Of a stretch of 64,000 nucleotides of DNA, positions 1 to 64,000 are shown piece after piece (position 1 is the first letter of the stretch; the number at the start of each line of letters is the position of its first letter). The position numbers and the translations under genes are program-made. Source of the DNA: Folioceros fuciformis (Eukaryota); NCBI GenBank assembly GCA_049999805.1, contig JBNGIO010006303.1:139775-203774 (forward strand), written 5' to 3'. The notes below the pieces were generated by a model. That model was given only the letters and a program-made list of their open reading frames with translations, did not search any database and was not told where the DNA came from.

Positions 1-256
1 GAGTGAGTTTGTGGGCACCGAGAGAGGTGCAGCTGACCGCCGGACAGCGAGGCCTGTCCTACGCCTGATCGAAGCTGGAGGGGAGCCCTCGAATCCATCA
101 TCGAGTTGATCAAGTCTGACCCTCCATCCACAGCAGCAAGGAACCCCATCGCTCCTTCGTGGGAACGAAACCCAATGTCTCAACGATAGTGGGATAAGTG
201 TGGCCACTAAAGGTGGAACCCGTTGGCAATCACTGCCCGGGGTATTGCCTCCACAC

Positions 257-1688
257 AAAGCTGAATGCTCGCTTTGACATGATAGACTCGAGAGAGGCAA
301 GCCATATTCTTGGCATGCGTATTCGTCGAGACAGACAGAATTGTTTGCTTTACTTGTCTCAGACTAAATACATTAACAAGGTGCTTCAACGTTTCAACAT
401 GGAGAAGGGGAAGGTATTGAGTACTCCGTTGCCTCCATATGTGAAACTTTCAAGCAAGGATTGCCCAAGCTCTACGGAGGACAAAGCTGAAATGGAGAAG
501 GTTCCATACTCATCAGCCGCAAGGAGTTTGATATATGCAATGATTGCTACACGTCCGGACATTGCCTTTGCAGTAGGAGTGGTTAGCAGGTTTATGTCAA
601 ACCCTGGCAGGAAGCATTGGGAGGCAATGAAAGGAGTTATGAGGTACTTGAATGGTACAAAAGCTTTGTGCATATGTTTTGGTGGTGAAGATGCATCTGT
701 TGTGGGATATACGGATGCTAATTATGCAGGGGATATGGACAAAAGGAGGTCCACATCAAGTTATGTCTTCATGTGCATTGGAGGGGCAGTCTCATGGCGA
801 TCTCGTTTGCAATCGTGCATAATGCTATCTACCACAGAGGCCGAGTATGTTGCAGCGATTGAGGCTTGCAAGGAAGCCATGTGGCTTGCTCGTTTGGTGG
901 GAGATTTGGGGATCAAGGTTGAGCTGCCAGTGTTGCATTGTGACAGCCAGAGTGCTATCCAATTGGCGAAGAATCTAGTGTTTCATGCGAAGACCAAACA
1001 TGTGGAAGTGAAGTATCACTTGATTCGAGAGGTGTTGGAAGACAAGAGGGTACAGCTTGTGAAAGTTCACACCAATCAGAACCCTGCAGATGTTCTTACC
1101 AAGGGGCTCTCTACGGAGCAATTCACACAAGCTCGGACACTCATGGGCATGAGGTAGACCACTCTCCTATGAAGGTAAATTGGCCTTTAAGTGGGAGGTT
1201 GTAGGGTTATTAAAGCCCAATGTGCTTAGACTAATGTGTTTAGTCTAAGATTAGTGTCTAGTTAAGTACCATTAGTTTAGATTAGCTTAAGCTAATCTGT
1301 AGGAAGCTTCTTGCACAGCTTCCTATGCACTTCTTGTGAAGCTTCCTTGGGAGCTCTTCTAGAGGATATAAATACCCCCTTGAGCTCCCTTGCAATATGT
1401 GAGACATTGTGAGAGTGTGAGACATTGTGAGAGTGTGAGACATTGTGAGAGTGTGAGACCTCTCTTTCTCCTCTCCTCCTTGCTTCTGTAGGGTTATATT
1501 AGGCTAATGTGTTTAGTCTAAGATTAGTGTCTAGTTAATGTGCTTAGACTAATGTGTTTAGTCTAAGATTAGTGTCTAGTTAAGTATCATTAGTTTAGAT
1601 TAGCTTAAGCTAATTTGTAGGAAGCTTCTTGCGCAGCTTCCTGTGAGCTTCTTGTGAAGCTTCCTAGGGAGCTCTTCTAGAGGGTATA
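257..1688 (+). mobile_element. 5'-truncated Ty1/copia element: RT C-terminus and RNase H, PPT and rearranged 3' LTR; same family as element C (52649-57741)
   Basis: ORF ending at 1157 has copia motifs (TRPDIAFAVG, GYTDANYAGD, STTEAEYVA, KTKHVEVKYH, NPADVLTK) and closely matches ~56500-57404. Purine-rich PPT at ~1189-1198; LTR starts TGTAGGG at 1200. Confidence 0.95.
1200..1688 (+). repeat. Two tandem partial LTR copies (1200-1486 and 1487-1688); the first has an 18-bp unit TGTGAGACATTGTGAGAG about 3 times
   Basis: Both copies begin TGTAGGGTTA and match the LTR at 52649-52943; neither reaches the CCTTCA terminus. Confidence 0.9.
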
Positions 1689-2174
1689 CCTGTTTGCATC
1701 CACGACCAGAGCACTAGGCACGCGCAGCCAACAATCAGACCTGTTCCCAATCACGGCCAGAACACCAGGGATGCTGTTGCGTAGCCAACAATCAAACCTG
1801 ACCCTCTGAGGCACCTTAGAAGGCAAGTTAGTGAGATCATCAGCCAGGCACAGCGCATCTCGGTCACTAGATCACACGCACTCATAGAGAGTCGATTAGC
1901 AACCTGTAGCCAATGCACAAATGCTAGCAATTCCTCTCGTGCAACTAGCGATCAGACCCTTGCACAGGTTTGCGACCTCATAAACACACAAAATTGCAAA
2001 ACACAAGCAAGGATTACGGACTTCACCGACAGGCAGACCACTTCGAACATCAGCATTGTGGCTCTCACGAGACAAGTGGAGGCGCTTGCGCACAGCGTCG
2101 CCGCACTACATACAGCCATGGAGAAATCTCCTGACCCAAGATCAGGCAATCCCTGGGCCAGGAAGGCTTGCTAG
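1689..2174 (+). pseudogene. Upstream extra ORF (ORF0) of element A, 5'-truncated, one in-frame TAG at 1782-1784
   Basis: Manual translation PDPLRHLRRQVSEIISQAQRISVTRSHALIESRLATCSQC...DQTLAQVCDLINTQ aligns with the 51230-51763(-) ORF of element B. Not present in the ORF track. Confidence 0.75.
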
Positions 2175-2225
2175 GTGCGGCTGATGTCAAACAGCGGACG
2201 GGGAGGAAGAAACCCTCATCCCCGC

Positions 2226-2262
2226 AACCCTAAATCCTAAACCTTAAACCCTAAAGCCTAAA
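2226..2262 (+). repeat. Five degenerate plant telomere-type CCCTAAA heptamers
   Basis: aaccctaaatcctaaaccttaaaccctaaagcctaaa. Confidence 0.8.
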
Positions 2263-2584
2263 GCTGCGGCAGAGGGACGCATCGGCCTCCGCGCTGGTTC
2301 AATCCTTTGGAAAATCCAAACCCTGCTATCACACCTCCTGAAGATCCCGTGTCCGCACTTGATCCTGCATCACAACTTGAGCACGAAGCCCCTTCTGAGT
2401 CGTCTCAAACTAATTCCACTTTTCGTCCAACTGCTGAGTCTATTTTAAATGCACAATTAGCACAGGACCCTAACAACAACAAGCAGCTGCAGCAGCCCAG
2501 GCTTCATGGTCAGCATGTTTTGCTCAATCTACCCTTGCTTCTCAAACCCTACAAGCCGTCTTAGCATCCCAAGTAGTTCACTCC

Positions 2585-5500
2585 ATGGCCAATCCAAACC
2601 CTGTTGGCACAGTCAACAACACCACCATCAACAATTTGAAGATCGACTTCAAGGAGAGAGACGGATTCTCTGGATCCCAGTTTGACATCTGGGCCGTGCG
2701 AGTCAAGACAATTCTTCAAGAGAATGGTTTGTGGGATGTTGTGACGGGCACCACCCCAAAGCCTGCAGTTGCAGTGACTGCACCAGTAGCTGATCAGGAG
2801 GCGTGGGCCATGAAGGACCTGCGTGCATTGGTGGTGATCCAGGCAGCCTTGGACAAGTCAATGATGCACTACACGCAGGATGTGGAAACCACAAAAGCAG
2901 CTTGGGATGCTCTCACTCAATCCTACCAAGTGGTGAATGGAGCAGCCAACCTAACGGCCACACGACAGTTTTACAATTGCAAGATGCGAGAATGTGACCC
3001 AATTGAGCAACATGTGAGCAAGTTCCAAACACTCCGTTCAAAGCTCACATCAAGTGGAACTCCCACAACGGAAATGCAAGCAGCCACAACCTTGCTTCTT
3101 TCCCTGCCTAACAGCTACCGGACCTTCGTGAGCAACCACAACACGAGGCTTTGCCAGATAGCTTAGGCCACACCTACAGGACAAGTACCAGCTGTGTCCC
3201 TTGCAGATCTAATCGGAGCTTTTCTCGAGGAAGAGTCCTCCAGACAAGCAAACTGAAGTGGACTCTCCCACAAGGGAGAAGCCTCAAACAGAGTACTCTA
3301 CACAAACAAGGGTACTCGACGGCCTCCACCTTGTCAAACCTAGCAAAGGGACATCAGCAAAAGTAAGAAGCCTGCAGCAAGGACGGGAACCAAGAAGAAA
3401 GGACCGTGCAATTGGTGTTTGATACCTAGACACTGGGAGGCAGACTGTCGGAAGAAGAAGGCGGGTGAACCTCGTCAGGTAGCACCTCCAGAATCAAATG
3501 TGGCTCATCGCAAGGTGAACATGTTGCTAGCCGTCTACATGGTAGCAACCCCTCAATACAGGCATTCCTGGTACGTAGACTCTAGAGCTTCCTCACATGT
3601 CTGTCATACTTTCAAAGCCTTTTCAGAGTATAGGAAGATGCCACGAGGTCAAGTCGTGTTGCTTGGAGATGACCGTGGTCTCCCCATAGCTGGCATAGGC
3701 AAGGTCCCTGTACAGCTCATGAATGGCACCTCAATAGGCCTTATTGATGTTTTACACGTCCCAGCAATGGTTAGGAACCTAGTGTCTGTACATTTGCTAG
3801 ACACCCAGCACATCATGTTTGCTGGAGGGGAGTGTAAGGTGCTAGACCCCTCATTAAAGGGCAAGGTCGTCATTCGAGGCACACCTGTCTATAACCTGTA
3901 CAAATTAGACATCACATACAAGTTAGGTGTTCAAGTTGGAACACATATAGCTAATCTAAGTCAGGAGAAGCTAGCTGAGAGAGAGACCCTGTTGTGGCAC
4001 TATCGGCTTGGACATGCCAACTTTGACAAGCTGAAGTCTATGATAGCGAGCAACACTCTACAAGGAAAAATTCATGATGAGGTTTGTGGACAAATAGTTC
4101 TGCGACGCCTGCATGTTTGGGAAGCAGCATCGCCAACCCTACACTGACAAGAACCCAACAAGGGCCACATAGCTGTTAGAGTTGGTGCATACTAACATTT
4201 GTGGCCCCATGTCAATAGCAACTTTCGGGGGAGCCAAATACATGTTGCTGTTCATAGATAATTGGAGTAGGTACACAATGATCTACCTAATCAAGCAAAA
4301 GAGTGATGCTCTAGGGTGCTTCTAGGACTACGTTACCTTTGCTCAAAGGCAAACTGGTAAGCTTCTGAAGACGTTGCGGAGTGACAATGGTGGGGAATTT
4401 TGCTCAAATGCCTTCAATGACTACTACAGCAGTCTCGAGATTGCCAGGCAGCTGACCACACCCTACACTTCGGCACAAAACCCAATTGCGGAGCTCAGCA
4501 ACAGGCACGTTCAGGAGTCCGCTAAATGAATGATGAAGGTGGTAGGCCTATCCAGAGGCTACTGGGGAGAGGCTGCAGCAACAGCAGTGTACCTCCGAAA
4601 CTGTCTACCCACAAAGGCCTTCACTGGAGCTACACCTTTCGAGCGGTGGACATCTTACAAGCCTCGAATCTCACATCTTCGAATATTTGGTGCACCTGCG
4701 TATGCGCACTTATCCGAAGACCAGAGGGTGAAGCTAGATTACAAGGCTCGTAAGTATGTCTTCATGGGGTATACAGAAGGCATAAAAGGGTACAAACTCT
4801 TTGACCCCATCACTCGCACCACAACCCACTGCCATAGTGTTACCTTTCACGAGCAGCTGTTGCTAGCCCCACCTGAGCTTATTCCAGTAGACACAGCGTC
4901 CTCTAGCTACACAGCATCTGAACCACTAGATGAAATTGAACAGGGCACCTTCCAGTCCCTTAGCTTGCCACCTACACCTGTACCTTCACCTCCTGCTACC
5001 GATCCAGAGGAGGAACCAAGCTCATTCCTATCTAACGATGAGGATGAAGCCCCAAAAGCTAAAGAACCTGAACTCGAAGAGCAGGAACCTGAACAGGAGG
5101 TCCCTACACAAAGCCAGCAGCCACCTGAGCCTTCAGCTCCATAGCTTCGAAGGAGCACAAGGAGACACCTCCTCTCCATGTGAGTGGGTAAATCCACCCT
5201 TGAATGCTTCCTCTTTCTTGGTGCAAGAGGATGTTGATCTAGAAGACTTGGATGAGCCACTCTCTTACAAGGAAGCTATTAGCTCGCCCAAAGCAGCAAA
5301 GTGGATTGAGGGCATCAATTCCGAGTACAAGTCCCTCGTAGACAATGGAACATGGGAGCTTGTGGACTTACCAGCAGACGGAAAACCAGTCACATGCAAA
5401 GGGTCTTCAAGAAGAAGCTAAACGCTGATGGAAGTGTCTCTCGTTACAAAGCAAGACAGGTTGCTAGAGGGTATAGCCAAGTGGAAGGCTTGGACTACAC

Positions 5501-6836
5501 CGAAACATTCTCTCTAGTGGGACGTTCCACATCCGTATGGTCCCTGTTTGCTATAACAGCACAACATGATTATGCAATGGAGCATATGGATGTGAAATTT
5601 GCTTTTCTCAATGGTACCTTGAAGGAGACCATCTACATGCGTCAACCGGAGGGCTTCGAAGCCCCTAAACACCCAAACAAAGTGTGTAAGCTCATCAAAA
5701 CTATATATGGGCTTAAGCAATCACCTCGAGCATGGTACAATAGAATAGATACTTATCTAAGGAAGTCAGGAGTCGTGCAAAGCGAGGCTGATTCCAATGT
5801 GTACCTACTGCGAGAGCAAGAGGGTGTAGTGTTTCTTGCCCTCTATGTGGATGATGCAGTGTTGATTGCTAGCAGTCCCAAGCTTATGTCAAAGGTCAAG
5901 GAAATACTTACCTCAGAATTTTCAATGACTGACCCAAGCAAGCTCACATGGTTCTTGGGCATTCAAATAGTCCAGGATCTGAATACACACACTGTGGCAA
6001 TCCATCAAGCACAGCATATTAGTCACATTCTAGCTAGATTTAGAATGGTTGACTGCAAACCTGCACCAACACCAATGGCTGCAGGGGAGAAACTTAGCTT
6101 AGAGCAATCTCCAAAAACAGAGGAAGAAAGGATGCAAATGGACAAAGGCCCCTATAGATCAGCTGTTTGCACTTTAATCTACTGTAGAAATTGGACCCTA
6201 CCAGACTTGTCACATGTAGTGGGAGTCACTTCTCAATTCTTGACATGCTATGGAGCACCCCACTGGACAGCTGTGCAGCGGATTATGCGGTATCTAAAGG
6301 GTACCCCTAGACTTAGACTAATCTATAAGAAGAGGCCAGAAGCACTCACACTTACCTGCTTCTATGATGCTGATTGGGCTTCGGACTCGGACACCCGCAA
6401 GTCAGTTTCAACAAACTGCTTCCTTCTGGGCTCCAATGAGTATGATTCAAATGTCATCTCTTGGTACAGTAAGAAACAACAAGTTGTTGCATTGTCCTCA
6501 ACCGAGGCTGAATATGCAGCAACCGCAACAGCAGCACAGAACATTGTGCAAGTCAGGGAGTTCCTTGCATCACTAGGAGAAGAGCAAGCTGCACCCACAT
6601 TGCTGCTATGTGATAATCAATCAGCTATAGCACTTGCTCATAACCCCATAATGCACGCTAGAACCAAGCACATAGAAATAAAGCATCATTTTATAAGGCA
6701 GGTCATACTTAATGCACAGGCAAACCTGCAGTATGTCCCCACAAATCAGAATGTTGCAGATGTCCTCACTAAAGCCCTAGCTAAGGAAAGGCACTATAGA
6801 TTCTGCAAGGCTATGGGACTAGCAGAATGTCCCTAA
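2585..6836 (+). pseudogene. Copia gag-pol polyprotein of element A, broken by stops and frameshifts
   Basis: gag (FDIWAVRVKTILQENGLW), CNWC..HWEADC knuckle, WYVDS protease site, LWHYRLGH, integrase LRSDNGGEF, RT (YKARQVARG, MDVKFAFLNG, LYVDD), RNase H (DADWA, SSTEAEY, ARTKHIEIKHHFIR). Confidence 0.95.
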
Positions 6837-7062
6837 GTCCTACACCACCCATAGACAACAGAGTGCATGCAAAATTGTTCGTGTAGCTCCTTAAGGACTT
6901 GAGTCTTCACTTGAATCTTCGAGTGGGCATTGCCGTGGTGCATCTACACCAAGGCTCTACAAGGAATGGAGAACATTAGCTCATGGCAGCAAGGGAACAC
7001 AACAAGCAGTGGGAGCAATTCTCACCAACACCTAGCTTACCATAACGTATGATAAGGCGGCC

Positions 7063-7332
7063 CTAGTCTGTGAATTCTGAGCCTGCATACATGAATCTGT
7101 CCATACAGTTGGGGAGCATTCTGTAGGGCGCATCAGGCACAAGGCAAGGGAATCCCTGCAGCGACCCTAATCGAGCGTGAGCTGCCTCCAATTCTGCTTC
7201 AGCAAAACAAAACTTGGCAAGTTCTGCACTCAGTGAATGTGGCCTTTGGCACATGCTCAGTACTAGCGCAAGCACAATACCGATGGCTACACCAAGCAGC
7301 GCAACAATCAAGCTCATAGTTGTGCAATCCAT
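7063..7332 (-). CDS. Antisense small ORF (89 aa from ATG 7332) with hydrophobic N-terminus in the 3' region of element A; the stop is probably premature
   Basis: Homologous to 46487-46804 (ELEAA...VPxAPxRxLPxCxDxFxYAGxEFT). Similarity continues past the TAG (GRLIIRYGK vs GRQFIKYSK). Confidence 0.75.
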   Translation of the reverse strand: MDCTTMSLIVALLGVAIGIVLALVLSMCQRPHSLSAELAKFCFAEAELEAAHARLGSLQGFPCLVPDAPYRMLPNCMDRFMYAGSEFTD

Positions 7333-7417
7333 GAAAGCTGAGCAGCCACATGAAGACCCAAGCGGGAAGATTGAGGATTCAAATGCACAAAATCTACTAA
7401 GTCTGTCTAAGTGGGAG

Positions 7418-7560
7418 TATAGAAATATAAAATTAGGAGTCAATTTTATATTAAATAGCCAGCCTTAGGTTTATTTATTAAATTAGGCAAAAACGTTAAA
7501 GGTATGAAATAGTATGCCTTTTCATACTGTCGTGATCGAACCCTAAGCGACGTGTACACT
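7418..7560 (+). repeat. Partial 3' LTR of element A, starting 5'-TATAG (end approximate)
   Basis: Directly follows the PPT. Shares tttattta..aattaggcaaaaacgtta and gtcgtga blocks with the LTR of element B. Confidence 0.7.
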
Positions 7561-7842
7561 CACGTGAACAGTTGCACCTCCACGGACCTCCACGCACCTG
7601 CCTCAAGGGCAGCCTAGTCACGGCAATCTCAACTTTGTTTTCCTCTACGCCTACCGATTAGCCTGCTTAACTCATATCTACTTCCGCTGGCCTAGCACAG
7701 ATAGTTAGTAACCGTTTCCCAAGTATCCACAGTGCCCTAAAAAGCAAGTCAGCAGGTTAGCTTTTCGTTGTTTCCATAACAAAAACTCTGTTGAAACCCT
7801 AATTGCTTACCTGTTCACCTGTCTAATAATTGATAATAATTT

Positions 7843-9535
7843 TTGATGTCAATGAGGGATTACGTCTTCAACTTCCCTGTGACCCCCCACTTATGTCGTA
7901 GACTAGACACAGAATATGAAGGTATAATCCCCCCTCCACTGAGTCCTTCTTCTAGTCCAGCACCACCTAATACACCTGTTCCACCACCTGTTCCACCACC
8001 TGTTCCACCACCTGTTCCACCTCCTGTGCCTCCCCCTAACCCACCTATACCACCAGTCCAACCTGTCAACATGTCTGCTGCTGGATCAACATCTACATTC
8101 ATAGCAGAGTTGAAAGAAAAGAACAGGTTTAATGGTTCTCGGTATGGAGTGTGGCGTGTTCAGATGATATCAAACCTGTACGCATGAGGAGTATGGGGAG
8201 TAGTGGACGGCAACACTCCAACGCCAGTCTTACCTGCTGCAGGAGCTGCAAGCTCCTCTATTACAACTCCAGTCACACAAGCAGATGTGGATAAATGGAA
8301 CAACCTTAAGAGTGTAGCTGTTGCCATTTTGATTTCTGGACTTGATGAAGTCCTTATTCCTGATGTGGAGTACTTGACCATGGCACATGAAATTTGGAGT
8401 CAGCTTGAAGGCACATATGCTGTCAAGACTATGTTGACCCTATGTGCTGCAAAGCAAGAGTTCTATGCCCTAAGGATGCGAGAAGGAGAGAGTGTGGGTG
8501 TCCACACCAGCAAATTTCGTCACCTTCCACCGCGCCTTAAATAGATGAGCTGCACCATGACTGAAGAGGATGTAGTTGCACAACTATTGCTCAACTTGTC
8601 TGCCTCGTATCAAACATTTGTCTCACTCCAAAATGGCCCTTTATCTACAGCTGGTCAAAGTAGATAAGCAGGTGCACAAGTCAATCTTACTTTGGAGAGT
8701 GTGATTGCTGCACTTTATCAGGAAGAGCATAGCTGACTTCGACACAACTCAGGTGGCTCTGGCAAGATTCGAACAGACAAAGTCCTGTACACCTCACGTC
8801 AGCGCGAAGGCTATGGGAGAGGGCGTGGTAGAGGAGGAAGTAGATTTTCCTCATGTGGTCGACAACAACAGCAAACCTCCACTGGTGGTCCATCTTTGAC
8901 TTCAATGAAGAAACCTGGTAACTGTAACTGGTGCAACACTCCTAGACATTGGGAGAGGGATTGGCATAAAAAGAAGGTTGGAGAACCCCGTCAACCTAAG
9001 CCAAAGGTTCATTCTGTCACCAAAGAGAAAACTTCAAATGAAGGAGGCAAGACTGTAGTTAAAATCTTTACCATCTGTCTCTCTTCATCACCAAGCAACC
9101 CTAGGAGCTAGTATCTCGATTTTGGCGCCACCGTGCATATTTGCAAGGATAAATGACTGTTCAGCAGTTACAAGGAGATTCACTACTCAAATCAGTTTGT
9201 CCTACTTGGAGACGAGAAGAAATCAACCTGTCTCCCTATAATAGGATATGGTACTTGCCATTTTCTCATGACTGATAATTCAATTCTGCATGTCCCATGG
9301 ATACTCCATGTGCCCGATATGGCGAAGAACCTTCTGTCTATCAGGCTTTTGGCCATTCACCACAAACTGGAGTTTCGCTTCTTTGGCTTCACTTGTGAAG
9401 TGTTCAGACGTGCCTCTAGCTCTTGTATCGGCATAGGCATTCCAAATGATGACTTATATCGCTTGGACGTCATATGTGAAGTGTTCTCTAACCCGATTGC
9501 CACATCAGCTACTCATGTTGCTCACCTTCCACCAA
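7843..9535 (+). mobile_element. Degenerate copia gag-protease fragment related to elements A and B, with a 12-bp PPPV-coding repeat at ~7975-8035
   Basis: RFNGSRYGVWRVQM, FYALRMREGESV, CNWCNTPRHWERD.HKKKVGEPRQ, LHVPDMAKNLLSI; several stops; ends abruptly in a repeat tract. Confidence 0.88.
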
Positions 9536-9539
9536 GCGC

Positions 9540-11310
9540 TCGATTCGGTTTTCTGAGCATCCTTATCCTTGGTTCTCCTGTGTTGGCGTCCTTGGCCTCG
9601 GTTCTCTTATCTTGTCGTCCCTATCCTCGATTCTCTTGTGTCGTCGTCCCTATCCTTGATTCTCTTCTCTTATTGTCCCTATCCTCGGTTCTGTTGTGTT
9701 GTCATCCCTATCCTCGGTTCTCTTGTTTTGTTGTCCCTATTCTTGGTTCTCTTCTCTTTTCGTCCCTATCCTCGGTTCTCTTCTCCTGTTGTCCCTGTCC
9801 TCAGTTCTCTTCTCTTGGCAACCCAAGACTTCTCTTGTTTGGGAGTTCATGTCTTCGATTCTCTTGTCTTGATGTCCCTTTTTTCAATTCTCAAGAGTCC
9901 TTGTCCTCGATTCTTTTGTCTTGGTGTCCCCTTCCTCGATTCTCTTGTCTTGGATTCCTTATCCTTGGTTCTCTTGTCTTGTTGTCCCTATCCTCAGTTC
10001 TATCGCCTTGGCATCCTAGAACTTTTCTTTTCTTGGCATCCCTGTCCTCAGTTCTCTTGTGTTGGCGTCCCTATCCTTGGTTGTCTTATGTGAGGACTTC
10101 TCTTGTCTGGGAGTCCCTGTGCTTAGTTCTCTTGTGTTGGTGTATCTTTCCTCGGTTCTCTTCTGTTAGCATCCTAAGGATGCTAACCCAAACGTTAGAA
10201 CAAGGCTTGTTCTCGGTTCTCTTGTGTTGGTGTCTCTTTCCACGGCTCTATTGTGTTTGTGTCCCTGTCCTCAGTTCTCTTCTATTGGCATCTCTTTCCT
10301 GGGTTCTATTGTCCTCATGTCCCAAGACTTCTCTTGTGTTGGCATCCATATCCTTGATTCTATTGTGTTAGGACTTCTCTTGTTTGGGAGTCCCTCTTCC
10401 TCGGTTGTCTTGTCCTAGTGTGCCTTTCCTTGATTCTTTTGTCTTGGCTTCCATGTCCTTATTTTTCTTGTCTTGTCGTCTCTATCCTCGCTTCTATTGC
10501 CTAGGCGTCCTTAGTCTTTTCTTGTCTAGGCGTCCTTGTCCTTAGCTCTATTCCCCTCGTGTCCTAGGACTTTTCTTGTCTCGTCGTTCAATGACTTCTC
10601 TTGCGTTAGTGTCCCCATCCTCGGTTTTCTTGTGTTAGTATCCTTGTTCTCGGTTCTCTTGTGTTGGCGTCCTTGTCCTCGGTTCGCTTGTGTTGGCGTC
10701 TCTTTCCTTGGTTCTCTTGTGTTGGTGTCCCTAGCCTAAGTTCTCTTGTCTTGGTGTCTCTTTCCTCGGTTCTATTGTCTTGGCATCCCAAGACTTCTCT
10801 TGTCTTGGCGTCCATTTCCTCGATTCTCTTGTGTCAGGACTTCTCTTGTTTAGGAGTTGCTGTTCCTCGAGTTCTATTGTCATGGCGTCCCATAACTTCT
10901 CTTGTGTTGGTGTCCCCATCCTTGGTTCTCTTGTGTTATTGTCCCTGTACTCAGTTGTCTTATGTAGTGTCCCAATCCTCGCTTCTGTTGTCTAGGCATC
11001 TCTCTTCTCGGTTCTCTTGTGTTGGTATCCTTGTCCTCGATTCTCCTATGTTGGTGTTCCTATCTTATTTTCTTTGTCTTGGAATCTCAGCATCTCGTGA
11101 CTTTTCTTGTCTCGGCGTCCCAGGACTCCCCATGCCCCGGCATCTTGTCTTGCCATCTCTTTTCTCAGTTCTCTTGTCTTTGCATCCCTTTTTTTTGGTT
11201 CTCTTGTGTGAGGACTTCCCTTGCCTAGGAGTCCTTGTCCTCGGTTCTCTTGTCTTAGGGTCCCTTTCCTTGATTCTTTTGTTTTGGGTTCCTTATCCTT
11301 GGTTCTCTTA
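9540..11310. repeat. Degenerate T/C-rich tandem array, unit about 30 bp (approx. CTCGGTTCTCTTGTGTTGGCGTCCCTATC)
   Basis: Dozens of variant copies of TTCTCTTGT(G/C)TTGG.GTCC with strong strand bias. Confidence 0.9.
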
Positions 11311-11967
11311 TGCAGATGTAATCGCCAAGGCTGCCACTCTTCTTCCCATTTCCCGCGAAGATCGGATCCTATCAGTGTTCAGAGCTCGCCAGCAAATTCA
11401 TGCTACAAGTCTACAGGAGTGGCGTTTACGATGGGTTTCCTCAACTAAGGCTTTTGCGTTTAAGAGGGTGGTGCTTGGTGGCCCTTCGGCCTCGTTGCTG
11501 CAACGCCTTGGTCTCCATGACCATAAGCTCTCATCATTTCTCACCCAGCTTCGGACTGGGCATATGGCTATTGGGGCTTACTTTTGGAGATTCAACATTG
11601 CAGAGGATCCATTTTGTCGGAAATGCTGGTCTTCAGAAGAAACTCGTCACCACATCCTTGGCCAGTGTATGGCCACTCGCAACACTTGGATCCAGATGTT
11701 TCAAGGCTCTTACTATGATATCCGGCAACTTCTTAGTGTTCCCAAACTCAGGGAAAAACTTCTCTTACTTCAAGGCGATTGGCGATTACTTAACTTGGGC
11801 TTATTGACATAGCTATCTAGATTTGCTATTTTGTTAGCTCTAATCCTCTTTCTTTTGCGCTTTCCCAAAGTGTCCATTCAACCAAAGTGTCCATTCAATC
11901 ATGTTTTGATTCACGGCATCATAGCCTTACGGCTGCATACGCATAATGATAAATAAATAAATAAATA
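11310..11967 (+). mobile_element. 3' end of a non-LTR retrotransposon (LINE): end of RNase H, zinc knuckle, 3' UTR and (TAAA)n tail
   Basis: ADVIAKAA, then QLRTGH...CRKCWSSEETRHHILGQC, stop at 11812, and (TAAA)4 at 11950-11965. Confidence 0.82.
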
Positions 11968-12813
11968 CGTAGATACATTTATCTATTTCTATGCAAAGTT
12001 GACAAAAGGAGACTCTAAACTAGCCAATAGTGATCCAAAGAAGAAAACAATACATGGTTGTTCAAGTAAACAAAATTTATTAAACCAAGACTTAACTTGA
12101 GCATACCAAGAGTTAAGACTAGTATCATTAATCAAGATCATAGAAGAATTAGAAGCAAGAATATGATAAGGGTGTCATCACTGGCTCCTAGAAGTTGAAC
12201 CTAAATTCTACAAGAATGAAGAAAAGAACATATACAAAAACCATGGTCAAGCTCTGTTAATATCATTCTCAACAAAACATCTTTGTCATCTGCACAATAT
12301 TCCTATGTGTTAGTTCAAACATATAAAGGCCCATTGCTTTAGTTAAGGGTAGTTCCAATAGCAATGCATCACCAAATAAGGTAATTTGTAGTAGTCTAAC
12401 CTAATGACATGTGATTTTTCAGAGCTACTTCTATAGATGATGGTGATTGGTCAAAATGGACGAACTCCACTTCTAAACTTCCCCACGATCTCCCCCACCC
12501 CAACCATGGCCTTCACCTTGTTGGTTGCCTCGTAATGGTGGAAACCTAATGATGAATAGCCCATGAGATTGTTAGCATGGTAGAAAGGAAAGCCCCGATT
12601 GAAGACAGTCCGGGTAATGGATTTAACAATCACTAAGCTTGAAGTACGAAATGTGACTTTGGCAATGTTTGGGACGCGAAGGTTTGTCTTTCAAGGATCT
12701 CTCAAAAAAGCGATTCCAATCAGAACTGTGAAAATGTAAATTACTAGTGTACTGTCCCAGCAGATGGGACTGCGGAGTAGCCGCATCGGCAGCGTCATCC
12801 ATGTTGTCATTAC

Positions 12814-12926
12814 GCTCGATTGGCTGCAAGTTGCCATGGAATCCTTCCAACAAATGTTTCTTTGACTTTGCTCGATTGGTTGCAAGTTGCCATGGAATCC
12901 TTCCAACAAATGTTTCTTTGACTTTG
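12814..12926. repeat. 56-bp tandem duplication, two near-identical copies
   Basis: gctcgattgg(c/t)tgcaagttgccatggaatccttccaacaaatgtttctttgacttt starts at 12814 and 12870. Confidence 0.95.
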
Positions 12927-13576
12927 GCAAAGCGGCGTCGCGCGCCCCATCAGTGTCGAACACAACAATGTGTGATTCTGGAGCAATTTCCGTGGATGGG
13001 CAGTGCATTTTGCACCGCTTACTTGAACAGGCCGCGTACAAGTTGAACTCCCCAGCGAAGTGGTCGCCGCCTCTGGGTCCCCCGGGTAGGTCTCGGCACC
13101 AGACTCATGGGGGACTGGCAGGGACGGAACAACGTGGTCCACTTGATGGGTTGGATGCAACAGTGGTAGTACAGGAGTTCCAGGGAAGGATGGATCCGGG
13201 GCAACCGTGGTGATGTTCACTTTCACTTTTGCCGCTGGTACTGACAGCCTGCGTGTGCTTACGGCGACTTCGTCCGGATTCAGGAGGGAAGCTTCACCAG
13301 AGGAACCACCGATTCTGCAAATTCAGTCACGGGGAGAGAGAGAAAAAGAGAAGCGTGTATCTTCTGTGCTAAGCTTGGGACAGGACGCGGCATCTAGCCA
13401 GCCTCAAGGAGCTACCGAGTCGATGGCTGGTGTAGGCTAGTTGCCGTGCACTGTTTCCCTTGTATGCAGGAGGCCAGGTGCGCAGGCGAAGTCGGCGCAC
13501 AAGGGTGTGAGCATCGGCACTAGCCGGAAGAAGGTCCTGCGACTCCACCTGGAATCCTCACGGCTGGCCGCTCACA

Positions 13577-16080
13577 ATGCAGATGCCTGAACCGTTTGGG
13601 AGGACGGACGATGTCTCGCAAAATGGCTGTTCAGGGACACCACATCCCTCGGTTGAGGCTGCACAAACAGAAGGTCCCTCAAGGGACCGTCCAGGGCCAT
13701 CATCTTTAGGCGATCCTGGACTAGGACATGAGTGGATCATTCACTTCAAAAAAGAAATGAAACGGTTCGAGCAGCAAGAGCTTGGTCGGGGCATGCGCAT
13801 CAAGTATCCGTACGTGGTGCCCAAGCACATGAAGGTGCTCAAAGAGTCGGCATACAGTCCTCAGGGCCATCTGCACCTGGGTTTGAACCTGAGGTGCAAT
13901 GCGACCAAGCAAGAGGACCAGCACATGACCCGACTCAAGGCCAACTGGGCAAACAACTACATTCGATGGAGGTTGCGGATAGGAGTTCTGACTGACAGCA
14001 GAGCTAGCAGCGACTCCGGATCCACCGCAGAAGCGCTGGCTGAGGGGTGGCACGATTTTGTGCAGGGGTTGGACATCGATGTAGATGCTGCCGTGGAGTG
14101 TTACGAGCTGGGCTTCCACTATGTCCCTGACCAGCACAAGGAGCTCTTCAAGGAGATGTTGGCAGTGGATGCCTTGTTCCTCGTCACTTACTTGCTCTAC
14201 CTCTCTGGGGATCTGCCCGTGCGTGGCTTTAGCTGGTTGGTGCACGACCCTCAATTCAAGGCAGCAAACAGCCACTCCTTTCTCCACGACCTTTTTCTGC
14301 TGGAGAATCAGATACCCCTCCGAGTCGTGGAGGTTGTTGTTCAAGACTTTTGCAAATGGAGGAGCTTGCGTGGTAGGTCCAGGGACGAGCTGGCCCGTCC
14401 CAACATAGAGTTCAAGGAGCCAGCGCAGATGTTGATGAAGAAGCTGGTGCTGGCGGCAGTGGATCGCAGGCTCAGAATGGTGTTTCCTACTACCACGCCC
14501 CAACTTGCCAGCCTCCAGGTTGTGTATGAGCGGAGGAGCCTGCAGGCTGACCTGAAGGCTGGCCATAATGGCCCGCAGCGTGGCCATGAGGAGGTACCGG
14601 TGGCAAAACCATTCCCTCAGTCGCCCTCAGGACCTGCTACAAGTACTAGTAGCACAGAACTGGTATGGGTGGTGGACATTGGGCTATGTGACCACTTGCT
14701 GGACTGCCTTCTAGAAGCCATTTGCACCCAACCCGAGTCTTGGAAGGGCGACAAAAACAAGGAGCAGGATGCGGAGGACATTGCAAAGATACTAGCGGCT
14801 GGAAACGGTACTCCAATTGCAAGCTGGGCCCAAAGTCAAGGTTGGGGGTTCTCGCAGCCAGGCAACTTTTCGTCCATCTACAGGGTGAAAAGCGAAGGGA
14901 GCCATGCATTTCACGATGTCTACAAGCTGAAAGCGGTTCAAGGGTGTAGTGACGCCGTCAAGCAGGAAATCCTCGAGTCAATGGTCTGTGACGGTGAAGG
15001 AAGTGGATATGTCGTCTCATATATATATAAGTGGATATGTTATCTCATCTTGAAGTATTTCGCAGAAGTGGCGGCTCTGCTAGAAGCGCTAGACAACTTG
15101 GTTGACTATGCGGTTAAAGGCACGGACCTGCTTCTTTTGAAAGTGACTGCTAATAACTCTGGCCCTATGTTGGAGGTTGTACTGGAGGGCCTGGCGGCTC
15201 GTGGCTACACAATACAAACCCAGAAATCAAGAAATCAACGAAAGAGAAAGACAACTCAGGATTGCGCGCCAGGGTTTGCAGATTCCACAGCGCAGGACAC
15301 CTCCGCATCTTAGCGCAGGGTTACAAGTACCGCTAATTCCACGATACGAGATGGTTACAAGGCAGAATCTCTGGAATGTGCATCCAGGTTGAAGAGAGTC
15401 AGTATCACCTTAGGTATACATATACATGCACATGCCATGTGTTACTTACTACATTATAGACAGCATGTTTCTACCCAACCCTCACATTTGCTTGTTTTTA
15501 GTCTCGTGTCGTCCTGCCTAATAATCATGCATTCGTTCTTGTTGAGGCACTAATCAGAGCTTCCAACTCCAACGTGGTGACCTACAACAGGTGTTTGCAA
15601 CGCAATGAAGCAAATCCATGTGCAAAACAACTCAGTATTGATGTTGCCCCGACTGACCATCGATGACAGTATACCGACGCGCTCTTCCGAAACCTGGCGG
15701 TCTGGGAGCGCATCAAGACGGTAGGTGGGATCACACCATTCGCCTGCTTCATCAAGCTGCTGGACAACCTGATCGACACGGAGGACGACGTAGCGGTGAT
15801 GAGGGCAGCGGGGGTGCTTGTTCACCACCTGGGTAGCGATGCCGCCGTGGCCACCATGGTGAATGACCTGGTGGTGGGCTTGTGATCTTACACTTCCGAA
15901 GCGTGGGCAAACATGCTTCACCAGCTCAATGTCCGCACCAAGGACACGACCAAACAGTACTGGGCGGAATTCAAGGACAACTATTTTTCTAGGCCTTGGC
16001 ATACCACTGCCACTCTAGCTGCCACTCTCCTCTTGCTTCTCACTTTGGGACAAACTATTTTCGCAGCAATGCAAGTGTAG
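13577..16080 (+). pseudogene. DUF247 (UPF0481-type) plant protein gene; 5' part open, 3' part disrupted
   Basis: 5' ORF: YSPQ..HLG, EMLAVDALFL, DLFLLENQIP, HLLDCL. 3' part (~15557-16080): LPRLTIDD, LFRNLAVWE, LDNLIDTEDDV..MRAAGVL, GSDAAVA, YFSRPW and a terminal TM helix, with a frameshift near 15668 and TGA at 15883-15885. Confidence 0.85.
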
Positions 16081-16262
16081 CCACATTGTTGTAATGGAAG
16101 AGTGGCTGCCACTCTCCTCTTGCTTCACACTTTGGGACAGACTATTTTCGCAGCAATGCAAGTGTAGCAACTTGATGCAAGTGTAGCCACGTTGCTGTAA
16201 TGCTTCTCACTTTGGGACAGATTATTTTCACAGCAATGCAAGTGTAGCAAAGTGTAGCCACG
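16018..16262 (+). repeat. Three tandem copies of the DUF247 3' coding end including the stop codon
   Basis: tgcttctcactttgggaca.a.tattttc.cagcaatgcaagtgtagc recurs at about 16034, 16121 and 16201. Confidence 0.9.
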
Positions 16263-16310
16263 TTGCTATAATAGAGTGCAAATCCTAAAGTTAACAAAAA
16301 GCATAATTAG

Positions 16311-18046
16311 TGTAGGATAGTTGGATGATATTGGCTACCACTCCTGGTTTGGGGATTATTCTAATGATAACTAGTGCTGATAATGATTAAAGGGTTTGTG
16401 TTGTTAAGATAACATATGTAGAGTTTGTGCTGTTAAGATAAGATATGTAGAGTTATATTTAGAATATTTAAGTGACGTTACATATGAGTTGTAAGTTTTT
16501 AGTTTAAGTTGTATTTTGTGTTTTATAAACCAAGTCTCTTTTATTGAACCAATGATGCAAATCTTAATGTTTTAATGTAATTCCTTTGCATTTACCTCCA
16601 TAATTTGTCATGGTATCAAAGCCATGTTTGTTGTTGGATGAATGCACAACAAAATTATGCATAAGAAAATGTGTGCAATTTTATATTCGTTTGTTTTCTT
16701 GTTTTGAAATTAATTGAATTTCAAGAAAAATAATCTTTAAAAGAATGTTTTCATTCTTGATTAATTTGATAAATGCAAATAGATTCTACATAATCAGGTA
16801 AATAATCTAATGCACTTCCATTTGAATTGATAGTTAGATTAATTCAATGGAGGCCCACTAGAGTAGCTGCATGGCTAGCAGAATTATATGTCAAATATCA
16901 AATAAAGAAAACAAACAATGCAGAGTTTCCGTATTTTAAAATTCAAGAATTTTGCTGGTAGCCATGGCCAGTAATTATGGCCACCAGCATAGGGATCAAT
17001 GTCCTATAGAAAGGATCCCTATTTATAATAAAGCTAGAATTTCTGATGGATTGTCAATCGCATCCCAACTCCATCAAAGAATTTTGCAGTGAAGCCAAAT
17101 AAATCAGTCACAATTATTTTTAATTACTGATCTGCAAATAGCTTTCAATGTTTTAATTGCAGCACTTTACCCAATAAAGTCGAATTTGTTGTTTGCTCTT
17201 CCTTCACAAGAATTATTAAATTCATCAAGAGGATGTGTACAGAAAGGCATGTAGGACATAATTTTTATGATCCTTCTTTTGCTGAGCCCGTCACACAAAT
17301 AGATGTCAATACAAAAATTCAACGCTTTGAGACAAGCAATAAGATTTTAGACAGACGTTGCAATCAAATACGATGACATTTATCTACAACCAGCGTGGAC
17401 TTACAGTGCCTAAAGGAACAAATCTCTTACTTGGACTACAAGCTTGTCATGCTATTGAAATCCAAGCAAATTAATGATTTAGCCTTCAGAAATATAGCCT
17501 GTAAGTGCGCATGGAAGGCAGAACGTGTACGAAGGTTTGCCTTACCCAATCTATGTTCCTTGTGCTCCACAAATATTTATAATAAAATCGATATGAGAAA
17601 CTCCAAGCCTGCAACTGGAAGAGGTGTGTGGGGGCGGTTTCTCCAACACCAAAAATATGCACTGTGAGTAGAAGTGTATGGCCGAATCAGATAGTGATCA
17701 GGAAATAAATTTTGATATAAACAGAGCAGAGCCTATATTTACATCATCCAGATCCAATATGGGTGATACAGTGTCGTCATCATCTATCCTTAGCACAGAA
17801 ACTTTTAATGACAAGGATAGATTTAATGGTACTGACTTTGATATCTGGCTTATCCGGATGGAAGGGGTCCTAGAAATAAGAGGACTCCTGAAATATGCAA
17901 CTGGAAATATAGCTTTTCCTGGCGTGGGGACTGCAGCCGAAGTAAATTGGTTAGCTAAAGACAGCGCAGCCAAATACCTCATTTGTAGTGGCCTAACATC
18001 TGAAATGTTGAGGCAGACTACAAGGGTGAAGACTTCAGCTGAGATC
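16311..18046 (+). mobile_element. 5' fragment of an AT-rich copia element: LTR (start uncertain, ends TGTCA at 16610), PBS, ~1-kb leader and gag start at 17678
   Basis: tRNA-iMet PBS TGGTATCAAAGC at 16611-16622. gag motif DRFNGTDFDIWLIRMEGVLEIRGL. Truncated where it meets the opposite-strand element. Confidence 0.8.
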
Positions 18047-21000
18047 TTACGCCCTGAAGTGAAGAGACGTCTGTATATGTGTAAGATTGATTTGAACCTG
18101 CCTTGCATATTGTTGCTCCTTAGCACCTGGCGTTTCCACAAACTGAATGCCAAACTCACTGTCAATGCTCTCACTACTTGAGGATTCATATCCCTCATTT
18201 CCAGTTTTGCTGCTTTCTACTCTCCCCCTTACTGACATATCTGGGTCAGTGGTCTTCGGTTTACCATTCCGCAGTCTTCCAGACCATGGATTCACCGTTG
18301 GTGATCCACCATTGGTCACATCCTCACTCTTTGCTGGAATACTCTTAATAGTACTCTCCGCTGTGGGTTCGTCATAGGGTAGTGCAACTGAGGTGCTATA
18401 CCAGGAGGCTAACTCATCAAATACCACATCCCTGCTTATCAGGATCTCATGTGTGGATGGCACATAACACTTATATGCCTTCCTATTTCGTGCATACCCC
18501 AGAAAAACACTCTTCACTGCTTTAGGATCCAGCTTCCTACGCTTCTCATCAGGTACATGCACACATGCAATGCACCCAAACACCTTCAAGTGCCTAATAT
18601 CCGGCTTATAGCCATATAGTCTCTCAATTGGTGTACCATCATGAATTCCTGCCGTAGGAGTTCGATTCAGTACATACACTACTGTCATCACTGCTTCTGC
18701 CCAATAATCATTAGGTAAGCGCTTCTCATTCAGCATTGCCCTTGCTGTTTCCATGACTACCCTGTTCTTCCTCTCTACAACACCATTCTGTTGTGGTGTG
18801 TATCTGCAAGTCAACTGTCTTCGTATACCATGATCTGCAAGATACCTGTCAAACTCATTTGAGACATATTCTCCCCCTCCATCTGATCTTAAACAAGAGA
18901 TGGAGCAGCTGAACTCATTTTCAACATGCTTTTTGAAGTCCTTGAAAGACTCGAACACTTCATCTTTATGCTTCAGTATGTACAGCCACGTGTACCTGTT
19001 GAAATCATCAATGAAGGAGACATAGTAGTGGGTTCCTCCAAACGATGCATTTTGTGAAGGACCCCATACATCAGAGTGTATCAATTGCAAAGGTCTCGAG
19101 TTGTTTTGCACGTGTCGCACAAATGGAAACCTTGACTGTTTTCCAAATTGACATGCAGAACACACATGACCAAGATCAGCATACTTGAACTTGGGCAATC
19201 CTTCCACCACGATTTTCTGTTGCATAGATTTCAGCTTCTCTATGTTCACATGCCCAATCCTCTTATGCCATATTTCAACATCACGTATGGCACCTGCATC
19301 ATTTGCAAACATTGCTGCATTGAGCTCTGGAATGGATGCATCCAGAGTGAACATCTGTCCATTCCTACTACCTTTAGCAATCAATTTGCGCCCTCTGTTA
19401 TATTCTTGAATAAAGCATCCATCTTTATAGAATCGAACCTGCAGATTTTGTTCAGCCATCTGCCCAACAGACAACAGGTTCTTCGTAATGGTTAGAACAT
19501 GCAACACATCTTGCAGACTCTTTTGCTGACCATTCGGCATCCTAAGAGGAACAATTCCTCTGTGCTTTATGTCATGTTGTGTGTCATCTCCTGTACACAC
19601 ATGACCATGGGGACCTGCATCCATCTTGTTAAACCACTCGGCATGCGGAGTCATGTGGTTTGATGCTCCTGAATCAATGTACCATCTCTCATCATTCTGC
19701 CCATCCTGTTCAGAGAGATGTTGCATGGCAAACAACCTATCCTAGTCATTTCCAGCATTACTAGAGGAGGCATAGTTCCCATGCTGCCTTCCTTTTCCTC
19801 TCATGTCTACTTGCTGCTTATAGCAGTCCTTAGCAATATGACCAACCTTACCACTGTAGTAACACTCCTTGTCTCTATTGGAATGGTCATGAGATTGAAA
19901 AGAACCATCAGTTCCTCTTGTGGCTCTACCTACGCCTCTAAAACTTCGAGATTCTCTCTGGCCTTGCGCATTTCCTCCACGCCAATTGTCTTGCTGATTC
20001 TGCATGTTCCGAGCATCACCCCGTCCTCGGAATGAACCACAACCTCTGTGGCCTCTCCCGTGCTGGTTAGAAAAAAAAACAGTGTCTCTCCCTTGAGATA
20101 TACCTGAACTTATGTTCAGACCAAGCTTAACTTCCTCATGCAGCAACAAAGCAACCAATTCATCCAAACTTGGGAACTCAACTCTCACATAGATTGATGT
20201 GTCAAAGGACTTGTACTCCTTGCCAAGTGCGTTCAAAGTAACTGCAACCATGTCATCTTCCGTCACACTTGCATCGATTGTAGCAAGCAAATCAGCTATG
20301 GTCTTCACCTCTGTTGTATACACGAGTATGGATCTGCTACCTCGTGACAAGTTGTTGAACTGCTGCTTCAACTGGATTTTCCTAGCATGTGTGACATTTC
20401 CATAGTTCCTCATGAGTATGTCCCATGCATCCTTCGGAGACTCACATCCCGTGATCTATATGACCATAGTATCTGAAATGCTTAAGGAGAGCCAGTGTAA
20501 CACTTTACATGCCCTCTCAGTCCAATGCTTGTGAGCAGTCTTTCGCTCCTGTGATGGAGTACGATCCATCTCTGGTTCACTCTCATCACCTGTGCAGAGG
20601 TCCCAATAGCCTCTACCTACCAAGAAGTTCTTCATCCTGAACTTCCACAAAGCAAAATTCTTGTTATCCAACTTCTCTCCCACGACCTGAGAGATATTGT
20701 CTGATCCCTGCACATTAGCCATGATTCAGGCTCCTTTACGCTCCTCCTAAGTCTCTCTCCCTCTTGCGTGCTCTTGCGCCTGTAGTGCCTGTTGCGGCTT
20801 CCTACGCCGTTGCGCCTCTTGCGCCTCTCAATGGCTTGCGTTACTAGCCACCTTTACGCTCACGGCCATAGCCTCAAACCCCCGCCATAGCCACCGGTGG
20901 CACCGGCACTCTCTCTCTGGCTCTGATACCATGTTGAAATAGCACCACAGGCTTAGAAGGACTCCATTGTTCCTTACTTATGGTGCACAAGATGCTACAT

Positions 21001-21192
21001 ATATAGCCTTCAGGCGGGGCAACCCTCAATAAGATAAGCCTTAGTCTCAAGGGTGCAATATCCTAGTATATCCTGATATATACTGATAACACTTAGGTGA
21101 TAGATAACTACGAGTTCAATATGGGATAATCTACTCTATCCTAAGTGTTGTATGCTCTTAATAACAATTCAGTGAGAGCTTGATTTCTAACA
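18047..21192 (-). mobile_element. Ty1/copia element, 5' half: LTR 20932-21192, PBS, gag, protease, integrase; RT/RNase H absent
   Basis: 261-bp TG..CA LTR and a perfect PBS TGGTATCAGAGC (20920-20931, minus). gag at 20722-19742 (KLDNKNFALWKFRM). WYIDSGASNH, WHKRIGH, LIHSDVWGP, LRSDGGGEY, PQQNGVVERKNR in ORF 18047-19735. Confidence 0.95.
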
Positions 21193-22764
21193 ACTTTGTG
21201 AGAACTTGTGTTATTTAACACAAATCATTCCCTTGGGATTGAATCCCAATGCTATAACAACAAAGAGGGTTTGTGTGGACCTCGCAACACCCCCGGGTGC
21301 GATATTTTTCCCCCACACCTAGCAATGGCCGTTGCTGGACAGGAGGTCCAGGCAAGCGAGCGCATGTAGTGTTCTGAGGGTGTGGGTGTAGGTGGTGGAT
21401 GCTCTGTGACCGGGCTCCAGGGACAAATCGGGAGGAGAGACCTCGCTGAGTGTGAGACGAGCTCCCCAACTATCCTCGGGACGATCGCGTGGAGTGGTGA
21501 GAGTGTCGGAGGCCAAATCCGCGAGTTCGGAGTGGAAGTGGAAACCCCTTCCCTTAGCCTTCGGTGATCCATTATTCCTCCAAACTTCAGAGAGAAGAAG
21601 AGGCCCTGGAGGGGCGAGTCGGAGAGAGGTGTCGAAAGTCGCGAGTGGACTAAGAAATGAGAGTGTGTGAGTAAGAGTGCCGATGGTTGTGTGAAGTGAG
21701 GAGTGGTTTTGAGTGACTGCTGTTGTGAGAACTGTGAGTGGGCGCGAGTCGCGAGTGTCGCGACGGGGAATGGAGCGACTATATAACTGGAGGTCTTGTG
21801 TGACTGATGTGTGAGTGGCGGTTGATCGAGAGTTTGAAACTGGAGAGGCAAGTGTGACGCGTTGCAGAGCGATGACCGTGGCTGGTGAGTGAACGGCTGG
21901 AGTGTGAGAGGGGAGTGAGCCAGGGAGGGTTATGTATCGAGGAGGTAGGTCCGTGAATCGAAAAGAGGTCTGTACGCACGTGTGATGGAAGCGCGGTGGA
22001 GTGTGAGTGAGCCGAGACAGTGCTGTCAGGTTTTTTGGAGCTGTGTGTGTGTGTGTGTGTGTGTGTGGGTGCGCCGTCGTGCGCAGCAAAGTGTAAGGGC
22101 TCCTGAGGAAAACGGGAAGAGCCAGTGGCGAACGTGGGCAACGTGTGGGTACATATGGATGTGTAAACTGAGAGCTTATGAGCTTCGAGTTAGGGTAGTG
22201 AGTAGCGGTGAGTAGATGGAAGGGTGTGAACCGTGAGGGAAGAGTGGTCACAAGTGAGAGAGAGGACCGTCAGGAGGCATAAGCCGACCGTCAGGAGGCA
22301 TAAGCCAGAAAAGTAAGCCGTGGAGTAAGATAAAGAGAGGGAGTGAAGAGAGAGAGTAGAGAGAGTAAGGTAGAGAGAGAGAGAGGGTGGACCCCACTTG
22401 GGTAGCCGGTTGGGTGACCGTTGTGGAGAGACAACAGGAGTATCCGAGCGTAGTGGTAGCCGTAGGGGCGACGAAGTAGCTGAGAGCCGGTAGTTGGAGT
22501 GACACCCCTCGCGGTCGCCGAGTAGGTCCATCATGTAGTCCAGGGTTAAGGTAGTTGAGGAGACGACGGTGGTAGCCGAGTCGCGATGGGGTCGAGGGAG
22601 TTGAATAGGAGGTAGGTGAGCGGTAGATGAGTGAGACTGACCTTGGGTAGTAACTGACTTTGTGAGAAAACCTGTGTTATTTAACACAACACATTCCCTT
22701 GGGATCGAATCCCAGTGCTATAACAATAAAGAGGGTTTGTGTGGACCTCTTAGCACCTTCGGGT
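21193..22764. repeat. About 1.46-kb G/A-rich unit bounded by ~107-bp direct repeats (21193-21298 and 22657-22764); contains (GT)n at ~22043-22066
   Basis: actttgtgagaa...ttatttaacacaa...cattcccttgggat.gaatccca.tgctataacaa.aaagagggtttgtgtggacctc occurs twice; the second copy runs into an N-gap. Confidence 0.85.
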
Positions 22765-23164
22765 NNNNNNNNNNNNNNNNNNNNNNNNNNNNNNNNNNNN
22801 NNNNNNNNNNNNNNNNNNNNNNNNNNNNNNNNNNNNNNNNNNNNNNNNNNNNNNNNNNNNNNNNNNNNNNNNNNNNNNNNNNNNNNNNNNNNNNNNNNNN
22901 NNNNNNNNNNNNNNNNNNNNNNNNNNNNNNNNNNNNNNNNNNNNNNNNNNNNNNNNNNNNNNNNNNNNNNNNNNNNNNNNNNNNNNNNNNNNNNNNNNNN
23001 NNNNNNNNNNNNNNNNNNNNNNNNNNNNNNNNNNNNNNNNNNNNNNNNNNNNNNNNNNNNNNNNNNNNNNNNNNNNNNNNNNNNNNNNNNNNNNNNNNNN
23101 NNNNNNNNNNNNNNNNNNNNNNNNNNNNNNNNNNNNNNNNNNNNNNNNNNNNNNNNNNNNNNNN
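22765..23164. other. Assembly gap of 400 N; other gaps at 24091-24190, 26901-27000, 40787-41186, 41618-41717, 45426-45525, 45724-45733 and 61772-61871
   Basis: Runs of N with round lengths (10, 100, 400), i.e. placeholder sizes. Confidence 1.
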
Positions 23165-23399
23165 CATATATAGTCCCCCTAGTATCCCCCTGAACACCAA
23201 AGGCCAAGGACACTCCTGCTCATACCAACGCTCGATCCTATGCTCAGCCCAATCAAAACACCAAGGTCCAAGGAGACTTTGGGTATAAATACGTAAGTCT
23301 TACTCTCAAGCTAAGCCATTCCACTCACACTTTCATATAAAAAAACAAAACTCACGTATTCTGTCTCTCAAAATGGGGATTCCGAATATTTTTTTCCTC

Positions 23400-23670
23400 T
23401 ACACCCGCCCTCCTAGCGTCCTTGTCTTAGCTCCTCTACCTCGTTGTCCCAGTGTTCATATCTTAGCTCATCTAGCCTGCCATCCCAGCATTCGTATGTT
23501 TGCTCCTATACCGCAACATCTCATTCAGACTCCCCAAGTCCTAGCGTCCCATTAGGCCTTCACTAGTCCTCGCATCTCGGTTGGACTCTCCCTATCCTAG
23601 CATCCCAATCGGGCTCCTCTTGTTCCGGTGTCTATTCAAACTTCCCCATTCATGGTGTCCCGATCTTAGC
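23400..23670. repeat. Highly degenerate pyrimidine-rich repeat, possibly related to the 9540-11310 array
   Basis: Recurring cctagcgtcc / gtcccaat / tcttagctc motifs. Confidence 0.45.
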
Positions 23671-23881
23671 TTTAAGTTTGGATGAAAACCATACTTCTAA
23701 AATTAAAAAAGAAATAAAAAATCTTGTTTTCGAGTCTACTCTCTTTAAAACCGTACTAAATGAAACTTTAAACTGTAGTAAATGAAACTTGAAGAATCTA
23801 TCTTTTATGCTTTAAGCGCTACTAAAATTTCCATACTAAAAGGACAAGAACAGGATTCAACAAACCCTAACTTATTATTTT

Positions 23882-25387
23882 TTACATCATATTCAAAGAA
23901 AAATTTTGTTGTTGAAGATTCCCGATAATGTTTAGTGTATTCATGCTGCTGTCAACAATTGCAAGACAATATAGAGAATCGTCTTTGAATAAAATATTTT
24001 GCTTTGCTTGCTTCTCATAATTACCATTTGCATTTTGAAAATGAAAGTTTATTACTGGAAATTGCGTTGCGTGATAAACTTGGTCTGATANNNNNNNNNN
24101 NNNNNNNNNNNNNNNNNNNNNNNNNNNNNNNNNNNNNNNNNNNNNNNNNNNNNNNNNNNNNNNNNNNNNNNNNNNNNNNNNNNNNNNNNNCAATTGTTAG
24201 AAGATATGGCTGACAAATTTGTCAACCCAGAAAAAACTTGAGTTAATAGCTCATTTGCAGGAGCGGCCAACTCTGTAAATGTTGTACCAGAATCAATAAC
24301 GGTGCCGGTATCAGGCATATCTGAAGCTTTGAATAATGTAAGGTCTATATTTAATCGTGTTCCTCTACAGAAATACCTGTCATGTTGAGATAATAATGAG
24401 AAGGATTCCATACTGTTCTAAGAAGTGGAGTATGATGAACTTGATGTTGAATTCCCTTACGACGATATGAGATATCTCCAAATGATAAATAGTTGATAGC
24501 ATGCCTTTGAGTTATCCTATTTGGAAAATAATACCTAGTGCATCATACATACGGAAACAAAAAATATGAGTTTAAAATTATGGAAATGAATCTCTAATTA
24601 TTTTTAACTAACACTAACTAATACCTGAAATTCAAGAAACTATTTTTATGGGTTCAAGCAGCAAGTTGCATTCCAAGTGAGGTCCCTTTTCTACCTCATC
24701 CCAAAACAACAGTTTTGAGGATATTATGAACAGTTGTAGCACATCCAAATCGAATACCAGATATGTTTCTACTATTATGTGATAAATTTTTCATAGTAAC
24801 TTTGTCTATAGCAAAATGTCCACGAACATATGATCCATCTCCGTATGTCATATAAAAGGTAATATTTGTCCCGTTCCTATATATAAGTTGTTTCTATGTG
24901 GAAGACTTAGAAGGATTAAAGGAACCCAAATCTAGAAAACAATTTTGCCCTTCACATGGTTCACATCTAACCCACAAAAGACTATGCTTGTATCTAAGAT
25001 AAGTCACGTATCTTGTGGTGGTGTGCCAACTTTGAAGGTAACAAAATATTCGTCAATCCATAGTGAACCTAGTTCATTAGCCACTGATACGAGTGGGCTT
25101 CTGAGGTTGACTTTCTTCGATGGTGTTAAGCTTTTACTCCTTGATGCAGCATACCATGAGAGCTCTTTAGAGCCATTGTTCAATGAACTTGCATGAAACA
25201 AAGGAAAAGTATAGTGGGGAATTCCTCCTAGAATGTCTTCTAATGATGGCAAAACTTTGAGACTAAGCTTTTCCTTGGACGGATTAGCCTTCACAACACC
25301 ACTGAGAGATATAACAATAAAAAGAGAAAAACACAATAGTAACACTCGAGCTTGAATATTGCATGAGTAGTTCATGAACTCCATCAT
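23882..25387 (-). pseudogene. A1-family (nepenthesin/CDR1-like) secreted aspartic protease pseudogene
   Basis: Signal-peptide-like N-terminus; EYFVTFKVGTPPQDT*LILDT then a frameshift to LLWVRCEPC; second site TVIDSGTTFT; C-terminal CLAI..IIGNLQQQNF. Spans a 100-N gap. Confidence 0.9.
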
Positions 25388-25779
25388 AAAAAAAAAGCTT
25401 GGCGGCAACTCGTTTCAACGCTCTTTGTAGCTTTCACTTGCCTTATTTCACTCACCCAATTTGGGGTTGATACATCCAGAGGAAGGCCACCAAAGAAGCT
25501 TGCAAGTGACTATGGAATACAACTCAAAGCTTCCAAGCCTATATATATCAACTCTTGATTACTTTCTTTTTTTGTAAGTTGAGTATGACCCATGATGTAA
25601 GTAGTTTGTACATAAATCAAGAAATGAAGTAATTCATTATAGCCATTCATTACACGGTATGAAAAGTAGCCTTAAATTTCTTTTCTTCTAGGCCTTTGGT
25701 TTAGAACCAAATTATAGAATATAGCTTTGTAAACACTTTAGGATGGTGAAGTTATTGGCATGTATGGTACATGCTTTCC

Positions 25780-27310
25780 TTGCCTAAGCGTGAGTTGATA
25801 AGAAGAAACATTCCCATAGGGAAACTTGAATGCTGATGAATTGGTCCGTGGACCATAATTTGCCCTAAGCTTAAATGGATAAGAAGAAACGATTGTCTTG
25901 GAAAATTTCAATACCGGAATATTGGCCCTCAGCTTGAATGGACAAGAAGAAATGACCCTATTTGGAAACTTGAATACCGATGAATTGGTTTGAGGATGAA
26001 AAATTGCCCTAAGCTTGAATGGATAAGAAGTTGAGGATGAAAGTGTTCCCTATGCTTGAATGGACAAGAAGTGGAGGATGAAAATTTTATCTAAGCTTGA
26101 ATGGACAAGAAGTGGAGGATAAAAATTTGCCCTAAGCTTGAATGGACAAGAAGAAACAACCGTGTTGGGAAACTTGAACACCGATGAATTGATTTGAGAA
26201 TGAAAATTGGGTCTAAGCTTGAATGGACAAGAAGAAACTACCCTATTGGGAAACTTGAATACTGATGAACTAGGTTGAGGATGAAAATTGGCTCTAAGTT
26301 TGAATGGACAAGAAGAAACGACCCTATTGGGAAATTTGGACCCCGGTGGGAAACTTGAATACCGATGAATTGGTTTGAGGATGAAAATTTGCCCTAAGCT
26401 TGAATAGACTAGAAGAAACGAGCCTATTGGGAAACTTGGACCCTATTGGGAATGAATACCGATGAATTGGTTTGAGGATGAAAATCAGCCCTAAGCTTGA
26501 ATGGACAAGAAGACTCGACCCTATTAGGAAACTTGGACCCTATTGGGAAACTTGAATACCGATGAATTGGTTTGAGGCTGAAAATCTGCCCTAAGCTTGA
26601 ATAGACTAGAAGAAATGACCCTATCGGAAAATGTGAATGCTAATGAATGGGTTTGAGTATGAAAATGGGCCCTAAGCTTAAATAGACAAGAAGAAAGAAC
26701 ACTATTGGGAAACGTGAATGTTGATGAATGGGTTTGAGTATGAAAATGGGCCCTAAGCTTAAATAGTCAAGAGAAAGAACCCTATTGGGAAACGTGAATG
26801 TTGATGAATGGGTTTGAGTATGAAAATGCCCCCTAAGCTTAAACAGACAAGAAGAACGAACCCTATTGGGAAATGTGAATGCTGATGAATGGGTTTGAGT
26901 NNNNNNNNNNNNNNNNNNNNNNNNNNNNNNNNNNNNNNNNNNNNNNNNNNNNNNNNNNNNNNNNNNNNNNNNNNNNNNNNNNNNNNNNNNNNNNNNNNNN
27001 GAATGGGTTTGAGTATGAAAATGGGCCCTAAGCTTAAATAGACAAGACGAAAGAACCCTAGTGGGAAACGTGAATGCTGATGGATGATGAGTTTGAGTAT
27101 GAAAATGCGCCCTAAGCTTAAATAGACAAGAAGAAAGAACCCTGATGGGAAACTTGAATGCTGATGAATGGGTTTGAGTATGAAAATGGGACCCAAGACA
27201 AAAAGAAACAACCTATTGGAAAACTTGAATGCTAGATGAATTGGTCTGAGGATCAAAATCTGTCCTAAGCTCAAATCTGCCCTAAGCCCTAAACCGGACG
27301 AGAAGAAACG
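25780..27310. repeat. Minisatellite array, basic unit about 81 bp with a HindIII site (CCCTAAGCTT), plus ~43-bp and ~100-bp variants
   Basis: cctaagctt at 26671, 26752 and 26832 (period 80-81). Unit approx. ccctaagcttgaatggacaagaagaaacgaccctattgggaaacttgaataccgatgaattggtttgaggatgaaaat. Confidence 0.95.
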
Positions 27311-27784
27311 ACCCTGTTTTCGTGCACCATCCGGTCACCACACTCGGGTTGGCAACCATCGTTCATTCCCTTTGGTTCCCTCGTTTGTTCAGTCGTCTAT
27401 CACTGCGCTCGAGAGCCAGCCATGGTATATCTGATTCGAAGTCACAAGGTTCTCTTCTGCTTGTGCAGATAGGGGACGACTTTCCCTATCAAAGCAACTT
27501 GCTTCACGTTTCCAAGCTTCCCCACAGTCTTGCCTGCTTCCTCGATTCCCTTGCGCAACTCTGAGGTTAGAGTTGCTGGGAGTGGTCATTCTTGTGGCCA
27601 AACTCTCCCGTGCCGAGCAGCTGCGACGTACAGACTCCTGGTGATTTTCCAATCAGTGAAATACTCTGTATGCCCCAACTCACAACAATCCATGTGGAAG
27701 GCAAGGCCCTCGAGGTGATGACAGCTCGTTTGTCTGTCTATCCGTCTGTCTCCGTCCAGGGCCCTAGAGGGCGCAAATGTTTGT

Positions 27785-29100
27785 TCATAAGACCACGCCT
27801 TGGGTGGAAGGTAGGACCACATCTACGTGCAAATTCCTCCAAATCTCAGGATGCGGTGAACCCAAGCTAAACTCCAAAAACCTGGAAACCCACGATTCTT
27901 TCTCGGCCAGAGGGCTGAGACTCCTGGGTACGCTGAACCTGCCAACGCAATACCGTTTAGCACTCTGGTAGCGAATACCGTCATCAGCACAACCAAAGGG
28001 GAAACCGAAAAGATCAGAGCCATACCGAAGCACATCTTCACTTGATGGAGTCAGAGCAGGCAGACAGCTGAATGCACATCATCTGTCGATCAATACGAGC
28101 TGGAATCTTTTGGTAGCAGGAAAGAAAGAAGAAAGAGGTCGTCCGGACTCACCTCACAAGCGATACGCGATACAAATGTAAATCCGTCATCGCCAGGTGA
28201 CGTCCAGCCTCGGATGCTTCCTCTTTGCTGAAGGTGTAAACAATCGGATACGCCAGAAGCCACCCATTGGCCGTGGGCAGCAGCACGTCGAACTCCTTGT
28301 CGTGAAGGTCAATAAGTACTTCACCGTTGGCCCTTTCATCATCTTCGCACTTAGATGCTTCAGTACAGGGTAGATCTGGCAGCTTGTCAGTCTCGGGTGG
28401 AAAGAGCACACATCTGAAAATTTCAGCTTTCAGACCTTTACAGGTCAACAAAATGTCTGCTCTCTCGGCAGCTGAAGCCACCTGCATGCAATCCTGCACG
28501 GTGTAAATACTTTTCCAATACTATCAAGCCCCAAAGATCATTCCAACTGCAACCACTTTTACCCTGGCCGAATTTTTGGTCAGAATCACAAAGTCTGGTA
28601 GATTGCCAGGCTTGGACGTGTAGTCCAAGTATCTCCGAAGATTAGCAACGTGGATGAGGTACACGCAGTCCAAAAGGTACAGCAGCCGCAAGCCCCTCAC
28701 AACTCTGCATTCCTGCGCCCTAGTTTCCATCACAATTGCGGCCACCTGCAAACCACAAGCCTGATGTCGAAGCACTGATGCTCACCAACGAGAGAAGAGA
28801 AAGCAGCTCAGGTAGCTGCTCCACCAACCGCAGTACCGGCCCAGCATAGTCCACCATGACCGCAGGCCTCAGCCCCGAGCAGAGCACCACCATATCTAGG
28901 TCCCCAGCAACAAGAGACATGAGGTCAATTCCCAACCCTCTCTTCACCAAACAATAAAAAAGAAATTCAAGAGAGCACTCACCAAAAGCTAAGCGTTGCC
29001 GAGCTGAAGCTCTCATCTTGAACCGAAGCTGCGTGAGGAGGCGTTGTAGAGCTTGACACAAGGCTTCCATCTCCGGCTTGCTCGCCTCCATGGCGAGCAT
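27785..29100 (-). CDS. DUF4504 / UPF0739 (C1orf74-like) protein, spliced, about 5 exons
   Basis: LCSGLRPAVMVDY, PTANGWLLAYPIVY, FSVP and C-terminal QGVVL*. GT-AG introns, e.g. 28982-28896. Confidence 0.8.
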
Positions 29101-29594
29101 TGCTCCCGCGACTGCTGAGGAGTGAGCTTTCCAGAAACAAGTTCGTAACGCCTTTTCGTACAGCTCGAGAGGGGAACAGACGGAATTGTGGAACTCGGGA
29201 CGCTAAACAAGAATGTAGCACGAATACCATCTATAGAAGGCTGCACGTAGAACATGTGTAAAATGCAAAGCAAAGAAATCGCGATGGACACACCACTTTA
29301 AACTCCTGCTTGGTTTTGCGCGTTTGGTTACACGACGACTTGGCGTCTGATCCATTGGCCGACAGAGCGGGGTTTTCTCCCTCCTGTAATATGGTGTGCC
29401 TAGGATATGTTCATACTGTACATAGTTAAGGGTCAGGTGACAGCAGTAACCGCTGCTTGGTACGGCCCCTTCAGCTGACAGACTCGAGCGGTCTGGCGTC
29501 GTGCATCTTCGCGGGAAAGATGGAGGAGATTGTGGCGACTGGGCAAACGATTTCTGCCAGTTAGCTTCCTGCGAGGTGGCATGGCTTAGTCCGC

Positions 29595-31663
29595 ATGTGC
29601 ACTTCCCAGGCTGCAATGGCATCGTGCTTCGCTCCAAACACCGAGGACAAGGAGGGGCAATCGCAAGGGACCAGTTTCCTCAACGCACTGCTGTGCAGAT
29701 CCGCGGAATTCTTCACGCTGTCCATCCTGCCATCCAGGGACAAGCGCACCAAGACCACGGCCATAGCCGCTGTTCCGCAGAGGTCGAAGAGCTCAACAGC
29801 CAATTGCCTCAAACCGGCCGCACCGGCGGTTGCCTGGACTAGCGACAAGTATGGCTACACCAAGAAAACCACTGCCAGCCTCTTCTCCAAGACCTACAGG
29901 ATCGGGCGGACCATAGGCGTGGGAGGTGGAATTTGATACTGCGCACCAGATCTGGTTTTCATGCATTCAGCACCCCCGGTCTTTCATTCGTCCGGTGACG
30001 CACATGCGCAGGGTTCTCTGAGGTGAAGCTAGGAGAAAACTTGTTGACGGGGGAGGGAGTCGCCGTCAAAATCATTGACAGGAGGAAGTATGCTCCCAAG
30101 GATGGGGCCAGCTTTGAGAGGGAGATTCAAGTGATGGAGAAGGTATACACCATTGGTGCCAGAATGTTGGCACCGCATGGCTCCGCCGCAAGTCATAACC
30201 ACTGTGGTTGTGTACGAATGTTTTGATATCCGCCTGACTGGCTTGCGTTCATCTGCTTCTGAGCACCCGTCAGATCCATCATCGCAATTGTTTAGGACTG
30301 AGAGAATGGTTTTTGACAAAGAAAGCAGTGTATCTCGTTACTGATCTGTGAGTTTGGAAGGTAGCAGCTCTTTGCTTAGGTTCTTGCTGACGAGAAAAGC
30401 TGGAGGAAATTGTCTCCTCAACTTTGTTTATCATTGGGGTCACAGAGTCACTGGAGGCGAGCTCCTGGATCGTGTGTTGAGGAGAGGGCGTTTTTCAGAG
30501 AGAGATGCTGCTCGAGCGATCACTCAGATTCTTGAAGGTGTCGCGTACCTGCACTCCGTGGGCGTCGTTCACCGGGACCTGAAGGTATACGTCTGTTTTC
30601 ATGCATGCTGATGGTTTTTGGAGATGCATTTTGTTGAACCATATGCTTAACAGTTGGTGCCGGTACTCATTAAGCTCACAGCTTGAGAATCTTCTCCTGG
30701 AATCGGAGGATGAGATTGCAGCCATCAAAATTGCCGATTTCGGCCTTTCTAAAATTTTTTCCGGAGGAGAGGGGCTGTGTACAATGTGTGGGTCCCCTCA
30801 ATATGTCGGTAAGCTTAAGCGGTCTTGCGCAGATTTCAGCATGACAATTGCCTAGACTGTGGATGTGTATGAAAGCAAAGGATGCCATTTGCAGCCCCAG
30901 AGGTGTTAGCAGCCGGGGAGAATAAAGGCACATTCTACACTGCTGCAGCAGACTTATGGTACACGACTTGTTTTGAAAAAAATGTGGCACCGACCTGAGA
31001 TGATGGGTTTCGAAAATACATGTGCTTTGAAGTGGAGTTGGTGAAACAGGAGTGTGGGAGTCATTCTCTACATCTTACTGAGCGGATTCTCCCCATTTCA
31101 AGACAAGAATGAGGTTGTCATGTTTGAGAAGATTAGAAAAGGACTATACTCTTTCAAAAGTCCAGTTTGGCACAGCATATCTCAGAGTGGTACGCCGACT
31201 CCATACCACTCCCAAGCACCATGGCCACCTGCTATGTGCTTGATACCACGACTGCTGACGGTATTGCGTGTGCAGCCAAGGACATGGTGCAGCAGCTTTT
31301 GTGCGTTGACCCTGATACAAGGCTGACTGCCAAGCAAGCCCTGGCTCATCCTTGGCTTCAGGTAAGCATTGCCCCGTAGGACTTGATGGAGGGCTCAGTT
31401 CAGGATGGTCAGACAGATTTGACGCATGCTTCTGCCAACAGGTGAGCATGAGCCCTTCACGAGCTGTACCCAGGACTGCCCACGAGCCTTCCAGTCCCGC
31501 ACCAAGGCTGGGTACAGCGGGTTTCACATCCCGAAGCGCAGAACGGGCGGGAACAGAGATATGTGTAAGTACCAATGTCTCATGCAAGGCAGGCGACAGT
31601 GCGGTGCCAGTCAGAAGTGCATGCGTTCAAGTTCCCTCGATTTTTGATGCAGATCAGAGTTGA
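29595..31663 (+). CDS. CAMK-group Ser/Thr protein kinase, CaMK1-like, no EF hands, 9 exons
   Basis: Exons approx. 29595-29925, 30012-30142, 30274-30347, 30446-30584, 30682-30808, 30894-30958, 31050-31189, 31276-31361, 31442-31663 splice in frame. Motifs [72 protein letters not shown]. Confidence 0.93.
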
Positions 31664-32148
31664 AACACCAGATCGTTCCAACTGGCGACAGGGATCACGA
31701 CTGCCGTCACGGAATGGCCCCCGGAGTAAGCCTGGATCGTCGAAGAACACTGTTCGTAACTCCCGCGTTCTGGAATGCTGCGACGAATATTAGCTTGTTC
31801 TCCTTTTCGACGGAGACAACATACAAATGCAGAAATACAAATAAAAATAATAAGTATCAAGAAAAGGGTCCAAACAATTGGACTTTGGATCCCGATCATT
31901 TACCCAAGCCAAGCCTTGACTTGACTAAGTAGGTCACTCTTGTTTGCTGAACCATGTCCCCATTAATTAAGTCATTGGAAACCCCTATGTACAGTATATG
32001 TAACTTTGAATAAATTGAAGTTACTATATATGTATGCTGCCATCCCACGTTGCTACACACATAATCAGTCGCAGCCCTACGGATTGCATATGTGTACTAG
32101 CTTCCCAAAGTGATCAGCTGTGAGCTGCGTGAGAAGCGTCGTCCATGG

Positions 32149-34970
32149 ATGAAGAACACCATGACGACAAACAACGACGAGGAAGAGGAAGAAGAAGAGG
32201 AAAAGGGAAAGGGAGCAACGGTGGCAGACCGGAGCCATGTTTTGGAGCCAGGCACTGGCCGAGAAATGAAGACGGGTAAGGGTAAATTGGGTCTGGACAC
32301 GGAAGTTGGCAATGAGAACAACAAGGTACTCTCGGCTAAGGAGAAGGAGTTGTTGGACAAGGCAGCTCGGTTGGCGGTCCCCAAGGGCAAGGAAGTTGAA
32401 AGCAAGAAGAGGACTTGGTCCCAAACGCACGGCGGGGACCCGCTGACCGATCACCTCAGAACTATGCACAGGAGAAAGCTGCGAGCAGACTTGGCCGCGC
32501 TGCTGAGTGAGCATAAGTGGAGGCTAGCTGCCGGGGTAGTGGGCGTGCTTTTAGCCGCTCCCACTGGTGTGGATGATATGGAGCATCGCGCTGTGGCTGA
32601 CTACTGGGTGGGGACTTTTTTTTCCTATAATCCGGCTCCCCTGTTGCCGCTTGTAAGAACGGTCATGGGAGGGGGTCTGAGGTTGGTGAAATTTATCGCA
32701 GGCTGCTATGGAAGTCGTAAGGCGGGGTGAGGACGGTGAGGCGGACGAAGAAGTCTTTTCCTCGATTAAGAAGCTGTTCAAAATGCTGCTTCGGCGGCAG
32801 ATGCCCCCTGTAGGTGATTGTTCGGGTGTATTCAGTTCAGCCAGGATGTTCCACATCACCTGAAGATATTCAAGTTTATGTTTTGGACTGAGAGTTAGTG
32901 GTCATTGTGCACAGAAATTGCGAGCCGCGGTGCAACTTGAGTTTGCCATGTACCTCATGCGGCAGAAGGATTATGATGGCTGTTACAATGAGCTGAGAGG
33001 GTATCTAGAATGTTTTTTTGAATCATACGCTCTGCCTTCGGTACGGCGTGAGCATGTAATGGGTTGTTGGTACTAGGTTGTCTAAGGTTTGCCCCTGCTT
33101 TCAGGTTGGTTGGTATCCCTCCGTATAGAGATGATCCGTTGATGAACTTCTGGTATGGTCTCAACCTTCATCACCTCTGGTATGCGAAGGTATCGGAGGA
33201 TGTGAAGAAATTCGAAACTTTGGAAACTAGGCACGTCTCTGAGAATGGAGTCAGTTCCTCGACGGAGGGTGTTGGTGAGACTGCTGGGTTCGGTGGACAC
33301 CAGCAGATGATGGACCGTTTTCAGCAAGAGCCAGCCGCACAAATGTATGACGCCGCGGGTGTGGCCATTGCTGATTCTAATCCTCTTCACAATGGAATGG
33401 AAGATGTGAAATCTCCTGGGTGGCCAGCTTATGGCAGTCTTCCACGACTGGCTGGAGATGATGAGGGTGAAGGAGATGAGATCAAGAAGCACGGCCCTTG
33501 GAGTTCAGGACCTGTTAGATGGCGGCCAGGTCTGTGTGCGGATGTAGGGGAGGAAATGCTTATAATTTCGTTTGTGACTGAAACGTTGTGGCATGCGCTT
33601 CGTTCATTCAAGCTTTAAACTAGTTCGATGTAACTTGCACCAGATTTGGACAGGAGACTCTTTCCTGTGTGCTTGCCAGAGAGGGAGGGTAATCCGTACT
33701 ATCTCATTCCCTTGGATAATAGTGCAATTAGGGAAGCACATGCAGGTGCTCTGAAGCATCTGCAACTGGCCATAGACCTGGACCCTTCGATGACTGAGGT
33801 TCTAATTCCACTCACTCAGGTTAGCTTCAACCGTTTGTCCTTGGTATTTGTGAGATTTCCTGTTTCTCTCCCGTCTTTTGCTCATTGCGTTTATGTAAGA
33901 TTCAGCTTCTGAGCATCTTTAAGAAAGACGGGTCTGCAATTGGCAGCTGTTGCTTGCTGTAGGCAATGTGGACGAGGCCATGCATGTAATCGACAACTGT
34001 TGCATAGCCGCTCGCAACCACATCTTACCAATCAGGTATCTTTAGGAAGCTGTATGCAGTAGAACGTATTTCTGCATGCTTACGGAGTCTGCCTGTAAGT
34101 GGGCAATCATCCTACTGTTTCTTTCTCAGCTTGAAGGTGTTGCTTCTGGAGGAGCTCACTCCTAGGGACAACTTGGTGCTAGCTCGCTGTCACAGAGAAG
34201 TCCTCAAGATAAACCCTTCCTCAGTCCCTTCTCTTGAAGCACTGATGATGCTGCACAAATGTGGTGTGTTCACGGCTCAAAGGTTTCCCTCATCTTTCTA
34301 CATATGGTGAAAAATCGTGTTGTAAAGGGTGACATGTTGAAGAGTGATCGTGTTGCTTATTGAACAGGATTCTTCGATACACTGTCAATTATGGAGGCTA
34401 TCGCAACTCATCTGGACGTAGAATCAGGTAGTGTCAGTATTTGGGATAAGCTTGCGGGATGCTTCAAAGCTGTTAGGAATTATGTGCTTCAAGACGGGGA
34501 AAGCAACCAGACGTTGAAGAATGCAGACGCACCGTCTCAGGATGTCAAAGTTGAACCTCAAGATACACACAAGTTACGAGCCTCAAAGGCGCAAGAGAGG
34601 GCCAACATTCTAAAACATGTTCAAGTAATCTGGACTGACAGAAGGACATGGTGGGGAAGGAAGCATTTCAGGAGCAATTGCGCATTAGGAGACTGTAAAC
34701 ACGGTGCGTAAACGGCTTGGTGCTGTGGTTGTCTCAGGAGAAGGAGTGTTTCATCCGAAGGTAACATTGGATTTTTGTGCAGGTAGTTTCGAGTTAATTC
34801 TGTGGAAAGCAGTGTGCTCGGCCCATGTCTTGGGCTCAGGAGGTGAGTATGAGCAACATGTGATAAAAGCCCTGGAACGAGCGAACAGATCGTTGTTGCT
34901 GCGGATGCTGCAGAAGCATGTCCGTATCACCGTGTTTAGTCTTTTAACCCAGAATGGCTTAAGAGTTTAA
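32149..34970 (+). CDS. Probable RNA polymerase I TBP-associated factor subunit A (TAF1A-like), spliced
   Basis: Blocks resembling the plant family as I recall it: HKWRLAAGVVGVLL, DPLMNFWYGLNLHHLWY, ALKHLQLAI...LIPLTQLLL, MEAIATHLD..IWDKLAGCF, WTDRRTWWGRKHF, KAVCSAHVLG. GT-AG introns. Confidence 0.72.
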
Positions 34971-37111
34971 CCTCGACATGAATGGGGGTGTCCTGACTTA
35001 TATTTTCCGGCAATTCGTGAGCGCTACTCTTCCGTCGAGTTCGTATCGTCAATATCTCAATCTTGGGAGCAAGGGCCTTTCCCCCTTCGTGGATGACTGC
35101 CTCCTTCCCGATTTGTGTAGGGCTACAAACTGCCAGCGAGACGCGAGACGTGGTTCGGCGGGCTGTGGACAGGTGAATCTGGTTTTATCTCTAGGGGATG
35201 GACGCAACTTTCCTGACGGACGTCAAAGTCGACTTCCGACGTGCTGCTTTGTTTAGTTTGAGAAACTACTTTGACTTGGGTCGGAGAGAACCGCAATCGC
35301 TAGCGCCAAAAGAGTGCAGACTTGTCGCAGTCTGGAGTAGCAGAAAAGTGCAGAGGTGTACTCATTCCTGTCAACTCAGCATCTCTCCAAGACCCAAGTG
35401 GCCAGACAGGATACAGACTGCTCTGCACTGGCTGCTCGACCTCTGTTCGGCTGTAGTTCATGGCACTGTTAATGGCTCCTTCACTGTTGCAGCGTGACGT
35501 GCTGCCTTCCTCGCATGTTCATAATACATGCGTCTGCTTTCGGGAGGTCATCGATGCATGCGGGTGCCATTATCAGCCGTTTTATCTCGGATTGTCTGTA
35601 CCAGAATGCTGTGGAATGGCATAAATCGAGAGCCACTTCCGTTGCGAGGAAATGGAGTCTCGCTCACCGGGACACTTGCCAGCGGGCATGCCGGAATTCT
35701 GTGCCTCGTGCAAGATCGTGGAGGCATCAGCAGTGCTGCTGAGCGTCAGCCGTGAACTGTAGTTAGCTTCAGTGCTGCTAGCCGAATCGGCTAGGGGCCT
35801 AGTTCTCCTAACGTGGTTTTGTGCAACTGCAGCTGGTGCAACTGCAGTCAGGGTGGCAGCCCTTCATTGGGCACAAGTAGACGATCCATGCATGTCTCAT
35901 GGCTAGTCAGTTAGAAGCAGCTCGTCAGAACTGGTCCCCGACCGTCCATCAAGGGAACATGCGTGAAAATGTTGCGAGGATGTGTCGAAGAGCTGTGGAA
36001 GTGGAGGGGGGGTATCGGTCCCACTGACTGAACACCCTCCCTTCCTGCGTGCACTCTCGTTAGTGATCGAAGGATCGTGGTCGTGTCCAGAGGTGAATTA
36101 GGTTTAGGTCGGTCTCGGGTGCTGGTTGGTGCGTAGGGAAGGTGGCAGGGTGTGGTGTAGTAGACGAGTGGAGTCCCAGTGAGCTGGAATGGAACGCTGG
36201 AGGGAAAGCGAGAAATAGGAGAGAGGGGAAAAGAAGATATGTAAAAAGAGGGTGTTCTCCTGAAAAGGGGAGGCTTCCGGCTTCCCGAGTCTGCGTTGGC
36301 GCCAAGGCGTTAGCTGCAGAGAGCCTCAGCCCACGACACGTCATCCCGTTGCGAACCACTATTCTTATTACTAGACGAAAAGCAAGTCATAGGAAGGACA
36401 GATGCACGGAGTTGCCTTTGACATCACGGCAGCAACCCAACCCTATCCGTCCTTTTCGGAGTAGGAATTCTTCTTTTCTTCTTCTTCTCCACCAATTGCG
36501 GAAAATGTATACACCCTGTAGGTTTAGCCCTGCTGATAGGGGAGGGACAGGCTAAAAAATGGTATCCATGCTCGTAAGGGAGAGGCTAGAAAGTGGTCAG
36601 ACCCATGTTGTCTGGTATCACACTCAGTCTGAGCTACCGCGGAGCTCATGAGAGGACTCTCGCGTTGTAGGAGAACACGCTCCAATTACGGCAGAGAGCG
36701 AATCGTGATTCCCCCTCAGCACTGTGCAGTGGCCTCTTCTCCGAGATCTGGGCCTGTGTGGGACACTGTTGCGCCCTCGTCGTGAGAATTTTTCTGCGCC
36801 ATATGGCTGACCAGCAAGAGATTGTTCTCAAGGACGTCCACACGTCAGTCTCCCTGCCTTCTGTATCTGGGGTAGAAGAAGGTCTAGAAGTTTGGTAGTT
36901 CAAATTGTTGCGTTACGGTATTTTGGTCGCTTGCATGTATGAACTGTCGTCTAGCTCTTGCTGAACCGTGCGCTGAAGGTAGACTGGTTGCTTTCTGGGA
37001 GGGGGTGGTGGTGAATTTGGAACTTCAGCGCGGAATTCTCTGGCTTTGCGGGTTTTGCAATTGGTGCTCATCGTGGTGAGTGTTTTCGTGCACAGTGAGT
37101 GGTTCCGGAGG

Positions 37112-40100
37112 ATGGCTGCTCGGCGGGAGGTGTTCCAACCTCTTTGCGAGATGTTCCCTCAGGTAGCTTTGGTTCTGTTGGTGAGAGGAAGCTGTGGTTT
37201 GCTTAGGGTTCAGAGGTTCTGTGGTTTAGAATTACGCTTTGATGGTGGTAGTGAGGCAATTAGGATGCAACGTACTCTGGAATTTGACAGGAGGTTGTCG
37301 CGCTTTTCTGTGGCTGGAGCAGGTGGATTATCGTCTGATTAACGCGACCATAATTGAGCATGGGTCCGACATGGCTGCGTGTGTTGAATCCATTAGCAAT
37401 GATCTGCTGCCAGAGCTAGATGGAGCTCCCACGACCTTAACTTCTCTTCCAGAAGCGAGCCAGGGGATTTCTGCCGAGCTAGCGGTAAGCCATCCAACTC
37501 AACCAAGTGCGCTTCTGCTTCTCGTGGCTAGAAAACCTTTCACGCTGCCACTTTAGAGCCATGGGAGAAGTTGGGCCATGTGCTTCATTGTAGAAGCTGA
37601 ACCGACCAAGGACGGATGACCAAGGTGAACAGACCTGGACCATGGACCGAGGGCGGACCAGGTCCTTGGTCCATCGTAGGAGGTGAACAGACCAGGTCCT
37701 TGGTTCAGGTTCTATAATAACGTTGTATTGGTTTGTAACCTCCCGGTTTTTGGCTGATATGCAGCAAGGCGTCGATCACCGTCTTCACCAGCCGATAGTT
37801 AAGCAACTAAGGCAGGAGGAGCCGACTCCAGACGACGACCTATTTGCCAAGTTTTACGATGGTTTGGGCAAATTAAAGGGCTCCCGCTCTCCTTGGTCAG
37901 ATCTTACTGAACCTCATTGTACAGCCAAGCCGTCTGTAAACATTGAGGATACCAGGATACTTGAATTGGCTAGGGGGAAAGTCAGCCACCTTGAAAAGAG
38001 CCTGGCAAAAGCTTGCTCCTTGGACGCTGTTAATGTTCTGTCATATGAAGTAATGGGAAGAAACTTCTCCTCCCCTTCCTCTGTATGCTCAGGGCAGAGT
38101 GAGGATGTGGAGGATTGTCACGACGAGGATGCTCGTCATTCTTCCCAAGAGCAGAGTGATGATGGGGAGGCTCGTCAATCTTCCTCAGAGGAAAGTGATG
38201 ATGAGGCATTCTCGGCCTCCTCATTCGAGAATGGTGGAAGACACGATTTTGGGAACAATGACATCAAGGGTGACTGCCCCGAGTTCTCGGACTTTGTCGG
38301 ATCACAGCTTACTAGGGACGACAACTACGGCTCTGTCCACTCTGACACTAGGGACGACAACTACAGCTCTGTCCACTCTGGCATTGAAAGTGCTTCGTCC
38401 TCGAAATCTGCAATATGGGGAAGCTTGCAGTGCTCCGCCTCTCAAGTACCAACAATTGAAGTCCTGGATCAGAAGGTGCGGCAAGCAAGATATGATAAGG
38501 TACTCCGCCACTTGCCTGTGCACGACTGCTGGTTATGGCTACTTACATTAGCACTGTATGCTTGGATGGTTTGCTTTAGAGAGGAATCATCCCATAAAAT
38601 TCTAATTGTTGCTGGCGCTCTTTCCTGCGTGCAGGATGATTTGATTGGTGCCCTTTCAGAGATTCGTGCTTTGCGGCTTGAAGTTGAAGAGGCAGAAGCA
38701 GCTGCAAGGCAGGCCAAGGTTGATGCTGCAAATGCAGGGGCGGATATGCTTGCCAAGGCAAAGGAGGTCAGAGATCAAACGGCAAATGCTCTTAAAGCGA
38801 ATGAGATGGTGAGTTCACAATCATGCAAGCAAGTACCTTGACATAGTTTCTTTTCAGTGTTGATGTTGTAGACTGCTGACTTCCTACTCGTTTTCCCTCA
38901 TAGCAGCAGTTCTTGATTTCTAACCCCCTCATTGTGATAGCATCACGGAGAAGTTTTTGGAGAGAAAGCAGTGCTTGCAACAGAGGCACGTGAGCTCCAC
39001 ACACGTCTTCTTCAGGTGACTGAAGAAAAGACTAACGCTGTAAACAACCTCCGTCAGGTGACCTTTTTTCCACAAGGAAATGGATTTCACGATACCTTAG
39101 CAATTCCGTCTTGGTTGGCCTCCAGATACGTTACTCGCCTGAACGTCTTGTGAAGTGCCTGTAATGTGTATTCCGTTTTCTTTTGGGCCAGATCAAGGCT
39201 ATGTTGCATGGCCTTCTGGACAAGGCAGCGGAGGAGAAAGAAGCTGCTAATAGGCTTAAGCTAGAGAACGAGGCTGCGGCCAAGAAGGCTCTTTCTTTGG
39301 AAATGGAAATGCTGGACAACGTAAAGCTGGAGACTGAGCAACTTGAGATGGAAGCCGAAGACTGCAGGAAGGTTGGTGCTCTCTGGGTGAACATTTTTTG
39401 TCTTTTGAATTGAACAAAATATCAGCATCTTGCCGAGAACTGTACTTGGTGGCCTTACAGCTTCGTGAATTTCTCATCGAGAGCGGGAGCGTGGTTGATT
39501 CTCTTCAGTAAGACTTCCTGGCATGCCTCATTCACTGGAGCATTTTAGCATATAGGGAGTGATATGTAGTTGCTCAACGTGACTTGATTGTCTTGCCAGA
39601 GGTGAAGTGGCCATTCTTTGTGAGGATGTGGAAGTTGTGAAACGTCAGGTGGAGGACTTAACACACTCGACTAGAACTGGGTACGTAACGCAAGCGAGCA
39701 TGTCGGTAAGGTCCACTCAAGGAGGCAGTCACTCCACGTCAAGCAAGTCATCTACCAATCATGGTGTGCAGATGACTGGTGTGAAGCATGCTTCTCAGGA
39801 GCCAGCTGAAACTCCTCTAGTTCAGACGCCTGTGGACAGTATTCGCTGGTCGACAGCAACAGCAGAATCAGGTAATAAGATGCACGACTTCGTAGATCAC
39901 GATCTCGAGGGAACATATGAGGGACGTATCGAGGGAGGTGGTGGCACAGAGTTGATAAGCACTTCCCGTGGAGGTCCAGTTGAGGACTCGAAGAGGCTAG
40001 AGAGTCTTGACGGTCGCAAAAAGGGTGGAAACGAGTATGTGAGCCTGGCGTCGAAACTCCTCAAGTATCGCCAGCAGGACGACAATGCTTGGCAGATGGT

Positions 40101-40140
40101 TGACAGGTGGGATCTGGCCTATAAAGAGACTACGTCGTAA
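37112..40140 (+). CDS. N-terminal CUE-like domain plus coiled-coil protein (At1g03290/At4g02880-like), spliced
   Basis: VFQPLCEMFPQ|VDYRLINATIIEHGSD; ANEM|HHGEVFGEKAVLATEARELHTRLL; LREFLIESGSVVDSLQ|GEVAILCEDV. A 36-bp in-frame duplication at ~38311-38380. Confidence 0.85.
37587..37718. mobile_element. MITE-like element within an intron
   Basis: Imperfect terminal inverted repeats attgtagaagctgaacc / ggttcaggttctataat, with internal GACCAAGG / CCTTGGT repeats. Confidence 0.6.
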
Positions 40141-42026
40141 ATACCGTATGTGCGTTTCTCCCAACATTGAGATGGGATCTACTCCTAAAAGTGTAGAATT
40201 GTCACCGGGTATAGGGGCAGATTGATACATTTCTTCATTTTTGTTCAGAACTGCTTTGGTGAATAATTCGACATTTAAGAACCTTGAATCTAGTTTCACG
40301 GAATATCCAATATGATTAGGGTGTAGAGAAAAGATCTTATACCCGAGTAGTGAAGTGAATGTGGACAATGTGATGTGCAAGCTGTGGATCGCTGTACAGC
40401 CTTCGTTTTTTAGTACACTAACCTTGGGTTGGAAGTCTAGACCCTTGAGTTGTGCAAGCTCCTGTACTAGATCGCTGAACGTGCCAGTAGCTACCAGCCT
40501 TTCTATGTCATTACTTTATTTGGCCACGCCTAGCACCTCTTCACCTAAGAGGAGCATTTTCCTTGGGAGGAGCATTGGAACTCTGGCCCCTAATGACAAG
40601 GCAGTGGAGCTGCAGCCGCTAATGCCACCCCTGGATACGATGGAGAGCATGTTATCTATAAATTGTCCCGAGACAGTGCAACCTTTCCTCTGCGGAAAAG
40701 AGAGAGGGCAAATCCATATGTCAAGACAACCGTTGCTTTGGCACAAAAAATGTGTGTATAGCTAACCCCGTTGAATCAATTTAGTTNNNNNNNNNNNNNN
40801 NNNNNNNNNNNNNNNNNNNNNNNNNNNNNNNNNNNNNNNNNNNNNNNNNNNNNNNNNNNNNNNNNNNNNNNNNNNNNNNNNNNNNNNNNNNNNNNNNNNN
40901 NNNNNNNNNNNNNNNNNNNNNNNNNNNNNNNNNNNNNNNNNNNNNNNNNNNNNNNNNNNNNNNNNNNNNNNNNNNNNNNNNNNNNNNNNNNNNNNNNNNN
41001 NNNNNNNNNNNNNNNNNNNNNNNNNNNNNNNNNNNNNNNNNNNNNNNNNNNNNNNNNNNNNNNNNNNNNNNNNNNNNNNNNNNNNNNNNNNNNNNNNNNN
41101 NNNNNNNNNNNNNNNNNNNNNNNNNNNNNNNNNNNNNNNNNNNNNNNNNNNNNNNNNNNNNNNNNNNNNNNNNNNNNNNNNNNNNNACATTGACCTGACT
41201 AGTCTTACTGCGTGGTAACAAAGTTGCGGCCTTCAAGATGACGGAAAAGCAATGGTTAATGCCTTAGTCCACGTAAGCCTTGATGCATACAATAAAGGTG
41301 ATCACCACCTAATTTAGGTGAAGCAAATAACAACTATCTTTAAAGTTCAAGGTAAGCAACCACTTTTAAATTTGAGTGTTGGGTGATTTGCTACTAGAAA
41401 AAGAAGATAGTAGCTACCTAGCAATAACTATTCAACAATGAAATGGGGATGTGATAGAATATCTAAGGAATGTAAGGGATATATTGTCATATTCTCATAT
41501 TGGCTACTTGGGAAAACCATACGTTGGCATGTGGTCACTTCAATGGCTATGTGAAACGTGAACAAAGTTGAAGTGGCAATAACGCCTAAGAAAGATGGAA
41601 GAGGAAGGGTCGTAGAANNNNNNNNNNNNNNNNNNNNNNNNNNNNNNNNNNNNNNNNNNNNNNNNNNNNNNNNNNNNNNNNNNNNNNNNNNNNNNNNNNN
41701 NNNNNNNNNNNNNNNNNATGCAATACAGGAGGATGGGGGTGCAAAACGATGCCACATCATCTTATGAGGCACTAAGGACGAGGTTTTGCAGAAGAATGCA
41801 TTTAGCAATGTGATAAGGGTTTTTTTATTTTTGGCTTCTTCCGTGAATAGTACAACAAATAAATAATTTTTGCCCTACCCTCTCCTTACTTAACATAGAA
41901 TACTAGATTAGTGCTATTCATACCAACCTGTTATAGAAAGGATTTTAATAGAATTCAAATTAATAATTACAAATTTGATTTTAAAACACATATATAATAA
42001 AATTCTAATCTTGGAGATACATGAAA

Positions 42027-42465
42027 GATAATTTATAATTTGAGTTATTTACCAATTCTTAATTTAAGTCCAGCATGTCACGTTTAAATACCATATGATA
42101 ATATTTTAATATTAGAGAGATAACATACAATTTGAGCCACTTACCAATTCTTATTTTAAACCTAATGTGTCATGTATAAATACCATACAATAAAATTTTA
42201 ATATGGGAAAAGATAACTTATAATTTGAGTTACTTACTAAGTTTTAATTTAAGCTTAATATGTTATATCTAAATACCATATGATAAAAAAAATTAATTGT
42301 GGAGATAACTTATAATCTAAGATACTTACTCATTCTTAATTTAAACTTAATGTGTGATGTATAAATTCCATATGACAAAATTCTAATTTTGGAAAACATA
42401 ACTTCTAATTTAAACTACTTACTAATTCTTAATTTAAGTCCAGTGTGTGATGTATAAATACCATG
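42027..42465. repeat. AT-rich tandem repeat, 92-93-bp unit, about 5 copies
   Basis: Units start at about 42027, 42119, 42212, 42304 and 42397 (gataacttataatttgagttacttaccaattcttaatttaa...taaataccata). Confidence 0.9.
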
Positions 42466-42662
42466 TGTATCACTCACAAATTCACTATGGAGAAGAAGAA
42501 GTGAGTAGAGACATCTTAAAAGGATGTCATTGTGAGCAGGTTAGACTATGATATATTGTTTTGAATTTCAATACAAAACTTGGGGGCAGAGAAAAAGAGT
42601 AGGGAGAATTCCTTAGTACTATTTAAAATCAAGGATTGATTCTATAGATCTTTTCTAGTATT

Positions 42663-44024
42663 ATGGCGTTATACAAGGAGGCTTCCATAAAAATCTCAAG
42701 AAAATGGGGAAAGTTGATGGGAATTCAACGACAACTTTGGAATTTAATTTATAATTTTATGAGTTATAATTTTATGCACTTAATCTATGTCTCGCTTTTC
42801 TTGTGCTTAGTTATGTTCACTTTTATTATTGAACATGATATCAATACTTTAAAAAGTAATGAAGCCATTGATCCTACTCAAAAGCTTCTTCCCGATAAGC
42901 AACATATTCCATATGTAGGGAGGTTGCCACATATGCAAATATTTTATCCACCAGCTCTTGAACCAAAGTTGTCAATTGTATCGACAACAGCAGCAAGTTT
43001 AGATGTATTGTTGCCTTGGATCTTTTACCATAAGGCAATTGGTGTAAGCAATTTCTATTTGTTTGTTGAAGGAAATACGGCATCAGAAAAGAGTATAATT
43101 CTATTACAAAATATACCAGGTGTGAAGGCAATAAAGCGCGACAAGAAGTTAGAACGGAAACAAAAAGAAAGTCGAATATGGAATGAGACTTGGCTCTCTC
43201 CTTTCTTACACAAGCCTTGCAATTATGAGTTATTTGTGAAGCAAACCTTTAATATGGAGATGGGAATTGTGTTGGCCAAGGAGGCTGGAATGGATTGGAT
43301 TATGCATCTAGATAGCGATGAATTGATATACCCAATAGATTCACCGGATAATAGAATTACAACCATATTGGCTAGAGTTCCTTCAAATGTCGAACAAGTT
43401 ATTTTCCACAATGAAGAAGCTGCTATAGAGAGAGATAATATTACAGACTCTTTTATTGAGGTCACCTTGTTCAAAAGGAATAAAGCGATGATGCCATCAG
43501 ATAGCTATCGTAAATTTCGATCTGCGACCTCTAAACACAGGTATTATTTCCTAACATATATAAATGGTAAGGCCGCAGCTCGAATTCAAAGTCACTTGCG
43601 CCCTAATGGGGCTCATAGGTGGGCTAGTTACTCAAGATCTTCTATCCTAAAGAGTCAGTACTTAGAAGAGTCAATTGTTTTGCACTACTCTTATACCAAA
43701 TTTTCAGATCTAATTACTAGAAAGAATCGTTGTCATTGTAAACTCGATTTGAAGACTTTGAAGAGATGTATCATGCTTCCATTTGATCGCGAGGCTTATG
43801 TCATTGCTGGCTCAAATGTCACAGAAGCCCAAATACGAACATGGTACCAATCAAATGTGGTGTGGTCAACAAGAGAAGATGTGCTTGAATTGTTGAAGTT
43901 GGGAATAATGCATCGGATCAATAGTCCACAAATAATTATTCAAGGTTTAAAGGAAGCTGGGGTGTTTAGAGATGCCATAGAAAGGGGTTCTCAAAACACC
44001 AAAGTCGAGAAGCTACATATGTAG
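42663..44024 (+). CDS. KOB1: KOBITO1/ELD1/ABI8-like glycosyltransferase-like type II membrane protein, intronless, 453 aa
   Basis: N-terminal TM helix; LPWIFYHKAIGVSNFYLFVEG, SRIWNETWL, KPCNYELFVKQ, NMEMGIVLAKEAGMDWIMHLDSDELIYP, FLTYINGKAAARIQSHLRPNGAHRW. A divergent homologue, not necessarily the orthologue. Confidence 0.92.
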   Translation: MALYKEASIKISRKWGKLMGIQRQLWNLIYNFMSYNFMHLIYVSLFLCLVMFTFIIEHDINTLKSNEAIDPTQKLLPDKQHIPYVGRLPHMQIFYPPALEPKLSIVSTTAASLDVLLPWIFYHKAIGVSNFYLFVEGNTASEKSIILLQNIPGVKAIKRDKKLERKQKESRIWNETWLSPFLHKPCNYELFVKQTFNMEMGIVLAKEAGMDWIMHLDSDELIYPIDSPDNRITTILARVPSNVEQVIFHNEEAAIERDNITDSFIEVTLFKRNKAMMPSDSYRKFRSATSKHRYYFLTYINGKAAARIQSHLRPNGAHRWASYSRSSILKSQYLEESIVLHYSYTKFSDLITRKNRCHCKLDLKTLKRCIMLPFDREAYVIAGSNVTEAQIRTWYQSNVVWSTREDVLELLKLGIMHRINSPQIIIQGLKEAGVFRDAIERGSQNTKVEKLHM

Positions 44025-45109
44025 AAAGATTTAACAAAGAAGTGGAAGAAAATGAATTGCAAGGTATTAACTTTGATTCTTAAATGATACTTCTTTACCA
44101 CATTACAAAATCGGCCTCCCCCTTGGATTTGCGGTAGAGGGTTGTTCAAGCAACAAAGTCCACAAGTATTCTCCCTTGCAAGAAACATATATTTTCATTC
44201 CCCTTGCTCTTGAGACTTATGGGGCTATAGGTAAGGACTTTTCAAGGTTCATCAACGAGTGCGCAAAGGCACAAAGGTTTATCAAAGTTATAAGAATGGT
44301 ATTCTTCCTCTTTCCTCTTTGATGGCCGTCTTATGACAATGCATATTCATTGCTTTAAAAAGAGCATTAGCCAATACGGTTTTTAGAACAGCAACAAGCA
44401 CAAGTCAAGCAACTTTTTCAGCACTAGTGGTAGGTAGACCTTTTGTTATTCCACATCATGATATTTTGGGAGCAATAGTTAGTTTCTGAGAATGATGTTC
44501 AAGGGCTAGTACCCTTTTGGTCTTTTGCCTTGCTCAAGTTGTTTCTCTTTTTTAATAATAAAAAATAATTAATCTTGTATAACTTTCACTGTGTATATGA
44601 AATATGTTAGTATTTTTTTTTCTATTTACATATTTAGGGTTTAGGGTTTGAGAAGATGTCTTCATTCTTTGTGATCTTTAGAACAACGACAAGTACGAAA
44701 CTCTATGTGGTCTTTTGAACAATAGCAAGTACGAATAGATTATAAGCATGAAAATTTATCATAGTCGCAAGATTAGTGTTTCCTCGTTTCTCGATGGTAG
44801 CCTTCTTTCTTTTCTTCTACAAAGAGTGTTGGTCAATGTGGTCTTTAGAATTGACAAGTGTTGTTTGGCAACTTCGTTAGCACAAGTGGCCACTTGTAAG
44901 CATGCTTTGGTGCCACACTTTTGAAGTGATAAAGGGCTTACTTGCCAATAAGTAGGTCCTTTATCATTTCACATCACCACATTATCAGAGTTGTAGGTAG
45001 TTACAAGTTTAATATTAAAGGCGCTAATATCTTTATGGTCTTTGTGGCTTTTGCCTCTATGGGGTTGATATTTGAGGTTTGATATTTGAGCTAAACCATA
45101 CCAAACTAG

Positions 45110-45186
45110 TTACCATAGGTCATTATCGTAGGTAAAACACCAGCCGGGATGGTTGGTGTTTTACCTATGGTAGTGACCTATGGTGA
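45110..45186. repeat. Inverted repeat, about 34-bp stem with a 5-nt loop
   Basis: accataggtcattatcgtaggtaaaacaccagcc-gggat-ggttggtgttttacctatggtagtgacctatggt. Confidence 0.9.
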
Positions 45187-45649
45187 CCACATCTAATACA
45201 AGATGCAAATGAGATGGGTTATCATAGTGCAGAGGCAATGTCCATGGACCCGGGGCATGGAAGGGTTGCCTCATTGTAGTGTTGGGCTCACTAAATCAAT
45301 TCATAGCTTTCTTTCTAGGCTTTTATGGAAGCTGCATGTTACCTTAAACTGGCTGTTATCAGTAACATATTACCATAAGCAGTTTTGCAATTTGTAGGCT
45401 ACTACACGATGCCGTAGCTATTACCNNNNNNNNNNNNNNNNNNNNNNNNNNNNNNNNNNNNNNNNNNNNNNNNNNNNNNNNNNNNNNNNNNNNNNNNNNN
45501 NNNNNNNNNNNNNNNNNNNNNNNNNCCTCCGCCTATTTGAAATGACTAGGAGATGAGCGTCCTACCTCCACCCATTTGAAATGAGTACGAGATGAGCATC
45601 CGAGTTTATGTTTTTTTGTCTCTTTAAAGACGAAACACTTCATTATCAA

Positions 45650-45832
45650 TACATTGCCCAATAATATGTGCATAATAAGACACATTTCCCAATAACATGT
45701 GCACAATAAAGACACATTTCCCANNNNNNNNNNAAGACACATTTCCCAATAACATGTGCACAATAAAGACACATTTCCCAATAACATGTGCACAATAAAG
45801 ACGCATTTCCCAATAACATGTGCACAATAAAG
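45650..45832. repeat. 32-bp minisatellite, at least 5 copies, spanning a 10-N gap
   Basis: aaagacacatttcccaataacatgtgcacaat repeated (e.g. 45734, 45766). Confidence 0.95.
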
Positions 45833-46100
45833 AAGAGATAATGTTATGACCAAGTGATTTGTGGGTATTTATGCATCGAGTTTCATGTAGTATCATAGTT
45901 GGGAGCCCTCCATCTGGCTCTTTGAGTATTTGGCAGTAGCATTATGTCAATCATAGCAACCCAGTGATTGGGGGAGTTGATTTGGGTGCTGGCCAGGTGG
46001 CACTTAGATAAGACCCCTACACTGTAGACAGGCTCTCAGACATTCAAAGGTACTGACTTCTTCAAACATGCACCCTTTGTATGTGGACATCGATTGTCCA

Positions 46101-46416
46101 TAAAGAACTAGTTGTAGGATTGACAGATGCTGAGAATCAAGAAGGCACAAGAGAAAAAAAACTGATTAATTATTATCAGGACCGTATGGCCTTATAAAGG
46201 GCAGAGGCCAAGGCACAAGAAAAAAAAAGTGATTAATTATTATCAGGACCGTATGGCCTTATAAAGGGCAGAGGCCTCGGTTTGTGGTGCCCCTAAAATG
46301 TGTCGTTCTGATTCAGGTCACGACCTTACGTTGCACCCCTAATAATCTAGCGTTTTGCTTAATTAAATAAAGGATGATTAATAATTACTGGATAAATAAT
46401 CCTAACTCTATCTATA
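46101..46416 (-). repeat. 3' LTR of element B (316 bp, with a ~67-bp internal tandem duplication)
   Basis: Matches 52037-52285; aaggcacaag...aagggcagaggcc is present twice. Confidence 0.95.
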
Positions 46417-46486
46417 CTCCCTTTTAGCCAAGATTTATTCCAAGAGTTGTTGCAGTACACATTGTACTTGCGACAGAATTTCTCCG

Positions 46487-46804
46487 ATGGCGGAGTTGCT
46501 GGAGATTGTGTTGATGTTGGCCATCCTTGCGATGTTGATGCGATGCTGTCATGTTTTCCAGCTCTATAATGGATTCTCCAAGCTGCTGACGTTGGAGAAC
46601 GAGCTGGAGGCAGCTCAACCAAAAAAATGTGTTCCAGGTGCTCCATTCCGCTTTCTTCCATACTGTCTTGACAAGTTCGTGTACGCTGGCTGCGAATTCA
46701 CCAAGGATGGTAGGCAGTTCATAAAATATAGTAAGTTTGTTGTGAGATTACTCCCAATGCTTGCCTTGTTCCGTGGTGTGCAGCTGACCAGTTGTGTTGC
46801 TTGA
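46487..46804 (+). CDS. Antisense small ORF (105 aa, hydrophobic N-terminus) in the 3' region of element B
   Basis: Intact ATG to TGA; homologous to 7063-7332(-) with many synonymous codon differences. Confidence 0.8.
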   Translation: MAELLEIVLMLAILAMLMRCCHVFQLYNGFSKLLTLENELEAAQPKKCVPGAPFRFLPYCLDKFVYAGCEFTKDGRQFIKYSKFVVRLLPMLALFRGVQLTSCVA

Positions 46805-46905
46805 CGCAGAACCTTGGTGGCAGTGCACCTCCAAGATGCCGATCAGGCAATTTCAAGCTCCTGTCTGCAATGTTAGATTTCCAAGCTAGATGGTAGGTGC
46901 TAGGA

Positions 46906-49900
46906 CTAAGCATCTGGATTCTTCACTAATCCCATGGCGGCTGAGAGTTTCTCATGCTTCTCCCAAGGTAGTGCTTTAGTGAGCATGTCATCTAGGTTCT
47001 CATGAGTAGAGACATATTGGAGAGTGTCTTGTCCCTCTGCAATGACCTGCCTCATGAAACGATGCTTAATTTCTATGTGCTTTGTGCGAGCATGCAGCAT
47101 TGGGCTTTGTGATAGGGCTATGGCTGACTGATTGTCACTTAGGAGGACTGTTGGTTGTGTCTAGGGTTCTCCAAGAGATGCCATTAGTTCCCTTCCATGA
47201 ATTATGTCATGTGCTGCTGTTGTGGTTGCAATGTACTCCGCTTCCGTGGAGGACAAAGCCACCACCTGTTGCTTCTTTGAATGCCATGCTATGATTGTAG
47301 AATCTCCTGCATCCCTTCCTAGCATTAGGCAATGAGCAGAGATTGACTTCCTACTATCTATATTCGCTGCCCAGTCAGCATCACAGTAGTAGGTTAGTAG
47401 CAGGCTCTTCGGTCTTTGCTTGTATAGCAGTCCAAGGTTGGATGTGCCCACCAGGTATTGGAAGATCTATTGGACAACATTCCAATGAGCAGTACCATAG
47501 TTGGAGAGAAACTGTGAGGTCACTCCCACTGAATGTGCAAGATCGGGTCTGGTCCAGTTCCTGAAGTAGATGCAAACTCCCACTGCAGGCCTGTATGGCA
47601 CCTTCTCCATCTCAAGTCTTTCGGCTTACGTCTTAGGACATTGTTCTAGAGTCAACTTCTCACCTGCCACCATTGGTGTTGATGCAGGCTTGGCATCCTG
47701 GAGCCTAAAACGTGCAAGCACTTGTGCTACAAACTGTGCTTGGTGTATGAAGATGATGTGCCTAGACAAGTTCTGGTGGATGTGGATTCCAAGAAAGAAT
47801 GCTAATTGACCAAGGTCTGTCATGGAGAACTCGGCTGTGAGGAATCCTTTTACTTTTGCCATATGTTGCGGGCTACTTGCTATGATAATTGCATCATCTA
47901 CGTACAGGGCAAGGTAGACAACGCCATTGCTATCATGCAACTTCTAGACATTGGAGTCTGCTTGACTTTGCTCAAATCCACACTTTTTCAGGTATGTATC
48001 TATCCTTTTATACCACGCTTGTGGTGACTGCTTGAGTCCATAGATAGTTTTCACTAATCTACATACCTTTTGTGGATGCGCAGGGTCTACATGGCCTTCT
48101 GGTTGCTTCATGAAGATTGTCTCTTTTAGATTTCCATTGAGGAAAGCAGTCTTTACATCCATGTGCTGAAGCATATAGTCATGTTGAGCTGCAATTGCTA
48201 GAAGAGCTCGAATTGAAGTAGCACGTACCACAGGTGAGAAGGTCTATGTGTAGTCAAGACCTTCCACCTGACTGTAGCCACGAGCAACCAGTCTAGCTTT
48301 AAATCTGCCAATAGTACCATCCGCTCCCAATTTTCAGTATTGTCTTGGACTGAAACTTCTTGTGTTGTTTCTCCATCAAGGGTTTCATCATCTGGAAAAT
48401 CAGATGGCTTCTCATTGAAGTCAATCTCTACAGGTTGTGTAGACTGAGTAGGGTTTAGGGTTGAAACACTTGTGTGTTGAGAGGAAGTGGACTCTAGTAG
48501 GGATACTTCAGAGTCTTGACCGTTTTCAGATATCTGCTGAATAACTTGGTCTAGCAAACCTCAACTTGTGGATGGATTGAGCAAAAGCTGCTCGTTGAAG
48601 ATGACACTGCGTGCATGGATGGTAGACCGGGTGTTTGGGTCAAAAAGCTTGTAACCCTTAATCCCTTCTATGTATCCTACAAAGACATACTTCTTGGCTT
48701 TGTAATCTAACTTGACACGTTGTTTTCCACTCAGGTGTGCATAGGCTAGGGAACCAAAGATCCTCAAATAATTTATGCGGGGTCTATGACTGGTCCAACG
48801 TTGAAAAGGAGTGGCTCCAGCATAAGCAGAGGTAGGGACTCTATTCTTGATGTAGACAGCAGTAGCAATTACTTATCCCCAATAGGATCTTGGTAACCCT
48901 GCAAGTTTTAGCATCGCCTTGGCTTGTTCCTGCAAATGCTTGTTGGTTAGCTCAACCAAAGGGTTCTACGAGGAAGTGTATGGCACTGTAAATTGTCGTG
49001 CTATTCCCTGGTCCTCGCAGTAAGCCTTAAACTCGTTGGAGGTATACTCCCCTCCATTGTCACTGCGTAGAGCCTTGAGTTGCTCCCCAGTTTGACGCTG
49101 AGCAAAAGTGACGAACTCCTGGAAGCAGCCAAGGGTCTCACTCTTTTGTTTGATCAAGTAGATTATGGTGTACCTGCTCCAGTCATCTATGAAAGAAAGG
49201 AAGTACATGGATCCACCAAGAGAAGGGGTGGACATGGGTCCACAAAGATCCAAATGCACAAGCTCCAGAAGTTTAGTGGCTCTGGTGGGGTTTTTATCCT
49301 TGTAGGGAAGGCAGTGGTGCTTCCCGAAGATGCATGCTTCATTGTTGGTTGCAGGATTGAAGCATGAAGTTTTCCTGATACAGGGAGTTGCTAGCCACCA
49401 TACTCTTGAGCTTGTCAAAGTTCACATGCCCTAGCTGGCAATGCCACAACATAGTCTCCTCCTTCTTCTTAATGTCTTGGGTGACATTGACATGTGCAGT
49501 GGAGGGTTTTTGACTAAGCTTTGATGTGATGTTCAAGTGGTACAGGTCATGAAGAGGTGTGCCCTTAGCTAAGACCTTGTTCTTATACAGTGGATCAGTG
49601 ATGACCCAGTGAAGGCCAAAGAAGGATACCTCTAAGACATTTTGTGTTGTAAGCTTACAAACATAAACAAGGTTCTTCTTCATTGAAGGGACATGTAGTA
49701 CATCTAACAAGTGAAGGGTCATTCTGTCTGATAGAAGGACAGGCACTGTGCCTATGCCCTCTATGTGCAGCCCACTGTCATCGCCTAGTAAGACAAATTG
49801 ACCATGTGAAACTGTCCTATACTCAAAGAAGGAATTCTTGGAATGGCAAATATGTGCAAATGCACCTGAATCTATAAACCAGGCGTGTTTGTGTGACACT

Positions 49901-50855
49901 GTGGACACCATGCATACAGCTAGGATTGTGTTGCCCTTATGCTGTACAATTTTTGATTCTACTGGAGTCGTCCTTCTCGGCTCTCCAGACTTTTTCTTTC
50001 TACAGTCTGCCTCCCAGTGGCCGAGGATTAGGCACCAATTGTAGGGCCCCTTCTTCTTTGTAGAAGTTGTTGGTCGCTTCTTATTGTTGTTATTGTTGTT
50101 TTGCCAAGGCTGACGAGGTGGTTGTCTCTTAGGGCCCCTAGTTGCGTAGAGCGCCATGTTGGAGGATTCTCCCCTGAGGGAGGTACCACTCCTGCTTGCT
50201 TTGCGTGTGGATTCTTCCTCGAGAAGACATCCAATCACCTCTGAGAGAGTAACAGCGGGGACCTGACCTGCTGCAACAGCTTGAGCTATGTTTCGAAGGG
50301 AAGCATTTTTATTGCATACAAAAGTTCTGTAACTTCCTGGTAGAGAGAGAAGCAGAGCCACTACTGCTTGCATTTCAGTTGTTTTTGTCCCGCTGGAGGA
50401 TAGCCTGGATCTCAAGGTCCTGAACCTTATCACATGCTGCTCAACTGAATCAGTCTCCCTCATCTTGCATTATAAAAGTCTCTTGTGGCACTCGCCATGG
50501 AGGTACCGTTTGTCACTTGATAAACTTGGACAAGAGAATCCCATGCAGCTTTAGTAGATTCTGCGTCGTGGGTATGATACATCATACTTCTATCTAAAGC
50601 AAACTTTATGACACCAATAGCTCTCAAGTCTAATTTAACCCATGCATCTATATCAGCTTGTGGGGAGCCTAGAAGAGGCCTAGGCGATGCACCCGTGACT
50701 ACATCCCATAAATCATGCTCTTTTAAAATAGTTTGAACTCTTAAAGACCAAATGTCAAATTGAGAGCCCGTGAACCTATCTCTCTCCTTGAAATCAATTT
50801 TTAGGTTATGCACGGTGGTGTTGTGAGTCACGGTTTGGGGTTGCTGATGAGCCAT
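46906..50855 (-). pseudogene. Copia gag-pol of element B, with many stops/frameshifts and a deletion at the integrase-RT junction (~48340)
   Basis: KIDFKERDRFTGSQFDIW, GHWEADCRKKK, WFIDSGA, LRSDNGGEY, MDVKTAFLNG, LYVDD, DADWA, ARTKHIEIKH. RT starts abruptly at KLGADGTIGRFKARL without the EPxSYKEA..TWELV block seen in element A. Confidence 0.95.
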
Positions 50856-51229
50856 GTTTGAGATCACTATGTGTAATGCTCTGGTGTCATGTGCTACAGA
50901 GAATGCATGTGCTAGGTGCGCTAGCTGTGCGGCTTGAAGGTTGAAGGTGGCTAAGGTGGAGCTACCTTGCGATTTTGGACTTTGTGGAGAAAAGGACTTG
51001 GATTGAGGTCAAGAGGATCTACTGGGAGATGCACGCCTCTTCCGACACCATGGCCACGACCACGACCTCTGCCGCATTGGCTCCTTCCTCCTCTTGCTCC
51101 AGAGCCATGTGATATCCACCAGGCATGCTACAGCGGCAGCCGCACCTCCTCTTCTAGAGCTAAGAGCTGTTGGACGTGCTTTGGGAAGATCTCCTCCATG
51201 GCTTGAATCATCTTGTCCAAGTCTGTCCT

Positions 51230-51808
51230 CTAGTCTTTGGGTTTTTCGTGAGCCGGGGCTGTCGTGGATGGCGCAGGTCTTGCCGGCACTAGGGTTGCGC
51301 CGCGTGGGAGCAGGTGTGGCTGCTGCTGCTTCTTCACGAAATGTTGATCCAGGTCTGACTCTTGTGCAAGTGCAAAGACTGGCCCAGATAGGCTACTGAT
51401 CAAATGTAAGAGGCAGTTGATGTGCTTGGTTTGTGCTTCAACTTTGTGAGTCAGGTGAGCGACTTGCTGCCTGGTTTGGACAAGCTGCGACTTCACGAGA
51501 TCATAAACTTCTGTGGAGACATGGTCTGGCGGACGGAAGCATGCATTCAGATTGCAGGTGTGGCAGGTTGCTGAACGGGCAGCCAGCGGGTGTGAGAGAG
51601 AAATGTCTTGTGCATTTGCTATCTCTTGTCTAATCGGCCTGCGCAGGTTCAGTAGGGGATTTGGCTGTGGATAGGGTCTGTGCAAGGGTGTGCACTGTGT
51701 GTGTGCAGGGACACGGACTGGATTGGACGCAAAGAAATTGATGCGTTTGTGTTGTGACTCCACGGTTTCCCCTGTCTGCCTGCGAAAGGATCTGAATGCT
51801 GGTTTCTC
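51230..51808 (-). pseudogene. Upstream extra ORF (ORF0) of element B, sense to gag; true start uncertain, may extend to the ATG at 52020
   Basis: 177-aa track ORF is open upstream to a TAG at ~51810. CHTC motif followed by a heptad-like helix; homologous to 1689-2174. Confidence 0.72.
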
Positions 51809-52036
51809 CTACTTCTTGGTCTCGGCATAGCGCTGTATGATCATGTGTAGTAATGCTCTATAGCAGCGGCGAGGAATACATCTGCCATGCTACCAAAACG
51901 GGTGAGGGCTGCTTTGAGACCAGAAACTACTACTATGAATTTATCATAGAAGAGATTGTTAATGAAATTCGTGCTCTGGGAGGCCTCACAAATTTCTGGT
52001 GGCACGGCAGGATCCATTATGCTAGCTTTGATACCA

Positions 52037-52285
52037 TAAAGAACTAGTTGTAGGATCGACAGATGTTGAGAATCAAGAAGGCACAAGAGAAAAAAAACTA
52101 ATTAATTATTGTTAGGGCCATATGGCCTTATAAAGGGTAGAGGCCTCGGTTTGTGGTGCCCCTAAAATGTGTCGTTTTGATTCAGGTCACGACCTTACGT
52201 CGCACCCCTAATAATTTAGCGTTTCGCTTAATTAAATAAAGTCTGATTAATAAATACTGGATAAATAATCCTAGCTCTATCTATA
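52037..52285 (-). repeat. 5' LTR of element B (249 bp)
   Basis: Minus strand reads TATAGATAG...GTTCTTTA, immediately followed by the PBS. Confidence 0.95.
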
Positions 52286-52648
52286 GTCCAGCAGGGTTTG
52301 TTGATAGGAGGTCTTGTTGTGTTCGGACATTCCCACAAAATAGCCCTCATCTACAAGTAGGTTGAAGGTATGTAACACCTTCGTGGATGGTCCAACTAGT
52401 GGGTCTATTTTCGGTCCTGGTGGGAAGTTACAAAGTTGCCCGACTCTCCATCACTAACGTCGATGACAACGCTAGAGAAAAGTGTGTGGTAGACCATGTT
52501 TTGCCTCTGTTCTCCAATCCTCTCAGCATATACATGGATGTGGAGCCCATTAGTGTGTGCGGTAGACCATGTTTTGCCTCCGTTCTTCAATCCTCTCAGC
52601 ATATACATGGATGTGGAGCCCATTAGAGTGTGCGGTAGACCATGTTTT

Positions 52649-55600
52649 TGTAGGGTTATTAAAGCCCAATGTGCTTAGACTAATGTGTTTAGTCTAAGAT
52701 TAGTGTCTGGTTAAGTATCATTAGCTTAGATTAGCTTAAGCTAATCTATAGGAAGCGTCTTGCGCAGCTTGCTTCCTATGCGCTTCTTGTGAAGCTTTCT
52801 AGGGAGCTCTTCTAGAGGGTATAAATACCCCCTTGAGCTCCTTTGCATATTGAGACCTTTTGTGAGAGTGTAACCTCTCTTTCTCCTCTCCTCCTTGCCT
52901 CCTCTTGTCCTCTCTTTCACCATGCTCTTCTAGCGATCCTTCAAGTGGTATCTGAGCTTGGTTGTGGAGCTTGGATTGTGGAGCAAGGATGATAGGCTCG
53001 GGTTGCTGCGGAAAAGGTGCACAAGTGGGCTTCGGAGTGAGCACGCTGCTGGGTGCAAGGATCTCAGCGTAGAGAAGGAGCCGAAGCCGGGGACCCGGAC
53101 ATGAACACAGAGGGCGCAAGGGCACCAGCTCTGCGCGCGGGGATGAGCAGGCCCCAGCCCCCGGGGCTACGCAGACGCCGAGAGCAAGGGTGTGCACGCC
53201 GAACTAACCCCGACCGCGGAAGTCAGGATCCCGATCAGACGCCGAGAGCAAGGGTGTGCGCGCCGAACTAACCCCGACCGCAGAAGTCAGGATCCCGATC
53301 AGACGACGAGAGACATTCCAGTTGTGAGCGACCAAGGCCCAAGTTGTGGAAGTTTGATTCGGAACATGTTGTGAGGGTAACTTTTAGAATCTACATTGCA
53401 TTCCGACTGTTTTCTATCTAGCCTTTAGCTTCATTTGCATCGATTTTGAAACATGGCATCCTCAGAAAATGTCATGTTCAATATCGAGAAGTTAGATGGT
53501 ACTAACTTCCCGTTCTGGAAAGAACAAGTGTATAATGTTCTAGTACAAAAGAAGCAGATCAAGCTCATAAAGCTGCTAGGAGTGAAACCCGTTAGCATGA
53601 CTCAAGATGAGTGGCAGGACCTAGATGAGCTTGCTAGGTCTACCATCATGCTAACATTGTCGAAGTCGGTCTACTTCAACGTGAAACTAGCTAACGTCCA
53701 CAAGGTACGAGCTATGGCAAAAGTTGTGTGACTTGTACGAGAAGCAAAGTGCGGCTTCTTAGGTGTATTGGTTGAAACGACTGGTGGACTTGAAGATGAA
53801 GGAAGGGACGAGGATGTCTGATCATCTGAATGAGTTTAATGCCATTTTCAGCCAGCTCTCATCTCAAGGTATCTCGTTCCCAGATTCCAAGAGAGGTATG
53901 TTTCTGTTGCTCACATTACTAGAGAGCTGAGACACCTTTCGTACAGCTTTGAGTAATTCCGCTCCTGCCAATGGTCTTACTGTTGTAAATGTAGAAGGTA
54001 GCTTGATAACAAAGGAGATGAACAGGAAGAATATGGAACCTTCGAAAGGTTCCAATGCCCTCATGGTGAGAGGAAGGTCCACTTCAAAGGGGAAGGACAA
54101 GGAGTGAAGTCGTTCCCGTAGTAAGTCTCGTAGTCGTAACAATGTTGAGTGTTACCATTGTCACAAGAAGGGACACATCAGAAGGGACTGCGAGAAGTTC
54201 AAGAAGGACAAAGGCAAAGAGAAGAAGCAGAGCGACAACAAGGCAAGTCTGAGTGTCAAGTGTGACGAGGTGAACTCTGTTGATGATGGAGATGTTCTTA
54301 CTTCTTCTTCCTTTGATTCTGCACAACTAACAGCCGTAGAGAGTCACTTATTCTCTAATTGGATAATTGACTTTGGAGCATCTTTCCATGTTACTCCGCA
54401 TAGGGAGTGGTTTAGCACATATGATGCTACCAGGAAAGGATGTGTTCGGCTTGGAAATAACTACGCATGCGAGATTGCAGGCGTTGGTGATGTGTAGCTG
54501 AAGTTCGACAATGGATCTTCATTCGTACTGAAGGATGTTAGGCATGTTCCGAAGTTGACCAAAAGCATGATTAGCGCAGGGCAGTTGGATGACGCTGGCT
54601 ACCACTGTTTGTTTGGAGATCGTTCTTGGAAGATCTCCAAAGGTTCTCTTGTGTTAGCTCGTGGATCGAAGTGTAGCACTTTGTACTCACTTCAGGTAAC
54701 CACTGTCCAGGATCATGTGATTTGTGTAACGGAACAGCCAAGTGTTTCCTTGTGGCGTAGTCGGTTAGGACATATGTCTCAAAAGGGACTGAAGATCCTA
54801 TCTCGTTTTGGTTACGTCCCTGCTTTTGACTTCTCCGATTTCTCCGTGTGTGAGCACTGTTTGTATGGGAAATAGACGAAGTCACCACATGGAGCAAGAG
54901 GTAAACACAGAAGTAAACCTCTTGAGTTGGTTCACAGTAACGTTTGTGGACTTATGCCCACAGTATCGTTAGGCGGTGCATCCTATTTTGTCACTTTCAT
55001 TGATGACTTCTCGTGCAAGGTGTGGGTTTATCCTTTGAGGAAACAGGATGATGTTCTGACAGTGTTTTAGAAATTCGTCACACTTGTGGAGAATCAGTCT
55101 GGCCTTCGGCTAAAGTGTCTGAGGACAGACAATGGGGGAGAGTATGTCTCGATGGCTTTCCAGTCATTCTGTGATTCCAAGGGAATCAAGAGAGAACTGA
55201 CTGCGCCGTATACTCCTCCCGAGAATGGTGTGGCCGAACGGATGAACAGGATCATCCAGGAGAAGATGCGTAGTTTGTTGTCAAACTTTGGATTGCCTAA
55301 CGGATTTTGGGGAGAAGCAGTGGTTATTGTGGTGCATCTTGTTAACAGATCTCCTAATAGGATTGTGGATAAGCAAGTTCCAGAAGAGATGTGGTCTGGG
55401 AAGAAGCCGTCTTACAAGCATCTACAAGTGTTTGGCTGTGAGGCATACTACCATGTTCTGAAGGAGTTTTAGGACAAGTTGGCTCCTAAGTCAAGAAAAT
55501 GTATTTTTCTTGGCTATGGTGAATTTGGTGAGATGGGATACTGTCTGTGGGATCTAGAGGCCAAGAGGATGGTTCGCAGCAATGATGTGTTCTTCAATGA

Positions 55601-57741
55601 GACCAAGATGCACAAGAAGCCTACTCCAACAGTGGAGGTGCGACGAGTGGTCTTTCAAGAAGATGGATTTAACCGTCTCGCACAGGTTGAACGTTGTGAT
55701 GTGCAGGAATAAGTGCCTCCACTTGTACAAGAGGAGAAAGTGCAACCAGCTCTGGTCGAGGCGCTAGTGCTTCGTAGGTCAGGAAGGATCTCACGTCCTC
55801 CTGACAGGTATGTTGCATCTCTTGATTATGTCATGCTGACGGATTGTGGGGAGCCCTGTTATTACCAAGAGGCCATGTCAGTGACTGACAAGGACAAGTG
55901 GGAGAAGGCGATGCAGTCGCAGATGGATTCGCTCCACAAGAACCAAACTTGAGAGTTGGTTCCGTTGCCTAAGGGCAAGAAGGCGTTGCCATGCAAATGG
56001 GTGTATAAGATGAAGGACATACCCCATTATGGCAAACCCAAGTGTAAGACACAATTGGTTGCTAAAGGTTTTAAGCAACAGCAAGGTATTGACTTTGATG
56101 AGATTTTCTCGCCAGTTGTCAAAATGACCACCTTGCGATGTGTCCTTGGTCTGGTTGCGAGGCACGACATGGAACTTATCCAGATGGATGTGAAGTCAGC
56201 ATTTCTGCATGGTGATCTCCAGGAAGAGGTATACATGCAGCAATCAGAGGGTTTCATTGAGAAGGGCAAAGAAAGTCTAGTGTGCAGGTTAAAGAAGAGC
56301 CTTTATGGTTTGAAGCAGGCACCCAGGGAGTGGTATTTCAAATTCCACTCGTTTACGCTTTCTCAAGGCTACAAACGTAGCGATGAGGATCATTGCCTCT
56401 ATACGAAGCAAGCTAAGGATGGAAGCTTGCTCATTCTAGTTCTATATGAGGATGATATGCTAATTGCTGGGCGTAACAGTGATGAGATTTCAGCGTTGAA
56501 GTCAAAGTTGAATGGTCGCTTTAACATGACAGACTTGGGAGAGGCAAGCCATATTCTTGGCATGCGTATTCGTCGAGACAGACAGAAGCATTTGCTTTAC
56601 TTGTCTCAGAATGAATACATTAACAAGATGCTTCAACGTTTCAATATGGAGAAGGGGAAGGTATTGAGTACTTCGTTGCCTCCATATGTAAAGCTTTCGA
56701 GCAAAGATTGCCCAAGCTCTGCGGAAGACAAAGCTGAAATGGAGAAGGTTCCATACTCATCAGCTGTGGGGAGTTTGATGTATGCAATGATTGCCACGCG
56801 TCCTGACATTGCGTTTGCAATGGGAGTGGTTAGCAGGTTTATGTCAAACCCTGGCAGCAAGCATTGGGAGGCAGTGAAAGGAGTTATGAGGTACTTGAAT
56901 GGTACAAAAGCTTTGTGCATATGTTTTGGTAGTGAAGATGCATCTGTCGTGGGATATATGGATGCTGATTATGTAGGGGATATGGACAAAAGGAGGTCCA
57001 CATCCGGTTATGTCTTCATGTGCACCGGAGGGACAGTCTCATGGCAATCGCGTTTGCAATCGTGCATAACGCTATCTACCACAAAGGCCGAGTATGTTGC
57101 AGCGACTGAGGCATGCAAGGAAGCCATGTGGCTTGCTCGTTTAGTGGGAGATTTGAGGATCAAGGTTGAGCTGCCAGTGTTGCATTGTGATAGCCAGAGT
57201 GCTATCCAATTGGCGAAGAATCCAGTGTTTCATGCGAAGACCAAACATGTGGAAGTGAAGTATCACTTCATTCGAGAGGTGTTGGAAGACAAGAGGGTAC
57301 AACTTGTCAAAGTTCACACCAGTCAGAATCCTACAGATGTTCTTACCAAGGGGCTCTCTTCGGAGCAATTCGCACAAGCTCGGACACTCATGGGCATGAG
57401 GTAGACCACTCTCCTATGAAGGTAAATTGGCCTTTAAGGGGGAGGTTGTAGGGTTATTAAAGCCCAATGTGCTTAGACTAATGTGTTTAGTCTAAGATTA
57501 GTGTCTGGTTAAGTATCATTAGCTTAGATTAGCTTAAGCTAATCTATAGGAAGCTTCTTGCACAGCTTGCTTCCTATGCGCTTCTTGTGAAGCTTCCCAG
57601 AGAGCTCTTCTAGAGGGTATAAATACCCCCTTAAGCACCCTTGCATATTGAGATCTTTTATGAGAGTGTGACCTCTCTTTCTCCTCTCCTCCTTGCCTCC
57701 TCTTCTCCTCTCCTTCACTATGCTCCTCTAGCGATCCTTCA
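52649..57741 (+). mobile_element. Full-length Ty1/copia element C with canonical TG..CA LTRs; 5-bp TSD GTTTT
   Basis: 295-bp LTRs at 52649-52943 and 57447-57741. PBS TGGTATCTGAGC at 52946-52957. PPT AAGGGGGAGG at 57436-57445. GTTTT at 52644-52648 and 57742-57746. A 64-bp leader duplication at 53172-53300. Confidence 0.98.
53453..57404 (+). pseudogene. Copia gag-pol of element C, with several stops and frameshifts
   Basis: IEKLDGTNFPFWK, CYHCHKKGHIRRDC, WIIDFGASFH, LRTDNGGEY, MDVKSAFLHG, LYEDD (catalytic motif altered), KTKHVEVKYHFIRE. Confidence 0.96.
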
Positions 57742-58733
57742 GTTTTGCCTCTGTTCTCCAATCCTCTCAGGATATACATGAATGTGGAGCCCTTTAAACC
57801 CCAGTTTGACAATCATTTTCATAATGCCACCCATCATGTTTTTGAACCTTTGTACATGGACAAAGCTCATTAGGTACCTTGCAACTCATTGTAGGCAATT
57901 TCAATGTCCATTCCTAATTGATACTCTTTGCGGCATATGCTTCTCTACTCACATTCCACTCATTTCGTGCATGCCATTTTGCAAGTCTATTAGCATTGCA
58001 TTGTCCCTTGCTTGTTCCAAAAATGCAAGTATCAATCTTCTCCTCCCTTGTCGGATGATTGGGTTCTAAGCATGCTTAGAACCCAAGTTTAGGGTAATCT
58101 TTCCAACCTATTGGTAATGTTTCCAACCTGTTGTTTTTGATCTCCAAAAACATTCCTTGGCTCTTGGCATGCAGCCCCTTGCAATCAAGGAAGGGCAATC
58201 ATTCGTTGGTGGTGGTGTGCTTCTCTCGACTCTCTTTCTCTAGACTCTCTTGCTCTTTGGCCTGTGGTAGGGTATTCTTTCCCACCTGTTGTTCAAGCTC
58301 CCAAAAATTTCATGGGCTCTTGCCTTGTGAAGCTTTAAGCATCTTGTGGATAGTGGATAGTATGTATATTGATTCGGTTATGCCGCGGCTAAAGGGGTCC
58401 CCAACCAGCGGAAAGTAGCCTTGGAGAGCTGATTTTATTTAACAACGTCAACGTGTTCTAGAGGAAAGGCATATCTTTAAATAAAGCATATTTGAATATA
58501 ATTATAATATTAAATTTAAAGCCTTTTTATTTTAAAAATAATTATTTCAGCCGGAAATAATCCTAGACGGTGTTTTCATAGTATGACATAATAGGGTTGT
58601 GGCTTACCAGCCACAACCCTACAAAATATTTCCCGAGTGCTGTGCCTATGCACTAAATGCACAGCTCCGCAAATGGGGTCCTAAGTACGTACGATAGAAG
58701 CCCAAGATGAGGTCGGCGGAGACCTCGGGGACG

Positions 58734-60953
58734 TTATTGTCCAGATCCGGGGTTTAGGGGACCCTTTTGATCAGGAATGGGTTGCTGATACCACTCATTT
58801 TCGTTCCGCGTGAGGAAGTACGCATCTGTACAGGCGAAGCACGGCTGTTACAACCGAGAAAGCAGCGAGGAGCGAGCCAAATGTCGGGTGGATGCAGAAT
58901 AGTGAAAACCTGATATGAATACTTCGCTGTACTGATCCTCGTCATACAGAAACTGAGGAGCTTCGGGGTCCCCGACGCCAACAATGGTGCTGCCACTGCA
59001 TGCCATGGCAAATGCTTGTAAAACAACTTGTCCGTCCATCTCCTGGCCAAAATGTTTGGTGAGCATTTCTGCTTACCTTCCAGACATGAAGATGGCCTTG
59101 TACCGGCCACGACTGGCTGCAGAGATGCGGTCTTTCAAGAGTTTCAGAGACGGTAGCACCTCGAATGCGGGGGGCTCTGTGGAGTGCAGAGGTAGTTAAG
59201 TTCAGGCTTGCACTCATCGTACGTAGAATGACAGGAGGAGAAAGGTGGAATGGTGCTAACCAAGATCGTTTATGCATACCCTTTGAGATATGCCATTTTT
59301 TGCGATGTCGTTTAGTAGTTCCTCCGGGTCCACTGAACTTGCTCTCTCTAACGTGAATTTCTGCAGACGTTAGTAGTTAGCTTTGGGAAACAGCTTTCTG
59401 GGACTTTCTTGTGTCTTGATACGAGTGAAAGGCAGGGTGGAGCTGACCTTATACACCTCCGCAGTAGCACACTCCTCCTTGGGTTTTATCAAAACCATGG
59501 GCGTATCCAAAGGTATGGGTGGGGGGATGTCCGTAACCACCTGTCCAACATACACAGACAGATTATTCAGATACGACATTCTGCTTACAATCAGCAAAGA
59601 CCAGGAAAACGGAGCCTCACCTCGCCTCGACTGGTGCAGTAGGCTGCGCCTTTAGAGAAGAAGAAGGGGACATCGGATCCGATTTCTCCGGACCATTCTT
59701 GAAGCTCCTTCTCAGAGACGATGTTTCCGTTCAGCTGGTTTGCTGCCCACAAGGCTGTTGCAGCATTACCACTGCCACCTCCCAGCCCTGCACCTGTGGG
59801 CACCCTTTTGTCCAAATGGGTCTGCAGTACAGAAAGAGCGTTTACCCAAGCATTCCAGACATGTCGCTGCCCTACGAATTCCCAAAGGTGAGGTCACCAA
59901 AACCCCATACCCAAAAAAACTTGTTCGAGCCAGTCTTTTTCCGGTACAGATTGAAAGCCTTGATGACCTACATCGAAACACGCAAGAAAACAACGGTTAA
60001 AGGACAAAGGTGTGAGTAGGCCGAGGTCCTAAAGGAGCGGGTGCAAACACAACTCACCAGATTCTTCTCATCCAGTGGAACCCCGAAGGCGTTGGTTGTC
60101 AGGGAATCCTTGGTGGTGGAAGGAGAAATCGAAAATTTGATGATGTCACCCAAGCTGATCACCTGTCCACGAATGAACACACCGCCTCTGTAACACCTCA
60201 CTCTTCAGCTGCAACCTTCTGCTAGTCCGGAACAGGAAACGGCAGAGTACACCTACGTGGAACAAGGACGCGAGATCATGGTACCCATCCGGCCTCTTCT
60301 GCGTTATCCTCAAGAAGACGTTGATCTGCAAGAAAGACCCCCCGAGGGCTTCAGAACCGATCTACCAGAACCCGCATACCCTTGGAGAACCCAAAACCCG
60401 CAAACAGCGGACCTTGGAGGGAGAGAAGAGCGTGAGTTGATTTAATGTCCTGCTTCCCGGACCCCCAAGCTCCTCTACGAGCTGATCAAACCGTCCTTGT
60501 GCATCCACCGTAAACTGCACTACACACAAAATTTCCGAGCTGAGCTGAGCTGAGCTACCAACGAGAAAACGCGCACTACACACAAAATTCTGAACTCTGC
60601 TCAGGTCAGCTACCATCAAGGAAAGCAAAGCTGACCGTGTACACATACATCACCACACCACAACGTTCCCTCACCTCCACTTTTCTAGAAGTTGCGGGCT
60701 CCGACGCATTTGCCCTCGCTTGGCCTCTACTGGCGCTCCGCTCAATCCCCGGGCCCGGTCGAATCCTTCGCAATTCTACCAAGGAGAAACTTCTCCCCCA
60801 GCCAGCGCCTGCGCCTGCATCCACTTTAGCTCCAGGAAATGGCAACCTGGCTCTGGTGCAAATCATGCCGGTGGACGAGGAGCATTCGCTTTTGCTTCTG
60901 CTTCTGCACCTGCTCGGCGGCGTGAAGCAGAGGCGAAGAGTACTCGAAGTCAT
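58734..60953 (-). CDS. ISPE: 4-diphosphocytidyl-2-C-methyl-D-erythritol kinase (MEP pathway), plastid-targeted, about 11 exons
   Basis: Ser/Arg-rich transit peptide; LFSPSK|INVFLRITQKRPDGYHDLASLFH, KRVPTGAGLGGGSGNAA, IGSDVPFF, CINDL|EPPAF, FMSGS|GSTIVG; stop TAA at 58734-58736. Confidence 0.97.
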
Positions 60954-62953
60954 GGTGCTCCCGATTCCCGTGACGATCACTCACTCACGCGCAGCTGACC
61001 GCAGTAGACGGGATTGCGTATCTCTAGAGGCGGTTTGGTTTGGGAATTCGATCCCGCCAGTCGCCAGTGGCACGACAGAGAAGTGAGTGTCTTGTCTGTC
61101 TGTAATTGAAAGGAATAAGCGACATCGTCCTGGTCGAGGCATCCAGGCGAGTGCCTGTGAAGAATGTCCCTCTTCCCCGTCTCTCTTATCTCGGGTGGTG
61201 GTTCACCAAGATACCGCTCAGCTCACTTTCGAGTCAAAGCACTACGCGAAGTGTAGTGGCTGGGGCAGCGGGGAAAGTGGGGCATGAGGGCTGGAATGTA
61301 TACGGGATTCGATCCCGAGACCGTCCATTCGGAGTCGGCGACCCAGACCACCCGGCCAAACAAAGTTAAACTTCACATTATAGCGTTGCGGAACCGCGTT
61401 CCTCGCACGCTCAGACAGGAGGTTCATGGAGGCAGTTGGTTGCAGGCAGGCGCCTGTACCGAACTCCAGGGCGGTACCCGCCTTCTCCAACTACCTGGTC
61501 GACTCCTCTCCCGGCTCCTCTACTCCTCGCAACGCTGCAGCGCGCCTCCAATCTTTGCCTCGCCCCCCTCGCCTGCTTCTGCTGTCGCTGTGGCTGCCGG
61601 ATACGTCTCGCAGCGCCCTCGCCCTGACACGCACACGCGGCTGCAACCCGCAGTGCATCGGAACAGCCGCAGTCACGCGAGAGGGAAGCGCGTGCGGGAA
61701 GCTGGCTGTGCCACAGCGCCAGCTTCCAGTCTCTCTCATCTTCTTGCCCGTTGCACTGTCGTCCCCCCGGCNNNNNNNNNNNNNNNNNNNNNNNNNNNNN
61801 NNNNNNNNNNNNNNNNNNNNNNNNNNNNNNNNNNNNNNNNNNNNNNNNNNNNNNNNNNNNNNNNNNNNNNNTCCCCCCGGCGCCCCCGCCCGTCCCCGAT
61901 GCTTGCTTCAATCCTGGCTGCACTTTCTTGATTCTTCGGAGAAGGGAAATGGAGACGTGCGGCAGTACGAGGCTGACGTTGGACTTCCCGGAGGCTGAGG
62001 CCGCGGCGTGGCAATGAGGAAGGCGGGGGTAGGAGCGGGAGCGGAAGGGGGAGCAGGATCAGGATCAGGATCAGGCAGAAGTGCGGAGGAAAGATCCAGG
62101 CTGATGAGAGTCTCATGGCGCAGCGGACCGTAGAGGTTCTTGGAGGAGCTGCGCGATTCCGGACCGGAGGATGTAGCTGCTGCATGTCCGGAGTTTGAGC
62201 TTGCATGCAACCAGGCCTGCGTTCTCGGGAATTTACCATCGATCTGGAGAGGAGGAAGCGAAGGCGGCCCCGGGGGATCGATCGGGCTTAGGCCTGGGAG
62301 AGAGAGTCGGGCCGGCCCAGGCCGGGACCGGGTGCATACGATTTCATCCCGTTGTGGTGGGAGGGAAAGCCAGGCAGGCCTAGAGGGGGCATCGCCAGTA
62401 TGTTCTCCAGAGGGTAAGGCTTGAGCAAATTAGGTCAGGGGAGAGGTCGGCGGATCCTGCCTAGTTAGCTAGGCTAGGCTAGGCTGCTACATTCCATTGA
62501 AAGGCTGCTGCTGCTTCTTCTTCTTGTAGTATGGATGCGGTAGTGGTCAGGCTCTGCTGCTGCTTCCGCTTCCGCTTCTGCTACTGCTACTGCTACTGAA
62601 TTGGTGCTTTGATAGGACTAGGAGTTAGAGAGGATTGTTACTAGTAGGGATGCGTCGTTGGTGGTCGTGTAGTAGTCGTGAATGCATACGGGCTACTGGG
62701 GACGTAATTGTTGATATTGTCCAATCCAGATTCCTCCGAGGTCATGACATGGTGGTGATTGCAATATGTAACTTGTGCTACTACTACTACAGTTTGGTGA
62801 TGTACAGTAACGTTGTCCGTTGGTGCAGTCGTATTAGTGTGTGGAGAGTAGTAGTAGGAGAGGTTGCAATTGGTAAGCTAGCTTCAAGTTGTAACCATGT
62901 GGATTGCCGCAGGACAGGATTGACGGGGTGGGACTGGGATGGGATTGTGAAGG

Positions 62954-63742
62954 AATCTGTTGGGAAGCGGGGGAGGTGGAGAAGGATACGAGGTGGTTGG
63001 GAGTAAGCGGCAGCGGCTGCTGGATCACACGGGCCCGTACCTGCCCATGAGCGCCGCGGCGGCGGCGTCGGTGGCGGGCTACGGCGGGCCGAGCATCGCG
63101 TCGGTGCTACTGGGCCACCCGCGGCCGTTCCCCGTGGTGCGCCTGCGGGGGCTGCCCTTCAACTGCATCGAGAGCGATGTGTTCGAGTTTTTCGCTGGGC
63201 TGGACGTGGTGGACGTGCTGCTGGTGCGGAAGGCGGGCCGCTTCAGCGGTGAGGCCTATGTGGTGTTCGGAGCGCCAATGCAGGTGGACTTCGCGCTGCA
63301 GAAGAACCGCCAGAACATGGGCCGCCGCTACATCGAGGTGTTCCGCAGTAAGAAGCAGGACTACTACATGGCGGTGGCGGCGGAGGTAGCGGAGCCTAAG
63401 GAGGACGACGACTTCCTCATGCCGCCCCATTCCAAGCCCGGCTCCGACAAGGATCATCTGGAGCACACGGGCGTGCTCAAGCTACGGGGCCTGCCCTTCT
63501 CCGCCTCCAAGCGCGACATTATCGACTTCTTCCGCGACTTCAACCTGGCCAACGAGAATGTGCACATTGTGGTGCACGGCGACGGCCGCGCTACCGGCGA
63601 AGCTTACGTCGAGTTTGCCGGGCCCTCCGACTCCAAGGCAGCCATGCGCAAGGATAAGATGACGCTCGGTTCCCGCTACGTCGAGCTGTTCCCTTCGTCC
63701 CGTGAAGAAGCAACCCGTGCTGCCACTAAGTCCTCCAGATGA
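62954..63742 (+). CDS. hnRNP F/H-like RNA-binding protein with two quasi-RRMs; start codon probably in a small upstream exon (not resolved)
   Basis: GYEVVGSKRQR, VVRLRGLPF, FSGEAYVVF, MGRRYIEVF, VLKLRGLPFSA, ATGEAYVEF, LGSRYVELF. Confidence 0.93.
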   Translation, partial: NLLGSGGGGEGYEVVGSKRQRLLDHTGPYLPMSAAAAASVAGYGGPSIASVLLGHPRPFPVVRLRGLPFNCIESDVFEFFAGLDVVDVLLVRKAGRFSGEAYVVFGAPMQVDFALQKNRQNMGRRYIEVFRSKKQDYYMAVAAEVAEPKEDDDFLMPPHSKPGSDKDHLEHTGVLKLRGLPFSASKRDIIDFFRDFNLANENVHIVVHGDGRATGEAYVEFAGPSDSKAAMRKDKMTLGSRYVELFPSSREEATRAATKSSR

Positions 63743-64000
63743 TCACAAAAGCACACTTAAACTTCTTTTTTTTCTTTTAACCAACAAATCACTCAAGGCT
63801 TGGCACCCTGCCTCCCCGCACGCCTTTACCTTACCTGTAATTTCCGCTGGGTTAGGCTCGCTTCCAGGGATGGGGCCTGATATGCTGTAGGATAGGCTAA
63901 CTTGCCGACGTTTATTGTAAAAGTTTGCAACCAATTATATATCTACGTACTACAAAATAAAGTTCTGAACTACGTACTGTACGTTTGTACCTGCTGGCAA

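Follow-up and report, generated by a model that had tools for sequence, protein, structure and literature searches.

Two related copia-type elements in the window

The minus strand of the window (the 64,000-nt stretch of Folioceros fuciformis contig JBNGIO010006303.1 analysed here) carries, at exactly 46101–52285, a Ty1/copia insertion, element B, a defunct plant retrotransposon of the copia type (Table 1). Its copia features are the gag-PR-INT-RT-RH order, a copia-type RT (RVT_2) and a copia-type gag, the Pfam families from 5′ to 3′ being Retrotran_gag_2, Pol_BBD with gag_pre-integrs, rve, SH3_retrovirus and RVT_2; structurally it has an LTR pair, a 5-bp target site duplication (TSD) and an adjoining primer binding site (PBS) and polypurine tract (PPT). 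The preliminary description had called this element complete, which is correct for these structural parts and fails for the coding region, where eight in-frame stops and two frame changes fall between PR and RH and a further frame change lies in gag.

The two LTRs of B are identical at 233 of 249 positions (93.6%, K2P 0.068), and the surplus length of the 3′ LTR is due to a 67-nt internal duplication (46142–46209 and 46210–46276) with a TATA-like CTTTATAAGG inside it. The LTR termini are TA...TA, their position being fixed by the perfect 5-bp TSD. The PBS opens with TGG right after the LTR, so that its complement ends in CCA, as does the 3′ end of a complete mature tRNA; it is presumably of the tRNA-Met type.

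Table 1. Positions (in the window) of the features of elements B and A.
Feature	Position	Strand	Remarks
B 5′ LTR	52037..52285	-	249 nt; first bases TATAGA, last CTTTA; repeat pair
B 3′ LTR	46101..46416	-	316 nt
TSD TGGAC, 5′ side	52286..52290	-	same 5-mer at 46096-46100
TSD TGGAC, 3′ side	46096..46100	-	read from sequence
B PBS TGGTATCAAAGC	52025..52036	-	directly 3′ of 5′ LTR; complement ends ...CCA
B small upstream ORF	51841..52017	-	58 codons, ATG 52017
B ORF0 frame	51230..51844	-	ATG 51844-51842, in-frame TAG 51811-51809, stop 51232-51230
B spacer ORF0-gag	50856..51229	-	RG-rich in ORF0 frame
B gag-pol (gag, PR, INT, SH3-like, RT, RH)	46906..50855	-	at least 8 in-frame stops, 3 frame changes
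B antisense ORF	46487..46804	+	105 codons from ATG
B PPT AAAAGGGAG	46417..46425	-	directly 5′ of 3′ LTR
A ORF0 homologue	1743..2174	+	open 1785-2174; homology from 1743 crosses TAG 1782-1784
A gag-pol	2585..6836	+	gag ATG 2585, pol stop 6834-6836; at least 4 in-frame stops, at least 3 frame changes
A antisense ORF homologue	6976..7332	-	ATG 7332; premature TAG 7065-7063; homology on to TAA 6978-6976
A 3′ LTR	7418..7710	+	start TATAGA directly after PPT AAGTGGGAG; end ...TTAGTA

A second element, A, occupies about 1690–7710 of the plus strand and encodes the same Pfam families in its gag-pol; its RT is 64% identical to that of B at the amino acid level, in agreement with its earlier portrayal as a clearly diverged relative. 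It is truncated on its 5′ side at about 1690, the LTR of a different copia element adjoining it there, and it is therefore without a 5′ LTR, PBS or ORF0 start in the window. The LTRs of A and B can be aligned over their first ~80 nt. The TA-ended LTRs reported for this lineage are confirmed by TATAGA...CTTTA in B; in A the start, TATAGA, is read directly, and the probable end is placed by alignment to the B LTR. Together with a database polyprotein (P0001), A and B form a small lineage: the nearest RT outside these three is at most 46% identical, and the nearest named matches are at most 41% identical.

Two extra regions outside gag-pol

The leader of B, 1.18 kb in length, houses a sense frame, ORF0, with 192 open codons from stop to stop (51808..51230) and no ATG inside. 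The upstream ATG stands 11 codons before an in-frame TAG, and it overlaps the TGA (51843–51841) of the small upstream ORF; the counterpart of the latter in A would fall in the cut-off part, and the upstream ORF is thus known from B alone. An intact ATG-to-stop ORF0 occurs in neither element. The block conserved with A lies at about 51368–51712, and the two products are 31% identical over 108 aa (BLASTP, E 7e-11). Downstream of it, the spacer leading to gag has no frame-specific conservation (a score of 49 in the ORF0 frame vs 48 in the reverse complement), and the second half of the leader has no frame preference.

Between pol and the PPT lies a frame on the opposite strand, whose product is 33% identical to that of A, and 31% over the 93 aa aligned by BLASTP (E 5e-11). 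Compared with A, B shifts frame at around 46750, and a stop at 46785–46787 closes the new frame. The two products share a Cys-containing core, VPxAPxRxLPxCxDxFxYAGxEFT, and each has an N-terminal hydrophobic helix (KD19 maximum 2.08 at residues 5–23 in B and 2.99 at residues 8–26 in A), as read from a hydropathy scale. Both extra regions thus have homologues in A at the same positions and in the same orientation, as the preliminary description had stated, and in tblastn they match nothing else in the window, despite at least four other copia fragments. The three-gene architecture that it proposed is intact in neither element, gag-pol being broken in both.

Conservation of the extra frames

The antisense open frame is longer than expected by chance, being reached by 9/1000 dinucleotide shuffles in B and 34/1000 in A, and the sense frames of the same pol–3′ LTR spacer are not significant (131/1000 and 470/1000). 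The length of the ORF0 frame is borderline in B (27/1000) and within chance in A (252/1000), the mean longest frame of shuffled leaders being about 113–117 codons. Among unrelated copia loci (63 usable of 80 sampled), an antisense ATG-initiated ORF of at least 89 codons within 600 nt after pol occurred in three, and such an ORF with an N-terminal hydrophobic segment in none of the 63.

Comparison of A and B, the only two copies available for the extra regions and both of them decayed, points to conservation of particular reading frames. Of the 18 frame pairings, the proposed one has a score of 144 for the antisense region and 121 for ORF0. The two further pairs on the same strand and at the same offset reach 41/56 and 31/48, respectively, and the best of the remaining pairings gives 79 in both regions. 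The observed score was reached by none of 500 codon shuffles for either region, and by 0/1000 (antisense) and 1/1000 (ORF0) neutral simulations at equal DNA divergence. In the ungapped antisense core, as in coding sequence, the second codon position differs least and the third most, with the first in between (12/7/22 for positions 1/2/3, p = 0.014); in the ORF0 core the counts are 23/17/33 (p = 0.068). Past the inferred antisense stop, conservation persists without three-periodicity (17/13/20), which means that part of the constraint on the 3′ spacer has a source other than protein coding. The pN/pS between A and B is about 0.5, a biased value from a protein-guided alignment; with pS at 0.80–0.88, synonymous sites are saturated and dN/dS is not estimable.

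All four accessory frames are damaged or startless, and the breaks per frame (one to a few) match the decay of B pol (eight stops in ~1100 codons). The protein-level constraint suggested earlier is partly supported by the frame-specific conservation expected of coding sequence, and it is qualified by the state of the frames. We consider the antisense gene likely to be real and ORF0 a plausible one. An AlphaFold2 model was uninformative (pLDDT 46.6).

Neither extra product had been recognised in the preliminary description, and they remained without a match in Pfam, in a profile search of 1.84 billion proteins, in word-based protein searches and in scans of metagenome and viral contigs; for the antisense pair no Pfam family was found at E ≤ 1, save sub-threshold noise. 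The 4.9-kb contig of P0001, the closest relative, has no called homologue of the extras in the 1.84-billion-protein search.

Alternative readings of the conserved regions

We lean towards a reading, drawn from sequence comparison, in which B is an old dead insertion and the active ancestors of A and B apparently had two lineage-specific coding regions besides gag-pol; it is backed by the homology of both extras, by their kept position and orientation and by their frame-specific conservation. A rather unlikely alternative treats the conserved blocks as nucleic-acid elements that act in cis (a packaging or dimerisation signal in the leader; plus-strand priming, polyadenylation or an antisense regulatory RNA at the 3′ end), with incidental open frames favoured by a T/G-poor sense strand. 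Conservation without codon periodicity past the antisense stop and just past the pol stop would suit such elements, as would the absence of an in-frame ATG within the open ORF0 frame of A or B, the leader frame of A, whose length is within that of shuffles, and the existence of non-coding antisense transcripts in retrotransposons (PMC7264820). Nucleotide constraint should, however, be frame-neutral, whereas the proposed frames far outscore the same-strand, same-offset pairs (121 and 144 vs 31–56), and the differences in the antisense core are distributed as in coding sequence; the ORF0 core, moreover, is just 42% identical in DNA and yet keeps amino acid similarity, and the RNA folding stability of the conserved blocks is unremarkable (z −1.1 to +0.7). 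Were the frames incidental, the locus would be another decayed TA-ended copia insertion.

It is unlikely that, of the two, the antisense ORF alone has ever been a gene; ORF0 would then be a rapidly evolving leader, non-coding or degenerate, or what is left of an older N-terminal extension of gag. The antisense ORF does better than the startless ORF0 in every test, and gag stands at the same frame offset from ORF0 in both elements, which fits a once-linked reading frame; but the ORF0 score exceeds that of any other pairing and is almost never attained under neutrality, ORF0 and gag are parted in both elements by several stops and a spacer of ~375–410 nt without frame-specific conservation, and the gag frame is closed 37–51 codons 5′ of its conserved ATG. 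That both the family and the extra ORFs have entries already, for example in REXdb or Repbase or among the groups of Neumann et al. (2019), and that B is just another dead copy, we regard as highly improbable. Extra ORFs as such are on record for copia, that survey giving 582 Ty1/copia elements in 45 groups, with all four position and orientation classes (PMC6317226). A full-text literature search found no paper describing an antisense ORF in copia. TA...TA ends are likewise a catalogued non-canonical copia type, ‘TATA’ (PMC9804982). The survey counts extra ORFs of at least 250 codons and would miss both ORFs (PMC6317226); no library searched gave a protein or profile match, and the RT of the lineage has no match above 46% identity outside A, B and P0001.

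Comparison with known systems

By their termini, the elements resemble the ‘TATA’ copia elements (Ou and Jiang, 2018, as cited in a study of sacred lotus transposable elements, PMC9804982), which share the TA/TA ends with a short inverted repeat and, in lotus, have LTRs with a mean length of 229 bp vs 249/316 bp in B. Unlike B, that type is described in angiosperms, and accessory ORFs go unmentioned in the excerpts of that study (PMC9804982). The Bryco and Osser-type copia lineages have, according to Neumann et al. (2019), a PBS complementary to a half-molecule tRNA-Met; the complement of the B PBS, which begins with TGG, ends instead in CCA, as does a complete tRNA 3′ end, and in this respect B differs from those lineages.

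In carrying an antisense ORF that sits 3′ of pol and ahead of the 3′ LTR, the elements are like the gypsy elements with an aORF-3R (maize Grande gene23, rice RIRE2, Silene Retand ORF3/4, Phaseolus PvRetro13). These are of the Tat/Retand type, their 3′ regions being long and their proteins larger and in part nuclear, whereas here the element is copia, the spacer only ~0.5 kb and the product ~100–120 aa with a predicted membrane helix; membership is ruled out by the copia domain order, and there is no Pfam similarity, Transposase_28 included. SIRE/Sirevirus elements, likewise copia, have an additional ORF (eORF-3′F) in the interval from pol to the 3′ LTR, and env-like products often carry transmembrane segments (PMC6317226; PMC7264820). 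The SIRE ORF is, however, sense and long, and the frame conserved here is antisense and short; an env-like sense ORF can be rejected for B and A, their spacer sense frames being within the range of shuffles.

Sense ORFs between PBS and gag are known as Ogre ORF1, the Tekay 5′aORF and sORF1/sORF2 of the Drosophila MDG1 group; MDG1 sORF2 is a small transmembrane protein and some elements bear both 5′ and 3′ aORFs (PMC11728184; PMC11952523). All three are Ty3/gypsy, no homology to the extras was detected, and the small membrane protein predicted here is antisense and 3′-located, unlike their 5′ sense aORFs. The antisense product, a short protein with one predicted transmembrane helix, is in this respect like sORF2 and FAST-like proteins, from which it is set apart, on the description in PMC11952523, by the lack of an N-myristoylation motif MGxxxS/T (the N-termini are MAELL and MDCTTM), the lack of a polybasic run behind the helix and its antisense orientation.

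A possible life cycle and its implications

Under the favoured reading of two coding regions, B would be an old, dead insertion of a low-copy land-plant Ty1/copia family with the known non-canonical TA...TA ends, and we infer the promoter, transcript, translation and function of its extra ORFs as follows. In the unusually long leader (~1.18 kb), the short upstream ORF, its stop overlapping the ORF0 ATG, would precede a sense ORF0, which in B spans ~200 codons and whose conserved block is helical and coiled-coil-like. ORF0 would be translated from genomic RNA 5′ of gag, as happens with the 5′ aORFs in Ogre, Tekay and MDG1 elements. The antisense ORF, of ~100–120 codons between the pol stop and the PPT and with its ATG 70–85 nt inward from the 3′ LTR, would be transcribed inward from a putative promoter in the AT-rich first ~80 nt of that LTR, a part conserved between A and B, in the manner of Grande gene23 or HTLV HBZ. 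The encoded protein, which has a hydrophobic helix (signal anchor or signal peptide) at its N-terminus and then a conserved cysteine-containing domain, may have served the life cycle of the element in trans, as a small accessory protein of membranes or of the secretory pathway. The extra frames of A and B would have been lost through the same decay that broke gag-pol. HBZ itself is a nuclear bZIP protein and not a small membrane protein. The likeness of such inward antisense transcription from the 3′ LTR to HTLV-1 HBZ and to the antisense promoters of copia LTRs (AtRE1, Mdoryco1-1) is one of analogy only (PMC7264820).

Extra ORFs are common in plant LTR elements, and accessory genes are what separates retroviruses from simple LTR retrotransposons. 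To our knowledge, accessory genes in plant elements are almost confined to gypsy lineages and, within copia, to the env-like sense ORF of SIRE, and have no established function. Two lineage-specific coding regions in addition to gag-pol, one before gag and one, a small antisense membrane-protein gene, after pol, appear to be present in the two broken copies, which is unusual for copia. A bolder, quite unlikely version is that of a plant copia lineage with a retrovirus-like multi-gene layout (an ORF0 coupled to the upstream ORF, gag-pol and an HBZ-like, independently transcribed antisense gene), which would make the last the first antisense protein-coding gene documented in Ty1/copia, with a product lacking a homologue in any current database. 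In that layout the antisense product may be a small cysteine-containing membrane or secretory accessory factor acting, for example, in particle trafficking, cell-to-cell spread or silencing evasion. If true, the combination in one copia lineage of a 5′ sense ORF with a small antisense membrane-protein gene would widen the coding repertoire of the Pseudoviridae, and the lineage would offer a compact system for studying the benefit of an antisense gene to a retroelement. ORFs of ~100–200 codons are below the 250-codon cut-off of the main survey, and such genes may thus be systematically missed.

Two conserved extra regions in a TA-ended copia lineage

The two related Ty1/copia insertions in the window, element B (46101-52285, minus strand) and its diverged relative element A (about 1690-7710, plus strand), represent a copia lineage in which, besides gag-pol, two regions are conserved in a frame-specific way and keep their positions: ORF0, a sense frame in the leader upstream of gag, and an antisense ORF on the opposite strand between pol and the PPT. 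We read this TA-ended lineage, represented by two decayed copies, as having a probable gene for a small antisense membrane protein and a plausible 5′ ORF. The three-gene architecture proposed in the preliminary description thus holds in so far as the extras are conserved and frame-specific, but it is known from two decayed copies, neither of which has an intact accessory frame.

The limits first assigned to element B are exact, as are its TA ends: the LTRs start with TATAGA and end with CTTTA, boundaries which give a perfect 5-bp flanking duplication, TGGAC (52290-52286 and 46100-46096). The PBS TGGTATCAAAGC lies directly 3′ of the 5′ LTR, and the PPT AAAAGGGAG (46425-46417) directly adjoins the 3′ LTR on its upstream side. 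The LTR pair is 93.6% identical (233/249, K2P 0.068), and its length gap is due to a 67-nt tandem internal duplication in the 3′ LTR only (46142-46209 and 46210-46276), so that a TATA-like CTTTATAAGG region is duplicated there (46142-46276). Pfam domains follow the copia-type order: gag (Retrotran_gag_2, DUF4219), Pol_BBD/gag_pre-integrs, rve, SH3_retrovirus and RVT_2. Element B had been called complete, which is true of its structure (LTR pair, target-site duplication, PBS, PPT) but not of its coding capacity, as the region from PR to RH contains eight in-frame stops and two frame changes relative to P0001, an intact database polyprotein, and gag contains one more frame change near 50465. Short tandem repeats flank the element at 45646-45844 (31-32-nt units), 52482-52627 (two 73-nt units) and 53172-53299 (two 64-nt units).

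Element A, recovered by blastn and tblastn of element B against the window, breaks off at about 1690 against the LTR of another copia element (198-1690), so its 5′ LTR, PBS and leader start are absent from the window; the adjoining fragment is possibly a nested insertion. The pol of A has at least four in-frame stops and at least three frame changes. The two elements are 63.6% identical in RT-RH protein, 57.7% in gag protein and about 65% in pol DNA. Their nearest relative, P0001 (1117 aa, from a Logan assembly), is 74% identical to the RT of B and 66% to that of A, while the remaining matches to the A RT are at most 46% identical (2765 proteins at E <= 1e-30, among 8000 scored candidates), such that A, B and P0001 form a small, poorly sampled lineage.

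Features of elements A and B in window coordinates
Feature	Position	Strand	Remarks
Element B 5′ LTR	52285..52037	minus	249 nt; repeat pair with 3′ LTR
Element B 3′ LTR	46416..46101	minus	316 nt; repeat pair with 5′ LTR
Element B antisense ORF	46487-46804	plus	ATG-to-stop, 105 codons; start 70 nt inside from 3′ LTR
Element A ORF0 homologue	1785-2174	plus	homology from 1743, across a stop
Element A gag ATG	2585	plus	pol stop at 6834-6836
Element A antisense homologue	7332..7066	minus	start 85 nt from LTR
Element A 3′ LTR	7418 to ~7710	plus	TATAGA start after PPT AAGTGGGAG; end ...TTAGTA from alignment to the element B LTR

ORF0 in the leader

The element B leader, from the 5′ LTR to the gag ATG (50855), spans 1181 nt and contains ORF0 as a 192-codon stop-to-stop frame (51808..51230) with no ATG inside; further upstream, at 51844-51842, is an ATG that is followed 11 codons later by an in-frame TAG (51811-51809). 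Just past the PBS, at 52017, begins a 58-codon uORF (51841-52017), whose TGA overlaps this ATG (ATGA, 51842-51844), a layout seen in termination-reinitiation coupling; element A is cut at this place and offers no comparison. As proposed, ORF0 has a counterpart at the same position in element A (31% identity over 108 aa, BLASTP E 7e-11), although in neither element is the frame intact. The 3′ half of the leader has no frame preference (score 49 in the ORF0 frame versus 48 on the reverse complement), and an interpretation of ORF0 as a gag extension was rejected on account of the intervening stops and this spacer without frame-specific conservation. In both elements the ORF0 frame runs on past stops into an RG/RGG-rich stretch (50951-51127 in B, 2190-2330 in A), beyond which the two have similar motifs, NPLxNP / DPLxLNP, a likeness that is weak and, by the same scores, not frame-specific.

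The antisense ORF downstream of pol

The antisense ORF is likewise common to both elements, as had been claimed (BLASTP 31% over 93 aa, E 5e-11; tblastn 33% over 106 aa), but both copies are damaged. Element A has a premature TAG (7065-7063) past which homology goes on, and the element B frame shifts relative to A near 46750; beyond these lesions the stops of the two copies (6978-6976 in A, 46785-46787 in B) fall at most one codon apart, so the ancestral product was probably about 100-120 aa long. Sequence features of the product are a predicted membrane helix and a conserved core that includes cysteine. Both copies begin with an N-terminal hydrophobic segment (hydropathy maximum KD19 2.08 for B, residues 5-23, and 2.99 for A, residues 8-26), and they have in common ELEAA and the core VPxAPxRxLPxCxDxFxYAGxEFT. 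An AlphaFold2 model from the two-sequence alignment was uninformative (pLDDT 46.6) and was set aside.

Coding or nucleic-acid constraint

The main rival to two accessory genes is that both regions are held by cis-acting nucleic-acid constraint and the frames are incidental. Part of the 3′ spacer is constrained at this level, given that conservation continues past the inferred antisense stop toward pol (46809-46905 and 6837-6960) without periodicity (17/13/20); a short conserved stretch also follows directly on the pol stop in A and B. The interval from the pol stop to the inferred antisense end could be either a nucleic-acid element or an antisense transcript's 3′ UTR. In length, the antisense frame exceeds expectation (its length was reached by 9/1000 dinucleotide shuffles in B and 34/1000 in A). 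Sense frames of that spacer do not (131/1000 and 470/1000), and the ORF0 length was reached by 27/1000 shuffles in B and 252/1000 in A. Among 63 usable loci of 80 unrelated metagenome copia loci taken as an external control, an antisense ATG-initiated ORF of at least 89 codons in the 600 nt past pol is present in three and one of at least 105 codons in one, and in none does such an ORF have an N-terminal hydrophobic segment.

Within the extras themselves, conservation follows the proposed frames. Translations of A and B were aligned in each of the 18 frame pairings; the proposed one scored 144 for the antisense region and 121 for ORF0, against 41/56 and 31/48 for the other two same-strand, same-offset pairs and a top score of 79 for any further pairing in both regions. 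Codon shuffles never reached the observed frame score (0/500 for each region), and neutral simulations, with per-site DNA difference matched to that observed and without indels, reached it in 0/1000 cases for the antisense region and 1/1000 for ORF0. Differences by codon position in the ungapped cores are 12/7/22 for the antisense region (chi-square p = 0.014) and 23/17/33 for ORF0 (p = 0.068). The conserved blocks have no unusual RNA stability (z -1.1 to +0.7, 40 shuffles each). Because synonymous sites are saturated across the pair (pS 0.80-0.88, gag and RT included), dN/dS was given up; pN is 0.41 and 0.44 for the extras versus 0.16-0.30 for gag-pol, in protein-guided and hence biased alignments. 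We regard purely nucleic-acid constraint as unlikely, and the antisense ORF as a real gene with fairly good confidence; for ORF0 the balance tips only slightly toward a gene, and that both are genes we hold to be an even chance.

If both are genes, translation of ORF0 would take place on the genomic RNA, upstream of gag, and the ATGA overlap may couple it to the uORF. For the antisense ORF, transcription would start in the AT-rich first ~80 nt of the 3′ LTR, a part of the LTR that is alignable between A and B, and read into the element; the protein encoded may be a small accessory factor of membranes or the secretory pathway. Grande gene23 and HTLV HBZ could serve as analogues of such inward antisense transcription (PMC7264820).

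Comparison with known elements and sequence collections

The TA...TA ends of element B are not new; they are a catalogued non-canonical copia type, described from Arabidopsis, grape and lotus, in which the LTRs are short (229 bp on average in the lotus class; PMC9804982). Its PBS, of the complete-tRNA type with a TGG start, differs from that of Bryco and Osser, for which a half-tRNA PBS is reported. Extra ORFs are common in plant LTR elements, including antisense ORFs in the gypsy lineages Grande, RIRE2, Retand and PvRetro13 and 5′ ORFs in Ogre and Tekay, with some elements having both (PMC7264820; PMC11728184). The characteristic extra ORF of copia is the sense eORF-3′F of SIRE, and Neumann et al. 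recorded eORFs of at least 250 codons in 582 copia elements, sorted into 45 groups (PMC6317226), a cut-off by which ORF0 and the antisense ORF described here would both be missed. Drosophila MDG1-group gypsy elements have two small 5′ ORFs, one encoding a small membrane protein, to which the analogy is functional only, as its defining motifs are absent here and the orientation differs (PMC11952523). A literature search covering the main text of articles found no description of an antisense ORF in a copia element.

Neither extra protein had been recognised in the preliminary description, and no collection supplied a match. Pfam gave no homologue; word searches gave none among 41 candidates for the A antisense protein or 261 for B ORF0; and a profile of both antisense proteins matched none of 1,835,955,588 representatives. 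In the ESM Atlas the antisense protein has no usable match and ORF0 has matches only at 0.77 or below. A degenerate antisense pattern yielded 84 matches in viral contigs and 595 in metagenome contigs, with no relatives in either, and by tblastn none of the 80 copia loci from a metagenome RT scan (all at most 41% identical) matches ORF0, the antisense ORF or the leader. Such blanks are weak, however, since none of six window ORFs looked up in a 15-billion protein collection is present, two gag-pol control ORFs among them, and the TE proteins of this genome are thus not represented. Host-gene capture was rejected, with no homologue found outside the elements in databases that are poor for this host.

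Sequencing runs and other features of the window

No RNA run is among those listed for the stretch, and a run guessed to be RNA (X4) gave only three short pieces, each less than 90% alike. In X1 and X2, the two DNA runs that contain the stretch, coverage of the ORF0 and antisense regions of element B is close to that of contigs matching B exactly (about 7-14; contig depth is not a copy number). These regions have no further copy at 80% identity or above in the two runs; conserved pol parts draw numerous contigs of other copia elements. Another contig, about 83-94% alike in parts of gag and the leader, matches B again only at the PBS and may come from a closer relative in which the leader has diverged. 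Over 46000-52400, run X3, which derives from the sample of X1 and X2, departs from the window sequence by C>T at 278 places, by G>A at 198 and by little else, with T at every listed plus-strand C in its contigs at 51945-52044, as would be expected of a bisulfite-converted library.

Assembly gaps interrupt the window as eight N runs of 10-400 nt, and Rfam and tRNA scans of it found nothing. Other copia families are present as at least four more fragments (RT about 37% identical to A), and the extras match none of those at 198-1690, ~7840-12000, 17698-20455 and 55953-57404. Within the fragment at 7840-12000, an open frame includes a tandem array of 29-nt units (9510-9980), and an ORF at 10610-11812 encodes zf-RVT (LINE-type). 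Candidate host genes include a 600-codon DUF247 ('plant protein') ORF at 13511-15313, which marks the host as a land plant, a glycosyltransferase-like ORF at 42648-44024 (Glyco_tranf_2_4 / GT92, weak) and an ORF with an RRM_1 domain at 62951-63742.

Follow-up and report, generated by a model that had tools for sequence, protein, structure and literature searches.

A small gene lying antisense between pol and the 3' LTR of Ty1/copia elements, under selection at the protein level, is regarded as a real accessory gene of one copia clade. The antisense open reading frame (ORF) occurs in two families of the window (the whole stretch of 64 kb that was analysed), in elements called A and B here, and in fragments attributed to a third family in DNA contigs of the same organism. 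Since the divergence of A and B, the frame has been maintained by purifying selection as strongly as the RT-RNase H of the same elements. On balance, we favour the explanation that the selected accessory gene of this Ty1/copia clade would be transcribed from the 3' LTR and spliced, and that its product would be membrane-anchored.

The antisense ORF and its host elements

Element B is a Ty1/copia insertion on the minus strand and is complete: its two LTRs are flanked by a target-site duplication, and both a primer-binding site (PBS) and a polypurine tract (PPT) are present. Its features are listed in Table 1 together with those of element A. The PBS is one which we take to be of the initiator-methionine tRNA type. 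The pol of B is decayed, with 5 in-frame stops in the 473-residue match to RT-RNase H. The 3' LTR of B contains a 68-nt tandem duplication (46142-46209 repeated as 46210-46276), which the 5' LTR does not have. In one DNA contig from this organism, 25 other letters stand in place of 46158-46254; thus, it probably comes from another copy of the LTR.

Element A lies on the plus strand, with the gag start at 2585 and a gag-pol which is broken into several ORFs. Neither an LTR pair nor a 5' LTR or a PBS of A was found within the 64-kb window; hence, its 3' LTR was placed by homology with the LTR end and the PPT of B. The first ~130 nt after A's PPT and the inner end of B's LTR are identical in 82 of 137 alignment columns, with an alignment score of 35 against 24.4 +/- 3.5 (maximum 39) in 200 shuffles. 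The PPTs of both elements can be aligned on a GGGAG core that is invariant. For an antisense promoter conserved in the LTR, the sequences give at most a weak hint. Both A and B have gag, integrase and RT-RNase H in the order of Ty1/copia, as determined by tblastn, and their RT-RNase H sequences share 63.6% identity over 473 aa. In homologues of A's RT, PF07727 is found, preceded by PF00665.

Table 1. Features of elements A and B and of the antisense gene. Positions refer to the window; introns and second exons are proposed, and helices are predicted.
Feature	Position	Strand	Description
RT-RNase H ORF, element A	5352-6836	+	494 aa, intact
Proposed exon 2, A	6907-6956	-	stop codon 6907-6909
Proposed intron, A	6957-7040	-	84 nt; GTAAG donor, CTRAY-like match, pyrimidine tract, AG acceptor
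Antisense gene exon 1, A	7041-7332	-	ATG 7332, helix, ELEAA, conserved block; in-frame stop 7063-7065
Polypurine tract, element A	7405-7417	+	LTR-like sequence begins at 7418
Target-site duplication, element B	46096-46100 and 52286-52290		same five bases at both outer LTR ends, read by hand
3' LTR, element B	46101-46417	-	317 nt; 92-93% identity to 52034-52289
Polypurine tract, element B	46418-46426	-	read as complement on the + strand; adjoins 3' LTR
Antisense ORF in B, unspliced	46487-46804	+	105 aa, ATG start
Antisense gene exon 1, B	46487-46730	+	ATG, hydrophobic helix (residues 5-23), ELEAA, conserved block 46631-46729
Proposed intron, B	46731-46809	+	79 nt; GTAAG donor, pyrimidine-rich tract, AG acceptor (hand reading)
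Proposed exon 2, B	46810-46889	+	stop codon 46887-46889, from translation
3' pol part (RT-RNase H), element B	46906-48333	-	last pol ORF ends at 46906
Primer-binding site, element B	52025-52036	-	exact match to PBS pattern
5' LTR, element B	52037-52285	-	from LTR-pair comparison

The antisense ORF had originally been predicted at 46487-46804 on the plus strand for B, with a counterpart at 7063-7332 on the minus strand for A, and both were recovered at these positions, the first ATG of A being at 7332. In B, the ORF occupies part of the interval from the LTR edge (46417) to the pol stop (46906) and runs opposite to gag-pol; A is the mirror image of this arrangement. Both start codons were said to be 70-90 bp inside the LTR edge. 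For B, this holds firmly, with a distance of 70 nt to an edge whose position follows from the LTR pair together with the target-site duplication and the PPT; for A, the distance of 86 nt is within the range but is counted from an edge (7418) placed by homology alone. The ORF of A has an out-of-frame ATG 20 nt upstream of its first ATG (7350-7352, minus strand; hand reading), which would open an overlapping upstream ORF. From the LTR edge of B to its start codon, no ATG is present.

A BLASTP comparison of B with A gave 16 of 25 residues identical and 20 of 25 positive (E 7e-11 for this single comparison), in agreement with the 16 identical residues out of 24 reported before. Ten of these 16 are encoded by different codons, a count which was reproduced by hand reading, and the ELEAA motif and the hydrophobic N-terminus claimed for the two ORFs were found in both. 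A tblastn search with the B ORF against the six frames of the whole window retrieved the A locus with an e-value of 1.2e-11, whereas the next match had 0.087. In A, the ORF is ended inside the conserved block by the in-frame stop at 7063-7065, where B and the third family have a sense codon. Since the tblastn similarity between A and B runs through this stop and ~8 codons beyond, the in-frame stop of A is inside a block that continues in B.

To search the same organism for further copies, DNA contigs from two runs were aligned to the region 45900-48400 at 80% likeness. Two non-DNA runs contributed 0 contigs to this region, and no RNA run was listed for the stretch. Extra contigs accumulate on 46572-46739, where their summed depth reaches up to 50 compared to ~10.6 for the contig of the window copy. 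One contig with a depth of 83 matches only 46639-46695 and then, after a stretch of undetermined sequence, the RT region. When the 30-letter loose ends of the extra contigs were translated by hand in the antisense frame, no stop was encountered in their 10 and 11 codons. Before the block, 7 of 10 residues are those of A (4 of them encoded by different codons), and after the block 7 of 11 residues equal A and 6 of 11 equal B. This evidence is partial, but it is independent of the two window copies, and it indicates that a third, higher-depth family also carries the antisense frame.

The window as a whole is eukaryotic and probably derived from a streptophyte plant, with a GC content of 0.47 and several runs of N, and contains several Ty1/copia elements; its other two copia families have only 37% identity to A. 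A different copia family is represented by three LTR copies with ~91% identity (1158-1420, 52648-52871 and 57405-57671) and by pol sequences at 261-1151 and 56046-57398. The LTR follows directly after pol in this unrelated family, so there is no room for an antisense ORF, and none was found for it in the window. Further observations in the window concern an extended tandem array of degenerate 29-nt units (9515-11335), which comes after the gag-integrase of a copia element at 8107-9528, and an intronless ORF of 453 aa (42663-44024) with weak matches to GT2/GT92 glycosyltransferases, whose nearest Atlas clusters are mostly streptophyte. Just upstream of the latter, at 42023-42482, five tandem repeat copies with a period of ~92 nt are found.

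Selection on the antisense frame and a candidate intron

The comparison comprised the two full copies, A and B, and the fragments of the third family. As yardstick for protein selection, pol of A and B was compared over 468 codons. Synonymous sites are saturated in pol (pS 0.83), pN is 0.22, and mismatches at the three codon positions amount to 126, 84 and 291; of 289 identical residues, 180 (62%) are encoded by different codons. The conserved block of the antisense frame has nearly the same values, with pS 0.74-0.79 and pN 0.21-0.25, and the 3-nt periodicity to be expected of a coding sequence was recovered in its 33 codons, with 10, 6 and 20 mismatches at codon positions 1, 2 and 3. Identical residues encoded by different codons, counted by a script, are 12 of 20 in the block and 7 of 12 in the N-terminal part. 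When the same number of changes was placed randomly on the block of B, the identity of 20/33 residues was not reached in any of the 20000 trials. The purifying selection which had been proposed for this protein is supported, for the antisense frame, by both the pol-like pN/pS and the placement test.

Competing frames of the block were compared by their identity counts and stops. The other five frames have 9-18 identical residues of 37-38, and all of them contain stops. One sense frame has the same wobble position as the antisense frame; thus, periodicity alone cannot separate these two. This sense frame has 18 of 37 residues identical in the block, but it lacks a start codon, is interrupted 3 times by stops in A and is separated from pol by stops.

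Directly after the last codon of the block, GTAAG is present in both copies. In both, a CTRAY match (46784-46788 in B) precedes a pyrimidine-rich tract and an AG by 20-22 nt, and the AG acceptors align. Splicing at these candidate sites would retain the frame in A and B despite the 5-nt difference in intron length. Stops in the relevant frames occur inside both proposed introns, whose T content is 0.35 (B) and 0.37 (A) compared to 0.20-0.30 in the flanking exons (0.26-0.30 in those of B). Without splicing, the sequences of A and B past the block require indels of lengths not divisible by three to be aligned, and conservation is back ~80 nt further on. There, in the proposed exon 2, 8 of 15 residues are identical between A and B, with 3 of 6 informative ones encoded by different codons; this identity was reached by random placement of changes in 28 of 20000 trials, for a frame which was chosen after seeing the data. 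In B, the proposed exon ends 17 nt short of the pol stop, which lies on the opposite strand. The data are no more than suggestive of a second exon behind a GT-AG intron of 79 or 84 nt, and we consider the chances that the proposed intron is real to be about even.

The alternative that survives best assumes the same selected antisense gene, which would remain unspliced. The protein would end soon after the block, in B at 46804, and the distal conservation would reflect other functions, e.g., cis elements of the sense RNA. Indeed, the ORF of B is open to this position without splicing, and the score of exon 2 does not exceed that of the sense frame with the shared wobble position (8/15 vs. 8/16, the latter with one stop in B). 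A patch of 24 nt within the proposed intron (46749-46772 in B, 6994-7017 in A) is conserved at the nucleotide level: none of its 5 identical residues is encoded by different codons, which has a probability of 0.008 at the rate of pol. On the sense strand of the element, the patch is purine-rich and aligns with both 3' PPTs around their GGGAG core, and it could represent an additional PPT in the interior of the element. This PPT-like patch between the exons means that conserved non-coding elements exist in this stretch. However, the non-triplet indels past the donor imply that an unspliced C-terminus is not conserved, although the block just before it is. In each copy, moreover, the donor, the acceptor, the phase and the stops inside the interval are consistent with a GT-AG intron, despite lengths of 79 and 84 nt. 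An unspliced gene is considered rather unlikely.

Distinctly improbable is the assumption that no protein is made, that the ORF is incidental and that the conservation is due to a nucleic-acid function, be it that of a cis element acting in minus-strand DNA or in the genomic RNA, or that of an antisense regulatory RNA pairing with the sense transcript. Non-coding antisense RNAs are known in other retrotransposons, according to the text of PMC7264820. Furthermore, a run of 13 nt at the ELEAA region is identical in A and B, the patch conserved at the nucleotide level is close by, and neither a protein homologue nor RNA evidence for the stretch was found in the searches. On the other hand, the changes in the block are mainly at third positions, other codons are used for identical residues at the same rate as in pol, and random placement never reached the observed amino acid identity. 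Also, the antisense frame is open from the ATG in both copies over ~90 codons, through two eight-residue gaps of the protein alignment. An RNA structure as cause of the conservation was rejected: no stable or shared fold was predicted, the consensus fold being weak (-8.75 kcal/mol for 99 nt), and for the sense strand of B 196 of 200 shuffles have a fold that is equally stable or more stable. The Rfam search returned only a sub-threshold snoRNA match (18.5 bits vs. 40).

Finally, a captured host gene fragment drifting neutrally, or sense-strand coding such as an extension of pol, is highly improbable. According to the text of PMC7264820, LTR retrotransposons are able to capture genes; after such an event, an intron in antisense orientation would be retained, and one sense frame reaches the identity given above. 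However, the protein is retained while synonymous sites are saturated (pS 0.74-0.83), a divergence of A and B at which neutral sequence would no longer align, a host homologue was not found in any protein, Pfam or Atlas search, and sense coding or pol read-through is ruled out by the stops of that frame and its lack of a start codon.

Predicted protein and proposed mode of action

The best 19-residue means of Kyte-Doolittle hydropathy are 2.08 for B (residues 5-23) and 2.99 for A (residues 8-26); the classical threshold for a membrane-spanning stretch is about 1.6. Among the 79 ATG-started ORFs of at least 80 aa in the window, 4 reach a value of 2.0 near their start, and the ORFs of B and A are assumed to be among these 4. 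Of the membrane anchor in the original prediction, an N-terminal helix is plausible in both proteins, judged from hydropathy alone. The residues ahead of the helix are acidic and those after it basic in both proteins, so that, following the positive-inside rule for membrane topology, the C-terminal part would face the cytosol. The conserved block, as read from the alignment, comes after the short ELEAA segment and displays a PxxPxR pattern and conserved cysteines. An AlphaFold2 model computed on the two-sequence alignment gave no usable fold (mean pLDDT 46.6, pTM 0.32).

No relative of the protein was found among 5.8 billion proteins nor among 1.84 billion representatives. Likewise, a word-indexed protein search with B, and with a profile of A and B at an e-value of up to 10, gave no match. 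The sole HMMER match of B in the 1.84 billion representatives, P0121 (E 2.8e-08, in 5 stretches), was discarded as spurious. This sequence of 1773 aa plainly consists of translated tandem repeats, and the representative library contains such artefacts. Pfam, searched with e-values up to 1, contains no family matching B, TRP28 (PF04195) included; A yielded a sub-threshold match to DUF1045 only (E 0.11, 12.9 bits vs. a cut-off of 24.3). The Protein Atlas gave no usable match (recognition 1740). A metagenome scan with the alignment produced 595 pattern matches, 0 of which were confirmed, and the 14 loci obtained with a degenerate pattern were all due to chance, as judged by the flanking translation. 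Since the conserved core is so short, the homology searches could detect only relatives closer than A is to B.

Under the favoured explanation, an antisense accessory gene which is spliced and encodes a membrane-anchored product, transcription would start within or beside that end of the 3' LTR which faces inward (U3), and the transcript would shed the GT-AG intron of 79 or 84 nt. As this would not be an intron in the sense RNA, it would survive retrotransposition. The product would be a protein of ~105-115 residues, with the N-terminal hydrophobic helix in the membrane and the conserved, cysteine-containing C-terminal part toward the cytosol. It might act on the element's own cycle, e.g., by tethering or regulating particle assembly at endomembranes; this mode of action is a guess, for which small membrane-anchored retroviral accessory proteins served as model. 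Evidence against the explanation is that both copies of the ORF reside in decayed elements, B with the stops in its pol and A without 5' LTR and PBS and with an in-frame stop in the ORF itself. Further points against it are the small number of copies compared, the lack of relatives in all searches and the weak similarity of the LTRs, which does not support a promoter.

Relation to known systems

Antisense extra genes are a recognised yet unexplained feature of some plant Ty3/gypsy lineages. For plant Ty3/gypsy elements, the texts of PMC7264820, PMC11963269 and PMC4093653 report antisense ORFs, termed 'aORF-3R', in the interval from pol to the 3' LTR. The cases described there comprise gene23 of maize Grande, rice RIRE2, Silene Retand, ORFs with a TRP28 domain and ORF2 of bean, the latter in 15 families. 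The present ORF has the same position between pol and the 3' LTR, is likewise antisense and is conserved between the related families A and B, but its host is Ty1/copia instead of Ty3/gypsy. The bean ORF2s are given with 211-939 aa in the text of PMC4093653, compared to ~105 aa here, and the spacer from pol to the LTR in Retand is reported as 2.9-6.6 kb, compared to ~0.5 kb. Neither TRP28, which is found in Retand/Tat gypsy elements, nor an SMC domain was detected in the present ORF by Pfam. The protein of Grande is reported as nuclear, whereas the present ORF has a hydrophobic N-terminal helix. Because it has no TRP28 and only a fraction of the size of the gypsy examples, the protein is not assigned to any named protein family.

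The aORF(-) of sunflower Athila 14 is an antisense ORF with one predicted transmembrane helix, as described in the text of PMC11728184. It is similar to the present case in being antisense, in belonging to a plant LTR retrotransposon and in encoding a predicted single-pass membrane protein. It differs in its lineage (gypsy/Athila) and in the position of its helix, which is in the middle of the protein; this comparison is one of descriptions, not of sequences. Within copia, elements of the SIRE type have envelope-like ORFs of 381-793 aa between pol and the 3' LTR in sense orientation (text of PMC4093653). These are likewise extra copia ORFs in the same place, but they are defined by their sense orientation, whereas the present ORF is antisense and has ~105 aa. 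According to the same text, 63 of 65 copia families of common bean have gag-pol only, and the other two have sense envelope-like ORFs. An antisense ORF in Ty1/copia is not described in the main texts of PMC7264820, PMC11963269, PMC4093653 and PMC11728184, supplementary lists aside, nor in the main texts of PMC2533021 and PMC6696364; a term search in the text of PMC6317226, its supplementary element list aside, gave no match for antisense ORFs. Literature searches likewise yielded no report of such an ORF in Ty1/copia.

Outside plants, HBZ and ASP embody the same idea, i.e., a minus-strand gene expressed from the 3' LTR, possibly spliced and possibly membrane-associated, which is proposed for the present case. 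HBZ of HTLV-1 has a spliced form, and ASP of HIV-1 is hydrophobic. Their hosts are animals, and no sequence similarity to the present ORF appeared in any search. Unlike HBZ and ASP, the present gene is located in a non-coding spacer, without overlap with env. Accessory proteins of the HIV-1 Vpu type have ~80-110 residues with an N-terminal hydrophobic helix and a short conserved cytosolic part; the present ORF resembles Vpu in build only, and there is no sequence relation. An antisense promoter in the 3' LTR of HTLV is cited in the text of PMC7264820.

The full proposal, according to which a copia clade possesses an ancestral, selected and spliced antisense gene, expressed from the 3' LTR, for a small membrane-anchored protein, is put forward tentatively. 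If true, it would be the first accessory gene of the antisense kind in the copia superfamily, and as a spliced antisense gene it would be the counterpart of HBZ and ASP in plant retrotransposons. Its intron would have persisted through many rounds of reverse transcription owing to the antisense orientation. ORF-length cut-offs of 300-600 nt, as stated in the texts of surveys, would miss genes this small. The small size, the predicted membrane anchor and the possible intron would make it a tractable case for the role of antisense genes. If the selection on this short gene is as strong as on reverse transcriptase, these copia elements would have a third protein which they require or benefit from.
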